A stretch of DNA of 64,000 nucleotides, from positions 1 to 64,000 of the forward strand of contig NIVC01000059.1 of assembly GCA_002269645.1 (NCBI GenBank), in the 5' to 3' direction. The stretch is from Macrostomum lignano (lineage: Eukaryota). The translations under genes were made by a program, and so were the position numbers. Under the pieces are notes generated by a model. The model saw only the letters and a program-made list of their open reading frames with translations. It searched no databases and was not told the DNA's origin. Shown one piece after another: positions 1 to 64,000 of the stretch; the first letter of the stretch is position 1, and the number at the start of each line of letters is the position of its first letter.

Positions 1-474
1 ATTGACACAGAGTTTGTTAGACAAGTTCACACACGCGTGTGCAGAGGACTGCTCCCGAATGCAGGATCGTATAGAATTAAGCACGCCAAGCCAGCAGGCG
101 CGAGTATGTATTACAGTGCCCCAGAAAATATTGAACGGCAGCTGGTAAAATTAACTAGAGACATAAAAGAGCCACAAATCTTGCGTGATGCAGTAGTGAC
201 AGGAGCATATTTCCTAGAAAAGTTTCTCACCATACACCCCTTTAGCGACGGCAATGGTAGAACTGCTAGGTTGTTATTATCAAAGTTGATCAACCGGATT
301 CTGCCAGAACCCGTATCATTTGCGTATGCAAATAGAGACACATATCTCAACTGTCTTTACGAAGCGCGCAGCAGCAACCGGGGGCTCCTAGCGGCGTATT
401 TACTTTTATCAATTGAGAGAACCGTTCTACAGTGGAGGGAATGGTTGGAAATCTGTTCAGACGGCAGCCTATAA
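1..474 (+). CDS. Fic/Doc-domain protein (AMPylase), 5' end outside the window
   Basis: Frame is open from base 1 (IDTEFVRQVHTRVCRGLLPNAGSYR). Canonical Fic motif HPFSDGNGRTAR; stop TAA at 472-474. Confidence 0.9.
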   Translation: MDTEFVRQVHTRVCRGLLPNAGSYRIKHAKPAGASMYYSAPENIERQLVKLTRDIKEPQILRDAVVTGAYFLEKFLTIHPFSDGNGRTARLLLSKLINRILPEPVSFAYANRDTYLNCLYEARSSNRGLLAAYLLLSIERTVLQWREWLEICSDGSL

Positions 475-479
475 ATAAA
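470..479 (+). promoter_or_regulatory. TATAAATAAA: TATA box plus polyA signal at the Fic stop
   Basis: Overlaps the Fic stop codon; 39 nt before ATG 509. Confidence 0.6.
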
Positions 480-508
480 TAAAATTGGTATTTCTCAACA
501 ATATCGAA

Positions 509-861
509 ATGTACTGGCAATCGGAAATAGTGTACACCCACGTTGACAACGCAGTGCTGGAAGTGGGATATTGGGACCCAAACAAGCCGCGTTTCCGCAT
601 CCACTGTCAAAACTGTAGCTGTCCAGGAGCCGTGTTTAGTCGAGCACAATGGCATCGAATGAAATTTCTGGCACTAGCTGCACAGATTACGATCTCGGAG
701 GCGGCGCATCTATCAAAGTTATCGACGGGAAGCGCCTGTACGTAAAAGGAGACTGCGAATTTCACCTGTCAGACAAAATACTTTGTGCAGTTGAAAAGAA
801 TAGAGTCGACAATTTCTTCCACTATTTCTTTCTCGACGAATCTGACGAGTCAGAGGAATGA
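509..861 (+). CDS. PC4-like ssDNA-binding/coactivator protein, split by a 1-nt frameshift near 662-667
   Basis: ATG 509 lies 39 nt after a TATA motif. PGAVFSRAQWHRMK resembles the PC4 KGISL..EQW..LK motif. The -1 frame continues YDLGGGASIKVIDGKRLYV and ends in an acidic tail. Confidence 0.5.
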
Positions 862-1358
862 GCTGGATTTCTCGAGACTACCCGCTTTTATCGAGCAAAG
901 AAAGGGCAGAGTACGAGACCCTGAAAAAGTCCACAGACTGGTTATGCATTTGTCACGGCAAACCAATTCCCGAACGATTAGTCACCTTTAATGTCGAGGT
1001 AGACGAAATTGGGCAAGGGCCTTACAGCACCCAAGAATATACAGATGCCCGAATTGACTACTACTTTAGAGACAAGATGCATTTCAAAGCCAATCTTCAA
1101 AGAATGGAGCAGATAATTGCCCCAATATTACAAGAGGATCATCGTGAGAAAATACGGTACCGGAATCACCAGCCGATTGCTCCCTCGTGGACGGAACACC
1201 AAAGGATTTGGCGACCTAAACACAGTAGACCAGTGCTAGCGAAGTTGACTATCAACCCTCACTGCAGCTGCATTACGACACGCCTCAAACCCTCGACCAG
1301 AAGATCGAAACAAAAGGTTTATTTTTTCCGGATTTCCAACACCGGAAAGTGTCGTTAA
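858..1358 (+). CDS. Hypothetical Polinton protein (166 aa)
   Basis: ATG overlaps the upstream stop (ATGA). Fills the gap between element genes; no family recognised. Confidence 0.6.
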   Translation: MSWISRDYPLLSSKERAEYETLKKSTDWLCICHGKPIPERLVTFNVEVDEIGQGPYSTQEYTDARIDYYFRDKMHFKANLQRMEQIIAPILQEDHREKIRYRNHQPIAPSWTEHQRIWRPKHSRPVLAKLTINPHCSCITTRLKPSTRRSKQKVYFFRISNTGKCR

Positions 1359-1408
1359 AGAAGGACTATAACAAAAACGCCCAGCCACCCCACCCTCCGC
1401 GCCAAGGG

Positions 1409-1416
1409 TATATAAG
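1409..1416 (+). promoter_or_regulatory. TATA box (TATATAAG) of the SSB-like gene
   Basis: GC-flanked; 51 nt before ATG 1460. Confidence 0.65.
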
Positions 1417-1459
1417 GAGGCGCTCAGGAGCGAGACCCACTCTCAGCAGCAGCAGCAAC

Positions 1460-2140
1460 ATGGATACCGTTCAAGACTACAATAGTGTTAGGATCGACCT
1501 ATTCTCTCTCAAGTCGAGAGGTCCAAGCTACAACGGAACCGAGACGTACGACATTGAGTACGACGAACAGGGCCCTCTCTATCTTGCCAATGCGACGCCC
1601 GTACTGATTGTCAAGGGTGTGAGAACCGACAATGAAGGCCGCGAATTCATCATTCTTTCCCAAAAGCACTTGGAGAGCTGCATACCAGAAGCGTTCAATT
1701 CCGTGTGTCACCAGCTCTCTATCCAAGGAATGGCGCTATTGGGGTACAACCCCACTTTTGGCTGCGACAGCGCTGCATTCGGATTGGCTCACGACTTTAA
1801 AATGTACGACAAGAGCGGCAAGTTGTGCACCGACTACAAGAACAAGACGGGCTACTATAGAGTACTGTTCGCCCTAGACACGGCGGTGATTCACGACTCG
1901 GTTCTAACCGCGGTGCCGAAAATTCAACAACTGCAATTCATAGAAGCTCCCAAGCAGGCGTTTGACCGCTGCTACTGGATTCCACCGTTAAAAATCAAGG
2001 TAGGACGCAAGCGCGGAGCTGGTGGAGCTGAGCGGAAACAAAAGCAACCGAAAAAACCGCTTGCAGAACGTCGTGTGCGTAAACAGGGTGTTTTGCGCAA
2101 GGTGGAACCACCTACCGAACTTGGACTGGGCGCGCGCTAG
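1460..2140 (+). CDS. Putative OB-fold ssDNA-binding protein with basic NLS-like tail
   Basis: Strong-context ATG (caacATGg) 51 nt after TATATAAG. C-terminal VPKIQQLQFIE strand resembles viral gp2.5-type SSBs; followed by GRKRGAGGAERKQKQPKK. The family call is by eye. Confidence 0.55.
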   Translation: MDTVQDYNSVRIDLFSLKSRGPSYNGTETYDIEYDEQGPLYLANATPVLIVKGVRTDNEGREFIILSQKHLESCIPEAFNSVCHQLSIQGMALLGYNPTFGCDSAAFGLAHDFKMYDKSGKLCTDYKNKTGYYRVLFALDTAVIHDSVLTAVPKIQQLQFIEAPKQAFDRCYWIPPLKIKVGRKRGAGGAERKQKQPKKPLAERRVRKQGVLRKVEPPTELGLGAR

Positions 2141-2540
2141 AACGTTTCATAGACCCCGGGCATTGTACAACCTGAGGATCGGAAAGTGTACAATAAACTT
2201 TTTCAAACGTTCATTATCTGCCATTGTTTTTGGTTGCCAATCAACCAACGATGTGCTGCGTCTTTTTGCTCAATGTAAACCAAACTCTGTTGTTATCACT
2301 ACCGGTACTTATCGTGCAGAAGTTAATGTTAAGCCAAACTTTTTCCGCCTTGCCAACTCGAGCTCGCGCTGGGTTGAGTGGGAGAGTGAGGTATTCAATG
2401 GGCTTGTAATAAAGTCCCCATTCCGCAAGGCCAAGTGCCTGCTGTGCGGAAAGAATGGTCGGTTAGTGTTCCTAGGAATACGAAACTATGACGAACTGTG
2501 TAAAATGTACGACCACGTGACTGCTATTCTGCAACTCTAA
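2022..2540 (+). CDS. Divergent TATA-binding protein (TBP)-like protein, no in-frame AUG
   Basis: Two TBP-like repeats: RLQNVVCVN (cf. QLQNIVST), EWESEVFNGLVIK (cf. SYEPELFPGLIYR), GRLVFLGIRNYDEL (cf. GKVVLTGAKVRAEI). The frame is open from 2004 with only CTG/GTG starts. Confidence 0.7.
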   Translation: MELSGNKSNRKNRLQNVVCVNRVFCARWNHLPNLDWARARTFHRPRALYNLRIGKCTINFFKRSLSAIVFGCQSTNDVLRLFAQCKPNSVVITTGTYRAEVNVKPNFFRLANSSSRWVEWESEVFNGLVIKSPFRKAKCLLCGKNGRLVFLGIRNYDELCKMYDHVTAILQL

Positions 2541-2552
2541 TTATGCTTTGCT

Positions 2553-2562
2553 TATAAATAAA
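2553..2562 (+). promoter_or_regulatory. TATAAATAAA: TATA box plus polyA signal
   Basis: 13 nt after the TBP-like stop; 53 nt before ATG 2606. Confidence 0.6.
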
Positions 2563-2605
2563 CAAAATATGCACATGTATGCACGCAATGCTTACCACCT
2601 TAATA

Positions 2606-2968
2606 ATGACAAACGGAATTTCTCGTCTTTGTTCTTGCCGTCGCGAGCTAGAGGAGCTCGGTGACGCGCGACCACATCGAAGGAGGGCCATTATTAGGGG
2701 AGCCGATAATGAGTTGATGCAGTGTCTGTGCGAGTTAAGCCACAATGTACTCAAGGGCAATATCGATCTATCCCCTAGACAGTTTGCAAGGTTGAAACGT
2801 TATAGAGAAGCCCTGCATGACATGGCCGACAAAAAACTGTCTATAAATAGGAAGAAGAATATGATACTATCGGACCCTCAAGTTGGAGGATTCCTACCAA
2901 TTCTCGCCAAGATTGCTGCACCGTTAATCACTGGACTGTTTGGTGGTCTGCTAGGACAACGACGTTGA
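2606..2968 (+). CDS. Polinton/adintovirus core protein with adenovirus pX-like C-terminus
   Basis: LCELSHNVLKGNIDLS...QVGGFLPILAKIAAPLITGLFGG. The GG/FLP plus hydrophobic tail resembles adenovirus pX. In-frame ATGs at 2579, 2588 and 2606. Confidence 0.75.
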   Translation: MTNGISRLCSCRRELEELGDARPHRRRAIIRGADNELMQCLCELSHNVLKGNIDLSPRQFARLKRYREALHDMADKKLSINRKKNMILSDPQVGGFLPILAKIAAPLITGLFGGLLGQRR

Positions 2969-2970
2969 AA

Positions 2971-3534
2971 ATGGACAAGTACGTTGTGGTCCCCGAGGAG
3001 GAATTCAATCAGCTTAGACAGGGTACTCCGCGAGAAATTGCCCCAAAATCGGAGTACGAAAAACTTGTAGAGTACAATGCAAAGCTACAGACCCAATTGG
3101 CTAAAGTAAAACCCCAAAAGACGACAAAGCAGCTATTTTCTGATAGGCAACAACGTATATGGAATATACTAACAGAAAAGCACCCCAGCCTAAATTACAA
3201 CCAATCGTGGGAAGTCGTTTTTGATGGTGAAACTTGGGGTGGCAGCAACGTTTTTGATCTTCTACAAGCCGTCACCACCAACACTAATAATCACCCGAAA
3301 TATTCAACCGCTTTCTGGGCTCTGCTAGACAAGGCCCGTATACCAATGTCTATGCTCGGTCGGAAACAGCTCCCTGTGGAGGAAAAGAAGGTTGACCATA
3401 TGGTTGGTACCGACGATTACCGCGATGAATATGAGCACACAATTGCGACAGACACCCGCGATTTAACGACCACGCGCAACAAAGGTGTAAATGCTATGCC
3501 CAAACTTGTCGATCGAAGGTACCGGGGTGGGTAA
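2971..3534 (+). CDS. Conserved Polinton protein of unknown function upstream of the integrase
   Basis: GGSNVFDLL...FWALLDKARIPMSMLG pattern, typical of the Maverick gene in this position. A possible +1-frame C-terminus (GVGKYHDYQLRPPEKKKKYVTLYK) runs to 3598. Confidence 0.7.
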   Translation: MDKYVVVPEEEFNQLRQGTPREIAPKSEYEKLVEYNAKLQTQLAKVKPQKTTKQLFSDRQQRIWNILTEKHPSLNYNQSWEVVFDGETWGGSNVFDLLQAVTTNTNNHPKYSTAFWALLDKARIPMSMLGRKQLPVEEKKVDHMVGTDDYRDEYEHTIATDTRDLTTTRNKGVNAMPKLVDRRYRGG

Positions 3535-3589
3535 ATATCACGATTACCAACTAAGACCACCCGAGAAAAAGAAAAAATACGTGACTCTT

Positions 3590-3597
3590 TATAAATA
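3590..3597 (+). promoter_or_regulatory. TATA box upstream of the integrase region
   Basis: TATAAATA 45 nt before ATG 3635. Confidence 0.55.
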
Positions 3598-3710
3598 GAA
3601 CCCTAGTCCAAACATAACCGCGCGCCCGGCGGTCATGGGCGCAGCAGCAGCCGCGTCAAAGCTTTGTGTAGACAACTCCCCAGCCGACATTACGTGCAAC
3701 TATTCATGCT

Positions 3711-4810
3711 GTGCATCCACACTTGTTGTCAATGAGGGCTCTAACCGCTCTTCGTCGAGTTTACGAACAAGGAGCCGCCGCTTTTTCAAATGCTGCCCGT
3801 GTCTATCAGGAGGCCAAACGTCTGGCGCCAAACCTGACAAGACGCCAAACCAGGGAATGGCTAGAAACCCAACCGAGTTACACCCGTCACCGGAGAGTCA
3901 ACAGGACATTTAAAACGGGAAAAGTAATGTCGGGAGGATTCATGGAAACTCTACAAGCCGATTTGATGGACATGTCGCGATACAAACGTTGGAATGACGG
4001 ACATAAATATATACTAGTTATTATTGATGTGCTTAGTAAGCAGGCTTTTTGTAGGGCAATTAAACTAAAGAGTGATACCCCCGCAGCGTTTGAGTCAATG
4101 TTGGCGAATGATTTCCCTGCCCGCCCCCTTTACCTTCACGTGGATCGGGGTACCGAGTTTTATAATCAGCGAATGCGCCGCATACTAAAAGACAATAATG
4201 TTAAAATGTACAGCACCAACTCTGTGTACAAGGCAAACATGGCCGAGAGGCTGATTAGAACTCTTCGAAAGCGTCTGGCTCGCTACTTTGAGCACAACAA
4301 CACGTGGCGTTGGGTTGACTACTTACCTAATTTGATAGGCAATTACAACAACACGACGCATTCTACTATTGAGATGAAACCGTCAAGTGTAGGGTTCCAC
4401 AATCAGAAGCGTGTGTGGGAAAAGCTCTACCCGGATCAGCAAAAAGACGACCCGTATATAAAAAGGGGGATTTTGTGAGAATTTCGAAATCTCGCAGGGC
4501 ATTCGACAAGGAGGCATACGACATGTATAGTGAGGAGGTGTACATTATATCCAAAGTTTGCCCTGGACCCCCACATTTTTATCGTATTTCTGATTTGTCT
4601 GGTGAAGTGATTGAGGGACGGTTTTACTACAATGAACTGTCCAAATCTACCCGACCCGAGCGTTTTGTAATCAATAAAGTTTTGCGTAGAAACGTGTTAA
4701 TAAATGGTGTTGCGCACCATTACGTTAGCTGGCGCGGTTATCCCGACACTTTTAATTCATTTGTACCTGTAAATGAAGTTATAAATATACGTCAACGTAA
4801 TAATAACTAA
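3711..4810 (+). CDS. Retroviral-like (rve, DDE) integrase with C-terminal chromodomain; 1-nt frameshift at A5 run 4441-4445
   Basis: QADL / HVDRGTEF / AERLIRTL catalytic triad. The second frame gives KKGDFVRISK and the chromodomain YVSWRGYPDTFNSF. Adding one A joins them as DQQKRRPVYKKGD. Confidence 0.93.
4780..4787 (+). promoter_or_regulatory. TATA box of the minor capsid gene (inside the integrase 3' end)
   Basis: TATAAATA 43 nt before ATG 4823. Confidence 0.55.
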
Positions 4811-4822
4811 TGCGTGGCTACC

Positions 4823-5953
4823 ATGCATCTCTTTCTGCCTAGCAATGCGTGCCCCGAGCACTATCCCGAAAATAATCCGGCTCATTATTTTATTAATTTA
4901 CCGGACACTCTCCACTTTCCGAATCATGAGGTTTGCCTCGAACGGATCTACTTTACCAAAGAATTTGAATCTTTCAAAAAATCTATACCGATCACCATTC
5001 GCGAACAGGAGGGCCTCTTGACGGCTTCGTCGTTTGCAAGCCTTTGTCTCGCAGCGGGTCTGAAAACCCCTGAAGAATGTATTTCCGGCTTTCTAAACGG
5101 TATCCGATACGTTGAAGGGGATAATAAGAAAATTGTCTTTTTAAGAACATCCCCAACCGCCTTTATGATTGTGAATACTTCAAAATCCACCGTCGGCATC
5201 AAATTCCCGGATGCCCTACCCAAGGTGTTTAAACTAGTCGCCGGCTTCGAGTCTAATGAGGATCTACCTACTGAACTCGTATTACACGCGGGGTGTGCAG
5301 CCTCCATCACCGCAGTTGTTGAGGAACCGACTGTACAGTCAATGGACCACGCTCCAATAATAAGACAAGTTACTAGCGCAGCGTCTGATCAAATCTATTT
5401 TATGCAGGGTGGATACTATAGTACACCTAAAAGATTGGTGGAGGAACTCAACGATTTAATTTGGAAACGGATCAAAGATCTCATAGCGGCTCCAGCACCT
5501 AGAAAGGACTTTTTCGGATACAGCGAAGTTACGAATAGGTGTTATTACATCGGCTCGGTGGATTACATGTTTGGGTTGGGGCGCTTGACCAGCGTGCTTG
5601 GTTTCCCAGAGCATGATTATACAACCCCATTTTTCGGTATATCGGATTTCTACGCAAACGCATCAATGGAATTAACCGGTGGAATACAAACAATGTACAT
5701 CTATTCGAGCATAGTCGATTCTGTTATTGTAGGAGACGTTAAAGTTCCTCTGTTGGGAGCTATACCGATGGATCCCAAAGTTCAGGGCGGTCGCGAGTAC
5801 TACGAGTTTGTCAATCCGGCATATCTACCGCTGGTTAAGCACCCATTCAAAACTATTGAAGTACAAATTAACGATGATATGGGCAGGGATATGACAAAAG
5901 TAATGAGGGGCAAGACCGTCTTGAGCGTTAACATCCGCGAAAAGAAGCTATAA
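4823..5953 (+). CDS. Minor capsid protein (penton, single jelly-roll)
   Basis: N-terminal LFLPSN..YPEN.P..Y...LP and C-terminal MYIYSSIVDSVIVGDVKVPLL...Y.P...F.TIEV.I.D..G motifs of Polinton minor capsid proteins; ATG in accATG context. Confidence 0.9.
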   Translation: MHLFLPSNACPEHYPENNPAHYFINLPDTLHFPNHEVCLERIYFTKEFESFKKSIPITIREQEGLLTASSFASLCLAAGLKTPEECISGFLNGIRYVEGDNKKIVFLRTSPTAFMIVNTSKSTVGIKFPDALPKVFKLVAGFESNEDLPTELVLHAGCAASITAVVEEPTVQSMDHAPIIRQVTSAASDQIYFMQGGYYSTPKRLVEELNDLIWKRIKDLIAAPAPRKDFFGYSEVTNRCYYIGSVDYMFGLGRLTSVLGFPEHDYTTPFFGISDFYANASMELTGGIQTMYIYSSIVDSVIVGDVKVPLLGAIPMDPKVQGGREYYEFVNPAYLPLVKHPFKTIEVQINDDMGRDMTKVMRGKTVLSVNIREKKL

Positions 5954-5958
5954 ATAAA
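5949..5958 (+). promoter_or_regulatory. TATAAATAAA at the minor capsid stop
   Basis: Overlaps TAA 5951-5953; 48 nt before ATG 5997. Confidence 0.6.
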
Positions 5959-5996
5959 CAGCACAGCCTCAGTAAACTATATCCTAGTGCTTAATC

Positions 5997-6341
5997 ATGC
6001 CTTCTATTCTGATTGGTGGAGCTTTGCCTGTTTTCGCGGGCGCCCAGAGGGGCAACGGTTTGTTTGGAAGCATTGCCCGCTTCGCGCTGCCAATTCTAAA
6101 GAGTTTTGGTAAAAACGTTCTCCGTCATGGTACTAGAGCCCTAGCAACTACTGTTAACGATAGCCTCGAGCAAGGAGGCAATTTGAAGGAGTCTGTCCTG
6201 CGCAATTCTGTTCAGGCTGCCAAGGACGCCTTTAAAGACACGGTTACCCAAAGGGGTAGCGGACGAAGAAGAAAAAAGGCTCCGAAGCGTCTCAATTCAG
6301 ACATTTTCAGCACTATAAATAAAAAGCCCCGCTTCAATTAG
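5997..6341 (+). CDS. Small basic Polinton virion protein with QxGxG motifs and amphipathic helix
   Basis: QRGNGLFGSIARFALPILKSFGK...QRGSGRRRKK; lies between the minor and major capsid genes. Confidence 0.8.
   Translation: MPSILIGGALPVFAGAQRGNGLFGSIARFALPILKSFGKNVLRHGTRALATTVNDSLEQGGNLKESVLRNSVQAAKDAFKDTVTQRGSGRRRKKAPKRLNSDIFSTINKKPRFN
6314..6323 (+). promoter_or_regulatory. TATAAATAAA upstream of the MCP
   Basis: 57 nt before ATG 6371. Confidence 0.6.
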
Positions 6342-6370
6342 ATTCGCCGAATCGAGTCTGTCTACTAAAC

Positions 6371-7654
6371 ATGTCCGAGTGTCTGTGTACAAAGTCCGAG
6401 TTTGAGCTCTTTGCCCCTCGAGCCCACCAGATTGCCGCTGTAGGTTCAACTACTGAAGAAATCCACCCGGTTGCCAGCGTCGAAAATGCGAGTGTGGTTG
6501 AGTTTAGAATTGTGGGCGGCGAGACGTTTGTCGATCTTAATGACATTGATCTCGAGATTAAAGGTTGTATTAAAAGAGCTAATGGAGCCGATTTGGCGGC
6601 GGATTCAAACGTGGCGCCAATCAATTACCTCTTGGAGACCATGTTCAAAAACGTGTCTCTTTCCATAAATGGTACACATATCGAGTCTAGCAACAACAAC
6701 CACGCCTACAAGGCGTACATTCGTACATGCTTGAGTTATGGGTCTGATTCAAAGTCTAACCAACTGCGGATGATGGGCTACGCTAAAGACGCTGGGGGTC
6801 AAATGGCTGCGGTTGGAAATCCTGGCTTTGTAACTCGCAAGGCGATGGCTGCCGGTTCTCGAACATTTCACCTGTATGGCCCTCTTAGTCTCGACTTTTT
6901 TGTCACCAACGATCGTATGCTGCTACCCTACACTGATATGGTGGTTACGCTCACTCTGCAAAATTCGGGATTCGTTGTAGAGAATCACGCCGAAGGGGTT
7001 GATGCAAAGTTGGTTCTTCAAAGTGCAAAATTACACGTTCGTCGGGTAAAGGCTAACCCCCAACTGGCCTTGGAGATTGAAGAACAGCTGGCGACTCAGA
7101 ATGCAGTCTACCCCATCGAGCGCCTCGTTGTACACAACACCTCTGTCGCTGTAGGAGTTCGCGACGTGTCAATCAATAATATTTTCCCGGAGCAGAAGCC
7201 TAAACTTGTCATTATGGGGATGGTAAATAGTGCCGCATATAACGGGGTGGCTACCCATAATCCGTTCAATTTCGAGCCATTTGGGGCTGACAGTGTGGCC
7301 CTGTACAAGGACGGTGTCAGTCTGTGCGGTCAACCATTCACTCCAAGGTTCGCTGCCCAAAACTATGCTCGCGAATACGCCATGCTGTTTAAGAGCCTAG
7401 GGAAAATGAATCGCGATTTGGACATTGACCTGTCATATTCGGATTATCGCGCCGGTTACTGCTTATTTGCGTGGAATCTAATGCCCGATATGGAACTGGG
7501 TGGACATAGCATGCCTCGCGAGAGAGGGAATCTGACCCTACAGATAAAGTTTTCTGCAGCCCTACCTGCCGGGATTAACGTTTTGGTGTTTGGTTACTTT
7601 GACAACGCGGTGCAAATCACTAGAGGCCGCCAGCCCATTCTGGACTACGTATGA
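6371..7654 (+). CDS. Major capsid protein (double jelly-roll)
   Basis: Intact 427-aa ORF with CTKSEFELF, VEFRI, FVDL, F.NV.L.ING, AYKAYI..LSY, NPFNFE and GNL.L.IKF motifs typical of the Polinton MCP. Confidence 0.93.
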   Translation: MSECLCTKSEFELFAPRAHQIAAVGSTTEEIHPVASVENASVVEFRIVGGETFVDLNDIDLEIKGCIKRANGADLAADSNVAPINYLLETMFKNVSLSINGTHIESSNNNHAYKAYIRTCLSYGSDSKSNQLRMMGYAKDAGGQMAAVGNPGFVTRKAMAAGSRTFHLYGPLSLDFFVTNDRMLLPYTDMVVTLTLQNSGFVVENHAEGVDAKLVLQSAKLHVRRVKANPQLALEIEEQLATQNAVYPIERLVVHNTSVAVGVRDVSINNIFPEQKPKLVIMGMVNSAAYNGVATHNPFNFEPFGADSVALYKDGVSLCGQPFTPRFAAQNYAREYAMLFKSLGKMNRDLDIDLSYSDYRAGYCLFAWNLMPDMELGGHSMPRERGNLTLQIKFSAALPAGINVLVFGYFDNAVQITRGRQPILDYV

Positions 7655-8087
7655 ACACGTTGGAAATTTTGGAGTGTTTAAAACTACCTGTGGAAGTGCA
7701 CGTTTGCCCTCTCGACAGAATTCCTGCACCTGTTTACCCTGCTGCATATGTAATTAATTTTGACACGGGTAATCTGCCAGGCACCCACTGGGGACTGATT
7801 TGCCTACACGATGATAAGAGTGTGACATTTTTTGACCCTCTGTGTATTGAACCCGTGCCGGAATTGCTCTCGGCTTGGATCTCGAAGCATGTACATTCAC
7901 CTGTTGCTATGAATCGCCACCCTGTTCAACACCCTCTAAGTGTAGCGTGTGGGCCGCATGTGATTTTTGTGGCCGAAAAGCACTTTTTAGAGGGTTGTCG
8001 ATTGAAAAGATTTTAAGGGAATGTTACTCTACCAATCTGCTTGAAAATGATTTGATGGTTCGAAAACATGTTCTACAAATAAAATAG
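7651..8087 (+). CDS. Adenain-like cysteine maturation protease; 1-nt frameshift at T5 run 7984-7988
   Basis: GTHW (His), FFDP (Asp), Q..SVACG (Gln/Cys). The -1 frame supplies the C-terminus FRGLSIEKIL...NLLENDLMV. The ATG overlaps the MCP stop (ATGA). Confidence 0.9.
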
Positions 8088-8121
8088 TTTTTAATATTTG
8101 GAGTGTCAACTCGCCCTGAAA

Positions 8122-8751
8122 ATGTACCAAACAATTGATCCTGACGCTCTAAAGTTTGCTCCAAATACTTCGGCGATTTTTGCTGGTGTTAACCAGAGCG
8201 GAAAAACAACTCTTGTTAAAGAATTGCTGCGAAACGAGTTTTTTCAGGACCCTAAGCCTGTTCGCGTTGATTGGTTTGGGCACTATCCAGACCCGGAACT
8301 GTTTGAATTACCGTACCCTGTCAATTTTCGCTCGTCTACATTTAACCCTGAAACCTATGTTCCCGCTCCGAATATTCTACTCGTTGTCGATGATCAAATG
8401 CAAGCCATGGAAAAAAACGCTGCTTTTACCGCATTTTTCACTCGCAAAGTCAGCCATGTGGGATTCCGGCTTTGGTACCTTGTACAAAACCTGTTTGCCA
8501 AGGGCAAGGAGCACCGCACTCAATCCCTTAACGCAAACTACCTTGTATTGTTCCGCAATGTACGGGACGTTAGTACAGTCGCCCATATTGCAAAGCAGCT
8601 TGTCCCCGCTAACCCAAAAAGTTTTGTTCAAATGTACGAAGACGCCACTAGGGAGCCCTACTCCTACTTGATTGTTAATTGCTTGCAGAACGCATCTGTT
8701 CGCTACTATGCTAATGTGTTGGGGCGCTACCCCGTAGTTTATGCTAAATAA
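8122..8751 (+). CDS. DNA-packaging ATPase (FtsK-HerA/A32-like)
   Basis: Walker A GVNQSGKT, Walker B LLVVDD, then QNLF...RTQSLNANYLVLFRNVRD; AATAAA at 8747-8752. Confidence 0.93.
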   Translation: MYQTIDPDALKFAPNTSAIFAGVNQSGKTTLVKELLRNEFFQDPKPVRVDWFGHYPDPELFELPYPVNFRSSTFNPETYVPAPNILLVVDDQMQAMEKNAAFTAFFTRKVSHVGFRLWYLVQNLFAKGKEHRTQSLNANYLVLFRNVRDVSTVAHIAKQLVPANPKSFVQMYEDATREPYSYLIVNCLQNASVRYYANVLGRYPVVYAK

Positions 8752-8839
8752 AACACTGTTGGAGAGCTTTGCTCTGTTTGCCGGATGGCCTGAACCTGAA
8801 ACAACTAAAATACGTGTTTTTTCTTTTCAAGTCCTCTAC

Positions 8840-9503
8840 TGCCCTGGGGGGAGCTCTCTATCACTCACCCCCGGTCTGTCCCGCGCCTCCAGACTGGGCC
8901 GCTCTCTCCGCGGGGGGTGTGATTCATACTCCCTCTCTGTCCACGCCGCGTGCTGCGACATGCCAGGGCAGCGCAGGGTGCCTCCACGCACTCTCTGTCC
9001 CAGCACCCCGTGTCTCTTTGTACCCCACCTCATACTGCTACAGGGGTCGCCTGTTATCTGTCCCCTGCTACAGGGGGATGGCGGCTCTCCACGCACTACC
9101 CCTCCTGCTACAGGGGCTGCTCTCTGTCCCCAGCTACAGGGCTGCTCTCTGTCCCCCGCATGGGGGGCCGGTTGCTCAGTGTACAGGGCTGCGTCAGCAT
9201 CGGGGGTTTCCTTCCTACACTAACCGCGTGCACACGACATTGGTGGGAGGGGCGGGAATCCCCCCGCCGGATGTACACCCCGAGGGAGGCCCATGCGCTG
9301 AAGGTACACTCGCTGGACGCCCAGCCGGCCGGATGTACACTCGCGGGAGGCCCACCCCGCTGGAGGTACACTCGCTGGACACCCACCCCGCTGGAGGTAC
9401 ACCCCGGGGGAGGTGGTACACCCCGAGGGAGCACCTTGCCGCGGTGCTAGAGGCCGACATCAGCCCGACGGACCTTCGCAAAATCGAGCCATTCGGAATC
9501 CCT
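8840..9503. repeat. GC-rich terminal region (candidate TIR) with CTCTGTCC sub-repeats and a 31-bp-periodic GTACAC array
   Basis: GTACAC at 9273, 9304, 9335, 9366, 9397 and 9416; stem GGCGGG/CCCGCC at 9251-9268. The partner TIR is not in the window. Confidence 0.55.
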
Positions 9504-10417
9504 TAGTAGTAGCACTTACAGCAGATAAGCGCTGCTTTTGAAGATTAGCGTAGCCCCAGCAAAAGCATAAGTATACAAAATAAAATGTTAAAAATTTGCA
9601 TGAATCCCCATAGGAAACAATGATTATTGTCACAAAGATAAATTCGCTACTTCAATGTAGACTCGAACTGCCGACCTTCTACTAAAAGACTTATACTATT
9701 TTAGAAGTTTAGTAACTTCACACTTTGAAGTTAACCCCTCCCCCCAGAAATCGGCAGTTATCCCCACAACAACCTGAAATTAGCTATCACTTCTAATCCC
9801 GCAAACAGACTGCAGTCATACTCTTAGCAGCCTGCAGGTACGAGTATCCACCTTGCTGTCTACAACTTTCATTAGCATCGGCAAACTACAATAATTCACT
9901 CAGCAGTCCGCAGTTACTCGTATCCCCTCAACAACTTGCTCTGCTATACACTCATAAGTCTGGAGGAATACCTCAGCAGTTTTTTTTCAATTTTTCCCAT
10001 TGCAGTCTGCATGAATGAGTCATCTCAGCAATGATTCTTTCAGTAATCTGATAATTTGCTCAGTATTTAGTACAGCTCACTAATCAATTTGGCGATCCAT
10101 ATCGGAAGTCTTTTGCGCAGCTCAGCATTTAGCAGTACCTTCAGCTGTTTAGCTATTTAGCAGCATCGTCTGCAATTCGGGAGCAGTAATACACAAGCAG
10201 TTTTTTTACAAATCAAATTTTAAAATGCACTGGCTGAAATCAAATCAAATTCAAATTGACAAAATCAATTTGTTTAGCAGCTTGTGCTGAATAGCAAAAA
10301 TATTGTGCTGAATAGCAAATATAATTCATTGAGTGTGGCTTACTAATTAATAAAAAATGATTCAATTAGTTGAGGCGCTAGGTATAAATGAACTAATTTA
10401 TTTAATTTTAATTATCG

Positions 10418-10492
10418 GCCGGCGAGGCGGACTCGAACCTTGGACCTTACGCCTAGCCTAAACCTATCCTAGTGCCTAGCGGCTATTCCGCC
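10418..10492 (-). pseudogene. tRNA-derived Pol III head (tRNA pseudogene or SINE head)
   Basis: Minus strand has A-box TAGCCGCTAGG and B-box GGTTCGAGTCC at tRNA-like spacing; the stems pair poorly. Confidence 0.45.
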
Positions 10493-12619
10493 TACTGATT
10501 GGAGAGCGCAAAAATCAGCCATTTATGCTTTGACATTGCGGTCAAATACACAGCAGTGATAGGCTGCTCAGTGTGCACAGGTTTGGTGCCGGCAGAGCCA
10601 TTCAGCCAAGGTCAGAAGAATGTACACACGCAGCCACTGAGCATTATTATTATTTCAATACTTTTAAAATGCACTGGCTGATTTCGCTCTCCCTCCAGAG
10701 TGCCTGCGCAATGCTTGGCACACTGCCTCCACCTAAAAAGCTCAGAGTCAGTTTATAGCGAGAATATGCAGTACACAGTTGTGGCGCAATCAAAATTAGA
10801 TTTGGAATTCAGCCAGTCAAGAATTCAACCTTGCTTGGCCTTCTATTAAAAGCATTAGAAAAACTCGTTTTTCGAATATTTAATACCTTTAGCATTAAAG
10901 CCAATTAAAGAAATTTTAACTGTCTTCTTTCCAGATAATTACAATCTTTTGGCAAAAACGCGATTAAAATTGGTCAATCGGTTCGATCTCTAGAGCGCTA
11001 CACGAATACTAACACAAATTCTCTTCGAGTGAACGTCACACGAAGCAGCTATGACATAATTAAATACGCAGGCAGTCAGTATCAGTCTAAATTAAAGTTT
11101 GCTATATGGTTACGCAATTTCTGCCTTTCAACTTAGCACAGTGTTTTCAAATTGTTGTGATGCAATCTTTATCAGAATCAGAATTCAGCCAGCCAGTTTT
11201 TTCTCTAGCATTCGTATAGTGCACTTCAAGTCGAAAGAGCTGCTTGACCTTTGCAAAAAACATGTTTTTCGAATATTTAATCCCTTTAGCATTGAAGCAG
11301 ATACAAGAAATTTTAACCATACAATCCTGGGCTGATTACAAATCTTTTGGCGAAGACGCGATCAAAATCGGTGAAGAATTGCAGTCTCTAGAGCGTTATG
11401 GACATTCAAGCATACAAACCTTAGAGATTTAGTATATTTAGATTGGAGAGCGCAAAAATCAGCCATTTATGCTTTGACATTGCGGTCAAATACACAGCAG
11501 TGATAGGCTGCTCAGTGTGCACAGGTTTGGTGCCGGCAGAGCCATTCAGCCAAGGTCAGAAGAATGTACACACGCAGCCACTGAGCATTATTATTATTTC
11601 AATACTTTTAAAATGCACTGGCTGATTTCGCTCTCCCTCCAGAGTGCCTGCGCAATGCTTGGCACACTGCCTCCGGCCTAAAAAGCTCAGAGTCAGTTTA
11701 TAGCGAGAATATGCAGTACACAGTTGTGGCGCAATCAAAATTAGATTTGGAATTCAGCCAGTCAAGAATTCAACCTTGCTTGGCCTTCTATTAAAAGCAT
11801 TAGAAAAACTCGTTTTTCGAATATTTAATACCTTTAGCATTAAAGCCAATTAAAGAAATTTTAACTGTCTTCTTTCCAGATAATTACAATCTTTTGGCAA
11901 AAACGCGATTAAAATTGGTCAATCGGTTCGATCTCTAGAGCGCTACACGAATACTAACACAAATTCTCTTCGAGTGAACGTCACACGAAGCAGCTATGAC
12001 ATAATTAAATACGCAGGCAGTCAGTATCAGTCTAAATTAAAGTTTGCTATATGGTTACGCAATTTCTGCCTTTCAACTTAGCACAGTGTTTTCAAATTGT
12101 TGTGATGCAATCTTTATCAGAATCAGAATTCAGCCAGCCAGTTTTTTCTCTAGCATTCGTATAGTGCACTTCAAGTCGAAAGAGCTGCTTGACCTTTGCA
12201 AAAAACATGTTTTTCGAATATTTAATCCCTTTAGCATTGAAGCAGATACAAGAAATTTTAACCATACAATCCTGGGCTGATTACAAATCTTTTGGCGAAG
12301 ACGCGATCAAAATCGGTGAAGAATTGCAGTCTCTAGAGCGTTATGGACATTCAAGCATACAAACCTTAGAGATTTAGTATATTTAGAAGAAGACTAGCAA
12401 TCTACGCCCCCCGTTGGGGAGCCAAAGAAATGCAATACACGTTTTTTTTAATAAGCTACATATATATCCTTGAAATCTTAAAAAATCTCCTGTCAAACCT
12501 TGTAAGCCTTGACATGTCAATAATTCCCCCCCACAAGCTTTAACATATCAACTTCCCCCCTTGACATCTCAGCAATGCCCCCAATAAGCCTTGGAAATCT
12601 AAAAATATCTGTCAACCTT

Positions 12620-12680
12620 CTAACTCTAACCCTAGCCGAACCCTAACCCTAACCCTAACCCTAACCCTAACCTAACCCTA
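12620..12680. repeat. Interstitial telomere-type tract (TAACCC)n in unit B copy 1
   Basis: About 6 near-perfect TAACCC units plus degenerate flanks. Confidence 0.8.
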
Positions 12681-13489
12681 AAGCATTGAAATTTCAGTAA
12701 TTCTCTCTAAGAGTCATAATAGCACTACTACAGCATTATAGCGATTCCCTGCAAGCCTCGACATCGTAGGGATTCCCAAATGAATATCTTAACTTCGACA
12801 TGAAGCTTCTTTTATTTTTTACATTACGTTTTTTTATCAGCGATCCCTCCCCTGAGGAGGCATCAAATAATGTAATAAAAAGTTTTCAATAAACTACATG
12901 TAGCTTCTGACTTTAGCCTTGAAATCTCATTTATACCCCCGTGAGCCTTGACATCTCAGCTATTCCCCCCGTAAGCCTTAACATGTCAGCGATGGCCCCC
13001 ATAAACCTTGAAATCTAAAAAATCCCCTGTTATTCTGTTAACCTTGAAACCTGATAAAATATAACCCTCAACCCACACCTGACCTAAACCTAACTTTAAC
13101 CCAACCTAAAGCCTTGAAATCTCCGCAATTCTTCTCCCCTAAGCCTTGACATTTTAGTGATTCCTTCTTTAAGAATCAAGCACTATAACGATTTCCACCA
13201 AGCTTTGACATCGTAGCAATTCCCAAATTAATCTTTTAACTTGAACATGACTTTTCTTTTATGTATACGTAGTGCTACTTTTATTTTTTACATGACTCTT
13301 CTTCTATCAGCGCCCCCGTGGCGAGCCAACAAAGAATGCAATAAAAAATGAGTAAAGTACATGAACTTTGAAGTAGCTTCTGACTTTTACTTTGACATCT
13401 CAGAAACCCCCCCCGTAATCTCAGTTATTCTCTGAGAGCCTTTATGTCTCAGTTTTTTCTCCCCAGCACAGCATTATAGCTGCATTTAA

Positions 13490-15230
13490 TTTTTACATGA
13501 CACCCTTCATGTCTGACATGACGCTTCTTTTATTCTACCATGATGCTTCTTAATTTTTTAAATGACACTTTCATTAGTTTTTAAATGAGGCTTCTATGAT
13601 TTTTTCACGACGCTTCTATGATTTTTACATGACACTTCTATGATTTTTTACATGACGCTTCTATGATTTTTTACATGACGCTTCTATGATTGTTTACATG
13701 ACGCTTCTATGATTTTTAAATGACGCTTCTATGATTTTTTACATGACCCTTCTATGATTGTTTACATGACGCTTCTATGATTGTTTACATGACGCTTCTA
13801 TGATTGTTTACATGACGCTTCTATGATTTTAAATGACGCTTCTATGATTTTTTACATGACGCTTCTATGATTGTTTACATGACGCTTCTATAATTTTTAA
13901 ATGACGCTTCTACAATTTTTTACATGACACTTGAATGATTGTTAACATGACGCTTCTATGATTTTTTGCATGACGCTTCTATGATTTTTATATGACGCTT
14001 CTACGATTTTTTACATGGCGCTTCTATGATTGTTTACATGACGCTTCTACGATTGTTTACATGACGCTTCTATGATTGTTTACATGACGCTTTTATGATT
14101 GTTTACATGACGCTTCTACAATTTTTTTACATGACGCTTCTATGATTGTTTACATGACGCTTCTATGATTGTTTACATGACGCTTCTATGATTGTTTACA
14201 TGACGCTTTTATGATTTTTTACATGACGCTTCTATGATTTTTTTACATGACGCTTCTATGATTTTTTACATGACGCTTCTATGATTGTTTACATGACGCT
14301 TTTATGATTGTTTACATGACGCTTCTACAATTTTTTTACATGACGCTTCTATGATTGTTTACATGACGCTTCTATGATTGTTTACATGACGCTTCTATGA
14401 TTGTTTACATGACGCTTTTATGATTTTTTACATGACGCTTCTATGATTTTTTTACATGACGCTTCTATGATTTTTTACATGACGCTTCTATGATTGTTTA
14501 CATGACGCTTTTATGATTGTTTACATGACGCTTCTACAATTTTTTTACATGACGCTTCTATGATTGTTTACATGACGCTTCTATGATTGTTTACATGACG
14601 CTTCTATGATTGTTTACATGACGCTTCTATGATTGTTTACATGACGCTTCTATGATTGTTTACATGACGCTTCTATGATTGTTTACATGACGCTTCTATG
14701 ATTTTTTACATGACACTTCTATGATTGTTTACATGACGCTTCTATGATTGTTTACATGACGCTTTTATGATTTTTTACATGACGCTTCTATGATTTTTTT
14801 ACATGACGCTTCTATGATTTTTTACATGACGCTTCTATAATTGTTTACATGACGCTTCTATGATTGTTTACATGACGCTTCTATGATTGTTTACATGACG
14901 CTTCTATGATTGTTTACATGACGCTTCTATGATTGTTTACATGACGCTTTTATGATTGTTTACATGACGCTTCTATGATTTTTTTACATGACGCTTTTAT
15001 GATTTTTTACATGACGCTTCTATGATTTTCACATGACGCTTCTATGATTTTTTAAATGACGCTTCAATGATTTTTATATGACGCTTCTACGATTCTTTAC
15101 ATGACGCTTCTATGATTGTTTACATGACGCTTCTATGATTTTTTACATGACACTTCTATGATTGTTTACATGACGCTTCTATGATTGTTTACATGACGCT
15201 TCTATGATTTTTACATGACGCTTCTTTTTA
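13490..15230. repeat. ~23-bp satellite (ACATGACGCTTCTATGATTGTTT)n in unit B copy 1
   Basis: Direct reading; T-run length varies. Confidence 0.97.
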
Positions 15231-18200
15231 AAAAGTCTTAGTTTTCCTGACGTTGAAAAGCTTTAATTAAAAAAATTATACTCTATGAAAATTCGAACCA
15301 TCGTCTTTGCATTTAGCAGTTCAGTTTGTTCACCTCTAGGCTAGCTCTCATCGTTTTGATAACATCAAATTTTGCACTTATATAATTCAACACTTTAAAA
15401 TCCAAGCATAGAGTAAATCACACGAAGCAGTTATGACATAATCAATATCCAGTCAGTCAGTATCAGTTAACAATATGGTTACGCAATTTAAATCAAGTCT
15501 GGTGCTACGCTTCCACACTGCATTTTCAATTCAAGTCGGAGTTACAATTCAGTTATGATGCAATCTATTTCAGAATCAGAATTCAACCAGTCAGTTTGTT
15601 CTCTAGCATTCTTACAATGCATTTCAAGTCGAAAAGTTTGCTTGACCTTTGCAAAAAAGCATGTTTTTCGAATATTAAATGCCTTTAGCATCGAGCAATT
15701 TCTTAGCCACGATGCATGTACAGTCACGGGAAAATTTCTGATCGAACAGTGCAAGTTCGAACAAAATCGGTCCAGCCATTTTTTCTCTAATCGATCACAT
15801 AGACACAGACAGACCATTTTTAGTATATAGGATAGAAGAAGACTAGAGCGTTATGGACATTCATTCATTCAAGCATACAAACCTTAGAGATTTAGTATAT
15901 TTAGAAGTCTCTAGAGCGTTATGGACATTCATTCATTCAAGCATACAAACCTTAGAGATTTAGTATATTTAGATTACTAGCTAATTAGAGCTGGCTGCCA
16001 GCATCCAGAATAATTTTTTATTGCCCCCCTTTAAGTGGAGCGGAGTGAGTTTTCTTATCAGTTGGCTCTGGCGCAATCAATTAAAATTGGCAGTGAAGTT
16101 TCTGGCTGATAAAATTTGCATTGAAAAAGGCCATTTAAAACAGTTTTTCGAATATTTAATCCCTTTAGCATTGAATCAGATACAAGAAATTTTAACTGTC
16201 TTCTTTCCAGACAATTTTGAATCTTTTGGCGAAAACGCGATCAAAATCGGTGAAGAATTGCAGTCTCTAGAGCGTTATGGACATTCATTCATTCAAGCAT
16301 ACAAACCTTAGAGATTTAGTATATTTAGAAGATAGAAGATGGACAAGCATTCAAGCATACAAACCTTAGAGATTTAGTATATTTGGATTATGGACAAGCA
16401 TTCAAGCATACAAACCTTAGAGATTTAGTATATTTAGACTAGCTAATTAGAGCTGGCTGCCAGCAGCCAGAATAATTTTTTTATTGCCCCCCTTTATGTG
16501 GAGCGGAGTGAGTTTTCTTATCAGTTGGCTCTGGCGCAATCAATTAAAATTGACTGTGAAGTTTCTGGCTGATAAAATTTGCATTGAAAAAGGCCATTTA
16601 AAACAGTTTTTCGAATATTTAATCCCTTTAGCATTGAAGCAGATACAGGAAATTTTAACTGTCTTCTTTCCAGACAATTTTGAATCTTTTGGCGAAAACA
16701 CGATCAAAATCGGTGAAGAATTGCAATCTCTAGAGCGTTATGGACAAGCAAGCATTCAAGCATACAAAGCTTAGAGATTTAGTATTTTTAACTGTCTTCT
16801 TTCCAGACAATTTTGCATCTTTTGGCGAAAACGCGATCAAAATCGGTGAAGAATTGCTCTCTCTAGAGCGTTATGGACATTCAAACATACAAACCTTAGA
16901 GATTTAGTATATTTAGACTAGCTAATTAGAGCTGGCTGCCAGCAGCCAGAATAATTTTTTTATTGCCCCCCTTTATGTGGAGCGGAGTGAGTTTTCTTAT
17001 CAGTTGGCTCTGGCGCAATCAATTAAAATTGACTGTGAAGTTTCTCGCTGATAAAATTTGCATTGAAAAAGGCCATTTAAAACAGTTTTTCGAATATTTA
17101 ATCCCTTTAGCATTGAAGCAGACACAAGAAATTTTAACCATACAATCCCAGGCTGATTACGAATCTTTTGGCGAAAACGCGATCAAAATCGGTGAAGAAT
17201 TGCAATCTCTAGAGCGTTATGGACAAGCAAGCATTCAAACATACAAACCTTAGAGATTTAGTATATTTAGATAGATTGGAGAGCGCAAAAATCAGCCATT
17301 TATGCTTTGACATTGCGGTCAAATACACAGCAGTGATAGGCTGCTCAGTGTGCACAGGTTTGGTGCCGGCAGAGCCATTCAGCCAAGGTCAGAAGAATGT
17401 ACACACGCAGCCACTGAGCATTATTATTATTTCAATACTTTTAAAATGCACTGGCTGATTTCGCTCTCCCTCCAGAGTGCCTGCGCAATGCTTGGCACAC
17501 TGCCTCCACCTAAAAAGCTCAGAGTCATTTTATAGCGAGAATATGCAGTACACAGTTGTGGCGCAATCAAAATTAGATTTGGAATTCAGCCAGTCAAGAA
17601 TTCAACCTTGCTTGGCCTTCTATTAAAAGCATTAGAAAAACTCGTTTTTCGAATATTTAATACCTTTAGCATTAAAGCCAATTAAAGAAATTTTAACTGT
17701 CTTCTTTCCAGATAATTACAATCTTTTGGCAAAAACGCGATTAAAATTGGTCAATCGGTTCGATCTCTAGAGCGCTACACGAATACTAACACAAATTCTC
17801 TTCGAGTGAACGTCACACGAAGCAGCTATGACATAATTAAATACGCAGGCAGTCAGTATCAGTCTAAATTAAAGTTTGCTATATGGTTACGCAATTTCTG
17901 CCTTTCAACTTAGCACAGTGTTTTCAAATTGTTGTGATGCAATCTTTATCAGAATCAGAATTCAGCCAGCCAGTTTTTTCTCTAGCATTCGTATAGTGCA
18001 CTTCAAGTCGAAAGAGCTGCTTGACCTTTGCAAAAAACATGTTTTTCGAATATTTAATCCCTTTAGCATTGAAGCAGATACAAGAAATTTTAACCATACA
18101 ATCCTGGGCTGATTACAAATCTTTTGGCGAAGACGCGATCAAAATCGGTGAAGAATTGCAGTCTCTAGAGCGTTATGGACATTCAAGCATACAAACCTTA

Positions 18201-18451
18201 GAGATTTAGTATATTTAGAAGAAGACTAGCAATCTACGCCCCCCGTTGGGGAGCCAAAGAAATGCAATACACGTTTTTTTTAATAAGCTACATATATATC
18301 CTTGAAATCTTAAAAAATCTCCTGTCAAACCTTGTAAGCCTTGACATGTCAATAATTCCCCCCCACAAGCTTTAACATATCAACTTCCCCCCTTGACATC
18401 TCAGCAATGCCCCCAATAAGCCTTGGAAATCTAAAAATATCTGTCAACCTT

Positions 18452-18512
18452 CTAACTCTAACCCTAGCCGAACCCTAACCCTAACCCTAACCCTAACCCT
18501 AACCTAACCCTA
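18452..18512. repeat. Interstitial telomere-type tract (TAACCC)n in unit B copy 2
   Basis: Duplicate of 12620-12680 at offset 5832. Confidence 0.8.
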
Positions 18513-19324
18513 AAGCATTGAAATTTCAGTAATTCTCTCTAAGAGTCATAATAGCACTACTACAGCATTATAGCGATTCCCTGCAAGCCTCGACATCGTA
18601 GGGATTCCCAAATGAATATCTTAACTTCGACATGAAGCTTCTTTTATTTTTTACATTACGTTTTTTTATCAGCGATCCCTCCCCTGAGGAGGCATCAAAT
18701 AATGTAATAAAAAGTTTTCAATAAACTACATGTAGCTTCTGACTTTAGCCTTGAAATCTCATTTATACCCCCGTGAGCCTTGACATCTCAGCTATTCCCC
18801 CCGTAAGCCTTAACATGTCAGCGATGGCCCCATAAACCTTGAAATCTAAAAAATCCCCTGTTATTCTGTTAACCTTGAAACCTGATAAAATATAACCCTC
18901 AACCCACACCTGACCTAAACCTAACTTTAACCCAACCTAAAGCCTTGAAATCTCCGCAATTCTTCTCCCCTAAGCCTTGACATTTTAGTGATTCCTTCTT
19001 TAAGAATCAAGCACTATAACGATTTCCACCAAGCTTTGACATCGTAGCAATTCCCAAATTAATCTTTTAACTTGAACATGACTTTTCTTTTATGTATACG
19101 TAGTGCTACTTTTATTTTTTACATGACTCTTCTTCTATCAGCGCCCCCGTGGCGAGCCAACAAAGAATGCAATAAAAAATGAGTAAAGTACATGAACTTT
19201 GAAGTAGCTTCTGACTTTTACTTTGACATCTCAGAAACCCCCCCCGTAATCTCAGTTATTCTCTGAGAGCCTTTATGTCTCAGTTTTTTCTCCCCAGCAC
19301 AGCATTATAGCTGCATTTAATTTT

Positions 19325-21585
19325 TACATGACACCCTTCATGTCTGACATGACGCTTCTTTTATTCTACCATGATGCTTCTTAATTTTTTAAATGACACT
19401 TTCATTAGTTTTTAAATGAGGCTTCTATGATTTTTTCACGACGCTTCTATGATTTTTAAATGACGCTTCTATGATTTTTTACATGACGCTTCTATGATTT
19501 TTTACATGACGCTTCTATGATTGTTTACATGACGCTTCTATGATTTTTAAATGACGCTTCTATGATTTTTTACATGACCCTTCTATGATTGTTTACATGA
19601 CGCTTCTATGATTGTTTACATGACGCTTCTATGATTGTTTACATGACGCTTCTATGATTTTAAATGACGCTTCTATGATTTTTTACATGACGCTTCTATG
19701 ATTGTTTACATGACGCTTCTATAATTTTTAAATGACGCTTCTACAATTTTTTACATGACACTTGAATGATTGTTAACATGACGCTTCTATGATTTTTTGC
19801 ATGACGCTTCTATGATTTTTATATGACGCTTCTACGATTTTTTACATGGCGCTTCTATGATTGTTTACATGACGCTTCTACGATTGTTTACATGACGCTT
19901 CTATGATTGTTTACATGACGCTTTTATGATTGTTTACATGACGCTTCTACAATTTTTTACATGACGCTTCTATGATTGTTTACATGACGCTTCTATGATT
20001 GTTTACATGACGCTTCTATGATTGTTTACATGACGCTTTTATGATTTTTTACATGACGCTTCTATGATTTTTTTACATGACGCTTCTATGATTTTTTACA
20101 TGACGCTTCTATGATTGTTTACATGACGCTTTTATGATTGTTTACATGACGCTTCTACAATTTTTTACATGACGCTTCTATGATTGTTTACATGACGCTT
20201 CTATGATTGTTTACATGACGCTTCTATGATTGTTTACATGACGCTTCTATGATTTTTTACATGACACTTCTATGATTGTTTACATGACGCTTCTATGATT
20301 GTTTACATGACGCTTTTATGATTTTTTACATGACGCTTCTATGATTTTTTTACATGACGCTTCTATGATTTTTTACATGACGCTTCTATAATTGTTTACA
20401 TGACGCTTCTATGATTGTTTACATGACGCTTCTATGATTGTTTACATGACGCTTCTATGATTGTTTACATGACGCTTCTATGATTGTTTACATGACGCTT
20501 TTATGATTGTTTACATGACGCTTCTATGATTTTTTTACATGACGCTTTTATGATTTTTTACATGACGCTTCTATGATTTTCACATGACGCTTCTATGATT
20601 TTTTAAATGACGCTTCAATGATTTTTATATGACGCTTCTACGATTCTTTACATGACGCTTCTATGATTGTTTACATGACGCTTCTATGATTTTTTACATG
20701 ACACTTCTATGATTGTTTACATGACGCTTCTATGATTGTTTACATGACGCTTCTACAATTTTTTTACATGACGCTTCTATGATTGTTTACATGACGCTTC
20801 TATGATTGTTTACATGACGCTTCTATGATTGTTTACATGACGCTTTTATGATTTTTTACATGACGCTTCTATGATTTTTTTACATGACGCTTCTATGATT
20901 TTTTACATGACGCTTCTATGATTGTTTACATGACGCTTTTATGATTGTTTACATGACGCTTCTACAATTTTTTACATGACGCTTCTATGATTGTTTACAT
21001 GACGCTTCTATGATTGTTTACATGACGCTTCTATGATTGTTTACATGACGCTTCTATGATTTTTTACATGACACTTCTATGATTGTTTACATGACGCTTC
21101 TATGATTGTTTACATGACGCTTCTATGATTGTTTATATGACGCTTCTATGATTTTTTACATGACGCTTCTATGATTTTTTACATGACGCTTCTATAATTG
21201 TTTACATGACGCTTCTATGATTGTTTACATGACGCTTCTATGATTGTTTACATGACGCTTCTATGATTGTTTACATGACGCTTCTATGATTGTTTACATG
21301 ACGCTTTTATGATTGTTTACATGACGCTTCTATGATTTTTTTACATGACGCTTTTATGATTTTTTACATGACGCTTCTATGATTTTCACATGACGCTTCT
21401 ATGATTTTTTAAATGACGCTTCAATGATTTTTATATGACGCTTCTACGATTCTTTACATGACGCTTCTATGATTGTTTACATGACGCTTCTATGATTTTT
21501 TACATGACACTTCTATGATTGTTTACATGACGCTTCTATGATTGTTTACATGACGCTTCTATGATTTTTACATGACGCTTCTTTT
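19325..21585. repeat. ~23-bp satellite in unit B copy 2 (longer array)
   Basis: Same monomer; the flanking offset changes from 5832 to 6357, i.e. 525 bp longer. Confidence 0.97.
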
Positions 21586-24500
21586 TAAAAAGTCTTAGTT
21601 TTCCTGACGTTGAAAAGCTTTAATTAAAAAAATTATACTCTATGAAAATTCGAACCATCGTCTTTGCATTTAGCAGTTCAGTTTGTTCACCTCTAGGCTA
21701 GCTCTCATCGTTTTGATAACATCAAATTTTGCACTTATATAATTCAACACTTTAAAATCCAAGCATAGAGTAAATCACACGAAGCAGTTATGACATAATC
21801 AATATCCAGTCAGTCAGTATCAGTTAACAATATGGTTACGCAATTTAAATCAAGTCTGGTGCTACGCTTCCACACTGCATTTTCAATTCAAGTCGGAGTT
21901 ACAATTCAGTTATGATGCAATCTATTTCAGAATCAGAATTCAACCAGTCAGTTTGTTCTCTAGCATTCTTACAATGCATTTCAAGTCGAAAAGTTTGCTT
22001 GACCTTTGCAAAAAAGCATGTTTTTCGAATATTAAATGCCTTTAGCATCGAGCAATTTCTTAGCCACGATGCATGTACAGTCACGGGAAAATTTCTGATC
22101 GAACAGTGCAAGTTCGAACAAAATCGGTCCAGCCATTTTTTCTCTAATCGATCACATAGACACAGACAGACCATTTTTAGTATATAGGATAGAAGAAGAC
22201 TAGAGCGTTATGGACATTCATTCATTCAAGCATACAAACCTTAGAGATTTAGTATATTTAGAAGTCTCTAGAGCGTTATGGACATTCATTCATTCAAGCA
22301 TACAAACCTTAGAGATTTAGTATATTTAGATTACTAGCTAATTAGAGCTGGCTGCCAGCATCCAGAATAATTTTTTATTGCCCCCCTTTAAGTGGAGCGG
22401 AGTGAGTTTTCTTATCAGTTGGCTCTGGCGCAATCAATTAAAATTGGCAGTGAAGTTTCTGGCTGATAAAATTTGCATTGAAAAAGGCCATTTAAAACAG
22501 TTTTTCGAATATTTAATCCCTTTAGCATTGAATCAGATACAAGAAATTTTAACTGTCTTCTTTCCAGACAATTTTGAATCTTTTGGCGAAAACGCGATCA
22601 AAATCGGTGAAGAATTGCTCTCTCTAGAGCGTTATGGACATTCAAACATACAAACCTTAGAGATATAGTATATTTAGACTAGCTAATTAGAGCTGGCTGC
22701 CAGCAGCCAGAATAATTTTTTTATTGCCCCCCTTTATGTGGAGCGGAGTGAGTTTTCTTATCAGTTGGCTCTGGCGCAATCAATTAAAATTGACTGTGAA
22801 GTTTCTGGCTGATAAAATTTGCATTGAAAAAGGCCATTTAAAACAGTTTTTCGAATATTTAATCCCTTTAGCATTGAAGCAGATACAGGAAATTTTAACT
22901 GTCTTCTTTCCAGACAATTTTGAATCTTTTGGCGAAAACACGATCAAAATCGGTGAAGAATTGCAATCTCTAGAGCGTTATGGACAAGCAAGCATTCAAA
23001 CATACAAAGCTTAGAGATTTAGTATTTTTAACTGTCTTCTTTCCAGACAATTTTGCATCTTTTGGCGAAAACGCGATCAAAATCGGTGAAGAATTGCTCT
23101 CTCTAGAGCGTTATGGACATTCAAACATACAAACCTTAGAGATTTAGTATATTTAGACTAGCTAATTAGAGCTGGCTGCCAGCAGCCAGAATAATTTTTT
23201 TATTGCCCCCCTTTATGTGGAGCGGAGTGAGTTTTCTTATCAGTTGGCTCTGGCGCAATCAATTAAAATTGACTGTGAAGTTTCTGGCTGATAAAATTTG
23301 CATTGAAAAAGGCCATTTAAAACAGTTTTTCGAATATTTAATCCCTTTAGCATTGAAGCAGATACAGGAAATTTTAACTGTCTTCTTTCCAGACAATTTT
23401 GAATCTTTTGGCGAAAACACGATCAAAATCGGTGAAGAATTGCAATCTCTAGAGCGTTATGGACAAGCAAGCATTCAAGCATACAAAGCTTAGAGATTTA
23501 GTATTTTTAACTGTCTTCTTTCCAGACAATTTTGCATCTTTTGGCGAAAACGCGATCAAAATCGGTGAAGAATTGCTCTCTCTAGAGCGTTATGGACATT
23601 CAAACATACAAACCTTAGAGATTTAGTATATTTAGACTAGCTAATTAGAGCTGGCTGCCAGCAGCCAGAATAATTTTTTTATTGCCCCCCTTTATGTGGA
23701 GCGGAGTGAGTTTTCTTATCAGTTGGCTCTGGCGCAATCAATTAAAATTGACTGTGAAGTTTCTGGCTGATAAAATTTGCATTGAAAAAGGCCATTTAAA
23801 ACAGTTTTTCGAATATTTAATCCCTTTAGCATTGAAGCAGATACAGGAAATTTTAACTGTCTTCTTTCCAGACAATTTTGAATCTTTTGGCGAAAACACG
23901 ATCAAAATCGGTGAAGAATTGCAATCTCTAGAGCGTTATGGACAAGCAAGCATTCAAACATACAAAGCTTAGAGATTTAGTATATTTAGAAGACTAGCTA
24001 ATTAGAGCTGGCTGCCAGCAGCCAGAATAATTTTTTATTGCCCCCCTTTACGTGGGGTCCAGTGAGTTTTCTTATCAGTTGGCTCTGGCGCAATCAATTA
24101 AAATTGGCAGTGAAGTTTCTGGCTGATAAAATTTGCATTGAAAAAGGCCATTTAAAACAGTTTTTCGAATATTTAATCCCTTTAGCATTGAAGCAGATAC
24201 AAGAAATTTTAACCATACAATCCCAGGCTGATTACAAATCTTTTGGCGAAAACGCGATCAAAATCGGTGAAGAATTGCAATCTCTAGAGCGTTATGGACA
24301 AGCAAGCATTCAAACATACAAAGCTTAGAGATTTAGTATATTTAGATTTAGAAGATAGAAGACTAGCTAATTAGAGCTGGCTGCCAGCATCCAGAATAAT
24401 TTTTTATTGCCCCCCTTTAAGTGGAGCGGAGTGAGTTTTCTTACCAGTTGGCTCTGGCGCAATCAATTAAAATTGGCAGTGAAGTTTCTGGCTGATAAAA

Positions 24501-24934
24501 TTTGCATTGAAAAAGGCCATTTAAAACAGTTTTTCGAATATTTAATCCCTTTAGCATTGAATCAGATACAAGAAATTTTAACTGTCTTCTTTCCAGACAA
24601 TTTTGAATCTTTTGGCGAAAACGCGATCAAAATCGGTGAAGAATTGCAGTCTCTAGAGCGTTATGGACATTCATTCATTCAAGCATACAAACCTTAGAGA
24701 TTTAGTATATTTAGAAGATAGAAGATGGACAAGCATTCAAGCATACAAACCTTAGAGATTTAGTATATTTGGATTATGGACAAGCATTCAAGCATACAAA
24801 CCTTAGAGATTTAGTATATTTGGATTATGGACAAGCATTCAAGCATACAAACCTTAGAGATTTAGTAGTATATTTGGAAGGTTAAAGTTAGCGTCCCAAT
24901 GCAAAAACAAGCGGTCTGTACGTACATGTACGTG

Positions 24935-25168
24935 TAGGGGCGTCGCCATGAATTTATGGGGGGAACAAAGCCAAGAATTCTACATGTTTTTGCATTCATT
25001 TTAGCGCCGCAGGCACTTATTTTGATGCTGCAGGCGCTAGATTTTGAAGCGAAATTTTTTATTTCCATAAACGGATCTCAAGGTGTAGGGGTGGACAAAG
25101 CATTGGCATGCCCTCATAGCTTTTACTGGGGGGACATGCCCCCTGGCCCCCAGGAGGCGACGCTCCTG
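24935..25168. mobile_element. MITE with AGG(G/A)GCGTCGCC terminal inverted repeats
   Basis: TAGGGGCGTCGCC ... GGCGACGCTCCTG; homologous to 34789-35094 in the opposite orientation. Confidence 0.65.
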
Positions 25169-25228
25169 TGTATGTATGTGTGTATGTATACAATACGTAT
25201 GTATGTATGTATAATGTATGTATGTATA

Positions 25229-25257
<29 letters not shown>
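25169..25257. repeat. Compound (TATG)n/(TATC)n microsatellite
   Basis: Direct reading. Confidence 0.9.
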
Positions 25258-25259
<2 letters not shown>

Positions 25260-25801
25260 GAGTCTTGATAGATATAAATGTAAAACTGTACTTTTCAGTC
25301 AAGTCTAGAGACTTAATTAGATATCGACTTAGAGCATATAGGTGAACATGCGAATACGATTTAAACTCTGTAGCTAAAAGAAATTCTTGCAGATAATAAT
25401 AGTGGGAAAGTTTTACGAGAATGAACGAGTGACTTTGCAATTGGCAGTCACAGTCGTGATCGACATGCATTTTCATTTCTATTAAACAAGACCGATTAGG
25501 CTGTAAGAAAAAACATGTAGCTAGAAATACAAAAGCAACAACTGCAAATCTTGCCTGAAGCAAATAAGTTTCCCTCTACTTGAACAACAATTAACGACTC
25601 TAAACTTTAACACTTGATAACGCGAATCTTCCCGTTTTTTCACAAAAGCAATCTCAGAATCTAGCGCTGCCGATGCCAAAAGCAACCAACTACTGTCAAT
25701 GAGGTTTTTCTGCTGCTCCACGCTGTTGAGCCGCCCCTTGAGCTGCTGCAGGCAGCGAGTCACCCTGCCACGCGATCCACCCGAGCTACAGAATTAAGCT
25801 A

Positions 25802-26115
25802 GGGGATTGTAGCCTATTGGTTAGAGCGTCAGACTCACGACTTGAAGGTAGGGGGTTCGATTCCCGATCCCACTCGGAACAATTTGTGTCCTTGAGCAAG
25901 ACACTTAAATCTGCATTGCTTCAGTTCACCCAGCTGTAAAATGGGTGCCAGCATTTGCTGGGGTAATTGAGGGTGTGTGTGGCGGCCCCCCAGTCCTTGG
26001 ACTGAACAGCCGTACGGAGCCTTCAGATGCGCCGCGCAATAGCTGCGGCTGAGCTGTCGGTTGCACATCTGGCCCAATTGAGACAGGTGTAATCAATTAT
26101 ATTATTATTACTATT
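25802..26115 (+). mobile_element. tRNA-derived SINE with CORE-like central domain
   Basis: A-box TAGCCTATTGG at 25810, B-box GGTTCGATTCC at 25854. 25885-25945 (TGTGTCCTTGAGCAAGACACTTAA...CTGTAAAATGGG) resembles the MIR/CORE domain. (ATT)n-like tail. Confidence 0.75.
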
Positions 26116-26383
26116 AAACTATAAAATATTACTGTGAATAGCACCATTTACGAGTAATTTGACATTCAGATGAAGGTTGAGTAAAAAAGTTGAATTAAGA
26201 TTTCGTACAATTGGCGATTATATATCAATCAATATTTGGTTGGCAATTGCTATTGTAAAAATTACGAGTATTCATGTGATTTTAGCATGAAATTCGGTAT
26301 GTTTAAAAGAACACAAACCCCACACAAACTTCAGACTGTTGTTTAAAGTGATATCATTCTGGAACTCCAGACAATTAGAGCTG

Positions 26384-27314
26384 CTATTGGTCGTTCTCCA
26401 GATCCTTAAACCAGACGTCGCCCTGCAGCTGCGTCGTCTCGGATGGCAAGTTAAACATGGGCTCCTGGGGTTGCTGATTGACGTACATCGGGAGGCGACC
26501 CAGCCTTTGGCGCACCATATTAAGCATAGTGCAGAGGTGATGGGTCTTGTAGTTTTCTCTGAACACTTCGCACAAATTTTGTATGTAAATACTTCCTGTC
26601 GTCGGGCATCTCAGAGCGTAGTCACCCCTAGTCACCGAGTAGGCAAATAGAAAGTCGAGCTTCTCGGAGAGTTGTCTGTTTAACCGCCTGTTGGAGGCAT
26701 CGAAATTGCTTGGACTGCTGTTGTTGCTTCCGACAGACGACACCGGCTGGTCGACGTTTGACTCGGCTGTCACGCTGGCGCCGACGCCGAGAGGCCGACA
26801 GGCCTGCAGGAAGAACAGCTTCGGCTTCTGCTGCAGAGAGTCACAGCAGTAGAATGGCGCGAATATGTCATCTAGGGCGACCCACTCGCCATCGCAGCCA
26901 AGAACGCGGTCGCATTCACCGTGCGACATGATGAAAGCAACGAAACAGTCAAATTTCGTGTGACGATCGCGGGCAGCTAGCGATCGCATCAGGGCGAGAA
27001 TGTCGCACGCGTCCAGATTCTGGTGGACTTGAACCCGAAACTTGAGTGTGTCCTTAAACAGTCGCTCCAGACTGGCTACATCTTTCCTTGAGCCGGGTCG
27101 AGGTTCACATTCGCCTGAGAACTGCTCATTGTTGATGATGACGCACATTCCACGTGGATTGGAGCGCATGGAGTACTGGTAGCCGCGTATAGGCGGCACA
27201 ACACTGGAGTTCAAATTCGAACTGTCCATCTCCGCTGAAGGTACTTCAGCTAGCTGAGCACTTCCAGCGTCAAGCTGCATCTTGACTCCTGCTGTCTCAT
27301 TGCTGGTGGCGCTG
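26384..27314 (-). CDS. Ankyrin-repeat caspase, exon 4: caspase (C14) catalytic domain
   Basis: PRGMCVIINN, RPGSRKD, FIMSHG (His), KPKLFFLQACRP (Cys), DFLFAYS, GSIYIQNLC. Acceptor ttttttacag at 27315, phase 2. Confidence 0.9.
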
Positions 27315-27480
27315 CTGTAAAAAATTAGACAGAGATACAGATAATGTGGAAGATTTTCAAAATTCAGCCAAGCAAAATTTATTTGTTATAAAACTGAGAA
27401 AATATGACGTCACGATTGCATAAAAATCTAAAAATGAATGAGCAACGAGGTACTCTCCACGTTTGTAAAAGCTATCTAAC

Positions 27481-28257
27481 CTTGATGGTATTGGCGCCGT
27501 AGCGGCCTCCCAGCTGCATTTTCGCTTCCTGTCGAGCTTGACCAGCATCTCAATAGCCGCGGTTCTCTTCGCCCGCTTGGCCAGATCCATGGCGTTGCCC
27601 TGCGAGCTCTTGTAGTAGATATCAGCCCCAACATTGGCTAGCAGTTCCAGCATGTCCGTGTGGCCCTTTACCGCGGCTAGGGTGAAAGCGGTGTTGCAGT
27701 TCTTCTTAGGGCTTGTCTGCAGTTCCAGGTCGGCATCGTGACTGATCAACAGTTTCGCTAGCTCCAGCAGATTTTCTTGGGCGCAAAAGTGCAGCGCGCT
27801 GAATCCATCAATTTCTTGGTCGTTGACGCTGGCATGCCTGTCTAACAGTAGCTTGGCGATGTCCATATGGTTAAGCCAAGCTGCTCGAATCAGCGGAGTC
27901 CGATTGTCTTTGCTCCTGGCATTGAGGCCGATGGACTTCTGGTCCAAGAGGACTTTGACAACCCGACGGCTGTTCTGCTGCACCGCGATGTGCAGCGCTG
28001 TGATGCCAAGCTTTTGCTCCGTGACATTGGGATCCGCGCCTCGATCTAGCAGCAGCTTACAAGTACTTTCATCATCATTCCAGGCGCTAGCCATCAAAGC
28101 GGTCCATCCTGGATCCTGTTGGCTTCGTTTGTTGATGCTATCCCGCACCGCTTGGCTAGAATCGAGCAGTTCCTTCACCTTTTCCGGGTTGGCATCCATC
28201 GCTGCCTTAAACAGTCTGGCAGTTGTCAGCTCCTCATTGTTCTTCGCGTTTTTAGGC
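27481..28257 (-). CDS. Ankyrin-repeat caspase, exon 3 (~7 ankyrin repeats)
   Basis: GWTALM, GITALH, RTPLI, GFSALH repeats. Acceptor cttctcccag at 28258, donor AG|GTTAGA at 27480; 777 nt, symmetric phase 2. Confidence 0.85.
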
Positions 28258-28485
28258 CTGGGAGAAGTGCGAGAGTGGAATGCGACAGCGTTAATGGGAG
28301 CCAAACTATTGACAGCTTAAATTTTTAGTTATTACTCACTAGACATTTCCATTTCTTTATAGCATGACATATATAGTTATTCACTTCACGTTGTGGCTAC
28401 ATTTTAGAGGCAATTTCTTGTACATGTAATTAGCTTCGCATAAGGGCCTAGAGACAAGACAATTAATGTCAATTTATGGTCTTAC

Positions 28486-29115
28486 ATTTCCTCTAGCACA
28501 GCATTCGCCGCTTCGAATTGCCGAGCCGCCTTGGCTTCCTCGAGAATCTGTGGCAGCCATGTTTCGCGACTCAAATTATCGTCGAGTTTACGAAGTCGAT
28601 TGAGCATCAGGCGCAGCACGTCCAGATGGCCACGGACGGCGGCCAACTTGGCCGGACAGAGCCGGCCGTCAGCACCTGGTGTCATCAATTCGTCCGCGCT
28701 GGCTCGTTCAATAATTAGCTCTGCGACATCCGTGGCCGAGCCCAGGTCGGCGCACAAGGACAGCGGAGTTGAACCCTGGGCGTCTAACACAGCCAGGCTG
28801 GCACCAGCTTGCAACAGCAACTTGACGCAGGACTCGCTGCCGCACTGGATGGCGGCATGCAGGGCAGTTGCTTTAGTCGAGTCTTCCGCTCGTCTATTGA
28901 CCTGAAAGTCGAGACTACTACTGCTGCCGATTAGTGAAAGTACCACTTTCAATGACTCCGTCTTGCCCAGTCCGGCAGCCAGCATCAGAGGCGTCCGGCC
29001 TGTTGTTCTATCTACGTTGGTCACTGTCTCCGACTTCGCTAGCTTCCGCACGCTTTCTAGATCGTCTTTGCGAATGGCGTCGGCAAGGCTGAGGCCTGCC
29101 GGTGCTGTCGGTTTG
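28486..29115 (-). CDS. Ankyrin-repeat caspase, exon 2 (~5 ankyrin repeats)
   Basis: GRTPLMLAA, ATALHAA, GSTPL repeats. Acceptor cactttgcag at 29116, donor AT|GTAAGA at 28485; 630 nt, symmetric phase 2. Confidence 0.85.
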
Positions 29116-30079
29116 CTGCAAAGTGATTAAATGTGCTTAAAGTAGTGTTTGTATAGTATGTCGTTTTTATTACTAGAAAAGATAGAAATATGCAGCGCAG
29201 TATGAGTATATCTCTATTGTGTGAGAGAATCGAGGATTGCCCATTAAAAGAGTTAATTATTTCTCCAATGGTTGCCCACCAAAAGAATCTATGATTGCCC
29301 ACCAGTGTGACCACAAAGAATTTATAAAAAATAGAGCAGTAAAAAATAGCGCAGCAGGATTCTGGAGTGTTTTAATGGCTATATGTGCTTTTTCAGAAAC
29401 TAAAATAGTAAAATAGCCAAATAATGGATGCAAGCTAGGATACATAGTGATGTAGCATTCTCGACAGGCAGATCAGGTAGTTCGTCTTCGTCCTAGCGCA
29501 AGCATAGTTTTCAGCAATTTCACTGTCCGGGGAGGCGACAGGGATAACCTCCGCCAGCTCATCTGTGAACCGGAACGAGCATCCTTCTTTGTAGTTTGTC
29601 AGCATCCGGGTCTCCGGGTCTTCATTAGAGGAAAAAATGTACAATTATTATTTGGCTCTGTTGCCCAGAATTGGACTGCTTGAGATGCTTCATTGCTGAT
29701 TTGTGCTTGGCATCACTGATTACGCTGAGCCTGAGTTGATGACGATGAACTTGAAGGCAAAGAAAAGCTCATGAATTTGCTTTTGGCTGAAGTTAGAAGC
29801 ATTTGAAAGCTTGAAGCATGCAGTCTGAACTAAATACATGTGCGAGCGCAAGTTAATCATTTGCATGCACATTCTTGTTTCAACTACTGATCAACTACCG
29901 ATCTTTTCTAAGTAAAAAATGAGCATGAAAGGCAAGAAAAAAGGGTTCATAGTTTCAATTTTTTTTTTTAGCGCAGATATGACCAAAAAGTAACTGTAAA
30001 ACCAAAATAGTAGCGCAGTTAAGCAGAAAACTATAAAATAGTGTGGTCACACTGCAAATGCTCTCTAAAAAATCAAATT

Positions 30080-30775
30080 TTGCTCCAGTGATTGCCCATC
30101 AACCGAGAGAATCGATGATTGCCCACTGAAAGAATCAATGATTGCTCCAGTGATTGCCCACCGACCGAGAGAATCGATGATTGCCCACTGAAAGAATCAA
30201 TTGTTGCTCCAGTGATTGCCCACCGACCGATAGAATCGATGATTGCCCACTGAAACAATCAATGATTGCTCCAGTGATTGCCCACCGACCGAGAGAATCG
30301 ATGATTGCCCACTGAAACAATCAATGATTGCTCCAGTGATTGTCCACCGACCGAGAGAATCGATGATTGCCCACTGAAACAATCAATGATTGCTCCAGTG
30401 ATTGCCCACCGACCGAGAGAATCGATGATTGCCCACTGAAACAATCAATGATTGCTCCAGTGATTACCCACCGACCGAGAGAATCGATGATTGCCCACTG
30501 AAACAATCAATGATTGCTCCAGTGATTACCCACCGACCGAGAGAATCGATGATTGCCCACTGAAACAATCAATGATTGCTCCAGTGATTGCCCACCGACC
30601 GATAGAATCGATGATTGCCCACTGAAACAATCAATGATTGCTCCAGTGATTGTCCACCGACCGAGAGAATCGATGATTGCCCACTGAAACAATCAATGAT
30701 TGCTCCAGTGATTGCTCTCTGAGTGAATCGATTATTGCCCATTAAAAGAATCAATTGTTGTTCCAGTGATTGCTC
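30080..30775. repeat. 62-bp minisatellite (~11 copies) in intron 1 of the ankyrin-caspase gene
   Basis: ORF-track repeats are offset by exactly 62 nt; a degenerate copy lies at ~29220-29310. Confidence 0.95.
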
Positions 30776-30910
30776 CCGAAAGAATTAACAATTCTCCACA
30801 GCAATCAAGCTTCTGCACTTTAGGTGCAGTGCAGATATGTCTCATATATACGGCCTTATCTTAAAAATAAACTTGTACCATGCAATCAAATCAACGCTAA
30901 CAAAACTCAC

Positions 30911-31776
30911 TTCCTGCTCTGACTACTCCAGCTCTGCAGCAGTTTCAGCAGCTCCTTCGAATCGCTGCCAGACACTTGGTCCAAGGCTGTGCAACCCTCG
31001 CTATTGGCAAAATTAGGATCGGCACCGTTCTCGTGCAGCAGCTGCACCATCTTTGCGTGGCCATTAAGCGAGGCTAAAATTAACGCTGTATTGCCTTTGA
31101 ACTCCGGCTTAGTTGGCTGGTTAACCATCTCAGGTGGTGCCTTGGCCAGGATGCGCTGTGCGATCTCGCGCCTGTCCAGCTGGGCGCAAAGGTGCAGCGC
31201 GGTGAAGCCGCTATTAGAGGCCAGGTCGAGTTTGGCGCCACGATCGATGAGCAGGTGAGCTAGCTGAACGCTGTTCTCAAACACGGACTTCATTAGAGCT
31301 GTGAATCCGCGACTGCTTTGCTGGTCGAGATTGATTGTCGGCTGTTTTAACAACACTTCGGCTAGCTCCGTGTGGCCCAAGTCAGCACAAATCATCAGCG
31401 CGGTAATGTCGTTCTCAGCCAGCAAGTTGACGTTGGCACCGGCTTGTAATAGTAACTTGGCTACGCGAATCGAATTCTGCTTGGCGCAGATGTGCATCGC
31501 ACTGAGCCCCGAGCTATCTTGATGGTCCAGGGGAGCTTTCTGTTCAATGAGCAGCCGGCAGACGTCCTCGCTATCCTTCCAGGCTGTGGCCATCAGCAAA
31601 CTCCTATTGCGATCTCTCTCATTAGTCCAGTCAGCAGGCAGGCCCTCACTAAGGTAGGACTGAACCTGGCTTACATCGCCTTTGCGGCAGAAGTCGTAGA
31701 ACTCGATGCAAAGCGGCGTCTTCGATGTGGTTTGGCAGCTGCGGCGGGCGGCGGCTGCGACGACAGCAGCGGCCAT
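30911..31776 (-). CDS. Ankyrin-repeat caspase, exon 1 (~8 ankyrin repeats)
   Basis: ATG at 31776; ITALM, GFTALM, GFTALH, GNTALI repeats; donor AA|GTGAGT at 30910, phase 2. Confidence 0.87.
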
Positions 31777-33269
31777 GCTTAATATTTAGACTGTAGAGTA
31801 AATTTCTACTATTAATTGTATTAATAGTGCTAGTTTAACTGAAAATCAGTAAATAGCATGCAGCATTCAGACTACACGCTGTGGCGAATGCCAAGTTGCC
31901 ATTATATCGGTTTCACTGTGGTCTGTGGCTAACAGAAACGGTTGAAACTTCGAATGAAATAGCGGCAAGTCCAGTAGTAGTCTGTCTGATAGAGGGGCGG
32001 GGGTTGGGTGAATGTGCGGACACCCCACCACTCAAACCTCCAAGGCAAGGGGTTGTTGGGACGGCGGGCGTGCGGAGGATTAGAAAGGTTTGGGGCGTGG
32101 AGGCACATAGGTGTGTGTACATTCAGCCCAGAAGCTAAAACAAAAGCTCCAACGCACGTATAGCGAAGTTCCACTAGCCATAGACGACTTTATTTACAAG
32201 ATCTCGGAAGTAGAATCTAGGAGTCCATGGGCTGGCCCAGTGTCGAGCGCTGAATTTCTAAACCGCTAAACAGTTCTGGCAGACTTGCTGGCAGACAGTG
32301 AGTTGTACCGAGTTCTGAGTTCTGAGTAACTTGCTTTCTGACGCGCGCCCAGGCGCGTTGCAGGCTCAGCTCAGGCACCCCACCTACCAAATTTAACAAG
32401 TTTATCGCTTAGTTAGTTGACGAGTCACCCCACAATTGAGACAAGAACCGCGTGGGCCGTGGTGTGATTGTGTGAACTCAATCACACGTTGGAGAGTGTA
32501 CACTGTACAGTATATTGGAGCATCAGGAGCCGGAGCCATAAAAGTACGAGTCAAGAGTAAAGTCGTGTTAGGTGTCCTAACTGAAGACTGCTGGGCCTCA
32601 AATTAAGTCTGTCCTATTAGTCCTAATAGAGAGTTCAGCTAAGGACTAGGCCTTCTGGCAAGCGGGAGTGTTGCGCAATCTTTTATGAGGGTAGCGTAGA
32701 GAAGAGCGATGAGATAAGAGGATGGATGGGATGAGAGAAGAAAGGACAGAAAAAATTAAAGAGAAGACTTGTGGGGAGAGAGGAGAGCTGAGAAGAGACA
32801 AAAGCCTAGAGCAGGCTATCGTGAACTTTCAAAAGGACAAGAGGGCCGGATAATGAGACTTCGCGGGCCAGATTTTGCCGACCCCTGGCCTAAAACCTCA
32901 AACCTTTTCAGCAATTCTCATTAGAATATAAAATTGTTTGCAAAAATGCATCAAACAGTCGCATCAAATAGAGTCGCATTGCAAAAAAGACAATACTAGA
33001 TTTCGTATTCTTGCAACTAAGCTAATCCTTAACCTTAAAATCATAGTGAATTGAACAGAATTTACATCTTTTTTAAATATTCTGAGCATCTTCGAGAAAG
33101 TGAAACACAGACCACAACATTGCGGTAACTCAAAACGTTTTATTTCTTTCTAGGTAGTGCCTTGACAATTAATTTAAGAGAGACAACCGACTTAACACAG
33201 TGCAGTATCAAGTTGCTTCAGTGCAGATTTGGTTTTTTAACGACTCTCCAAAACGAACTGCATTGCAGT

Positions 33270-33998
33270 TCAATACTTTCCAGTATTCTTTCCGGCATAG
33301 TGGAAAATGCTATTGGGCTTAAACTTATAGCCGCCACCGTTGTTTCCTGATGAAGAAGCGTCGTTTCCAGAGTAGCTTTCTTCACCGACCCTCCGTCCAC
33401 CGCTGTAGCCACTTCGTCTACCGCTGTAGCCACTCCGTCTACCGCTGTAGTCACTCTCGATCCGTCCACCGCTGTAGTCACTCCGTCCACCGCTGTAGTC
33501 ACTCCGACCACCGCTGTAGTCACTCCGACCACCGTTGTAGTCACTCCGACCACCGCTGTAGTCACTCCGTCCACCGCTGTAGTCACTTCGTCCACCGCTG
33601 TAGTCACTCCGTCCACCGCTGTAGTCACTCCGTCCACCGCTGTAGTCACTTCGTCCACCGCTGTAGTCACTCCGTCCACCGCTGTAGCCACTTCGTCCAC
33701 CGCTGTAGCCACTCCGACCACCGCTGTAGTCACTCCGTCCACCGCTGTAGCCACTTCGTCCACCGCTGTAGCCACTCCGTCCATCGCTGTAGTCACTCCG
33801 ACCACCGCTGTAGTCACTCCGTCCACCACCATAGTAGTCATCCCATCCACCGCCGTAGCCGCCTTGTCCATCGCCGTATCTGCTGCCGCTGTAACCATCG
33901 CTATAATAGTTTCTATTGCAGTGAACAATCTGTGCGGCGCCTAATAATACGACTCCAACTATGCACCACAAAGCACTCCGCTCCGAGATTGTTGTCAT
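33270..33998 (-). CDS. Secreted Gly/Ser/Tyr/Arg-rich protein with ~21 (D/G)YSGGRS heptads
   Basis: Good-context ATG; signal-peptide-like ALWCIVGVVLLGAAQIVHC; the 21-nt repeat stays in frame between unique Tyr/Gly-rich flanks. Confidence 0.75.
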   Translation of the reverse strand: MTTISERSALWCIVGVVLLGAAQIVHCNRNYYSDGYSGSRYGDGQGGYGGGWDDYYGGGRSDYSGGRSDYSDGRSGYSGGRSGYSGGRSDYSGGRSGYSGGRSGYSGGRSDYSGGRSDYSGGRSDYSGGRSDYSGGRSDYSGGRSDYSGGRSDYNGGRSDYSGGRSDYSGGRSDYSGGRIESDYSGRRSGYSGRRSGYSGGRRVGEESYSGNDASSSGNNGGGYKFKPNSIFHYAGKNTGKY

Positions 33999-34788
33999 GA
34001 TTTTGAATGATTTAAATACTCGTATCTAGAGAATATAATTTCTGACACGATTTCTAATGGGTTCTTCATATCACTTTGAGTGTAGTCAGGTTTTATTAAC
34101 TAGCCAAGACTGGATCGAGAGGCATCGCACTTGCGCACAGTTTCAGATTGAAATCTTCAATTCTTCCAACCAATCAGATCGCGACGGTATACACTCTCAT
34201 GGTCAAGAGTACATACATGGACTTAGCTTAGAGTAGCAATGTACAAACTAATTTAAATTTTTACTTATGACACAGTTGCGCAATTAAATGTACATAGGAG
34301 CGTAATAGTATTACGAGCGCATGATCAACTATAATGAGGGTTTTCATGGCTCGATTCCAGAACCAGAATATGTACTCAGCAACATTGAAAGTCGCCACGG
34401 CCTTTGCCCCAGTAAGCAGAGTCTTTCGACCAGCGTCTTTCACTTGGCCAACCATTTTGATATTAAAAAATGCTTGAAAAAAATCAATGAAAACCGGGCG
34501 GAAGCTCCAATCCACCCAATCTTCGCCCTCCGCTCTTCCCAATCCCTCCTCACCCAGCCCAACTCTGCGTCGCGTGGCGCAAGTTGCGTCACTTAAAAGA
34601 CAATGCTGAACTGGAATTTACTTCGCACTCTCCTAAAGCTGGCGACTTTTTAATGTTGTTGAGTATGACTATACATATTTTTGTTGATGAAAATTTATAC
34701 GTTGCATAACTTTTTTAAGCCACCTCTTGGAAATCTATAGTTCCGGAACTTTAATGAACAATATGAAAATGTATTAAGAAGTATATCT

Positions 34789-35094
34789 CAGGAGCGTCGT
34801 CACCGAGGACACAGAGGGGGGCATGTCCCCCCCCCCCAGTAAAAGCAATGGGGAGACATGCCACTTCAGGGCGACAAAACATCGCGACTGCGGCGCCAAT
34901 ATTAGTGCCTGCGGCGCTAAAATGAGTGTCTGCAGCGCCAAATGAGTGCCTGCGGCGCCAAAATGAGTGTCTGCGGCGCAAAAATAAGTGTCTGCGGCGC
35001 CAAAAAGAGCGCTGACAACGCCGATTCTGAAAGTCATGTACATGTAGAATTTTTGGGTTTGACCCCCACCATAAAATCCATGGCAACGCCCCTG
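34789..35094. mobile_element. MITE of the same family as 24935-25168, with ~5 internal 21-bp repeats
   Basis: CAGGAGCGTCGTCA ... TGGCAACGCCCCTG; internal (ATGAGTGYCTGCGGCGCCAAA)-like array. Confidence 0.65.
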
Positions 35095-36923
35095 ACGCAT
35101 CTTATACATTTATGTACAATATGGTACATGTGAATGCTTGTATCGTGCAGTATCTTGTGGTACGTTACGTTCTTACGGATTGAGACACTTATTTTTCATT
35201 CTATACACGTTCCAATTCATTTTTCTATACTCAGAAACATTGTTGCATTGTTGAAAAAAGTGTTGAAAAAAAAACTTGCGTCATTTGCAGCGTAGTGAGC
35301 TGATGTCAATCGTTCTGGCAATGCTAACAACGCTAACGCTAGTGCTAATGCTGCTATGAGGAGGCATCATCATTGTTTCCAGCGTATTGGATGCTTTAAA
35401 CAAAAAATTGCCACAGTAAACAGGTTGCTATATCTGATAAAAAATATCTACTGGTATGTGTAAATTGATCACTTTTTAATTAACATGTAGGTCGTAATTT
35501 TTTGGAGTTTCTTAAAACTTTCCTGTTAACTTTTCCACCGATTCTTGTTTTAACAATTCTTACGAAGTTCAGGTACATTACAATCTGTAGGAACAATAGG
35601 AAAAGTAAAAGTTTTGAAATGAGAACTTACAACGTGTATTATTGTGACTAAGAAATATTATATTATAAAAATTATAAATATTTTACTGACAGTAGAAATG
35701 GTTTTATTCTTATGACCGTATTTTAATTGATTTTATTGGTAACGTATTTCCCTAGTAGCTCTACTGTTAGTAGAGTATCAAATAAAAGTTTCATATAATT
35801 TGTTTATACGTTCAATCTATTCTGCTTAAGAAGACAACAGCTTGACGAGCAAAACCTATTTTGAATCTGCGAAGTTGAGTTTGTAAGATTTAAACAAGAA
35901 TTGATTGAATGCGTAGTAGAAGCAAAAAGTGAAAAAAAAATTGATTGAAAATACAACTACACAAAGAAGCAGATAGAAAGTTTTTAATTACGAAAAAATA
36001 CTGCTATGCTTACAATTTACTTTACGTAAAGTATCAAGGAAATACTGGGTATGTCGTACGTATAGCAGTTGTATTCGTACATTTTAATTTATCGACTTTT
36101 TTTTACTTTTTCTATACAGTATTTCGTAGCGGACACAGCCTAAAACATGTAAGATAAGTAGAAATACACGTATGCACGGGAGTGGGTTATTGCATGATAA
36201 AGCTCTACAACTGCAACTGGTTTTACACAGCTTGACACAACAGACAAATTACAATCTTTAATCTTCTAATGCCGGAAAATATGCAGTAAAAATAGCACTT
36301 AAGCATATATAAATGATGCTTGGGTCTGTAGCTATTTGGATAAATTAGCAATCAATCGCTTACATGTACTTCTGAAGTTCGTAAAAATGGATCACAATTA
36401 AATAGCATATAACAGAGTACATAATTTTTGTTTTAGTTTCTTTTTCGAAATTGCATTTTATACCAAGATCTATTAAAAAGTACGCAAACGGTACGTCTTG
36501 ATACTTAAAGCTGTATCACAACGAATAAACAAAAGTTCAATCTAGAGAAAATATTTCTACGAGTATGGTTTTAGACAACCATCGATTTTAATGATGTAAA
36601 TTTTTCCATTCACGTTGGAAAATCTTCTCTCTGTTTTGGAGGTTGGCCTAGCAACTGAGGATCTGGGAGGCTGGCCTAGCAACTGAAGATCTGGGAGGCT
36701 GGCTCAGCAAGACTGTGTGCGGTAAATTCTCACACAGTACTATGCTACATGTAACAGCAATTATGATATAAATATTGAATAGTTTCAGCTGTTGCTATTG
36801 CTTACCAGTATTTCTATTGGTATTAATGATGCAAAGATTTCAAAGGCCAATACACTTTGTGTTTAGAAACTACGATCGTATCTACCCGAATCAACTTTTC
36901 AAGCCGCGTTCTTCTGACCACAA

Positions 36924-38130
36924 TCAGCCGAACATTTCGTCCACAAGCTGGTTGCTAAGCGTGCGAAGAGCAATGGCCTCCTCGGTTTCGTCGTCAGCTA
37001 CGCGACTTTCAGAGTACTCCGCCGCGGCTGGTCGGTCATTTTGCCAGCGGCAGGGGCAGACGAAGATGCGACGCAGGCCTCGACGAAGCGACGGGTTGAG
37101 CCAGGCGTAGAGCACTGTGCTGCAGGCGCTGTTCAGGTAGACAAGTAGCGCCGAGAAGCGAGTTAAGGAATCAGACACGTGCTCGGGATGAGTTTCCAAC
37201 AACTCAGCAACATAGAGAGCCACTGCGGCAGGGTGCAGACTGAGTGGCTCGCAGCCAAAACGATCACTGGGAGCAGGACGCGTTTAAAACGCGACGCTGC
37301 GCCAGGCGCCTGAGCGTCCGTGTTGCGCCGGATGCAGCGGTAGAAACCCAAGAAAAGAACCAACGGCAGGACAAGCCAGATGCAGATAGCACCGATTTTT
37401 AAACCGAAGCTCGACGAGGGTTGGTCTGCCGTATCACTGTTGTAATTGTCCAAGAAGTGGCCGCAGTAGTCAATGATAGCACTTCCGTTTCCGGTCGATG
37501 GGCTGACTGTGGCATAGGCGCCAATACAACTCATAACTGAGGTGCTCAGGATCCACAGGCCCAGCATGAGGCCCCACACAAATCGGGGACTGCGCAGTCT
37601 GTAAAGTTCAGGCCTCACCATGTCGACGTAGCAGTCGAATCCCATTGCGGTGATGGTGAAGGCGATGACAGTGAAGCTGGTATATTTGACCGTGTAGTTG
37701 ATCTGGCACAGGCCTCTTCCCCATTGCCATCCACTTCCCGTTGCCAGGATGAGCGGCACAATTGAGACAAGGTGAAGCAGGTCGGCAACAGCCAGGTTAG
37801 CCAGGTAGATGTTGACCACATTGTTTGGAGTTTTCTGAATCACCGCAACAATGAGAGCGACCGAGTTTCCGATCGCTCCCAGGACCAGGATGACGCCAAA
37901 AACGATGCTGAGAAGCAACTGCAGTGCAAAAGAAGAAGACAGCATGATGAGCGGCGATCGCGAAGAGGCAAAGACAGGTTCGAATGTTCTGAGAGCTCAA
38001 TAAAAAAATGAATTAATACATTACGAGCTAAATACCCCTTCGAAGACGAAGTCAAGCCCTCATCAGTTCCGGGACTCCCGGCAAATCTGCGGGTGACTGC
38101 AATTCGAGACACCTTCGCCCACGGCGCCAT
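36924..38130 (-). CDS. Rhodopsin-family (peptide-receptor-like) GPCR with one frameshift near 37225; possible pseudogene or assembly error
   Basis: GNS (TM1), NIYLANLAVADL (TM2), WQWGRGLC, DCY for DRY, CTLP (TM6). TM7/helix 8 (YLNSACSTVLYAWLNPSLR) is in the -1 frame. A 47-nt phase-2 intron at 38035-37989 links to ATG 38130. Confidence 0.8.
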
Positions 38131-38700
38131 GGTGTTCTAGACTCAGAATTTGGAGCGGCACTTGGAGTACATGACCTTGAAACTGACATTCTAGTTGGAT
38201 TTAGCCTTGCTGCACTGCCAGCCGTTGGTGCTTTAATGCCCTATTGTTACTTGAGAAATCTTTGTGTTATTACAACTGTCCGATTCAGGTCTCAATTGTC
38301 TCTGGTACTTAATTACTAATCAGATTACCACATATTATTTTTTTGTAAGAACAACATGTCCTACTATAAAAATAGATTTGGAAATTAACATCCTAGAGAA
38401 ATTTGCAAAAATCGATGCTTTTATAAATGTTAGCCTTCCAGATCCAGATTTTAAATCTAAAAGCTCCGTGTCCGTGCATCAGGGCCCCCTCGTGCATCAA
38501 GACTAGCTGGAGGGCGAGGCCTGAGCTCCCTGTCCTACGAGCTTGTACTTCGTTTTCGATGAAGATGTTTACAGTTTAATGGCTTGGTGTTGGGATTTTA
38601 TTTTATTTATTCGTCAGTATGGCTACAACCCTCTGAACATTCGTAAGGCCATTTGATGTCAGGTTTTTCAATTTTGATTGTAACAAATCCACTTATACAC

Positions 38701-38820
38701 AGAGGTGGATTCAGAAATATGAAAATGAGGGCCGGATTTTAACCATAAGAGTGGGGGCGCCACAATAAACACTAGAGGGGCGCCATACTGAGCAAACTGA
38801 GGGCGGTGAGGACCTCTTTC
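38701..38820 (+). mobile_element. Partial MITE homologous to 53296-54833, carrying a single copy of its satellite monomer
   Basis: Colinear similarity to both flanks of the 53.3-54.8 kb array; right end not resolved. Confidence 0.55.
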
Positions 38821-39594
38821 TGATGACGACCTGAGCTTATGTATGAAGTTTGCCGGGCAAACTTGCGAACAGCATTATACCAACCATGGCTTTTACAATG
38901 GGAAGGTGGATAGAATAAAGAATCCAAAACAAAAGATTTTTAGGAATTATTGCTATTTGCTTTTAGCGGCTGCAGGCACTCATTTTGGCTCCGCAGACAC
39001 TCATTTTCAAATCAACAAACCTCTTACAAGACACAAAATTTTATGCATAAGTTTTATGCATATTAAAAGTCCATAATGTGATTTCACTGATTTGGCGCAA
39101 AGAATCAATGAGTCATCCAGAGGGAGGTCAAAGTGATGGGAGGTCAGTTGCCCACCAAACCCCACCGTTGGTGATTGCTCCTAAATAAAGTGCTTCATGT
39201 ACTGTCTATTTCATTAAACTACATGGTTATTTTAAGGTACCTACATAAAATTTATGCAATCCAAAAATGTGATCGAGCAGTGGAAATCTTTTGCAGTTAT
39301 GGTTTTGGAAAGTTAAGGAAAATTCCACTGCAATATGAAGGAACCCTTGCTGGGGTTTGTGCAAGCACTGCTCTGTCCCTCGTGCACATTGCATTGCCAA
39401 GTGGGTTGCAGTTTCGACAGCTGGCCTCTCTATGCATTGTATAGAGTAGTTAACTAGAGAGTTGAAATTCTAATATACTTCGACCATGGAGTTCTTAGCT
39501 AAATATAACTGGAAATGAAAGTTTGAATAACAAAAATTTAGGGATTTAAAGGACTCGAAAAATAACGAAATTAAAATGAGGACTTGGGGAAGCA

Positions 39595-39915
39595 TGAAGT
39601 ATCGGTAGGCAGGTATGGGGAAGCATGAAGTATCGGTTAGGCAGGTATCGGGAAACATCAAGTATCGGTTAGGCAGGTATCGGGAAACATCAAGTATGAT
39701 CGGTAGGCAGGTATCGGCAAGCAGGTATCGGGAAGCAGGTATCGGGAAGCAGGTATCGGGAAGCAGGTATCGGGAAGCAGGTTTCGGGAAGCAGGTTTCG
39801 GGAAGCAGGTTTCGGGAAGCAAGTATCGGGAAGCAGGTATCGGGAAGCAGGTATCGGGAAGCAGGTATCGGGAAGCATGTTTCGGGAAGCATAGAATATC
39901 GGGAAGCAGGTGTCA
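39595..39915. repeat. 14-bp minisatellite (GGGAAGCAGGTATC)n
   Basis: Direct reading. Confidence 0.95.
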
Positions 39916-40409
39916 GGAAACAGAAAACATTGCATAAACAGTTTTTAGCGCTCCATGAACAGAATTTTTGCTTAAGTTCTGCCAGCCAACTCAGTTGTCT
40001 GGGTCAACCCCTGTGCAAAGTTGGAGAAAAAAATTAATCAATACACAAAGAGACTCCTATAGGTCTGCGCTGAGCATGCGCTTCGTTCTCAAACTTATTA
40101 TTGGACTCGGGCATGTTGACTCAACATTTCCGACTTTCCGACAGCTATACAGATATTTACAAAAGTTGCAGCGCTGGCTGTTTGGAAGAGCAGCAGCACC
40201 GGACTCAATCGCCAGCGACTAAAAGCAACAATTACAATTGCCTGAATAAGTATTGACGTAATTAGCTTATGGCCTACGAGTTTTGTAAGTAAAATAACAA
40301 TCACTTTATTAGTATGTCTTGTCGTTTACTCTTGTAGAAATGCGGTTGGATAACTCTTGGTCGTGGATTATCATGGATGGGCTCGATTACACTACCATTG
40401 TCCTGCTGT

Positions 40410-40802
40410 AGCAGCAGGGGCGCCAGCAGCAGGGGCGCCAGCAGCAGGGGCGCCAGCACCAGGGGCGCCAGCACCAGGGGCGCCAGCACCAGGGGCGCCA
40501 GCAGCAGGGGCGCCAGCACCAGGGGCGCCAGCACCAGGGGCGCCAGCACCAGGGGCGCTAGCACCAGGGGCGCCAGCACCAGGGGCGCCAGCACCAGGGG
40601 CGCCAGCACCAGGGGCGCCAGCACCAGGGGCGCCAGCACCAGGGGCGCCAGCACCAGGGGCGCCAGCACCAGGGGCGCCAGCACCAGGGGCGCCAGCACC
40701 AGGGGCGCCAGCACCAGGGGCGCCAGCACCAGGGGCGCCAGCACCAGGGGCGCCAGCACCAGGGGCGCCAGCACCAGGGGCGCCAGCACCAGGGGCGCCA
40801 GC
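40410..40802. repeat. 15-bp GC-rich minisatellite (CCAGGGGCGCCAGCA)n, ~26 copies
   Basis: Direct reading. Confidence 0.97.
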
Positions 40803-40815
40803 GCACTCACCTACA

Positions 40816-42532
40816 ATGGCATTTACCGTACAAAATACGTATCATCAGTGCATTTTCGCAAAAACGTTTACCTCAATTTTCTCACACCATTCCCCAGCAC
40901 CTCACCGCAGTCCCCTTCTGGTGCTGCTGCTTCTGACCGCCGGATCGCCGCTTCCATCCGCATCAACGTCGGACAGCTGCCGGAGGCCGGCGGTTGAACA
41001 GCAGCTAGCAGCTCTGCTGGACAGCGCACTGGATGCCAGCAGTAGCGGGAGCACAATGAACTTAACGATCCCCGGGAATCAAGTTCGTGTAGTACGTCTG
41101 AGCCTCACTGGGGTGGCCATCATCGGGCTGAGCGACCGGGGCACCGGGAGCGCCGGCAGCCGCGACGGCGTCCTGCAGTGGTCGGGCAGCTTCCTTCTAG
41201 CCTGGAATGACACTAAATCGGTTGCAGCGGCCAGGAAGAACAAGACAGAGTCTGCGAACATCGACTGGGCGCCTGAGATTGGCGTTGAAAGCGGTCTCAG
41301 TGCCACTAATAATGCCAGCATTGCGGACATCTGGAGTCGGTGAGCTGCTGAAGGATTTTGGGCGCTAGACACTGGAAATCGGGTGTCAAGCTGGGGATTC
41401 GAGTATCAGGAAGCAGGTATCGGGAAGCAGGTATCGGGAAGCAGGTATCGGGAAGCAGGTATCGGGAAGCAGGTATCGGGAAGCAGGTATCGGGAAGCAG
41501 GTATCGGGAAGCAGATATCGGTAAGCAGGTATCGGGAAGCAGGTATCGGGAAGCAGGTATCGGGAAGCAGGTATCGGGAAGCAGGTATCGGGAAGCAGGT
41601 ATCGGGAAGCAGGTATCGGGAAGCAGGTATCGGGAAGTAGGTATCGGGAAGCAGGTATCGGGAAGCAGGTATCGGGAAGCAGTATCGGGAAGCAGGTATC
41701 GGGAAGCAGGTATCGGGAAGCAGTATCGGGAAGCAGGTATCGGGAAGCAGGTAATCGGGAAGCAGGTATCGGGAAGCAGGTATCGGGAAGCAGGTATCGG
41801 GAAGCAGGTAATCGGGAAGCAGGTATCGGGAAGCAGGTGTCAGGAAGCAGGTGTCTGAAAACAGACAATGCCACTCAATGAGAGTAGAGCAGGACAAGGC
41901 TATAAGGGCTTTGACAACCCTCCCCATGCTATCGCAGACGCCACGCCTCAACCCGAGCGGTGCGGCCAAACGGCGAGGTGACCCTCCGCTTCCGGGCCGC
42001 CCTGCGAACTCAATGTCGAGTAATGCCCGGATCGTCTAGCTTTCCATTTTACACGCGACGCTGCGACCTTCGACTTGGCCGGCAGCGTCGGAGTCGCCGA
42101 CGACTCCGCTTGTTGCTTAGCAACGCCAGTTTGCTGGTGGCCGGCTCCAGCAGCTGGTCAGTGACCAAAGTTCGAGTCCTGCGTAGGCGTAAGCGACCAA
42201 GACGTCAACACAGAGTCCTCCCTGGCGACGCTGGGGAAGGAGCAACGGGAAGCGGAGGATGGGGAGGCGACGTGGACGACGAGCAGCAGCTGTTCCGCCT
42301 GGAGGTGGCGCGAGCTCTGGCCTACTATTGGATCCTGGCGGCGTTGCCTTTGGCAACCGCGCTCACCGCAGCGGCGGCGGCCGCGTTGGCCCTGCGGCTT
42401 GCCGGCAGTCGGGAGAGCGGGCAGCGCTGCCTGGACTGCGGCTGCGTGGCCGTCGGCTGCTGCCTGCTGTTGCTAGGCCAGGCTTCGGTGTACTTTTCAA
42501 CCGGAGGGCAGCAGCAGGTCGAGAAGTTTTGA
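40816..42532 (+). CDS. Divergent Cys-loop ligand-gated ion channel subunit (exons 40816-41339 and 41938-~42520; 3' exons uncertain)
   Basis: Signal-like LLVLLLLTAG, WND and W.PEI motifs. Phase-2 intron CG|GTGAGC...atcgcag|A. Cys-loop C-RVMPGSSSFPFYTRR-C, pre-M1 R.LAYY..LP, M1 and M2-like segments. Confidence 0.72.
41400..41855. repeat. 14-bp minisatellite (GGGAAGCAGGTATC)n in intron 1 of the channel gene
   Basis: Same monomer as 39595-39915. Confidence 0.95.
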
Positions 42533-45500
42533 CTTTTGAACGAATGGATTGCGACTCAGCGGGCTTTTCGCAACAAAAATGGCCTCAGCGAGATGTAGGA
42601 TGTTTTCAGTTTTGCGCCTGATCCAACGTTGGTTCACTGGCTTATAATAATAATAATTACGGGAGGGCTGTTGGGCACCCTGGCGCAACGCCTTCGGAAA
42701 CATTGTCCCACAAACCAGCACCAAACCAAACAAAACCAACCAGTTTCTAATGGTCAGGCATGTGCACTCTCTCTGCCTTGGGGGTGTTGGCCCTAATGGG
42801 TGCGAATTGTACGACAACCCCAGGCTATTTTTTCTGGACGCAAGCCCCAAATAACTGTGAGCCGCCAACAATCAAACCAGCTGGTCGTGGAACGGTGAGT
42901 CCAGACGCTTTGCACCTTCAGACGAAGCAATCAGTGCCAAGGAACTGAATAATTCCCATCTCGTCAGTCAATTTCGCATGGTTTTGCAAGTTGCGGTGTC
43001 TTTCGATTTATGCCCATCTTATGTTCAGCCATTAATTTAGCCATGTCATGTTGTAAATTTATACACAATTTAAAATGCAATTTCGAAAGCTGGTTGGTCA
43101 CTCACTCAGCAGTGGATGCATTAAAATGCGTATTGTCATTAAGTGACCAATTCATTTTTCTAAAAATGCTATCATACCTGACTGGTTTGCCTGCACCATC
43201 TTCCCTAACCGAATCCTTCACGTATCAGCCTGCAAGCCAGTAGTGTATGCCATATCATACATGCTAAATGTAAAATATTCTTTCTGTCATTACATAAGAA
43301 CCTTAATTTTTCAGTTGTCTGTTGTACTTTTTCATTTATACTTCGGAACGGAACAGTGTTGTAATTCTAATACAGCCACCTGTAATGTGAATCGTGTCTT
43401 GCATTATTGTTTACTTTACTAGAGCTGAGGCGAGTGCTTTTGTAACGTATCAGGACAAAATGCCAGAAATTTAGAATTGTCACTACATTCATTGACGATC
43501 CAAAGCCACAACACTTGTTGCCAGGAGCTGGGGCCCCAAGCAGTTCCCAGACACTGAACAAATATGCTACAGTCATTTTGTCCACCGCGATAGAGACAGA
43601 CTGCTTTTATTGATTCCTGGAGGCCAGTGACCGCTTTGACCTCGCCTAGATTGGTCCCCCATTTACAATTTGAGAGGACCCTCTGTCCGCCCCCACCCAG
43701 TTTTACGATTCAAGATCAAACCGAAGTAGCCGCCGGTGAAGCAACGTGGACAAATTGGAGAGATTGCTCTCTAACTGAACTCGTCTATGGCCAAACTCCA
43801 TTTAGCGGTATGCGTTCTCTGTAGCATGTACGCTCTGGTATTGCTTTTGTCAGCCAATTCGATACTTGAACCAACCAGGTCGAGAATTGCAGTATGATTT
43901 GGCTTGCCCATAGACATAGACATGGACGAAAAGGGCAACGAAGAAGTTGATAGTTTGGCCATAGACATCAGCAAGAAAAGTATATCAGCATGCAGCAACC
44001 TCTCTCAGACTCTCTCTCTCTGTCAATTTTCAAAACTTTTATTGAATTTTTGAGCTCATTGAAAGCATATATGTTTAATCATGAATCCATGCAGTAAAGA
44101 TCAGAATTTATCAACCAAAGAGGAGGCCTTCATCAGACTGGTGTATGAAATGAAAGGGATCTAACACAGTTCTCATGTCAGTCAGGTACCGAACACTCTC
44201 TGCGCCTTGGGGGTTGGCCTACATGGGCGAGAATTGCACGATAACCCCGAGGCCATAAGCACGGAATCAAACCTGCGGGGTCGTGTGGCCTGGAAAGTCA
44301 GACGCGTTTTTCGCAGAGCTCGAATAATATATATAGATAACTTGCAACTACAGTAAATAGGCAAAAACACTTCGCATCACGTTTCCACTCACCTATTCAT
44401 CCAGTAATTAGTGCTTGAAAATCGATATCATCCCGATTGAGGGCGGATACAGTAAATCAGCTATTAATTATAATGCGTCATGTGATTTACCAAATTAGTT
44501 ATTTTCTGTCACTGATGTCAGCAGATGTTTCTTCTATTTTTAAGTGAGAAAGAAGCAAGATTGTTAAAAAAATTGCTTGACAAGATTATCTGTGTTTCCT
44601 ACGCGACTAAGTATCTCTACAGTAGGTTTGGGCTGAAATCGCCCATAACGGAACCCATTTTCCATTTTCTCTTTTAGGATTATACCACTGGTATTACTGT
44701 TAGATCGAATCTTTAATTACAAATAGCAACTTCTCGAGTACCGCCGACATTAGTCTACATCGTTGTCATTAACTGATAGCTATTGCTCTCATTTTTTGCT
44801 TCTTCTTTTGTAGCTCTCCAACAAAGCTTGTGGCTTTTCGCTTTCGCGATTGTCTCAATGTTGAATCCAGCATCGTTTGGCTCCGTGACCACTGTTGCGG
44901 CCATTGTTAAAACTAGCAGACTAGTAATTCCGAGTTCAGACGTCTAAAACGGTCGGAATGAATCATATTCCCGGCTTAAATCAATCTCCAAACGAGTATG
45001 TGAGTAAATTCTTAAGTTGGTTTATCCAACGTATGCTATCTAACATAATGACAACATAATAACAATGATGTAACAGATTGGTAATTAGACAAACTAAAAT
45101 AGATAGACAAATTTCCACAAACAAAATCAATATGTATACTCGTACGAGCGTATGTAGGAGCGAGAGTACAATGCAGTTTCCCAACCAAAACTAAATGTAC
45201 CAACCATCAGAGTGCAACTGTGCCAACAGTGTCCCACATGGCCAAATTGGTGCAGACTTGTGAGCCCAACTATGCTTTGTGGCAGTTGGCGAGTTGTGTA
45301 CAAATGTGTGGTGCTCAAGCAAGCCCCAATATATACGTACATGTCCCTTGCGTACAGTACATTCAAGAGTCGCTGCGGCAGCAGGCCACGATTTGGTCTG
45401 ATTAGTGACTATTGCAGGTCTTCAAACTGGCCCACTTCTGATGCAGCTCCTCAGTCTGCTGTACCATGGTCCATGATTCCATCTGTTCGCCATCCTTAAG

Positions 45501-48098
45501 GAATTGCCGGAATTGAGTATCTGATGAATACGAACTACAACGTTGACGCGGCCTTTAAACTGTTTGCTGGAGGACTCGATAAGTTTTGCAATTTGTTTGC
45601 ACTTTGGCCTGGCTTCTGCGATCGTTTCGTTGTTTGCGATCTTTTTGTACAACGGGTCGGTGATTTCCTTTTCGGTCGTGTAGAGCAGAATTTCCCGCAA
45701 CTTTAGGTTGTTAGACCATTTTTGCCAGCTAGGGTTTGCAATTGCTGACTGTGTGGGTTTTCTATAAGATAACGCTGATGTTCCTGGGGGTTGCAGTTGC
45801 AAGGTTATGGCACACTCTTGCGACGCCAAATATAGGGAAAAAATGAAGGAAAAAAAACAAAATTTTAGCGCTGATTTTTCAAAGTTTGTAAAAACTCGTT
45901 AATGAAACTGGCAGGCCGACGGCCACTGTCTACGACTGTGCATAGGAATAATATAATGATAGAAATCAAATTTAATATATATATGTATGTTATACAGTAT
46001 ATATTAATATATCTATTTATAATCATATTGGAAATTAAAAGCCAACCTCGTTACACAACAGCAAGAGCGTCTTCAAAGGTAAACTTAATTACAGGAATTA
46101 AGGTGTGTGCATGGGATGAAGAAGCTATTAAAAACAGGTGAAAAACAGCATTGCACAAGTGCTGCGCTGCTGAGTTTTAATAGTACATAAATTTATTCCA
46201 TAGAGCAAGCCAGCAGACCTCAAACTAGAAAGAAACATGTAGATACGTTTCAAACACCGCAACTGAGGCGAATGAACAGAATGCGCAGAAGCATGCAGTA
46301 AGAAATCAGCATAAATACACACATTTACGCGTGTAATTAATACAATTGATTAATTGAATCATTTTGGCGGAAAAGAAACTATTGTTTTCTTCTGTGAAAA
46401 GGAACACTATACTTGTAAATCACAATTCTAGGTTAGCAAAGTTCAGCAACATTGCAGCATAACGCTTGGGTGCAGCTTTTTAACCCAATAATAACAGTAC
46501 GAATGACCCTTACTAGAATCAGCTTAAGAGGACACTTCGTTTCTTGCAAACTGTTTTCAAGGCTTGCTTTTTAGAAGAAGACGTTACTAAATTAAAGAAC
46601 ATTAGTAGAAGGACTTGGTCTCATGAGTCATTATACTCTTATATAGAATGGAAAACAGAAAAATAGAAATAGAGCAGACAAGGCATACAAGTTTTCGTAA
46701 ACGAATATCACGCACAATTAAACATTTCAAACAGTTTACGTCAAAATCATTTTGAAGCCTAAAAATCTTTTATATTTCCAAGAACCGATTTGTACATCTA
46801 GCGGTCCTTCCTGCCCTCTTTTCTATCCCCCCCCCGAGTGACTAACTATGTTTGGCTGGTGGTGGTGTGGGGTGAGTGGTTTATCGATTTTCTGGTCCGC
46901 CCCACTTTTCTACCCCACTGACTGGCTTTATGTCTTGGCTGGTGTGTGGTGGGTTGAGTTTAATAAAGATTTATCGATTTTATGGCCGGCCCCTCAGCCT
47001 CCAGCCTCTTTCCTACCCCCACACACTGAATGTATCGCTTAACTTTTGGTAAAGTTAAAGATTTTTCGCCTTTTTTCCACCCCTCAACCAACAAGCGTAT
47101 CAAATTGACTGTCTTTGTCGCTGGTGTGTGGGGCCAGTTTAAGATTTATCGATTTTATGATTGACCCAATCTAACATGCCCTCTTTTCTACCCCATTGAC
47201 TGGCTGGTGTGTGGGGCGGGGTGAGTTAAAGCCTAGAAGTAAAGGTTTATCGATTTTCTAGCTGGTCAGCCCCTCAGCCCTTCAGGCCAATGAATAGATA
47301 AACGCTTTCTCTAGACTAATTTGAAACAACTATTACGGAGAGGATGATTTTAAATCTGCCTTCCAGTGGCAGACTGGCAGTTGCCAAAATGACTACTCCA
47401 AGCACTCAATTTACTAGCTAGCATCCGCAATAGTTTTATTTTGGATAAACAATAATATCAATAATAGTTAGCAAAACTGTAGATAAAATATTCTCGTAGT
47501 TTCATCGCATGTGCACGAAATGTAATTAACAAACAAAATGTTAACGATCAATACAAACTATAACTAGCCCGAGTGTGCTTTTGTATCGACATTCAGCGAA
47601 TTCATATTGGAATTTCTGCTAGCAAACGCAGATTTTTCTGCAGACAAAACCAATGTTAAAGTGGCGCTGTTAACTTCCGAAACGGAAATAGAGATGCAAA
47701 TATGCGGTTAATAGAAAGGAAAACAAGCAAAATAACACTGAATAGAGATTTAGAGCATGCGCATTTCAAAACGGCCAAATTATTGAAGCGAGTTTCGTTA
47801 AAGAAAACATTTTGTATATAGAATGAAGCATGAAGGTTTTAAGGAAAAAATAATAACTGCATTACTGTGAATGCAATGCGGATTAACTCTTGAAATGATT
47901 ACAATTTCAATTACTCATAACAGTTAGCAAATAAATTTAATATTATGACTCCTTTGTCCGGGTGCAGAGAAAAATACCAGCGGCAGTTATACGGTACCTC
48001 TCAGTAGGTGATCAGTGAGCGCAGAGACTTATCGGATACAAACGGTAATCTAATAGGTTTAGGGTCAATAAAATCAGCACTGTAAGCCTGTCTCCAGC

Positions 48099-58304
<10,206 letters not shown>

Positions 58305-58544
58305 CTAAACCAAAGCTGGCAAAAGTATACAAGGTAAGCACAAGTACAAAAGAATAGCACTGACGATTTTTTAAATTTTATTGGCAGTCTAAGCAGCCAA
58401 CGTCTGCTGCTTCTGCTGCCGCTGCCGCCACTGTTGCTGCTGCGGCCGCTGACGTAGCTGGAAAGAATATAATTGTCTTTTTCTTATCAAGTGTGCAGAG
58501 TTAGGCTTTGTGAATTTTTCGAAATGTTACTATATCTAGCATCA

Positions 58545-59055
58545 TCAATATCTATCTAACAGTTATCAACATCATATCTAACAGTTATCAGCATCATATC
58601 TAACAGTTATCAATATCCTATCTAACAGTTATCAAAACCCTATCTAACAGTTAGCAACATCCTATCTAACAGTTATCAACACCCTATCTAACAGCTATCA
58701 ACACCCTATCTGACAGTTATCAACACCCTATCTAACAGTTAGGAACGACCTATCTAACAGCTATCAAGACCCTATCTAACAGTTATCAACACCCTATCTA
58801 ACAGTTATCAACACCCTATCTAACATGTATCATACCCTATCTAACAGTTATCAACATTCTATCTAACAGTTAGGAACATTCTATCTGATTCTAACAGTTA
58901 TCAACATCCTATCTAACAGCTATCAAGACCCTATCTAACAGTTATCAACATCCTATCTAACAGTTTTCAACACCCTATCTAACAGTTATCAACACCCTAT
59001 CTAACAGTTTTCAACATCCTATATAACAGTTATTCATAACCTATCTAACAGTTAG
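58545..59055. repeat. 22-bp minisatellite (CTATCTAACAGTTATCAACACC)n
   Basis: Direct reading. Confidence 0.93.
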
Positions 59056-59689
59056 GCCCAAATTCAAACGGCCTCAACTGTACAGCTGTACAAAAAGTCA
59101 CTCCCAACTTACAAACAGGAAAAGTACTTTTAAATTCAATTATAAGGCAGGGGATCCATAGCCTGATAAACAAGTGAGACTCTAGCTAGAAGTGCACACC
59201 CAGCAGCTGAGAGGAAGAGGAATGGAGAGAGCGCATGGAGCAGCAGTCGAATAAAACACACAGTGCCGCTCTGAGAGCTGCGATCTGAGCATACAGAAAC
59301 GATAGTTAATACTCATAAAGAATCTGCTCGATATAATATAGTGCTCGGATTATAAAGCTAAGTAGTTGACGCCCCAAGGTCATCGAGACTAGACTCTGTA
59401 CACAATCTTCATACTATTCAATATTATATAGTGCCAGACTCATGCAGGTTCCCGATGTGGCGCAAATTGAATAATTTAGCAATCCATTTGCTGTATTCGA
59501 CTTGTTTATTGCAAAAGATATCCAAGTGGAATGCATATAGAGTATTGGATAAAGATAGATGTGATACCAGCCAAATCCTAAAAGCTTTCAGCCCTTCTGC
59601 TAAACCCCGCTTTATTACAGTCTGTTTAAAAGAAGGATCTTCTAAAAAGGTCTAACAACGTTTCTTGCATTCTTTATAACAGGATGACC

Positions 59690-60750
59690 TGTCTAACAGG
59701 GTTCCTATTGTCTAACAGGGTTCCTACTGTCTAACAGGGTTCCTACTGTCTAACAGGGTTCCTACTGTCTAACAGGGTTCCTATTGTCTAACAGGGTTCC
59801 TACTGTCTAACAGGGTTCCTACTGTCTAACAGGGTTCCTACTGTCTAACAGGGTTCCTACTGTCTAACAGGGTTCCTATTGTCTAACAGGGTTCCTACTG
59901 TCTAACAGGGTTCCTACTGTCTAACAGGGTTCCTACTGTCTAACAGGGTTCCTACTGTCTAACAGGGTTCCTACTGTCTAACAGGGTTCCTACTGTCTAA
60001 CAGGGTTCCTATTGTCTAACAGGGTTCCTACTGTCTAACAGGGTTCCTACTGTCTAACAGTATTTCTACTGTCTAACAGTATTTCTACTGTCTAACAGGA
60101 TTTCTACTGTCTAACAGGATTTCTACTGTCTAACAGGGTTCCTACTGTCTAACAGGGTTCCTACTGTCTAACAGGGTTCCTACTGTCTAACAGGGTTCCT
60201 ACTGCATATCTAACAGGATTCCTACTATCTAACAGGGTTCCTATTGTCTAACAGGATTCCTACTATCTAACAGGGTTCCTACTGTTTAACAGGATTCCTA
60301 CTGTCTAACAGGGTTCCTACTGTCTAACAGGATCTCGACTGTCTAAAAAGATTTCTACTGTCTAACAGTATTTATATCTAAAAGGATGTATAATATCGAA
60401 CAGGATTTCTATTGTCTAACAGTATTTATATCTAAAAGGATGTATAATATCGAACAGGATTTCTACTGTCTAACAGTATTTATATCTAAAAGGATGTATA
60501 ATATCAGACAGGATTTCTACTGTCTAACAGTATTTATATCTAAAAGGATGTATAATATCGAACAGGATTTCTACTGTCTAACAGGATTTATATCTAAAAG
60601 GATGTATAATATCGAACAGGATTTCTACTGTCTAACAGGATTTATATCTAAAAGGATGTATAATATCGAACAGGATTTCTACTGTCTAACAGGATTTATA
60701 TCTAAAAGGATGTATAATATCGAACAGGATTTCTATTGTCTAACAGGACT
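59690..60750. repeat. 19-bp satellite (TCTAACAGGGTTCCTACTG)n grading into a 54-bp trimeric higher-order repeat
   Basis: Period 19 to ~60360, then ~7 copies of 54 bp (16+19+19). Confidence 0.95.
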
Positions 60751-61215
60751 GTAATAAAAATAAACAATTCACCTACAAAAGTTTCAAAGGATAAAAACTA
60801 ACAGTCGCTGATGGACTGTTTGCATTGCCAAAGTATAGTTAAGCAAGGCAATTACTCTTACAGAAAAGCACCGTTCGATAAGACGTAATTTTGCAAATTA
60901 CATAAAAAGGCTAATATTATGCAAATCAAAAAAGCGAAAAATCACCTGTCATAGAAGAATACCAATGAAAATAGCACAAAAAATTAAAAGGCACGGAATG
61001 TTGTTCAAGAAAGACGGGAATTGAATCAATCAACAACTAAGCCAACGCCTGGTTCAGGTCAGTAACTCAGTTTCTCAGAAATTTCTCAGAAAATCAGGTC
61101 AGGTCATTCTATATTCTTATTTCTGCATTTTCCTAATTGGGTAAACAGTAAGAGTAACTATGACTGTAATTAAATAGTCAATTGCTTCGGCACCTCATTA
61201 GTTTTTAAACTTAGT

Positions 61216-62380
61216 CTACCACAGGAATTTGAAGTAGATGTAGCAGAACAGCATCAAAATGACAACGCAGGCGATGCCGTATCTGGCGTAAACCGAGCGC
61301 AAATTCAAATACGCTGCATCGTCGCGATACCTGCGCGACAGCAACGACAGGTGGCTAGCCTTGTCGTCCAGCGTTGCTAAGGACTCGCCCCTGGCCAGCA
61401 CTTCGTCCATATTTTCTACCATAATCCGTTGGACATCCTGCAGCTCGGCGCCCAGCATGGCCAGACTGTGGTTGGCCCGGCTGTCAACAAATGAGCGGCG
61501 AGCCTTCTTGATGTACTGCTCGAATTCTATGAAATGGTAGGGCCGGGCCACCGAGTCCACCCGGACGGTGTCGAATTGGTTGGCGAATTCGCGACGGAGA
61601 TCGTCCAGGTAGGAGAAGGCCAGGCGTTTGGAGAAATTGCAACCGGCAAGGGCCAGGTAGCAGACTCCCGAGTCGATCTGGTAGCTGTTCAAATGGGCCA
61701 GAGGTCATATGGGGTCACGGAGGTCAGTAGTGATCGAAGTCAGGGGTCATATGGTGTCGCGACTTTCCTATTCATTTCTTAGTTCACCTTCACTTGTCTC
61801 TGTTTACTCTGTTTTCTCTCTCTCTGTCTAGCTCAATCTTGTTATTCTTATCTCTCTCTCCCCTGCTGCCTTCTGATTGGCTCTCCATTCTCACCTCTCT
61901 CTTTAGTCGCGCACTCCACCCCTCTCTTTATTATCTTCAATTCAAACCCCCTGCAATTTAATGTCATATAAATATACTGGTTTGGGCCCTGCGCCCACTT
62001 ACTGGCTCCTTATCTTACTTATTCAATTTAACATCTAATTTAGTTCTAGTGTTTTCAGTCTTATTTTTCTCGACATATGGGGTCACGGAGCTCAGTAGTG
62101 ATCAAAGTTCTGGGGTCATATGGGGTCAAGGAGCTCAATGGTGACCAAGGCTAATGACACGAATATTAAATGGGGTCATTGAAGCCTCTGAAGGTCAAGT
62201 TAGAGACAGAATTTGTAAAAATAAGACAAAACGAGCTAACTAGATCAGTGTGAGGGGTACAAGAACTTACTGGAATGTGTAGGCACCAGATTCCAGACTG
62301 CACCTTGATGGTGAAGTAGAATTCAATCGGCGAAACAATTTTTTGGCTTTGCTCTGGTACTCTGGCATGTTGGGAGCAGT
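61216..62380 (-). CDS. SEC22B: Vesicle-trafficking R-SNARE SEC22B, 3' exons 62380-62271 and 61684-61216; first exon not found
   Basis: YQSKAKKLFRRLN..SPSRCSLESG..TFH|YQI, LAFSYLDDL, RPYHFIEF, ELQDVQRIMVENMDEVL.RGE.L, C-terminal TM; phase-compatible splice sites. Confidence 0.95.
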
Positions 62381-63229
62381 CTGTTAGAGATGAGATTAAG
62401 AAGTTTAAATATGATTAAAAAGTTTCTTGAAAATTGAGTAGTAAATTATCAAAAACACACCAATAATGTGTACATAAATAAATATATGGTTCTAGTAGAA
62501 AAATTAACAAAACAATGCTACTTTTAGACTTAACCTACTGTCCTTGCATAACTATTGACTCTAATGAACATAAACTAATGATACCGTTATATTACCTTAA
62601 ATAGCTTGTTGGTATTGATTTTTTAAATGTTATATTATAAAGTAATTAAGGTATTATTAAGCAAATAAAAATCGGGCCCGGATCACTAAATTCCGGAAAA
62701 AATTCTGGGTGAAAAGTTCGACGGGATTATAAAGTAATTAAGGTATAAAGTAAAACCATACAAGATAAAAATATTATTTTTCATTTTACTCAATGGTTCA
62801 ATAAAGTTATAAGTCAGTGAACATAGTACTTTATAGTCTAGTAGGCCCCAGTGTATTGTTTAGTTTCATTTTACAAAGAGCTTACAATTAAAAAACAAAA
62901 AAGTATACTTGTATTTAGGCTGGTTCTAGGAAATTTCATCCACTGGCATTTTGTCAACCAGACATTATGGCAACTTGGCAAATTCATTATAGCTGCACCA
63001 GTAAAAGAAGTAATGATGTGATGTAAAATTTTTTAAAATGTGTACTGTAGTAGACACATGTACTTTTGACAGAGCCAGCCACTGCTGCTCAGACTATCTA
63101 TGGCTCAAATAAACTAGAGCCATAAAAAGCCCAGCTGCAGCACTTTATTAAAGGACAAGCAGTCTTCATCTTGCCGCATGCGAGGTGCTTCAGTGGTGAG
63201 TCTGACTATACTTAGCCATAGCTGAGTAT

Positions 63230-63430
63230 TTCAAGCTTTTCACCTGCTGCCTTGTCACAGTTTTGGCCACCAGGTCTTCTGAGTCCAGCCAAAGCCATCA
63301 GCCACCTTGATCCCTGCATCTGGCTCAGCACTTCTGACTAGAGCTGCATCAAAATGACCATCACTGATTCCTGGTCACTGTGGTTATGCAATATGTGAGC
63401 AGTGCACTCTGGGTAAGGGGCTCTCGCCTG
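63230..63430 (+). pseudogene. Possible decayed non-LTR retrotransposon RNase H remnant
   Basis: An IPGHCG motif at ~63367-63385 within interrupted frames. Confidence 0.3.
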
Positions 63431-64000
63431 CCAGAGTTTGCTTGCAATGCCCTACCTGATGCTGTGACATCAATGCGGCTCACCTTGGCAATACCTTGTC
63501 CCAGCAGCACAGGCGGACATGTCAGACAAAGCATCAGTGCACTTTTCTGTGCTGCAGACCCCACCACGCTACCGATGGATCACCACAATAGCATATGTAC
63601 CAGCAGCATCATCATTAGCACAACCATCCACTGCTGCCGCTGCCCTTAGCCTCAAGGATGCTGGTGCCTACAACCTCAACTCGCCCACAATGTCACTGGC
63701 CTGCAGCTGGATCTATCAGCAGCAAAGTGCTCACACTTTTGAATAGTCCCTGAACATCCACCGTCAAGCCAGCCAAATACTCTGTATGCGCTTTCAATTT
63801 CTGTGCTACTAACAGTTTCACACTACCAATTTAGGCGCCCCAACACAGTCATCTACTGCCAGTGACCCTTTTCTAACCCAGTCGCTTCCATTGCGTTAGT
63901 GGCAAAGTAATTGCAGCTGACCCAGCCATTTGCCATAGCAGCTGAGCTCCTAAAGAACACAATGCAAGAGCAACATTATCTGGCTCTGGGGGAGAGGAGT

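Follow-up and report, generated by a model that had tools for sequence, protein, structure and literature searches.

A polymerase-less Polinton of Macrostomum lignano encodes a TBP-like protein, carries conserved junction motifs and may be one segment of a bipartite virus

The stretch analysed here (the window, 64,000 nucleotides, contig NIVC01000059.1 of the flatworm M. lignano) opens with a virus-like element in which TATA-type words stand at the gene junctions. On the basis of the letters alone it had been suggested that these words, together with a TBP-like and a PC4-like protein of the same element, form a self-contained transcription system, one decamer being the polyA signal of one gene and the TATA box of the next. 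Does the element command its own transcription, and which functions does it hold? The element, referred to as family A, carries an integrase, predicted capsid genes and its own TBP gene, and a DNA polymerase gene is absent (Table 1). Its terminal inverted repeats are about 670 bp long, and a target site duplication (TSD) was found in 7/8 A end pairs. The capsid candidates gave no match in Pfam or PDB and were assigned by synteny and 27-34% identity. The motifs of the ORF at 4823..5953 are taken by us to be of the minor capsid protein type, and the ORFs at 2606..2968 and 5997..6341 are presumably pVII-like and pX-like, respectively. Protease and ATPase have weak Pfam matches and 25-42% identity to the syntenic genes of PolB-bearing elements. 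In the window copy the integrase (359 aa in other copies) is frameshifted, as is ORF171 near its 3' end; the TBP-like appearance of the ORF171 tail arises from this frameshift and was rejected.

Table 1. Features of the family A element in the window.
Feature	Position	Strand	Remarks
Fic-domain gene	1..474	+	truncated by contig start; Pfam Fic E=2.8e-14; 259 aa in other copies
TATAAATAAA	470..479	+	overlaps Fic stop (TAA ends 474)
ORF117	509..861	+	weak PC4-like motif; frameshifted in window copy, 117 aa in others
ORF171	858..1371	+	no function assigned; start overlaps ORF117 stop (ATGA)
TATATAAG	1409..1416	+	51 nt upstream of SSB-like gene
ORF226	1460..2140	+	180-aa conserved domain, probable ssDNA-binding protein, with basic tail
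Predicted intron, 67 nt	2000..2066	+	GTAGG...TTGCAG; 197 nt in family B
TBP-fold coding exon	2067..2540	+	without ATG of its own
TATAAATAAA	2553..2562	+	follows TBP, precedes pVII-like gene; family B lacks AATAAA here
Small basic core-protein-like ORF	2606..2968	+	contains TATAAATA at 2842
ORF208	2971..3598	+	no function assigned; common to other Polintons; frameshifted in window copy
TATAAATAGA	3590	+	before 92-aa ORF
92-aa ORF, start MGAAA	3635..3913	+	overlaps integrase start; retained in family B
Retroviral-type integrase with chromodomain	3732..4810	+	Pfam rve E=7.5e-10
TATAAATATA	4780..4789	+	within integrase 3' end
Predicted minor capsid protein	4823..5953	+	by position; no library matches
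TATAAATAAA	5949..5958	+	overlaps predicted minor capsid gene stop (ends 5953)
Small basic ORF	5997..6341	+	contains TATAAATAAA at 6314
Predicted major capsid protein	6371..7654	+	27-34% identity to syntenic ORF of PolB-bearing Polintons
Adenain-type cysteine protease	7651..8087	+	Pfam C48 E=0.06; frameshifted in window copy
TACAAATAAA	8074	+	in last codons of protease gene
Packaging ATPase	8122..8751	+	AATAAA on stop codon (8747)
Right terminal inverted repeat	8845..9510	.	inner edge approximate; terminus ACTACTA read inward

The presence of a TBP-like protein was borne out. The frame 2004-2540 matches Pfam TBP (E=9.5e-5, 22.6 bits against a cut-off of 22.9), and 18 of its 19 matches among PDB sequences are TBPs. 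A fold search returned the two-repeat saddle (E=1.7e-7, TM about 0.7), a result biased by the inclusion of TBPs in the model alignment; the sequence matches are independent of the structure model. Repeat 1 is strongly diverged and aligns poorly to the host TBP. Judged by eye, two of the four positions of the DNA-wedging Phe and one of the two Asn positions appear to be lost. E109, E111 and F113, which we take to be the TFIIB-stirrup residues, are invariant. The PC4 part of the proposed basal-factor module was not supported. ORF117 has no Pfam match, and its HH comparison with aligned PC4-like proteins from other elements gave a probability of 4.9% over 19 columns; no PC4-like ORF was found in the sister family B, and a clearer one lies beside PolB on polymerase-only elements. 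Among the ORFs scanned there is no RNA polymerase, no TFIIB and no DNA polymerase. The window element is not self-contained.

The junction words are located as described, at 470, 1409, 2553, 3590, 4780, 5949 and 6314 with a variant at 8074. The exact decamer TATAAATAAA occupies 470, 2553, 5949 and 6314, overlapping the upstream stop codon at 470 and 5949. It occurs four times in 64 kb (100 shuffles: mean 0.35, max 3), and TATAAATA occurs seven times on the plus strand and never on the minus strand of bases 1-8760 (1000 shuffles: mean 0.16, max 2). The spacing of 39-57 nt to the next ATG has to be amended at 2553 and 4780, where the first ATG lies at +16 and +30; an ATG common to family B follows the former at +53, and the gene ATG follows the latter at +43. 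The motif at 3590 overlaps the ORF208 stop in other copies, and the first ATG downstream of it starts the 92-aa ORF. The sequence-only reading had missed an extra TATAAATA at 2842, which lies 129 nt before ORF208, as well as words resembling a TATA box within the integrase (4455/4457). All nine junction motifs are retained in family B, where third codon positions are just 52% identical, and five of the nine fall inside coding sequence; comparison of the two families supports the view that they behave like conserved promoters. The TATA part of the motifs is kept in family B. AATAAA is kept at three of five sites and lost at two, so the dual use as TATA box and polyA signal is only partial. Host RNA polymerase II probably uses the junction motifs as TATA boxes, and some of them would serve as polyA signals too. 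In a single study, contigs of one run start 38-92 nt downstream of five motifs; these contigs were set aside as evidence. The TATATAAG word also stands before PC4 on a polymerase element.

Which TBP would read these boxes? We take TATAAATA to be a canonical TATA box, which the host TBP could read. It is conceivable, though we do not favour it, that the host TBP alone does so, the viral protein being a decoy or modulator (of TFIIB, for example) and the AATAAA overlap a matter of compaction; the canonical word fits this, as does a diverged DNA-binding face beside a conserved stirrup. Against it stand the other Polintons of the same genome. In TBP-bearing lineages many genes are preceded, at about 35-75 nt, by a TATA-like word peculiar to the lineage; an example is the non-canonical TTAAGAA, found at the same distance before 6/7 genes in two copies of lineage C. 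By comparison, 0/12 genes of the TBP-less lineage read have such a word at 30-70 nt. Co-occurrence of motif and TBP, as examined within the M. lignano genome, holds in part, lineage G having its word before just 2/7 genes. It should be noted here that genes and patterns were picked by hand after viewing and that a single TBP-less lineage was compared. No related loci were found in viral or metagenome contigs, and proteins from outside amount to just four SSB-like and four TBP-like ones without gene context, so the comparison is confined to this genome. The opposite extreme is unlikely, namely a dedicated basal-factor module made up of the viral TBP and PC4, with every decamer serving as TATA box and polyA signal alike. 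The confirmed TBP with its three invariant residues and the lineage-specific motifs, TTAAGAA included, would agree with it, but PC4 is weak in A and sits with PolB, AATAAA remains at 3/5 sites and polymerase subunits are absent among the ORFs scanned. The viral TBP is predicted to act at the promoters of the element, and at late promoters it probably supports host Pol II; whether it is this protein rather than the host TBP that reads TATAAATA is evenly balanced in our judgement.

In the TBP frame no ATG occurs until the last residues, and TBP is predicted to be produced by splicing. The GT/AG splice sites are identical in families A and B, with a spacing of 67 vs 197 nt and differing frame offsets, and the donor is in phase 0 in 4/5 copies scored. 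Conservation of ORF226 ends at IKV, which is invariant in 6/6 and also in four homologues outside the genome. The acceptor matches the flatworm spliced-leader consensus [T/C]TNCAG given in PMC8629364. The conservation of TTGCAG-AAC is partly explained by coding, since the same letters encode the TBP-typical L-Q-N. Cis-splicing into an SSB-TBP fusion appears slightly more likely than not. A start at the AUG of the host spliced leader is rather doubtful; flatworm leaders end in an AUG that may start an ORF (PMC12582326, PMC8629364, PMC9851317), and the host genome holds 71 copies of the leader motif ending in ATG (control 0), followed by GTAAG in 2/5 loci read. Leader end and acceptor type are the same as in the published system, which concerns host genes, whereas the viral use is only predicted here. 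A programmed frameshift was rejected as the frame offset is unlike between A and B, and an internal ATG was rejected as the Met of B is Leu in A. Contigs of four runs, presumed to be RNA, cross the predicted intron unspliced and cover the element almost evenly, repeats included; they may contain DNA and so are uninformative on expression or on absence of splicing. No long fused SSB-TBP homologue was found, which is a weak test. The 180-aa domain of ORF226 is probably an ssDNA-binding protein, to judge from matches of its low-confidence model (pLDDT 42) to an NCLDV family that includes P31K (best viral matches E=4e-4); P31K is a demonstrated SSB (PMC8734342). The domain model gave no match in PDB. 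A search of PHROGs yielded no useful match.

Protein-primed PolB is absent in the A copies read, and by length in all 16 end-to-end copies: fifteen measure 10.44-10.69 kb, and the remaining one, of 13.9 kb, contains an insert of 3.4 kb in which PolB gave no match. PolB was looked for and not found inside the long copy and next to degenerate relatives (14 surrounding stretches), and both placements were rejected. It resides on polymerase-only elements (D) of 8.5-10.4 kb, which carry PolB and PC4 without integrase or capsid, between 6-bp target duplications. Five D1 elements at four distinct sites were read (8.5-9.1 kb; PolB PF03175 E=1e-17, GT-AG introns, a PC4-like ORF), and tblastn at 1e-4 for integrase, capsid, protease and ATPase gave none. 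A 6-bp TSD was present in 27/30 end pairs, including 5/5 of D1 and 3/3 of D2, both without integrase. Over the first 26 nt the best identities are 22 for A-D1, 23 for A-E1, 25 for B-D2 and 24 for B-E2 (E1 and E2 being gene-poor elements), vs 15 for A-B, 13 for A-D2 and 11 for B-D1. Terminal variants are common to A and D in both directions, the second pair (B+D2) having different ends, and in E1 elements D1-type ends are combined with stretches of 85 nt and 31 nt that match the A repeat (94-97% identity). Between 97 D-type PolB loci and 70 A/B loci just three pairs share a contig, the nearest 47.7 kb apart; an adjacency at C261 was rejected as a composite, as either part has its own terminus. 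No complete parent element for A+D1 or B+D2 was found in the genome.

Since the gene sets are complementary and the ends match, A and D probably make up a single segmented virus, each being one half. An alternative is one-way parasitism, A being an integrase-driven transposon whose integrase and ends are used by selfish linear replicons, PolB-only or gene-less. The D1-type loci do outnumber the A copies (56 vs 31 at 93% or above), and gene-poor E1/E2 with the same ends exist, so that ends alone are enough for insertion. But a full virion module, the SSB-like gene and long repeats are retained in two diverged families (A/B major capsid 88% identical, third positions 53%), terminal variants are shared in both directions, and the A and D pairs have diverged in parallel (capsid 88%, PolB 61-71%), which makes parasitism improbable. 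It is more improbable still, indeed very much so, that A arose by deletion and depends on complete AGTAGT-type Polintons for replication in trans, its match to D being incidental. Complete TBP-bearing Polintons are abundant in the genome, but from the first base on their ends are unlike those of A, A proteins are just about 27-36% identical to theirs, and A matches D1/E1 at 22-23 of 26 terminal bases. Polinton termini as a rule begin with AG; such termini were seen in other lineages here (AGTAGTA in the one-piece lineages C, F, G and H and in the TBP-less lineage), not in family A, which has ACTACTA.

Gene content, matching termini, target duplications, motif conservation and the TBP fold are observed. 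Lacking PolB, family A falls outside the canonical Polintons and would function as one half of such an element. We consider it fairly probable from these sequences that A is a polymerase-less Polinton, likely the capsid/integrase segment, with D as PolB/PC4 segment, the motifs as TATA boxes and TBP as a spliced product. In this bipartite scheme the PolB and PC4 of the partner, with the SSB of the A segment, would copy every linear DNA ending in ACTACTA, and terminal sequences could be exchanged by template switching. The A-segment integrase would insert both segments, and its capsid and ATPase would package them. About nine transcription units would start some 30 nt downstream of the motifs, motif-less genes being coupled through stop-start overlaps, and the promoter at 1409 would give the SSB with its basic tail from unspliced RNA and TBP from spliced RNA. 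A wider version falls a little short of even likelihood: two multipartite integrating dsDNA Polinton viruses, each with a virion/integrase part, a spliced PolB part and gene-poor satellites, with exchanged ends, one capsid type and a TBP-driven late programme. There TBP is predicted to arise only by splicing onto the SSB or a host-leader AUG.

With Polintons/Mavericks and adintoviruses, as presented in PMC8502044, the element shares the rve integrase, adenain-type protease, FtsK-type ATPase, predicted hexon/penton, long inverted repeats and 6-bp TSD; TBP appears in the legends of adintovirus genome maps there, and the great majority of adenain-bearing contigs have PolB. Unlike adintoviruses, PolB is here on a separate element with matching ends and spliceosomal introns, and unlike the one-piece Polintons of this genome (AGTAGT) the termini of family A are ACTAC. 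Bidnaviruses are parvovirus-like ssDNA viruses that are not known to carry an integrase. They have two segments with matching termini and a pPolB related to that of Polintons, according to the same source (PMC8502044). The two M. lignano parts differ: they are dsDNA elements integrated in the genome, and their predicted capsid is of the double-jelly-roll type. In non-autonomous Polintons and integrase-less Polinton-like viruses, missing core functions come in trans. Integration functions are mentioned as possibly provided in this way (PMC11296320). The loss here differs in that it runs in both directions and recurs in a second matched pair (A+D1, B+D2). No study of a segmented Polinton or of Polinton promoters was found in open-access full texts.

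With so many nearly identical copies, expression, end exchange and the content of particles can be put to the test, and the lineage-specific TATA words with their TBPs offer a direct test of how Polinton virion genes are activated. A viral gene started by a host spliced leader, if true, would be a new host dependence. A split Polinton, if true, would mean that PolB-based surveys overlook such elements; it would add integrating double-jelly-roll DNA viruses to those with segmented genomes and would provide a living model for swaps of replication and virion modules and for the origin of the bipartite bidnaviruses.

The window opens with the rightmost 9.5 kb of an element (family A) that is Polinton-like, its left part being truncated by the contig start. 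At least 31 copies at ≥93% identity exist in the genome, as scored among the best 40 of 75 candidates. In other copies the order from left to right is repeat, Fic, ORF117, ORF171, ORF226, TBP frame, pVII-like, ORF208 and a 92-aa ORF, followed by integrase, predicted penton, pX-like, predicted hexon, protease, ATPase and repeat. The window copy is frameshifted in ORF117, ORF171, ORF208, integrase and protease. The structural names (pVII-like, penton, pX-like, hexon) are our assumption from synteny and 25-42% identity to genes in Polintons bearing the protein-primed DNA polymerase (PolB); sequence-library and structure searches gave no match supporting them. The conserved 92-aa ORF upstream of the integrase begins with MGAAA, which we take to be myristoylation-like, and is a possible candidate entry protein. 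The sister family B is 78% identical in TBP and 88-90% in hexon, and the B copies read are without Fic and ORF117.

Features of the window and of two other loci
Locus	Position	Feature
Window	1-9510	Family A element
Window	470, 1409, 2553, 2842, 3590, 4780, 5949, 6314, 8074	Junction motifs
Window	2000-2066	Predicted intron
Window	2004-2540	TBP frame
Window	2067-2540	TBP exon
Window	2408	AATAAA inside TBP exon
Window	3635-3913	92-aa ORF
Window	9485-9510	Terminal 26 nt (example), hypervariable in bases 8-26
Window	13516-24718; 50913-60748	Tandem arrays, periods 14-479 nt
Window	26384-31776; 37163-37945	Single-exon host-type genes: caspase domain, three ankyrin ORFs, rhodopsin-family GPCR
L054 (B)	5700-6160	Duplicated TATATAAG promoter block
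L094 (D1)	2400-7600	PolB interrupted by GTAAG...AG introns

The sequence-only reading proposed that one decamer could be both TATA box and polyA signal, and all eight sites that it listed are present. TATAAATA occurs seven times on the coding strand and never on the opposite one (shuffle mean 0.16), and 5 of 10 TATAWAWR words lie 30-70 nt upstream of a listed gene start (binomial p=7e-5). With the site at 2842 there are nine motifs, and all nine are kept in B despite diverged flanks; third codon positions agree at 409/793. Five motifs are inside coding sequence, and the TACAAA variant at 8074 creates no stop in the protease frame. ORF171 and the protease have no close motif, and their starts sit on the preceding gene's stop (ATGA). 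Because the final two motif letters vary between A and B, and AATAAA, retained in B at 5949, 6314 and 8074, is gone at 470 and 2553, the TATA role appears to be the conserved function and polyA use partial. The earlier observation was largely right and its interpretation half right.

TBP is common among Polintons of the M. lignano genome, being found in A/B and in lineages C, F, G, H and I; it was not found in seven stretches of the L012-type lineage. Counting words up to 80 nt before a gene, TATAAATA types precede 8/8 genes in A and 6/6 in B, these genes having been chosen for following a motif. Words in that range precede 6/7 genes in two copies of C (mostly TTAAGAA), 5/5 in F, 4/6 in I (one at 21 nt) and only 2/7 in G, whereas 0/12 L012-type genes have one at 30-70 nt. 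Because the patterns were picked after viewing and the lineages are few, this co-occurrence of motif and TBP is suggestive of a viral TBP serving lineage-specific upstream motifs. Words in the one-piece TBP Polintons L083, L067 (C), L119 (F), L124 (G) and L127 (I) include TTAAGAA, TATAAGAA and TATAAGY. The TBP ORF of C and F, by contrast with that of A, begins at an ATG of its own; it overlaps the ORF before it.

The element does encode a two-repeat TBP, as was claimed (Pfam, PDB sequence matches, fold). Its frame has no usable ATG. Donor and acceptor contexts are identical in A and B but spaced 67 and 197 nt, respectively, and therefore only splicing would give the same in-frame product in both. 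The donor is in phase 0 in four of five copies scored, the fifth being frameshifted upstream, and conservation of ORF226 with four outside homologues (46-56%) ends at the donor's invariant IKV, as in A/B. TBP is predicted to be cis-spliced to the 180-aa SSB-like domain or trans-spliced to a leader, and both routes fit. The latter fits because a flatworm leader motif whose last three letters are ATG occurs 71 times in the genome (control 0), and PMC12582326 and PMC9851317 describe leader AUGs able to start ORFs. GTAAG directly follows the motif in 2/5 loci read, and the TBP acceptor matches the flatworm [T/C]TNCAG given in PMC8629364. Against splicing, the acceptor letters double as L-Q-N codons; no spliced joint was seen in contigs of four presumed-RNA runs, which may include DNA. 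Leader-motif copies L114-L116, without a following GT, are probably retrocopies of trans-spliced mRNAs. The AATAAA inside the TBP exon, retained in B, could terminate an unspliced SSB message, thereby limiting TBP.

The ORF226 domain may, weakly, be an ssDNA-binding protein: its model has pLDDT 42, and the fold matches form a coherent NCLDV set including P31K, an SSB (PMC8734342). PC4 had been placed in the same transcription module, which is not upheld. Its signal is weak in A and undetected in B, whereas the elements that carry the polymerase show it more clearly (D2 E=1e-5; D1 E=0.034), which points to a role in replication.

Non-autonomous Polintons are known. Among 16 A copies with both ends, 15 measure 10.44-10.69 kb and one 13.9 kb; no PolB was found in the insert of the latter or in the B copies read. 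PolB resides on separate elements, D1 (five read, 8.5-9.1 kb, PolB and PC4 only) and D2 (three read, PolB and PC4; 9.5 kb, 10.4 kb and an 18-kb one with fragmentary PolB). D2 carries an additional dUTPase (L077). These eight elements gave no match to integrase or virion genes, and all (8/8) have 6-bp target duplications. A D1-exon search, with all 134 candidates scored, gave 56 D1-type and 41 more diverged loci, counts that may include duplicate haplotypes (L095/L097 and L102/L103 have common flanks). Only three of these PolB loci sit on the same contig as one of the 70 A/B loci, the nearest at 47.7 kb.

ACTACTA ends are found in A, D1 and gene-poor E1, and ACTACGTA ends in B, D2 and E2; best terminal identity over 26 nt is 22-25 within end groups and 11-15 across. 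AGTAGTA is the terminus of one-piece lineages (C, F, G, H, L012-type). Bases 8-26 are hypervariable in ACTAC-ended elements (9 variants in 17 A ends); variants may differ between both ends of one copy and recur across partner families. Gene-poor elements of 3.4-9.9 kb (L098, L099, L101 with ACTACTA; L102-L109 with ACTACGTA) have 6-bp target duplications and inverted repeats that are very long or span the entire element; they could be satellites, additional segments or snap-back defectives.

Bidnavirus segments are recognised by their matching termini in the accessible text of PMC8502044, where the great majority of adenain-bearing contigs carry PolB and TBP appears solely in figure legends. 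No such split Polinton appears in the accessible parts of PMC11296320, PMC6431247 and bioRxiv 10.1101/697771, or was found in the open-access full texts searched. The complementary gene sets of A and D, together with their matched and mosaic ends and their insertion marks, suggest that the two quite probably act in trans. D would supply PolB and PC4, and A the SSB, integrase, capsid and TBP; both would replicate as linear DNA from one common origin type, with end-cassette swapping, and A's proteins would package and insert both. One-way parasitism of A by D, the main rival, is rather unlikely. In the two-partner mechanism the TATA motifs would serve host Pol II as promoters for about nine transcription units, with the viral TBP likely assisting late. 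The element of the window is likely a bipartite Polinton, a variant without PolB.

Follow-up and report, generated by a model that had tools for sequence, protein, structure and literature searches.

The capsid-bearing element V1

The window analyzed here, 64,000 nucleotides from the first base of Macrostomum lignano contig C59 (NIVC01000059.1; assembly GCA_002269645.1), opens about 1,050 bp inside a Polinton-type element, V1, whose left part was read from sister copies. The whole element measures about 10.5 kb from one terminal inverted repeat (TIR) to the other, with 5'-ACTACTA ends and target-site duplications (TSDs) of 6 bp. Its right boundary in the window is 9510, and not 9503 as the first-pass annotation had placed it. 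The right TIR (8833..9510, about 680 bp, unstranded) contains, on the minus strand, a conserved GATTTTG box common to V1, P1, and the satellites described below (9479..9485; positions 26 to 32 from the end), an 18-nt hypervariable terminal cassette (9486..9503; positions 8 to 25), and the terminal motif 5'-ACTACTA (9504..9510). It is followed by the 6-bp TSD (9511..9516, plus strand), and the same 6-mer stands beside the left end on contig C1485.

All genes of V1 read on the plus strand, and the integrase, capsid, core, protease, and ATPase genes are thus co-oriented. Two small conserved Polinton genes (2579..2968, matching the same-place gene of monopartite Polintons at 27 to 37%, and 2971..3590, upstream of the integrase and weakly matching its Maverick counterpart) precede an rve integrase with a C-terminal chromo-like domain (3732..4810). 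The integrase is split near 4470 in the window and is a single 359-aa open reading frame (ORF) in 9 of 27 loci; it matched Pfam rve and has D-D-E motifs in the region of residues 77/138/173. The next ORF (4823..5953) is a putative minor capsid (penton) protein by its position one gene ahead of the major capsid protein (MCP), a rule taken from PMC4028283, and is followed by a basic ORF (5997..6341) that is probably a core protein, judging from a same-place match in monopartite Polintons. The MCP (6371..7654, 427 aa) is of the Maverick PY type; it matched Maverick capsids at 28 to 36% and no PDB entry by sequence, and is predicted from its sequence to adopt a double jelly-roll fold. An adenain-like cysteine protease (7651..8087; its frame, broken near 8000 in the window copy, runs through 145 aa at 19 of 27 loci) has H-D-Q-C motifs and a weak match to Peptidase_C48 (E=0.06), and a packaging ATPase (8122..8751) has Walker A/B motifs; both matched their Polinton counterparts at 29 to 37%. 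The full virion module that had been proposed for this locus is upheld by sequence or motif for the integrase, MCP, protease, and ATPase, the minor capsid protein being assigned by position. The monopartite Polintons L209, L233, and L264 have their genes in the same order, beginning with the two small conserved genes and continuing with integrase, penton, core, MCP, and protease. In ATPase and integrase trees, the latter built in quick mode only, V1 and its relative V2 lay on a long branch beside the C593 and C1704 families, with weak or long-branch support.

The left block begins with the 3' part of a Fic-domain protein (1..474; 259 aa in sister copies), which matched PF02661 (E=2.8e-14), retains the full HPFxDGNGRxxR catalytic motif, and has FICD as its best PDB match (E=4e-7). 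The following 117-aa ORF (509..861; split near 660 in the window, single in 21 of 27 loci) had been called PC4-like. We dropped this call, since there was no Pfam match, the model was of low confidence, the atlas score was below 0.8, and no alignment was obtained with the PC4-like protein of P1. Both genes are absent from V2 and are the sole left-block genes peculiar to V1, and a 171-aa ORF (858..1375) is kept in V2 (62%). An ORF with a basic tail (1460..2140) is likely a single-stranded DNA-binding protein (SSB) of the T7 gp2.5/Enc34 type, an identity moderately supported by fold matches of its model (pLDDT 59.5) to ASFV CP312R (Z 6.8), T7 gp2.5 (Z 6.6), and the Enc34 SSB (Z 5.3); an ESM Atlas look-up with this ORF returned nothing usable. 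The last member, a TBP-like open frame (2004..2540), is without an ATG in V1 and has one in V2, where it is 77% identical; it matched PF00352 just under the cut-off (E=1.3e-4) and a PDB TBP (E=0.002). Apart from the PC4-like gene, the proposed identities in this block were thus sustained, moderately so for the SSB. The block had also been taken to lie outside the canonical Polinton set, which holds for the Fic gene and the 117-aa ORF but not for TBP-like and PC4-like genes: these also occur in ordinary Mavericks of the same genome, and the block is accordingly not as unusual as it had seemed. A figure legend in PMC8502044 likewise shows TBP-like genes.

The genome contains 27 V1 loci, or about 19 insertions counted by TSD, and 25 of 26 copies differ from the window copy by at most 1.7%, in keeping with the earlier view of a young and recently mobile element. 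Fifteen insertions are two-ended with matching TSDs, and 13 of them are 10.35 to 10.74 kb, a length that is fully accounted for. The left TIR expected upstream was indeed found about 1 kb away, whereas the polymerase (pPolB) expected with it was absent from all 15; seven polymerase queries matched none of the 27 V1 regions and none of 14 V2 regions. Neither did V1 contain an ORF for a Polinton-like-virus replicase (helicase/primase/PolA), its largest non-structural ORFs being 117 to 259 aa. The single-base slips that had been read as lesions vary among contigs bearing one and the same insertion and are thus mostly not stable; most V1 frameshifts look like assembly errors. Twenty sequencing runs from eight studies, all of a single organism, contained 0.61 to 0.90 of the window's words.

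The polymerase element P1 and a second pair

V1 is thus not an ordinary Polinton truncated at the start of the window; the polymerase is carried by another element, whose ends match those of V1. This element, P1, is unlinked, 8.5 to 9.7 kb long, and present at 40 loci or more, with its own TIRs and 6-bp TSDs; 22 insertions in this size range are two-ended with matching TSDs. Its pPolB gene is intron-split with exonuclease and polymerase motifs retained, and the RNA is spliced: four of six GT..AG joints were found in all three presumed-RNA runs (three studies), and none in run X3. Twenty-six queries run against 43 P regions gave two PC4-like hits and nothing else, with no match for an integrase, capsid, ATPase, or protease. 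P1 makes 6-bp TSDs without an integrase of its own and so needs one in trans. Across V1 and P1 together, all Polinton core genes are present, including pPolB with its exonuclease and polymerase motifs. The match lists of V and P overlap on contig C1485 only, where the copies are about 40 kb apart and have separate TIRs and TSDs. A FastTree tree of the polymerases, built from partial natural ORFs over 450 columns and unreliable at its deep nodes, put P1 and P2 in another clade than the polymerases found alongside V-like capsids in a small sample, and this speaks against one genome having simply split in two.

V2 and P2 constitute a second pair, with ACTACGTA ends, the same capsid/polymerase split, and their own allele pool (nine V2 and six P2 two-ended insertions with matching TSDs). 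V1 and V2 share about 73% and P1 and P2 about 65% nucleotide identity, which indicates two parallel pairs. Besides, non-coding elements of 7 to 9 kb bear the same ends as V1 and P1, and these satellites are best explained as parasites of the V/P pair.

Several candidates for other forms were rejected. The 18.4-kb C56, which has V1-type TIRs, is non-coding and is not an autonomous parent. C4072, where P1 lies beside capsid genes, is not a monopartite form: here P1, bounded by a TSD of its own, has inserted into the MCP of an AGTAGT family. The 10.9-kb metagenome contigs L264, L265, and L268 encode a 1345-aa pPolB and are not V-type segments.

Hypervariable terminal cassettes

End type sorted perfectly with element: ACTACTA was found in V1 (24/24), P1 (20/20), and satellites (13/13), and ACTACGT in V2 (17/17) and P2 (13/13). 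The survey of ends covered the first 100 of 302 ends and 75 sampled insertions, a scope that a rare monopartite ACTAC-end element could escape. Monopartite Mavericks in the same genome end in AGTAGT. The DNA match between V1 and P1 is confined to the outer 32 bp, and their TIR bodies differ. Within this stretch, positions 8 to 25 are hypervariable, differing by 46% between copies versus 1% in the body, and three exact 25-mers are nevertheless common to V1 and P1 (column-shuffle null mean, 0.001; 0/2000). Nearest-allele distances are 2.2 to 2.4 within a system and 10 to 12 between systems.

The same allele occurs at both ends in 10 of 15 V1 and 10 of 11 P1 insertions, and separate insertions differ at about half of the positions. 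This combination needs end-to-end copying before integration. Cassette distance weakly follows body distance (rho 0.16, p 0.04). AGTAGT Mavericks also have a variable spacer at positions 8 to 25, with nine alleles in 89 ends and one allele in 48 of them, as counted by eye. Furthermore, TIR positions 26 to 50 are identical in V2 and P1, though their outer cassettes come from different pools, and hence pairing may not be strict.

A probable bipartite Polinton and its alternatives

We think that V1 is probably the capsid and integrase half of a bipartite Polinton, with P1 as the polymerase half. The two carry complementary essential genes on unlinked molecules, as the segments of a virus do, and have matching termini, the criterion applied in PMC8502044 to second segments of bidnaviruses. 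The P1 pPolB likely copies both linear DNAs, in trans and protein-primed from the ACT-ACT ends, with the V1 SSB assisting; the V1 integrase likely inserts both elements, and the V1 capsid module would package both DNAs. We infer on this basis that V and P complement each other and form particles. The outer 25 to 32 bp may be swapped among co-replicating molecules, through template switching or cross-annealing at two short conserved boxes, AT (positions 19 to 20) and GATTTTG (positions 26 to 32), after which the new end would be copied from one TIR to the other of the same molecule.

Alternatively, V and P may not be one virus but two separate parasites, neither of them autonomous, loosely linked in a network of helpers: V would borrow the polymerase of any Maverick, and the linear-plasmid-like P the integrase of any Maverick. 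Autonomous AGTAGT Mavericks that could supply either are numerous in this genome, and another capsid-coding family with AGTAGT ends (C593 and C424) has its polymerase deleted, so one-way helper dependence arises in the same genome too. Such a network would also accommodate a P polymerase unrelated to the partners of V-like capsids, an inner TIR box common across systems, and the unequal copy numbers of V and P. We consider it unlikely all the same, because a common end motif and allele pool unite V1 with P1 and V2 with P2 but are found neither across the pairs nor in any AGTAGT family, and because in each pair the two gene contents complement each other exactly.

Cut-and-paste transposition could in principle do with TIRs, 6-bp TSDs, and an rve integrase, and V1 could then be a transposon without viral polymerase, using its integrase as a transposase like Ginger, whose ends became alike by gene conversion between integrated copies. 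This is very improbable given that insertions are diverse and yet mostly have the same allele at both ends, and that ordinary ectopic conversion requires more than 32 bp of homology; V also retains an SSB and a jump-back-type repeat end, and the P polymerase is conserved and spliced. That the split is an assembly artefact, a normal 18- to 20-kb Polinton collapsed to two pieces in a repetitive long-read genome, is largely refuted, and we give it hardly any credence. The assembly does contain duplicate contigs and many single-base indels, and the TSDs at the two ends of locus C5162 differ, but each of 15 V1 and 22 P1 insertions is bounded by two TIRs and matching TSDs of its own, in differing flanks, the TIR bodies of the two elements differ, and the pattern recurs in V2/P2.

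Among known systems, V1 is close to Polintons/Mavericks (adintoviruses), with which it shares the rve integrase, PY-type MCP, penton-position gene, adenain-like protease, packaging ATPase, TIRs of several hundred base pairs, 6-bp TSD, and trinucleotide-repeat ends. Its termini, however, are 5'-ACTACTA and not the 5'-AG(T) of Polintons/Mavericks. V1 is also shorter (10.5 kb versus 15 to 20 kb; PMC4028283) and without the pPolB that Polintons have on board, and the ends of V1 and V2, 5'-(ACT)2A or ACTACGTA, are unlike the (AGT)2, (AG)3, or (AC)3A of Mavericks (PMC8097293). Intact vertebrate Mavericks are intronless (PMC8097293), whereas the P1 polymerase is intron-split and on a separate element. 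Capsid-less Polintons (9 of 72 in PMC4028283) resemble P1 and P2 in having pPolB and TIRs without MCP, protease, or ATPase, but P1 and P2 are also without integrase. They nonetheless show 6-bp TSDs, and each is matched by a partner with a capsid. Bidnaviridae (Bombyx mori bidensovirus), as described in PMC8502044, are likewise bipartite, with a Polinton-derived pPolB on one segment and matching termini. They differ in having ssDNA, a parvovirus-like capsid, no integrase, and an unrelated virion module, V1 being integrated dsDNA with an rve integrase and a Maverick-type capsid. Polinton-like viruses/Tlr1 share a double-jelly-roll-type module without pPolB, according to PMC11161782. Their genomes encode a different replication protein and for the most part no rve integrase; V1 has no such protein and does have rve.

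The yeast killer plasmids pGKL1/pGKL2 are paired protein-primed linear DNAs, one dependent on the other, as proposed for V and P, but are cytoplasmic, with a pPolB each, no capsid, and no integration. Polydnaviruses are endogenous too, and their dsDNA is segmented, the virion genes lying away from the other segments; unlike V and P, they are domesticated, have circular, host-replicated segments of nudivirus or other origin, and are not self-mobile.

A two-piece Polinton was not found in the literature searched, nor were relatives of V1 in viral_contigs. The 80 metagenome loci are all distant (28 to 41%), and thus the bipartite form was not found outside the M. lignano genome; MCPs P0001 to P0003 (80 to 81%) and SSB-like P0063 to P0065 (42 to 60%) are on short or context-free records. 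On a broader claim we are evenly divided: that this is the first segmented double-jelly-roll dsDNA virus, an active endogenous bipartite Polinton in two diverged pairs, whose segments and satellites stay compatible because a hypervariable 25-bp end cap is exchanged among them as protein-primed replication proceeds, and whose origin may lie in the joining of a Polinton without polymerase to a linear pPolB element with introns.

By definition a Polinton has both polymerase and integrase on a single molecule, and a survey that asks for the two together would miss the V/P system. In PMC8502044, protease-bearing contigs were screened for PolB. A split Polinton would be a living intermediate for the origin of segmented genomes such as those of bidnaviruses, and bears on how linear pPolB plasmids and capsid modules come to pair. 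Free linear Polinton DNA and virions can be looked for in what is likely a laboratory model flatworm, where the copies are young and the polymerase RNA is spliced. The hypervariable end cassette would be a natural barcode by which each insertion records its source replicating pool, making trans-replication and template switching directly measurable.

Gene content and copies of the window element

V1, the Polinton-type element of the window, has 13 genes in a single orientation, together with its right terminal inverted repeat (TIR), within window bases 1-9510, beyond which lie host repeats. The catalytic motifs of its integrase, ATPase, and protease are intact, and its 427-aa protein is a homologue of Maverick major capsids. 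The young virion module described in the first-pass annotation is real, and its Fic assignment is clear. Other calls fared less well: the TBP-like frame was supported but has no ATG, the SSB-like 226-aa open reading frame (ORF) showed weak fold likeness to the T7 gp2.5, Enc34, and ASFV CP312R SSBs (Z, 5.3-6.8; model pLDDT, only 59.5), and no evidence turned up that the 117-aa ORF is PC4-like. The plus strand of window 470-6321 carries nine TATA-box-like motifs, against none for the minus strand, and the majority sit at gene junctions, overlapping AATAAA; given the TBP-like gene on the element, they may represent a late-promoter signature. The host flank (window 10497-24867) contains duplicated units of 944 bp and about 5.8 kb, accompanied by 23-bp minisatellites and degenerate CTAACC arrays.

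In the 764-Mb assembly, where the window is the beginning of contig C59, the major capsid gene was found at 27 loci with 97-100% identity (V1) and at least 13 with about 79% (a diverged sister family, V2), 40 of 67 candidates being scored. Every one of the other 26 V1 loci was retrieved, and substitutions relative to the window amounted to 0.06-1.65% in 25 of them and 3.0% in one, so that the proposed check on copy number and divergence bore out a young family. Grouping by target-site duplication (TSD) reduced the V1 loci to about 19 insertions, several contigs duplicating one insertion. Since same-TSD contigs were 8-72 gap openings apart, with mostly few substitutions, and varied in which genes were broken, most of the single-base slips previously read as lesions are likely long-read errors. 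Each scored gene reaches full length in some copies. Contig C1485 holds a left end bearing the window's TSD and end allele, with 9 substitutions and 8 indels over 8.4 kb relative to the window; it is probably the same insertion, and it puts the first base of the window 1,050 bp in from the left end of the element.

Polymerase genes on separate elements

V1 measured 10.35-10.74 kb from TIR to TIR in 13 of 15 two-ended insertions, the remaining 2 holding unrelated inserts of 3.4-3.5 kb, and has 5'-ACTACTA...TAGTAGT-3' termini with 6-bp TSDs. V2 (8.3-10.9 kb; about 73% nucleotide identity to V1) lacks Fic and ends in ACTACGTA. The pPolB gene that had been expected upstream was absent: seven polymerase queries found no match in 27 V1 and 14 V2 regions.

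The V1 type of end (system 1) gave 302 matches, versus 17 for the control, and several of the end pairs among the first 100 examined enclosed pPolB matches. These elements, P1, occupy at least 40 loci at 94-100% identity (40 of 92 candidates scored) and have TIRs of about 0.9-1.3 kb; 26 fetched regions yielded 22 two-ended insertions of 8.5-9.7 kb with matching TSDs. Besides pPolB, P1 encodes a PC4-like protein (weak Pfam match, E=0.19; 31% to a Maverick gene); its long forms also contain an acidic ORF. When 43 P regions were searched with 26 queries for virion, integrase, and accessory genes, only two PC4-like matches emerged. P2, about 65% identical to P1, shares the end type of V2 (system 2), of which there were 120 ends versus 1 in the control.

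The P1 polymerase has intact motifs in a gene split by introns, and its closest named proteins are Macrostomum lignano UniRef entries (94-98%), which makes this flatworm the likely host. On one P1 region (L107), GT..AG joints at 4121-4191, 4759-4988, 7538-7609, and 7902-7972, as well as a minus-strand joint, were present in each of the sequencing runs X9, X11, and X18, which come from three studies and are RNA by guess, not by record; joints at 3320-4077 and 6904-6990 occurred in two and one of these runs, respectively. None was seen in run X3, whose data kind is not on record. Only one contig was common to the V and P match lists, the two elements there being 40 kb apart with separate TSDs.

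Hypervariable ends, satellites, and cargo

End positions 1-7 are invariant and positions 26-32 almost invariant, whereas V1 ends differ by 46% at positions 8-25 (the cassette), versus 1.6% at positions 26-45 and 1.1% in the body. Among copy pairs less than 0.3% apart, 15 of 19 differ at 3-14 of the 18 cassette positions. System 1 has 43 distinct cassettes, and alleles show a modular, recombined structure, with 2, 25, and 21 four-gamete quartets between the three blocks. The two ends of one insertion were identical in 10/15 V1, 10/11 P1, 7/9 V2, 5/6 P2, and 9/11 satellite insertions.

V1 and P1 share three exact 25-mers (null mean, 0.001) and no DNA match beyond the ends; two ends inside P1 regions may be those of neighboring satellites, which leaves the three matches unaffected. 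V2 and P2 share one 25-mer in the fetched set (reached by 11 of 2,000 shuffles), and their nearest-allele distance was equalled by 0 of 2,000 shuffles. No 25-mer was shared between systems 1 and 2 among the compared ends. The allele counts leave out one foreign end outside the TSD pair of region T251, and the sharing pattern missed one P1 end variant, which the survey of two-ended insertions caught. The host's ordinary AGTAGT Mavericks (89 ends, counted by eye and not deduplicated) have the same 7+18+box layout but only 9 alleles, one of them in 48 ends; hence, the 18-nt spacer is general, and heavy shuffling is what distinguishes the V/P systems. The AGTAGT ends include a few mosaic alleles, and one element (on C393) has unlike ends.

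System-1 ends also occur on two elements filled with cargo and on non-coding elements of 6.7-9.4 kb that contain long internal inverted repeats. The non-coding family (L111-L119) has inverted arms of 3-4 kb, assembled partly from TIR pieces of P1 and V1, and resembles defective-interfering genomes. At C150:79600-81089 (L005-L006), a second version of the ATPase-TIR region comes after a V1 copy, which terminates in a P1/satellite-type end. Because system-1 ends bracket 10-21 kb of cargo, either retrotransposon or non-coding, at L120 (C558:43471-53355), L073-L076 (C467 and C544), and L068-L069 (C56), the ends alone appear to suffice for mobilization.

Proposed complementation, possible helper networks, and origin

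Reciprocal complementation between P and V is the simplest reading, since P is flanked by TSDs yet encodes no integrase, V multiplies with no polymerase of its own, and both draw on one end pool. The pPolB of P would prime at the repeated ACT ends of V and P alike, and V would contribute SSB, integrase, and capsid to both; jump-back priming is discussed for Mavericks in PMC8097293. Alleles shared over only 32 bp of homology suggest a passage of displaced strands or of short primed products between templates while V and P replicate in one nucleus, and the agreement of both ends of one copy suggests that panhandle copying equalizes the ends of a molecule. Copies with discordant ends look like recombinants caught at integration. 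These priming, strand-transfer, and panhandle steps are our inference. In our literature search, neither a bipartite or segmented Polinton, nor Polintons in Macrostomum, nor a hypervariable end cassette came up, although Repbase reports and subscription papers may describe these families. To our knowledge, no segmented double-jelly-roll virus is known.

The analysis classed 75 insertions, and looser helper networks are possible in place of strict V/P pairing: autonomous Mavericks are plentiful in the host genome, most of the polymerase is gone from another Maverick family, and TIR positions 26-50 (25 bp) are identical in V2 and P1 (L058/L108), across systems, with outer cassettes from different pools. 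That family, 14.9 kb long and AGTAGT-ended (L190-L195 on C593 and C424; L187-L189 on C4072; 28 ATPase rows at 39%), keeps only the N-terminal 293-301 aa of pPolB in all three copies read, a piece that matches the beginning of the full C1704 polymerase at 41%. This piece is possibly a stand-alone terminal protein and the family possibly a second, independent helper-dependent capsid element. At C4072:14540-22994 (L187-L189), a P1 with its own TSD interrupts the major capsid gene of this family.

V1/V2 form a long, isolated branch in the ATPase and integrase trees, the P polymerases match relatives outside the host at 26-36%, and BLASTP of these polymerases against four Maverick polymerases of the same genome gave no match. 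Because that branch is isolated and the P polymerases are remote from the Maverick polymerases tested, merger seems as plausible an origin of V/P as fission. V1, which by itself fails the single-element Polinton test, probably passes as a split Polinton together with P1. The key point about the window element is the absence of a polymerase, more than the presence of a virion module.

Follow-up and report, generated by a model that had tools for sequence, protein, structure and literature searches.

How does a ribosome come to a gene that lacks its own start codon? The question is raised by a TBP-like open frame of 178 codons, counted from stop to stop, at 2004-2540 on the plus strand of the window, by which we mean the whole stretch of 64,000 nucleotides of Macrostomum lignano DNA that was analysed (contig NIVC01000059.1). 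A first-pass annotation placed the frame correctly and observed that no AUG precedes its domain. This is so: the earliest ATG in frame stands at 2505, 11 codons ahead of the stop. Nor does the frame have a TATA box of its own, as had also been said; between the TATA-like box at 1409, which belongs to the upstream gene, and the one at 2553 there is none. The overlap with the upstream ORF (ATG 1460) is genuine too, and only its size needs correction: the 120 nt or so given earlier become 137 nt when the open frame is counted, and 74 nt when the count begins beyond 2066.

Our answer is that this is a real, conserved, AUG-less gene, which is likely reached by splicing at 2066/2067. That the splicing occurs in cis, at an alternatively spliced intron, has in our estimate somewhat better than an even chance; that a host leader is spliced on in trans is unlikely. 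The first-pass annotation had considered a programmed +1 shift, CTG or GTG initiation and an assembly indel, and had overlooked two things, the pair of donor and acceptor and the host's spliced leader with its terminal AUG. The features that enter the argument are collected in Table 1.

Table 1. Features of the element and of the junction between the upstream and the TBP-like frames (window positions)
Feature	Position	Strand	Evidence or remark
Right-hand part of Polinton-like element	1..9511	+	Fic, integrase, protease-like, ATPase-like and presumed capsid genes; terminal inverted repeat
TATA-like box of upstream gene	1409..1415	+	51 nt before ATG 1460
Conserved core of upstream ORF, 180 codons, predicted SSB-like, predicted exon 1	1460..1999	+
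Predicted 5' splice donor, AAG/GTAGGA	1997..2005	+	Between codons; 55 of 55 copies; sole AG/GTRNG on the plus strand of the family A element
Predicted alternatively spliced intron, 67 nt	2000..2066	+	Inferred; Lys/Arg-rich linker if retained
CCG and A6 run, shift site of the first-pass annotation	2048..2056	+	8 nt common to family B; missing from three of four outside relatives
Predicted 3' splice acceptor, TTGCAG	2061..2066	+	Between TBP-frame codons; reads Leu-Gln, contains TTG; 53 of 55 copies
Predicted stem-loop common to families A and B	2063..2096	+	Covers acceptor AG; z -2.1 and -2.4; rank 10 of 118 shared peaks
TBP-like coding region, predicted exon 2, 157 codons	2067..2540	+	Pfam, PDB, ESM Atlas, profile, fold, dN/dS
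Stop codon of upstream ORF on unspliced message	2138..2140	+

The element and its families

The integrase of the element is recognized by Pfam (PF00665, E 8.8e-10), its protease and ATPase match only weakly (E 0.079 and E 0.016), and the presumed capsid genes have no Pfam match; the labels capsid, protease and ATPase are our assumption, taken from gene order. An ORF with a Fic domain (PF02661, E 2.8e-14; window 1-474) marks the left end of family A, to which the window copy belongs. A second family, B, has neither this ORF nor the short ORFs that follow it. Both families are elements of about 10 kb with an integrase and with every gene on one strand. A family A copy (L101 and L102 on contig C1452 of G000) has 660-bp inverted repeats and a family B copy (L103 and L104 on C296, also G000) has repeats of about 440 bp, each with a 6-bp target duplication. 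In these two whole copies we found neither a polymerase nor a helicase gene, and no frame between the repeats exceeds 460 codons. Since a frame for a type B polymerase is thus missing, we class the elements as Polinton-like and not as canonical Polintons. Other families in the same genome have type B polymerases and could serve A and B as helpers. The family A copy L101 sits within a tandem repeat array.

Most other genes of the element have a TATA-like box 16-68 nt before their ATG. The TATAAAT boxes at 470, 2553, 5949 and 6314 overlap AATAAA signals, so that one short stretch may both end one gene and begin the next. Three further frames of the window copy are split (479-861, 3672-4810 and 7624-8087); these are likely assembly errors, not programmed shifts, as public runs show single-base indels there. 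Farther along, the minus strand at 26384-31785 has a host cluster of one caspase-like and three ankyrin-repeat-like ORFs, labelled by eye.

A TBP-like protein maintained by selection

The frame is TBP-like, mainly on account of its second repeat. Pfam PF00352 aligns with residues 107-177 only (E 9.5e-5), and its 22.6 bits fall 0.3 bit short of the cut-off of 22.9. Seventeen of the 19 matches of a PDB sequence search are named TBP or TFIID (best E 0.0034). In the ESM Atlas, TBP clusters account for 28 of 30 matches at 0.94, with a recognition value of 1919, below the tool's mark of 2300. A profile-profile comparison with TBP gave a probability of 86.5% and E 4.6e-6. A fold check, which had been proposed, came out in favour of TBP: the top three fold matches of the model, itself poor (pLDDT 39, and below 50 for residues 1-60), are TBPs, with Z 5.3-6.1 over 74-78 residues.

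Some of what had been read from the protein by eye needs qualification. Of the two TBP repeats that were called recognisable, there is good evidence for the second only; the first lacks about 20 residues, and its alignment is poor. Two of the four DNA-kinking Phe residues were thought to be kept. The Phe of EVFNG does match TBP and is the one clear case; INFF is assigned as a kinking Phe by eye only, positions in the first repeat being uncertain, and the second Phe of repeat 2 is replaced by Cys.

The TBP-like proteins of families A and B are 77% identical, with synonymous sites near saturation (pS 0.69), and dN/dS over the 157 codons after 2066 is 0.08. Because of this low ratio we regard the frame as a real, maintained gene under purifying selection. 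An AATAAA at 2408, inside the frame, is common to A and B; it may be a poly(A) site for unspliced message or may be there by chance. Another at 2192 was rejected as a poly(A) site, since family B lacks it.

Is the split between the two frames an artefact? It might be an assembly error, the decay of a constitutive fusion, or a sign that the gene is dead. The CCG at 2048-2050 and the A6 at 2051-2056, where a hidden indel had been suspected, are both present. When paralogous copies are compared, A6 and the split are kept in 29 of the 30 family A sister copies; the exception, L018, has a linker one base shorter and reads as a single 375-codon frame, as a constitutive fusion would. Twenty public runs contain the stretch, none of them recorded as RNA. 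Eight were examined (seven guessed to be RNA, one unlabelled) as assembled contigs, and the contigs of seven cross the A-run without a gap. In such contigs minor forms are lost, and their source may have been DNA; their cover is spread over the element, diverged copies included. Elsewhere the same runs do show single-base indels against the window copy, which would suit an error. The split is nevertheless also kept across six lineages, as described below, and the dN/dS of 0.08 is not that of a pseudogene. Copies and runs already refute this reading, to which we give a negligible probability.

The upstream protein

The upstream core is about 75% identical to that of family B and 46-56% identical to four proteins from outside these families; the likeness to the outside proteins ends at Ile-Lys-Val. 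It is plausible that the protein is SSB-like, judging from weak fold matches. The best of 48,161 chains for its model (pLDDT 47) is ASFV CP312R, with Z 4.1 (the next has 3.0), and T7 gp2.5 has Z 2.6; in a comparison with giant-virus proteins there were seven matches, weak ones, at E<=0.001. We take CP312R, gp2.5 and the matched giant-virus proteins to be SSBs, and CP312R to be of the T7 gp2.5-like family. Foldseek against the PDB gave nothing at E<=0.001 for the same model. The sequence itself has no match in Pfam or among PDB sequences, the ESM Atlas gave no usable match, and the best in PHROGs has E 0.094.

An overlap common to six lineages

The linker between the conserved core and the TBP-like domain is 64-200 nt long over six lineages (A, B and the four outside), and in no lineage is the majority form a multiple of three. 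In family A it measures 67 nt (3n+1). In family B it measures 195-200 nt, and there, too, no ATG lies upstream for the TBP frame. Among 25 family B copies the phase is 3n+2 in 14 and 3n in one; the other 10 are 3n+1 and meet a stop before the site. A second count gave 18, 11 and 3 of 32 loci for 3n+2, 3n+1 and 3n (from 71 loci in all, with seven fragments left out and one 153-nt second match discarded). The shorter family B linkers are probably homopolymer under-calls.

The four outside upstream proteins have linkers of 64, 67, 67 and 187 nt, and in their tails, as in family A, the TBP start is read in that same other frame. Two pairs of upstream and TBP proteins, P0004/P0001 and P0005/P0002, agree with a +1 relation for 46 and 18 codons, so that the overlapping layout is a shared one. 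These lineages are related to each other and known only as proteins; their surrounding DNA was not found in viral contigs, metagenome contigs or phage records. The TBP frame is at +1 in five of the six lineages. Since A, B and the four outside lineages all have it, the AUG-less overlap is ancestral to at least these six. In the upstream frame the linker is free of stops in family A, in most B copies and in the four outside proteins. A weak search for longer, fused SSB-TBP homologues scored 8000 candidates and yielded none.

Splice-like signals at the junction

At the two ends of the linker stand sequences that look like splice signals. ATCAAG/GTAGG occurs in all of the 55 family A and B copies counted (56 loci were taken, and one without anchors was dropped) and TTGCAG/ in 53; one old copy reads AAG/GTAAG. 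Over about 9 kb of plus strand there is one AG/GTRNG in A and there are two in B, with 13 YTNCAG in each, and exactly one of either kind is aligned across both families. These two are the junction pair, 1999/2000 and 2066/2067. The patterns were chosen after the site had been seen, and a single donor per element is no more than chance allows (12 of 100 shuffles). About one time in four, A and B would be expected to agree at the two donor codons.

The outside lineages bear on the donor as well. The residue after Ile-Lys-Val is Gly in A and B and Arg, Cys, Cys and Arg in the other four, so that the middle of its codon is G in all six, at donor position +5; elsewhere this holds for 11% of linker residues. 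Because the six lineages are related, we count this as moderate evidence. At the acceptor position CAG is possible in all four outside relatives. Conservation of the acceptor also has a protein explanation, since TTG CAG encodes the Leu-Gln of TBP. In host TBP the conserved Asn is preceded by Leu-Gln, and after splicing the Ile-Lys from the end of exon 1 would stand in that place.

How well would such an intron suit the host? Myosin genes of the host gave 16 inferred introns, an approximate set whose shortest member has 83 nt; GTAGG is the donor of none of them, and according to passages of PMC8629364 the host's top donor motif is GT[G/A]AG, unlike GTAGG. Flatworm introns of less than 75 nt do exist, often without a pyrimidine tract (PMC6530080, in part), and the portion of PMC10468722 used here has general intron figures only. 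The acceptors of the 16 introns have a pyrimidine share of 0.41-0.88, A/C-rich ones included, and the share at the junction is 0.41. No canonical branch point is seen in the 67-nt linker. In the contigs of the eight runs only the unspliced form is present, with neither a spliced joint 1999-2067 nor a loose end at 2067; as assembled contigs cannot show absence, this speaks neither for nor against splicing.

How might the TBP-like frame be reached?

We favour an alternatively spliced intron, at the somewhat better than even chance given above. By excising the 67-nt GT-AG stretch 2000-2066, the host spliceosome would bring the 180-codon core, predicted to be SSB-like, into one frame with the 157-codon TBP-like domain and so give an SSB-TBP fusion of 337 residues. 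If the stretch were retained, translation would give an SSB-like protein whose tail is basic and NLS-like and ends at 2140. Hence a single promoter (the TATA box at 1409) could yield two proteins. Both signals fall between codons, and for this reason the join works equally for linkers of 67 nt and of 195-200 nt. Read in the upstream frame, the linker has no stop and is basic, which suggests that the retained form, too, is in use. As to what a fusion might do, our guess is that it would couple single-stranded, replicating DNA to the TATA boxes before most genes of the element.

The acceptor could also serve a leader. If the AUG-ending spliced leader of the host were trans-spliced at the AG of 2065-2066, its AUG would be in frame at 2067 and a stand-alone TBP-like protein of 158 residues would result. 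The leader's 3' end (sequence from the part of PMC8629364 used) has 71 exact matches in the genome, and the three tandem leader loci fetched all run on into a GTAAG donor; these matches and donors indicate that the host is a flatworm with an AUG-ending leader. TTGCAG fits the trans-acceptor motif [T/C]TNCAG reported in the same portion of PMC8629364, leader AUGs start flatworm ORFs (PMC9851317, in a passage citing Cheng 2006), and flatworm acceptors are often common to cis- and trans-splicing (PMC12582326, likewise in part). The 67 nt of the linker are, moreover, fewer than in any of the 16 inferred host introns. The leader leaves the conserved donor 64-200 nt upstream unexplained, although it can coexist with it, and an acceptor that has a cis donor is normally cis-spliced, again according to passages of PMC8629364. 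Four of the seven inspected leader matches are not leader genes. With these points set against each other we regard a leader as unlikely to be the explanation.

Some leader matches have an unusual surrounding. At four (L089-L092) the match is followed by unrelated sequence with no donor, as expected of retro-copies of trans-spliced messages. No contig has both a leader match and a TBP-family A or B match, hence no leader-bearing retro-copy of the gene was seen.

The upstream protein and the TBP-like domain would also be fused if ribosomes made a programmed shift of frame, or transcription slipped, near the A-run. The +1 phase of five lineages is what such a shift calls for, and it would keep Leu-Gln-Asn, which matches TBP. 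It can also accommodate two things for which splicing gives no explanation: CCGAAAAA is common to A and B in a linker that is otherwise unalignable, and a shared stem-loop begins 6 nt behind the A-run. The z scores of this stem-loop, however, come from a 45-nt window chosen afterwards, its rank among shared peaks is only 10 of 118, folding windows of 93 and 67 nt gave no signal, and Rfam has no match within 1200-2800. The stem-loop may stimulate a shift, may mask the acceptor and so set the ratio of retention, or may be a consequence of the codons. Against a shift stands family B, where 14 of the 25 copies need one in the opposite direction and the other 11 stop before the site. Neither family has an X XXY YYZ heptamer, and three of the four outside relatives lack the Lys codons at the A-run, so that neither a slippery site nor a direction is conserved. 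We consider a shift rather improbable. The first-pass proposal of an SSB-TBP fusion thus survives in part: the gene is TBP-like, has no AUG and is probably joined to the upstream protein, whereas the +1 shift at A6 is weakened, although the stem-loop still lends it some support.

Finally, a near-cognate codon might serve as the start on unspliced message, through leaky scanning, re-initiation or an internal promoter; the TTG at 2061 is the most plausible candidate. The TTG is kept in A and B, the gene caller started P0001 at a TTG, and this start would supply the complete Gln-Asn-Val-Val beginning. The genome also has distant elements whose overlapping TBP-like gene is expressed from an ATG of its own, and in three of the four inspected that gene lacks a TATA box. 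In P0006, however, the triplet before the CAG position can be neither TTG nor ATG, and a TTG start at that place is impossible. At -3 of this codon both families have a pyrimidine, a strong ATG stands 600 nt ahead of it, it has no TATA box, and its use would leave the donor unexplained. The CTG and GTG codons proposed earlier (2019-2027) fare no better, as they are not kept in family B. Near-cognate initiation therefore seems to us highly improbable. An inner ATG was rejected as a start, since it is at different codons in B and in P0001/P0002 and is missing in A.

Cis- and trans-splicing could also operate together. The host leader would then supply an AUG at the acceptor that the cis donor shares, and one promoter would give three proteins (SSB with a basic tail, SSB-TBP and a leader-started TBP). 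To this combination we attach a small but appreciable chance; if it is true, TBP expression is tied to hosts with an AUG-ending leader.

What would follow

If the alternatively spliced intron is real and conserved, Polinton-like elements have an RNA processing like that of adenoviruses, and an SSB-like protein fused to a TBP-like domain would be a new architecture, in an element without its own polymerase. If a host leader gives the AUG, this would be a virus gene that needs trans-splicing for its start codon and whose host range is bounded by that need. There is also a practical side. Polinton-like elements are annotated as sets of intronless ORFs, and gene callers therefore start the TBP-like gene wrongly, at TTG or at an inner ATG (P0001, P0002).

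Comparison with known systems

Families A and B share with Polintons/Mavericks the terminal inverted repeats, the 6-bp target duplication and a retrovirus-like integrase; Polintons/Mavericks have a protein-primed type B polymerase, and A and B have none between the repeats. The same genome has at least 150 TBP-family matches, most of them from two other Polinton families (L069-L088), where the overlap with the upstream ORF is about 300 nt; that ORF is presumably exonuclease-like. In these families, C and D, the TBP-like gene also lies in the +1 frame over the tail of the upstream ORF. They differ in that the upstream gene is of another kind, a polymerase is nearby in family C, and the TBP-like proteins are only 18-23% identical to that of the window. 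They differ, too, in having an ordinary ATG (15 of the 20 loci fetched, among the matches listed). An ordinary start in other copies, which would have told against the first-pass view, is thus found in distant families only and not in A and B.

With cellular and giant-virus TBP (PF00352) the window protein has in common a second repeat with E-x-F-x-G and matches of its modelled fold to yeast, human and archaeal TBP; it differs in its short, degenerate first repeat, in the replacement of at least one kinking Phe and in the predicted fusion to an SSB-like protein. The upstream protein may resemble T7 gp2.5-like SSBs such as ASFV CP312R, which are marked by an OB fold with a capping helix, according to the weak fold matches of its pLDDT 47 model; it has no sequence match to them, and its tail is basic. 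T7 gp2.5-like SSBs usually end acidic.

Adenoviruses make several proteins from one promoter by alternative splicing, and their choice of splice sites resembles the two-protein output proposed here for the Polinton-like junction. A start codon donated in trans would have its likeness in flatworm genes with a leader-supplied AUG (passages of PMC9851317). Figure legends on related viruses do name TBP-like genes (Starrett et al. on Polintons/Mavericks and adintoviruses, PMC8502044; bioRxiv 10.1101/697771, both in part); the string 'splic' is absent from these two texts, and their passages mention no AUG-less TBP gene. In the literature on Polintons with TBP, splicing or a leader, including the preprint 10.64898/2026.10.13.758929, the available parts of which exclude most subscription papers and supplements, the arrangement was not found described. 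What is known, then, is that related viruses have TBP-like genes; what seems new is a TBP-like gene without an AUG, at a junction that looks like a splice site.

Follow-up and report, generated by a model that had tools for sequence, protein, structure and literature searches.

An intact ankyrin-repeat caspase gene in the free-living flatworm Macrostomum lignano

On its minus strand, the whole stretch of DNA analysed here (the window, spanning the initial 64 kb of M. lignano contig NIVC01000059.1) carries an intact, expressed, protein-coding gene for an 'ANK caspase', in which a long array of ankyrin repeats precedes a caspase domain. ANK caspases were described in 2024 (Genome Biol Evol) from parasitic flatworms and one annelid, and were said to be confined to parasites, with none in free-living flatworms (PMC11463336). 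The presence of an expanded ANK-caspase family in a free-living flatworm contradicts that restriction, and we are highly confident that the gene reported here is a genuine member.

Four exons join into a 3204-nt spliced ORF of 1067 aa, in which the terminal TAG is the sole stop. Specifically, exon 1 (31776–30911, 866 nt) begins with the ATG at 31776–31774 and encodes residues 1–288 plus 2 nt, spanning ankyrin block 1 (~8 repeats); exon 2 (29115–28486, 630 nt) encodes block 2 (~5 repeats) and then a pair of long helices (residues 443–502); exon 3 (28257–27481, 777 nt) encodes block 3 (~7 repeats), paralogous to block 1; and exon 4 (27314–26384, 931 nt including the TAG at 26386–26384) encodes a predicted disordered linker (residues 758–801, containing D788) and the entire caspase domain. 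Because 866 leaves a remainder of 2 on division by three and both 630 and 777 are multiples of three, all three introns are phase 2, with exons 2 and 3 symmetric (2-2). Intron 1 (30910–29116, 1795 nt), intron 2 (28485–28258, 228 nt) and intron 3 (27480–27315, 166 nt), the last of which lies between the ankyrin prodomain and the exon for linker and caspase, are all GT–AG, with donors AA|GTGAGT, AT|GTAAGA and AG|GTTAGA and acceptors ...TTTGCAG|, ...CTCCCAG| and ...TTTTACAG|, respectively. The apparent stops of two of the three ankyrin ORFs are intron read-through at the donor (TGA at 30909–30907 and TAA at 28484–28482); the ORF of exon 3 passes its donor without a stop and terminates at 27359–27357, ~120 nt inside intron 3. 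A 62-bp tandem repeat (11.3 copies, 30080–30773) lies within intron 1, the length of which is free to vary, as it shows 528 gap columns against a second genomic copy. At the 5′ end, the start Met lines up with the initiator Met of paralogue P0003, and 14 nt upstream of the ATG the sequence reads tactctacAG (31791–31800), a pyrimidine-rich AG acceptor that could possibly serve spliced-leader (SL) trans-splicing or a 5′UTR intron. Translation bore out every coordinate and number of the four-exon model put forward in an earlier note on this DNA, including exon lengths, splice sites, intron phases and product length.

The same note had called the gene hidden, which it is not. An exhaustive protein search found the product to be 100% identical over 1067 residues to GenBank PAA92194.1 (UniProt A0A267H3C4), the hypothetical protein BOX15_Mlig008053g1 of M. 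lignano from this same contig. This identical protein surfaced only in the exhaustive search; querying a word-indexed protein database with exon 4 (E ≤ 1e-10) had returned a lone match, to fish caspase-8. Mapping PAA92194.1 back to the DNA with a purpose-written splice mapper recovered the same four exons, confirming the proposed fusion of ankyrin repeats and caspase on one ORF, and identity at all 1067 residues to an independently built public gene model places the ORF far beyond chance. In addition, an older, independent model (UniProt A0A1I8G5A3; 859 aa, truncated at its 3′ end) aligns colinearly and gap-free across all three junctions. The GenBank annotation derives from genome-guided assembly of RNA-seq transcripts, in which transcription units were split wherever trans-splicing or polyadenylation had been mapped by experiment (PMC5730564), such that RNA-seq support for BOX15_Mlig008053g1 is second-hand, by way of the annotation method. 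Our literature search found no paper mentioning Mlig008053, Mlig008805 or Mlig019067.

It is highly improbable that the fusion is an annotation artefact, whereby a polycistronic precursor, trans-spliced to the SL at the 27315 acceptor, would yield an ankyrin-only protein (exons 1–3) and a separate 298-aa caspase. An in-frame ATG does occur at 27280, 34 nt into exon 4 (ORF 26384–27280), and in M. lignano ~39% of genes are trans-spliced and polycistronic precursors make up ~7% of transcription units (PMC5730564). However, the annotation pipeline, which split units at mapped SL sites, left BOX15_Mlig008053g1 whole (PMC5730564), all three junctions preserve the frame without a stop, no stop precedes the exon-3 donor, and the exon 3/4 junction is crossed by two independent gene models. 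The fusion also recurs in six other M. lignano paralogue groups, a monogenean and a jellyfish.

The second genomic copy (NIVC01003507.1, PAA51086.1) retains all six splice dinucleotides and differs from the focal gene by no indels in 3204 coding nt, whereas the introns accumulate 528 + 12 + 11 = 551 gap columns. Substitutions between the copies fall 13/13/31 by codon position, with a dN/dS of 0.33. A pseudogene is thereby ruled out, the ORF being intact in two copies at this dN/dS; a bacterial or viral origin is likewise ruled out by the spliceosomal introns and the flatworm contig.

The prodomain is dominated by ankyrin repeats, in the position that a CARD or DED ordinarily occupies. Pfam detected Ank families in the product (Ank_2, E 1e-81), and phmmer, run with an ankyrin consensus, identified 15 repeats, to which capping and degenerate repeats recognised by eye were added to reach ~20 in blocks of 8 + 5 + 7, in agreement with the number originally suggested. 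The proposed paralogy of exons 1 and 3 also held: a 178-aa alignment of their proteins is 34% identical (E 2e-25), the two run colinearly at either end except for a single repeat, and they are closer to each other than exon 1 is to exon 2 (E 3e-9), a similarity that would fit block duplication. An AlphaFold2 (AF2) model, built from an alignment of 44 sequences, had a mean pLDDT of 68.7 overall and moderate confidence in the ankyrin region, too low to inform on ankyrin–protease contacts. Foldseek aligned ~730 columns of this region (720–731) with the 24-repeat AnkB/AnkR solenoid. The membrane-binding domain of these giant ankyrins (PDB 4rlv, 5y4d) is thus the best structural analogue of the prodomain as a long ankyrin solenoid, but giant ankyrins carry no protease domain, and in the M. 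lignano array linkers and a helical hairpin are predicted to set three blocks apart. Such arrays in ankyrin proteins hold several partners along the inner groove.

The C-terminal Peptidase_C14 domain (residues 812–1046, 27154–26450) matches Pfam PF00656 at E 6.3e-48 over profile positions 1–224 of 233. Its catalytic dyad comprises His889 (CAC, 26923–26921, in FIMSHG) and Cys930 (TGT, 26800–26798, in QACRP), and R830, Q928 and R993, equivalent to S1-pocket residues Arg179, Gln283 and Arg341, align with conserved residues in 37 of the 37 domains compared; the pocket is accordingly predicted from sequence to be Asp-specific. A sequence search of the PDB returned 196 caspase sequences at E ≤ 1e-3, with caspase-7 at E 1e-30, and the AF2 caspase core (pLDDT >90) superposes on caspase-7, caspase-3 and caspase-8 with Foldseek TM scores of 0.87–0.89. 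The fifth residue of the catalytic pentapeptide is Pro (QACRP) in place of the Gly of QAC(R/Q/G)G, and the pentapeptide of the closest paralogue reads QGCRI; protease activity could therefore be altered. These substitutions after Cys-Arg, together with the long branch on which the clade sits and the dN/dS of ~0.37 (0.0168/0.0451) between homeologues over the caspase part, which is not very low, are what might be expected of a caspase homologue with weak or no catalysis, acting like cFLIP as a decoy or scaffold that binds rather than cleaves. We consider such a role very unlikely, because the His/Cys dyad and the three S1-pocket residues are kept in both the focal gene and its homeologue, dN/dS is well below 1, and paralogue I0Q1 retains the dyad and both arginines. 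Active caspases with a fifth residue other than Gly exist, such as Drosophila Dredd (QACQE).

Several features resemble initiator caspases. Approximately 790 residues precede the catalytic domain and constitute a long prodomain, the small-subunit motifs are caspase-8-like (A-L-R and GSIYIQ), and the tryptophans of the executioner SWR and GSWF motifs are absent. AF2 predicts disorder in the prodomain linker (740–801, ~60 residues) and the inter-subunit loop (935–973), and the Asp sites previously nominated as flanking the large subunit, D788 (AEMD|S), D946 (SNVD|Q) and D963 (SNFD|A), all fall within these segments. These predicted flexible loops hold no other Asp residues, and all three, which lie where processing would be expected, are conserved in the second genomic copy. 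Caspase-8 and caspase-10 likewise combine a long prodomain with p20/p10 subunits and have similar small-subunit motifs (x-Y/F-R, and GS(I/F)YIQ in fish caspase-8), and activation by proximity is presumed to be common to them and the M. lignano protein. Unlike them, however, the latter has no death-effector domain: a Pfam search of the product (E ≤ 0.01) returned no CARD or DED match, the N-terminus is wholly ankyrin or helical, and the prodomain is an ankyrin solenoid of ~750 residues. FADD-type recruitment cannot apply.

An initiator role for ANK caspases has been offered in the literature as a hypothesis only (PMC11463336). The function of the M. lignano protein, including any role as a sensor-coupled protease, we infer as follows. 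The ANK caspase would be an initiator-type zymogen, the ankyrin solenoid of which binds a partner or scaffold and thereby concentrates the protease domains; these would dimerise and self-cleave at Asp sites within both flexible loops, with a cut at D788 releasing the prodomain and a cut at D946 or D963 parting the large subunit from the small one. Once active, the enzyme would go on to cleave downstream substrates, for example the caspase-3/7-like enzymes with short prodomains also encoded by M. lignano. This recruitment mechanism is a possibility that we advance tentatively and with some doubt; a single overall judgement, blending it with the reality of the gene, comes out mildly favourable.

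Alternatively, the protein may not be an apical initiator at all, but an executioner-like or non-apoptotic protease (acting in differentiation, the germline or antimicrobial defence) for which the ankyrin array serves as an intramolecular inhibitor or as a substrate or localisation module. Caspase-7 by sequence, and caspase-7 and caspase-3 by fold, are the best solved-structure matches and share the dyad and S1 pocket, and profile scores rank executioner caspases first (185 bits, against 170 for DED-caspases and 132 for parasite ANK caspases), although the underlying HMMs differ in depth and the scores are not strictly comparable. Engineered ankyrin proteins, according to references cited in PMC11463336, can bind and inhibit caspases, and the expansion to at least seven groups that vary widely in repeat number resembles a diversifying recognition family rather than a single conserved death switch. 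Conversely, caspase-3 and caspase-7 have prodomains of <30 residues and the SWR and GSWF motifs, neither of which is found in the focal protein, where caspase-8-like residues stand instead; moreover, the long, predicted disordered linker with its Asp site suggests release of the prodomain over stable autoinhibition. We regard a non-initiator role as unlikely, though less so than a dead enzyme.

The ankyrin–caspase architecture is not new for animals, since it occurs in parasitic flatworms and an annelid (PMC11463336) and, in our searches, in a jellyfish; the focal gene adds to an already described kind of protein. The combination of Ank and Peptidase_C14 was found in at least six further M. 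lignano paralogue groups, a monogenean and the jellyfish, so that M. lignano has at least seven such groups counting the focal locus, with very different repeat numbers. The closest described counterparts are the ANK caspases of Neodermata, which were first noted in Schistosoma, belong to the same phylum, and likewise carry an ankyrin prodomain in place of CARD/DED and a caspase-8-like catalytic domain (PMC11463336). They are represented here by Cichlidogyrus casuarinus KAL3319427.1, with relatives in Mesocestoides, Sparganum and Trichobilharzia, and share with the focal gene the absence of the tryptophans of the ..SWR.. and GSW(F/Y)IQ motifs. They differ in coming from parasites whereas M. 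lignano is free-living, in repeat number (~3–5 recognisable in Cichlidogyrus versus ~20) and in the catalytic motif (QACRG versus QACRP), the caspase domains of Cichlidogyrus and the focal gene being 32% identical. Searching with a profile built from seven ANK-caspase domains yielded 98 caspases, including cestode relatives but no Schistosoma sequence. The jellyfish protein, Sanderia malayensis EP00794_P009253 (1127 aa), was the fifth-ranked match of the exhaustive protein search (35% identity) and has, by Pfam, ankyrin repeats immediately N-terminal of its caspase domains, arranged as a tandem [Ank-caspase]x2 with few repeats per unit; unlike the focal gene, it retains the SW(R) and SW(F/Y)I tryptophans. 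Given the tandem layout, the retained tryptophans and the different phylum, Sanderia most likely represents an independent fusion.

A neighbour-joining tree with 200 bootstraps united the focal gene with 008805 and I0Q1 in a clade of 100% support on a long branch; the tree gave this clade no firm placement and did not group it with the Neodermata ANK caspases, which the paralogue Mlig019067 (599 aa) was the sole M. lignano member to join (68%). Intron positions also vary among the paralogue groups: Mlig019067 and Mlig001045 are interrupted within the caspase domain, in contrast to the focal gene, and among the groups mapped only Mlig006436 shares with it a phase-2 intron just 3′ of the ankyrin region. 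Comparison of intron positions revealed no ankyrin/caspase boundary intron common to the paralogue groups, a pattern that speaks neither for nor against a single origin. A broader evolutionary scenario is speculative and, in our estimation, quite unlikely: ANK caspases would be an ancestral rhabditophoran family rather than a parasite innovation, expanded in M. lignano to seven or more groups carrying between 2 and ~20 repeats, among which the focal gene has the longest array. The ankyrin arrays would then be variable ligand-recognition modules in a death or immune system built from a repeat sensor plus a caspase, with a logic like that of NLR/STAND sensors.

The focal locus and the six further paralogue groups in GenBank reveal the architecture to be abundant in a free-living, early-branching rhabditophoran, which corrects the published distribution. 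This abundance weakens the proposed tie of ANK caspases to the origin of parasitism. RNAi is available in M. lignano. Transgenesis has also been reported (PMC5730564), and the experimental tractability of this flatworm therefore makes it a practical system for addressing the role of an ankyrin prodomain in a caspase, which is hard to do in schistosomes and tapeworms.

The minus-strand reading of positions 26200-32000, combined with scripted splicing, places a four-exon gene at 26384-31776, with exon 1 at 31776-30911 (866 nt), the symmetric exons 2 and 3 at 29115-28486 (630 nt) and 28257-27481 (777 nt), and exon 4 at 27314-26384 (931 nt), all on the minus strand. Splicing at the coordinates proposed by the earlier note gives an ORF of 3204 nt encoding 1067 aa, in which the sole stop is the terminal one, and our own splice mapper, supplied with the protein and the locus only, returned identical exons. 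The donors are AA/GTGAGT, AT/GTAAGA and AG/GTTAGA, and the acceptors TTTGCAG/, CTCCCAG/ and TTTTACAG/ are each preceded by a pyrimidine-rich tract; all three introns are phase 2. According to the six-frame ORF list, the exon-1 and exon-2 ORFs end where they read into the intron at the donor, and the exon-3 ORF stops ~120 nt inside intron 3. The proposed four-exon, phase-2, GT-AG gene model is right in every detail.

The gene is not hidden, as that note had supposed. When exon 4 was used as the query, an exhaustive HMMER search found a protein of 1067 aa with 100% identity; it matches the spliced model over its full length and is already annotated as GenBank PAA92194.1 ('hypothetical protein BOX15_Mlig008053g1 [Macrostomum lignano]', UniProt A0A267H3C4). 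Its coding locus is 26384-31776 of NIVC01000059.1 (assembly GCA_002269645.1), and positions in the window and in the contig are thus the same. The gene models annotated for this assembly in GenBank are the 'coregenes' subset of a transcriptome that StringTie and TACO assembled from RNA-seq data with the genome as guide (PMC5730564); the four-exon structure thus already rests on transcript evidence, through the annotation method. The boundaries of its transcription units were set by cutting at SL trans-splice and poly(A) sites that had been mapped by experiment (PMC5730564), and the pipeline kept the caspase exon with the ankyrin exons, making no separate trans-spliced gene. In addition, A0A1I8G5A3, an older UniProt model of independent origin (859 aa), aligns colinearly and without gaps to residues 1-859, and hence crosses all three junctions too. 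Beside two models that join the same exons, an annotation fusion of two genes is highly improbable. What was found is a correct, careful gene prediction that rediscovered an annotated gene; nor is the ankyrin-caspase architecture new, since caspases with an ankyrin-repeat prodomain (ANK caspases) are a described class (PMC11463336).

Part of the M. lignano DV1 genome is duplicated, blocks of at least 95% identity making up 180 Mb (PMC5730564), and a second copy of the gene (PAA51086.1, Mlig008805g1) lies on contig NIVC01003507.1. Aligning the two loci provided a test of the exon-intron structure. The 3204 exonic nucleotides differ by 57 substitutions and no indels, and introns 1, 2 and 3 contain 528, 12 and 11 gap columns, respectively. 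All six splice dinucleotides are identical, as are their flanks, and substitutions at codon positions 1, 2 and 3 number 13, 13 and 31, with an NG86 dN/dS of 0.33 overall (~0.30 in the ankyrin part, ~0.37 in the caspase part). Indel-free exons, gapped introns, preserved splice sites and this dN/dS are characteristic of a spliced coding gene that is functional; the same comparison, in which the second ORF is also intact, argues against a pseudogene. Intron 1 contains a 62-bp tandem repeat (30080-30773; 11.3 copies, 94% match), the motif of which is present again in degenerate form near 29240-29310, and the gap columns of this intron are consistent with a copy-number difference of the repeat.

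Pfam ankyrin families cover residues ~60-740 (Ank_2, E 1e-81, eight stretches), and the Pfam search found no CARD or DED match in the protein. A consensus-ankyrin phmmer scan detected 15 repeats, rising to ~20 once capping and degenerate repeats are added by eye (8, 5 and 7 in exons 1, 2 and 3). In an AlphaFold2 model (44-row alignment, mean pLDDT 68.7), helix pairs run throughout 20-746, including a long helical hairpin at 443-502, and in Foldseek this predicted N-terminal region aligns with the AnkB solenoid of 24 repeats over about 730 columns. The suspected paralogy of exons 1 and 3 was borne out by 34% identity over 178 residues (E 2e-25), compared with only E 3e-9 for exon 1 versus exon 2. 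The exon-1 and exon-3 proteins are colinear at both ends, including an atypical long loop preceding the penultimate repeat, and differ by one repeat. This alignment and the phase-2 boundaries make it plausible that a block of several repeats was duplicated; any such event would predate the split from the closest paralogue, A0A1I8I0Q1, as the latter has the same three-block layout.

Peptidase_C14 occupies residues 812-1046 (Pfam, E 6e-48), and exon 4 alone matches 196 PDB caspase sequences, the best being caspase-7 (E 1e-30), with RxGxxxD, SHG, QACR and the small-subunit Arg visible in that alignment. An alignment of 37 caspase domains has R830, H889, Q928, C930 and R993 all in place, although the pentapeptide is QACRP, not QACRG. 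That substitution might suggest a weakened or decoy protease, which we consider distinctly unlikely given the complete catalytic set. The caspase core of the model reaches pLDDT > 90, segments 740-801 and 935-973 are predicted to be disordered, and the C-terminal part matches caspase-7/3/8 (Foldseek on the predicted model, TM 0.87-0.89). The candidate processing sites nominated earlier fall in the prodomain linker (D788, AEMD/S) and the inter-subunit loop (D946, SNVD/Q; D963, SNFD/A), where D946 and D963 are the only Asp residues; all three are retained in the second copy.

As read from sequence and predicted structure, the prodomain is a long ankyrin array, joined by a flexible linker to an Asp-specific caspase domain that is catalytically equipped and has a flexible inter-subunit loop. 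Caspases with long prodomains are zymogens that stay monomeric until induced proximity activates them. From established caspase biology, we propose that the ankyrin solenoid would act as a recruitment surface, taking the place of a death-fold domain, and that dimerisation would lead to cleavage at D946 or D963 and at D788. Alternatively, the array may be autoinhibitory or targeting, on a non-apical protease. The group-profile scores of the caspase domain (executioner 185, DED 170, parasite-ANK 132 and CARD 120 bits; indicative only, as profile depths differ) could be read that way, but the small-subunit motifs A-L-R and GSIYIQ lack the executioner tryptophans and are similar to those of caspase-8 and other ANK caspases. 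We regard this alternative as possible though rather unlikely, and favour recruitment and dimerisation.

Elsewhere in the window, a plus-strand run of long intron-less ORFs (858-9500; 166-427 aa) includes an rve integrase core (3711-4478; Pfam E 8e-10) and a P-loop ORF with 'GVNQSGKTT' (8098-8751), the PDB matches of which are faint only (FtsK/EccC-like, E 0.3); ORFs 4814-5953 (379 aa) and 6371-7654 (427 aa) have no match in Pfam or PDB. The run resembles a large mobile element that carries an integrase, perhaps a Polinton/Maverick-like or endogenous virus-like insertion. On the minus strand, a 242-aa Gly/Tyr/Ser-rich ORF with a hydrophobic N-terminus (33270-33998), containing ~22 copies of a 21-nt unit (33391-33858; 7 aa, GGRSDYS) and no Pfam match, is reminiscent of flatworm eggshell or structural proteins. 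Also on that strand are an exon-sized rhodopsin-family GPCR ORF (37163-37945; 7tm_1, E 1.5e-25), Ser/Thr protein-kinase exons (54918-58262; Pkinase E 5e-29 at 54918-55544), and a longin plus synaptobrevin R-SNARE (61216-61692; Sec22/VAMP7-like, E ~4e-14 for each domain). The ORF at 58262 contains the start of the kinase N-lobe, and a long tandem-repeat tract, open in several frames, separates the kinase exons. GC-rich (58-64%) low-complexity and tandem-repeat tracts with several open frames occupy 40300-41900 and 48100-51900, the latter with a 649-aa Ala/Ser/Pro/Gly-rich minus-strand ORF (48099-50048).

A 2024 survey of lophotrochozoan apoptosis genes treated ANK caspases as monophyletic, with DED caspases as their sister group, and reported the two kinds to be mutually exclusive (PMC11463336). 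ANK caspases were first seen in Schistosoma, with one further case in the annelid A. virens; the survey stated that they are restricted to parasitic flatworms and that free-living flatworms do not have them, the sole unusual M. lignano caspase having a kinase-like prodomain (PMC11463336). The architecture search and paralogue survey advised by the earlier note, run on the best 150 exhaustive-search matches with an ad hoc ankyrin HMM, source names and Pfam, instead found Ank+Peptidase_C14 in at least seven M. lignano groups: the focal gene with its homeologue; A0A1I8I0Q1, 55% identical in the caspase part; Mlig000705/Mlig009621 (about 700 aa); the related protein P0185 (406 aa); Mlig019067g1-4 (599 aa); Mlig006436/Mlig011129 (625 aa); and Mlig001045g1/3/4 (about 650 aa). 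Outside M. lignano, the monogenean Cichlidogyrus casuarinus has this architecture too (799 aa), and the jellyfish Sanderia malayensis has it in doubled form (1127 aa); Mesocestoides and Sparganum (cestodes) and the schistosomatid Trichobilharzia regenti have clear orthologues of the Cichlidogyrus protein by caspase domain. The 2049-aa A0A1I8I0Q1 model continues ~1000 residues beyond the caspase domain to a PIRC1_2 (Piercer) domain, an extension that is almost certainly a read-through fusion of an adjacent, unrelated gene in the older annotation.

In a neighbour-joining tree of the 37 caspase domains (253 columns, Kimura distances, 200 bootstraps), the three Neodermata sequences cluster at 100% and are joined by Mlig019067 at 68%. 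The focal gene groups with its homeologue and A0A1I8I0Q1 at 100%; this clade sits on a long branch and has no supported position. A third M. lignano ANK group comprises 006436, 001045, 000705 and P0185 (support 60-79%). Intron positions differ among the M. lignano paralogue groups compared, apart from a phase-2 intron just after the ankyrin region that Mlig006436 has in common with the focal gene. Mlig019067g1, the ANK caspase nearest the parasite clade (NIVC01000010.1, 1501-5419), has five exons, and a phase-0 intron splits its active-site motif (FFIQ/ACRG), unlike the single caspase exon of the focal gene. The focal gene may descend from the ancient ankyrin-caspase fusion of the parasite genes or may have arisen by later shuffling within M. 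lignano. Overall, alongside lineage-specific ANK caspases, M. lignano has at least one that is probably orthologous to those of the parasites, and the presence of this family in a free-living, genetically tractable flatworm contradicts its published 'parasite-specific' distribution (PMC11463336).
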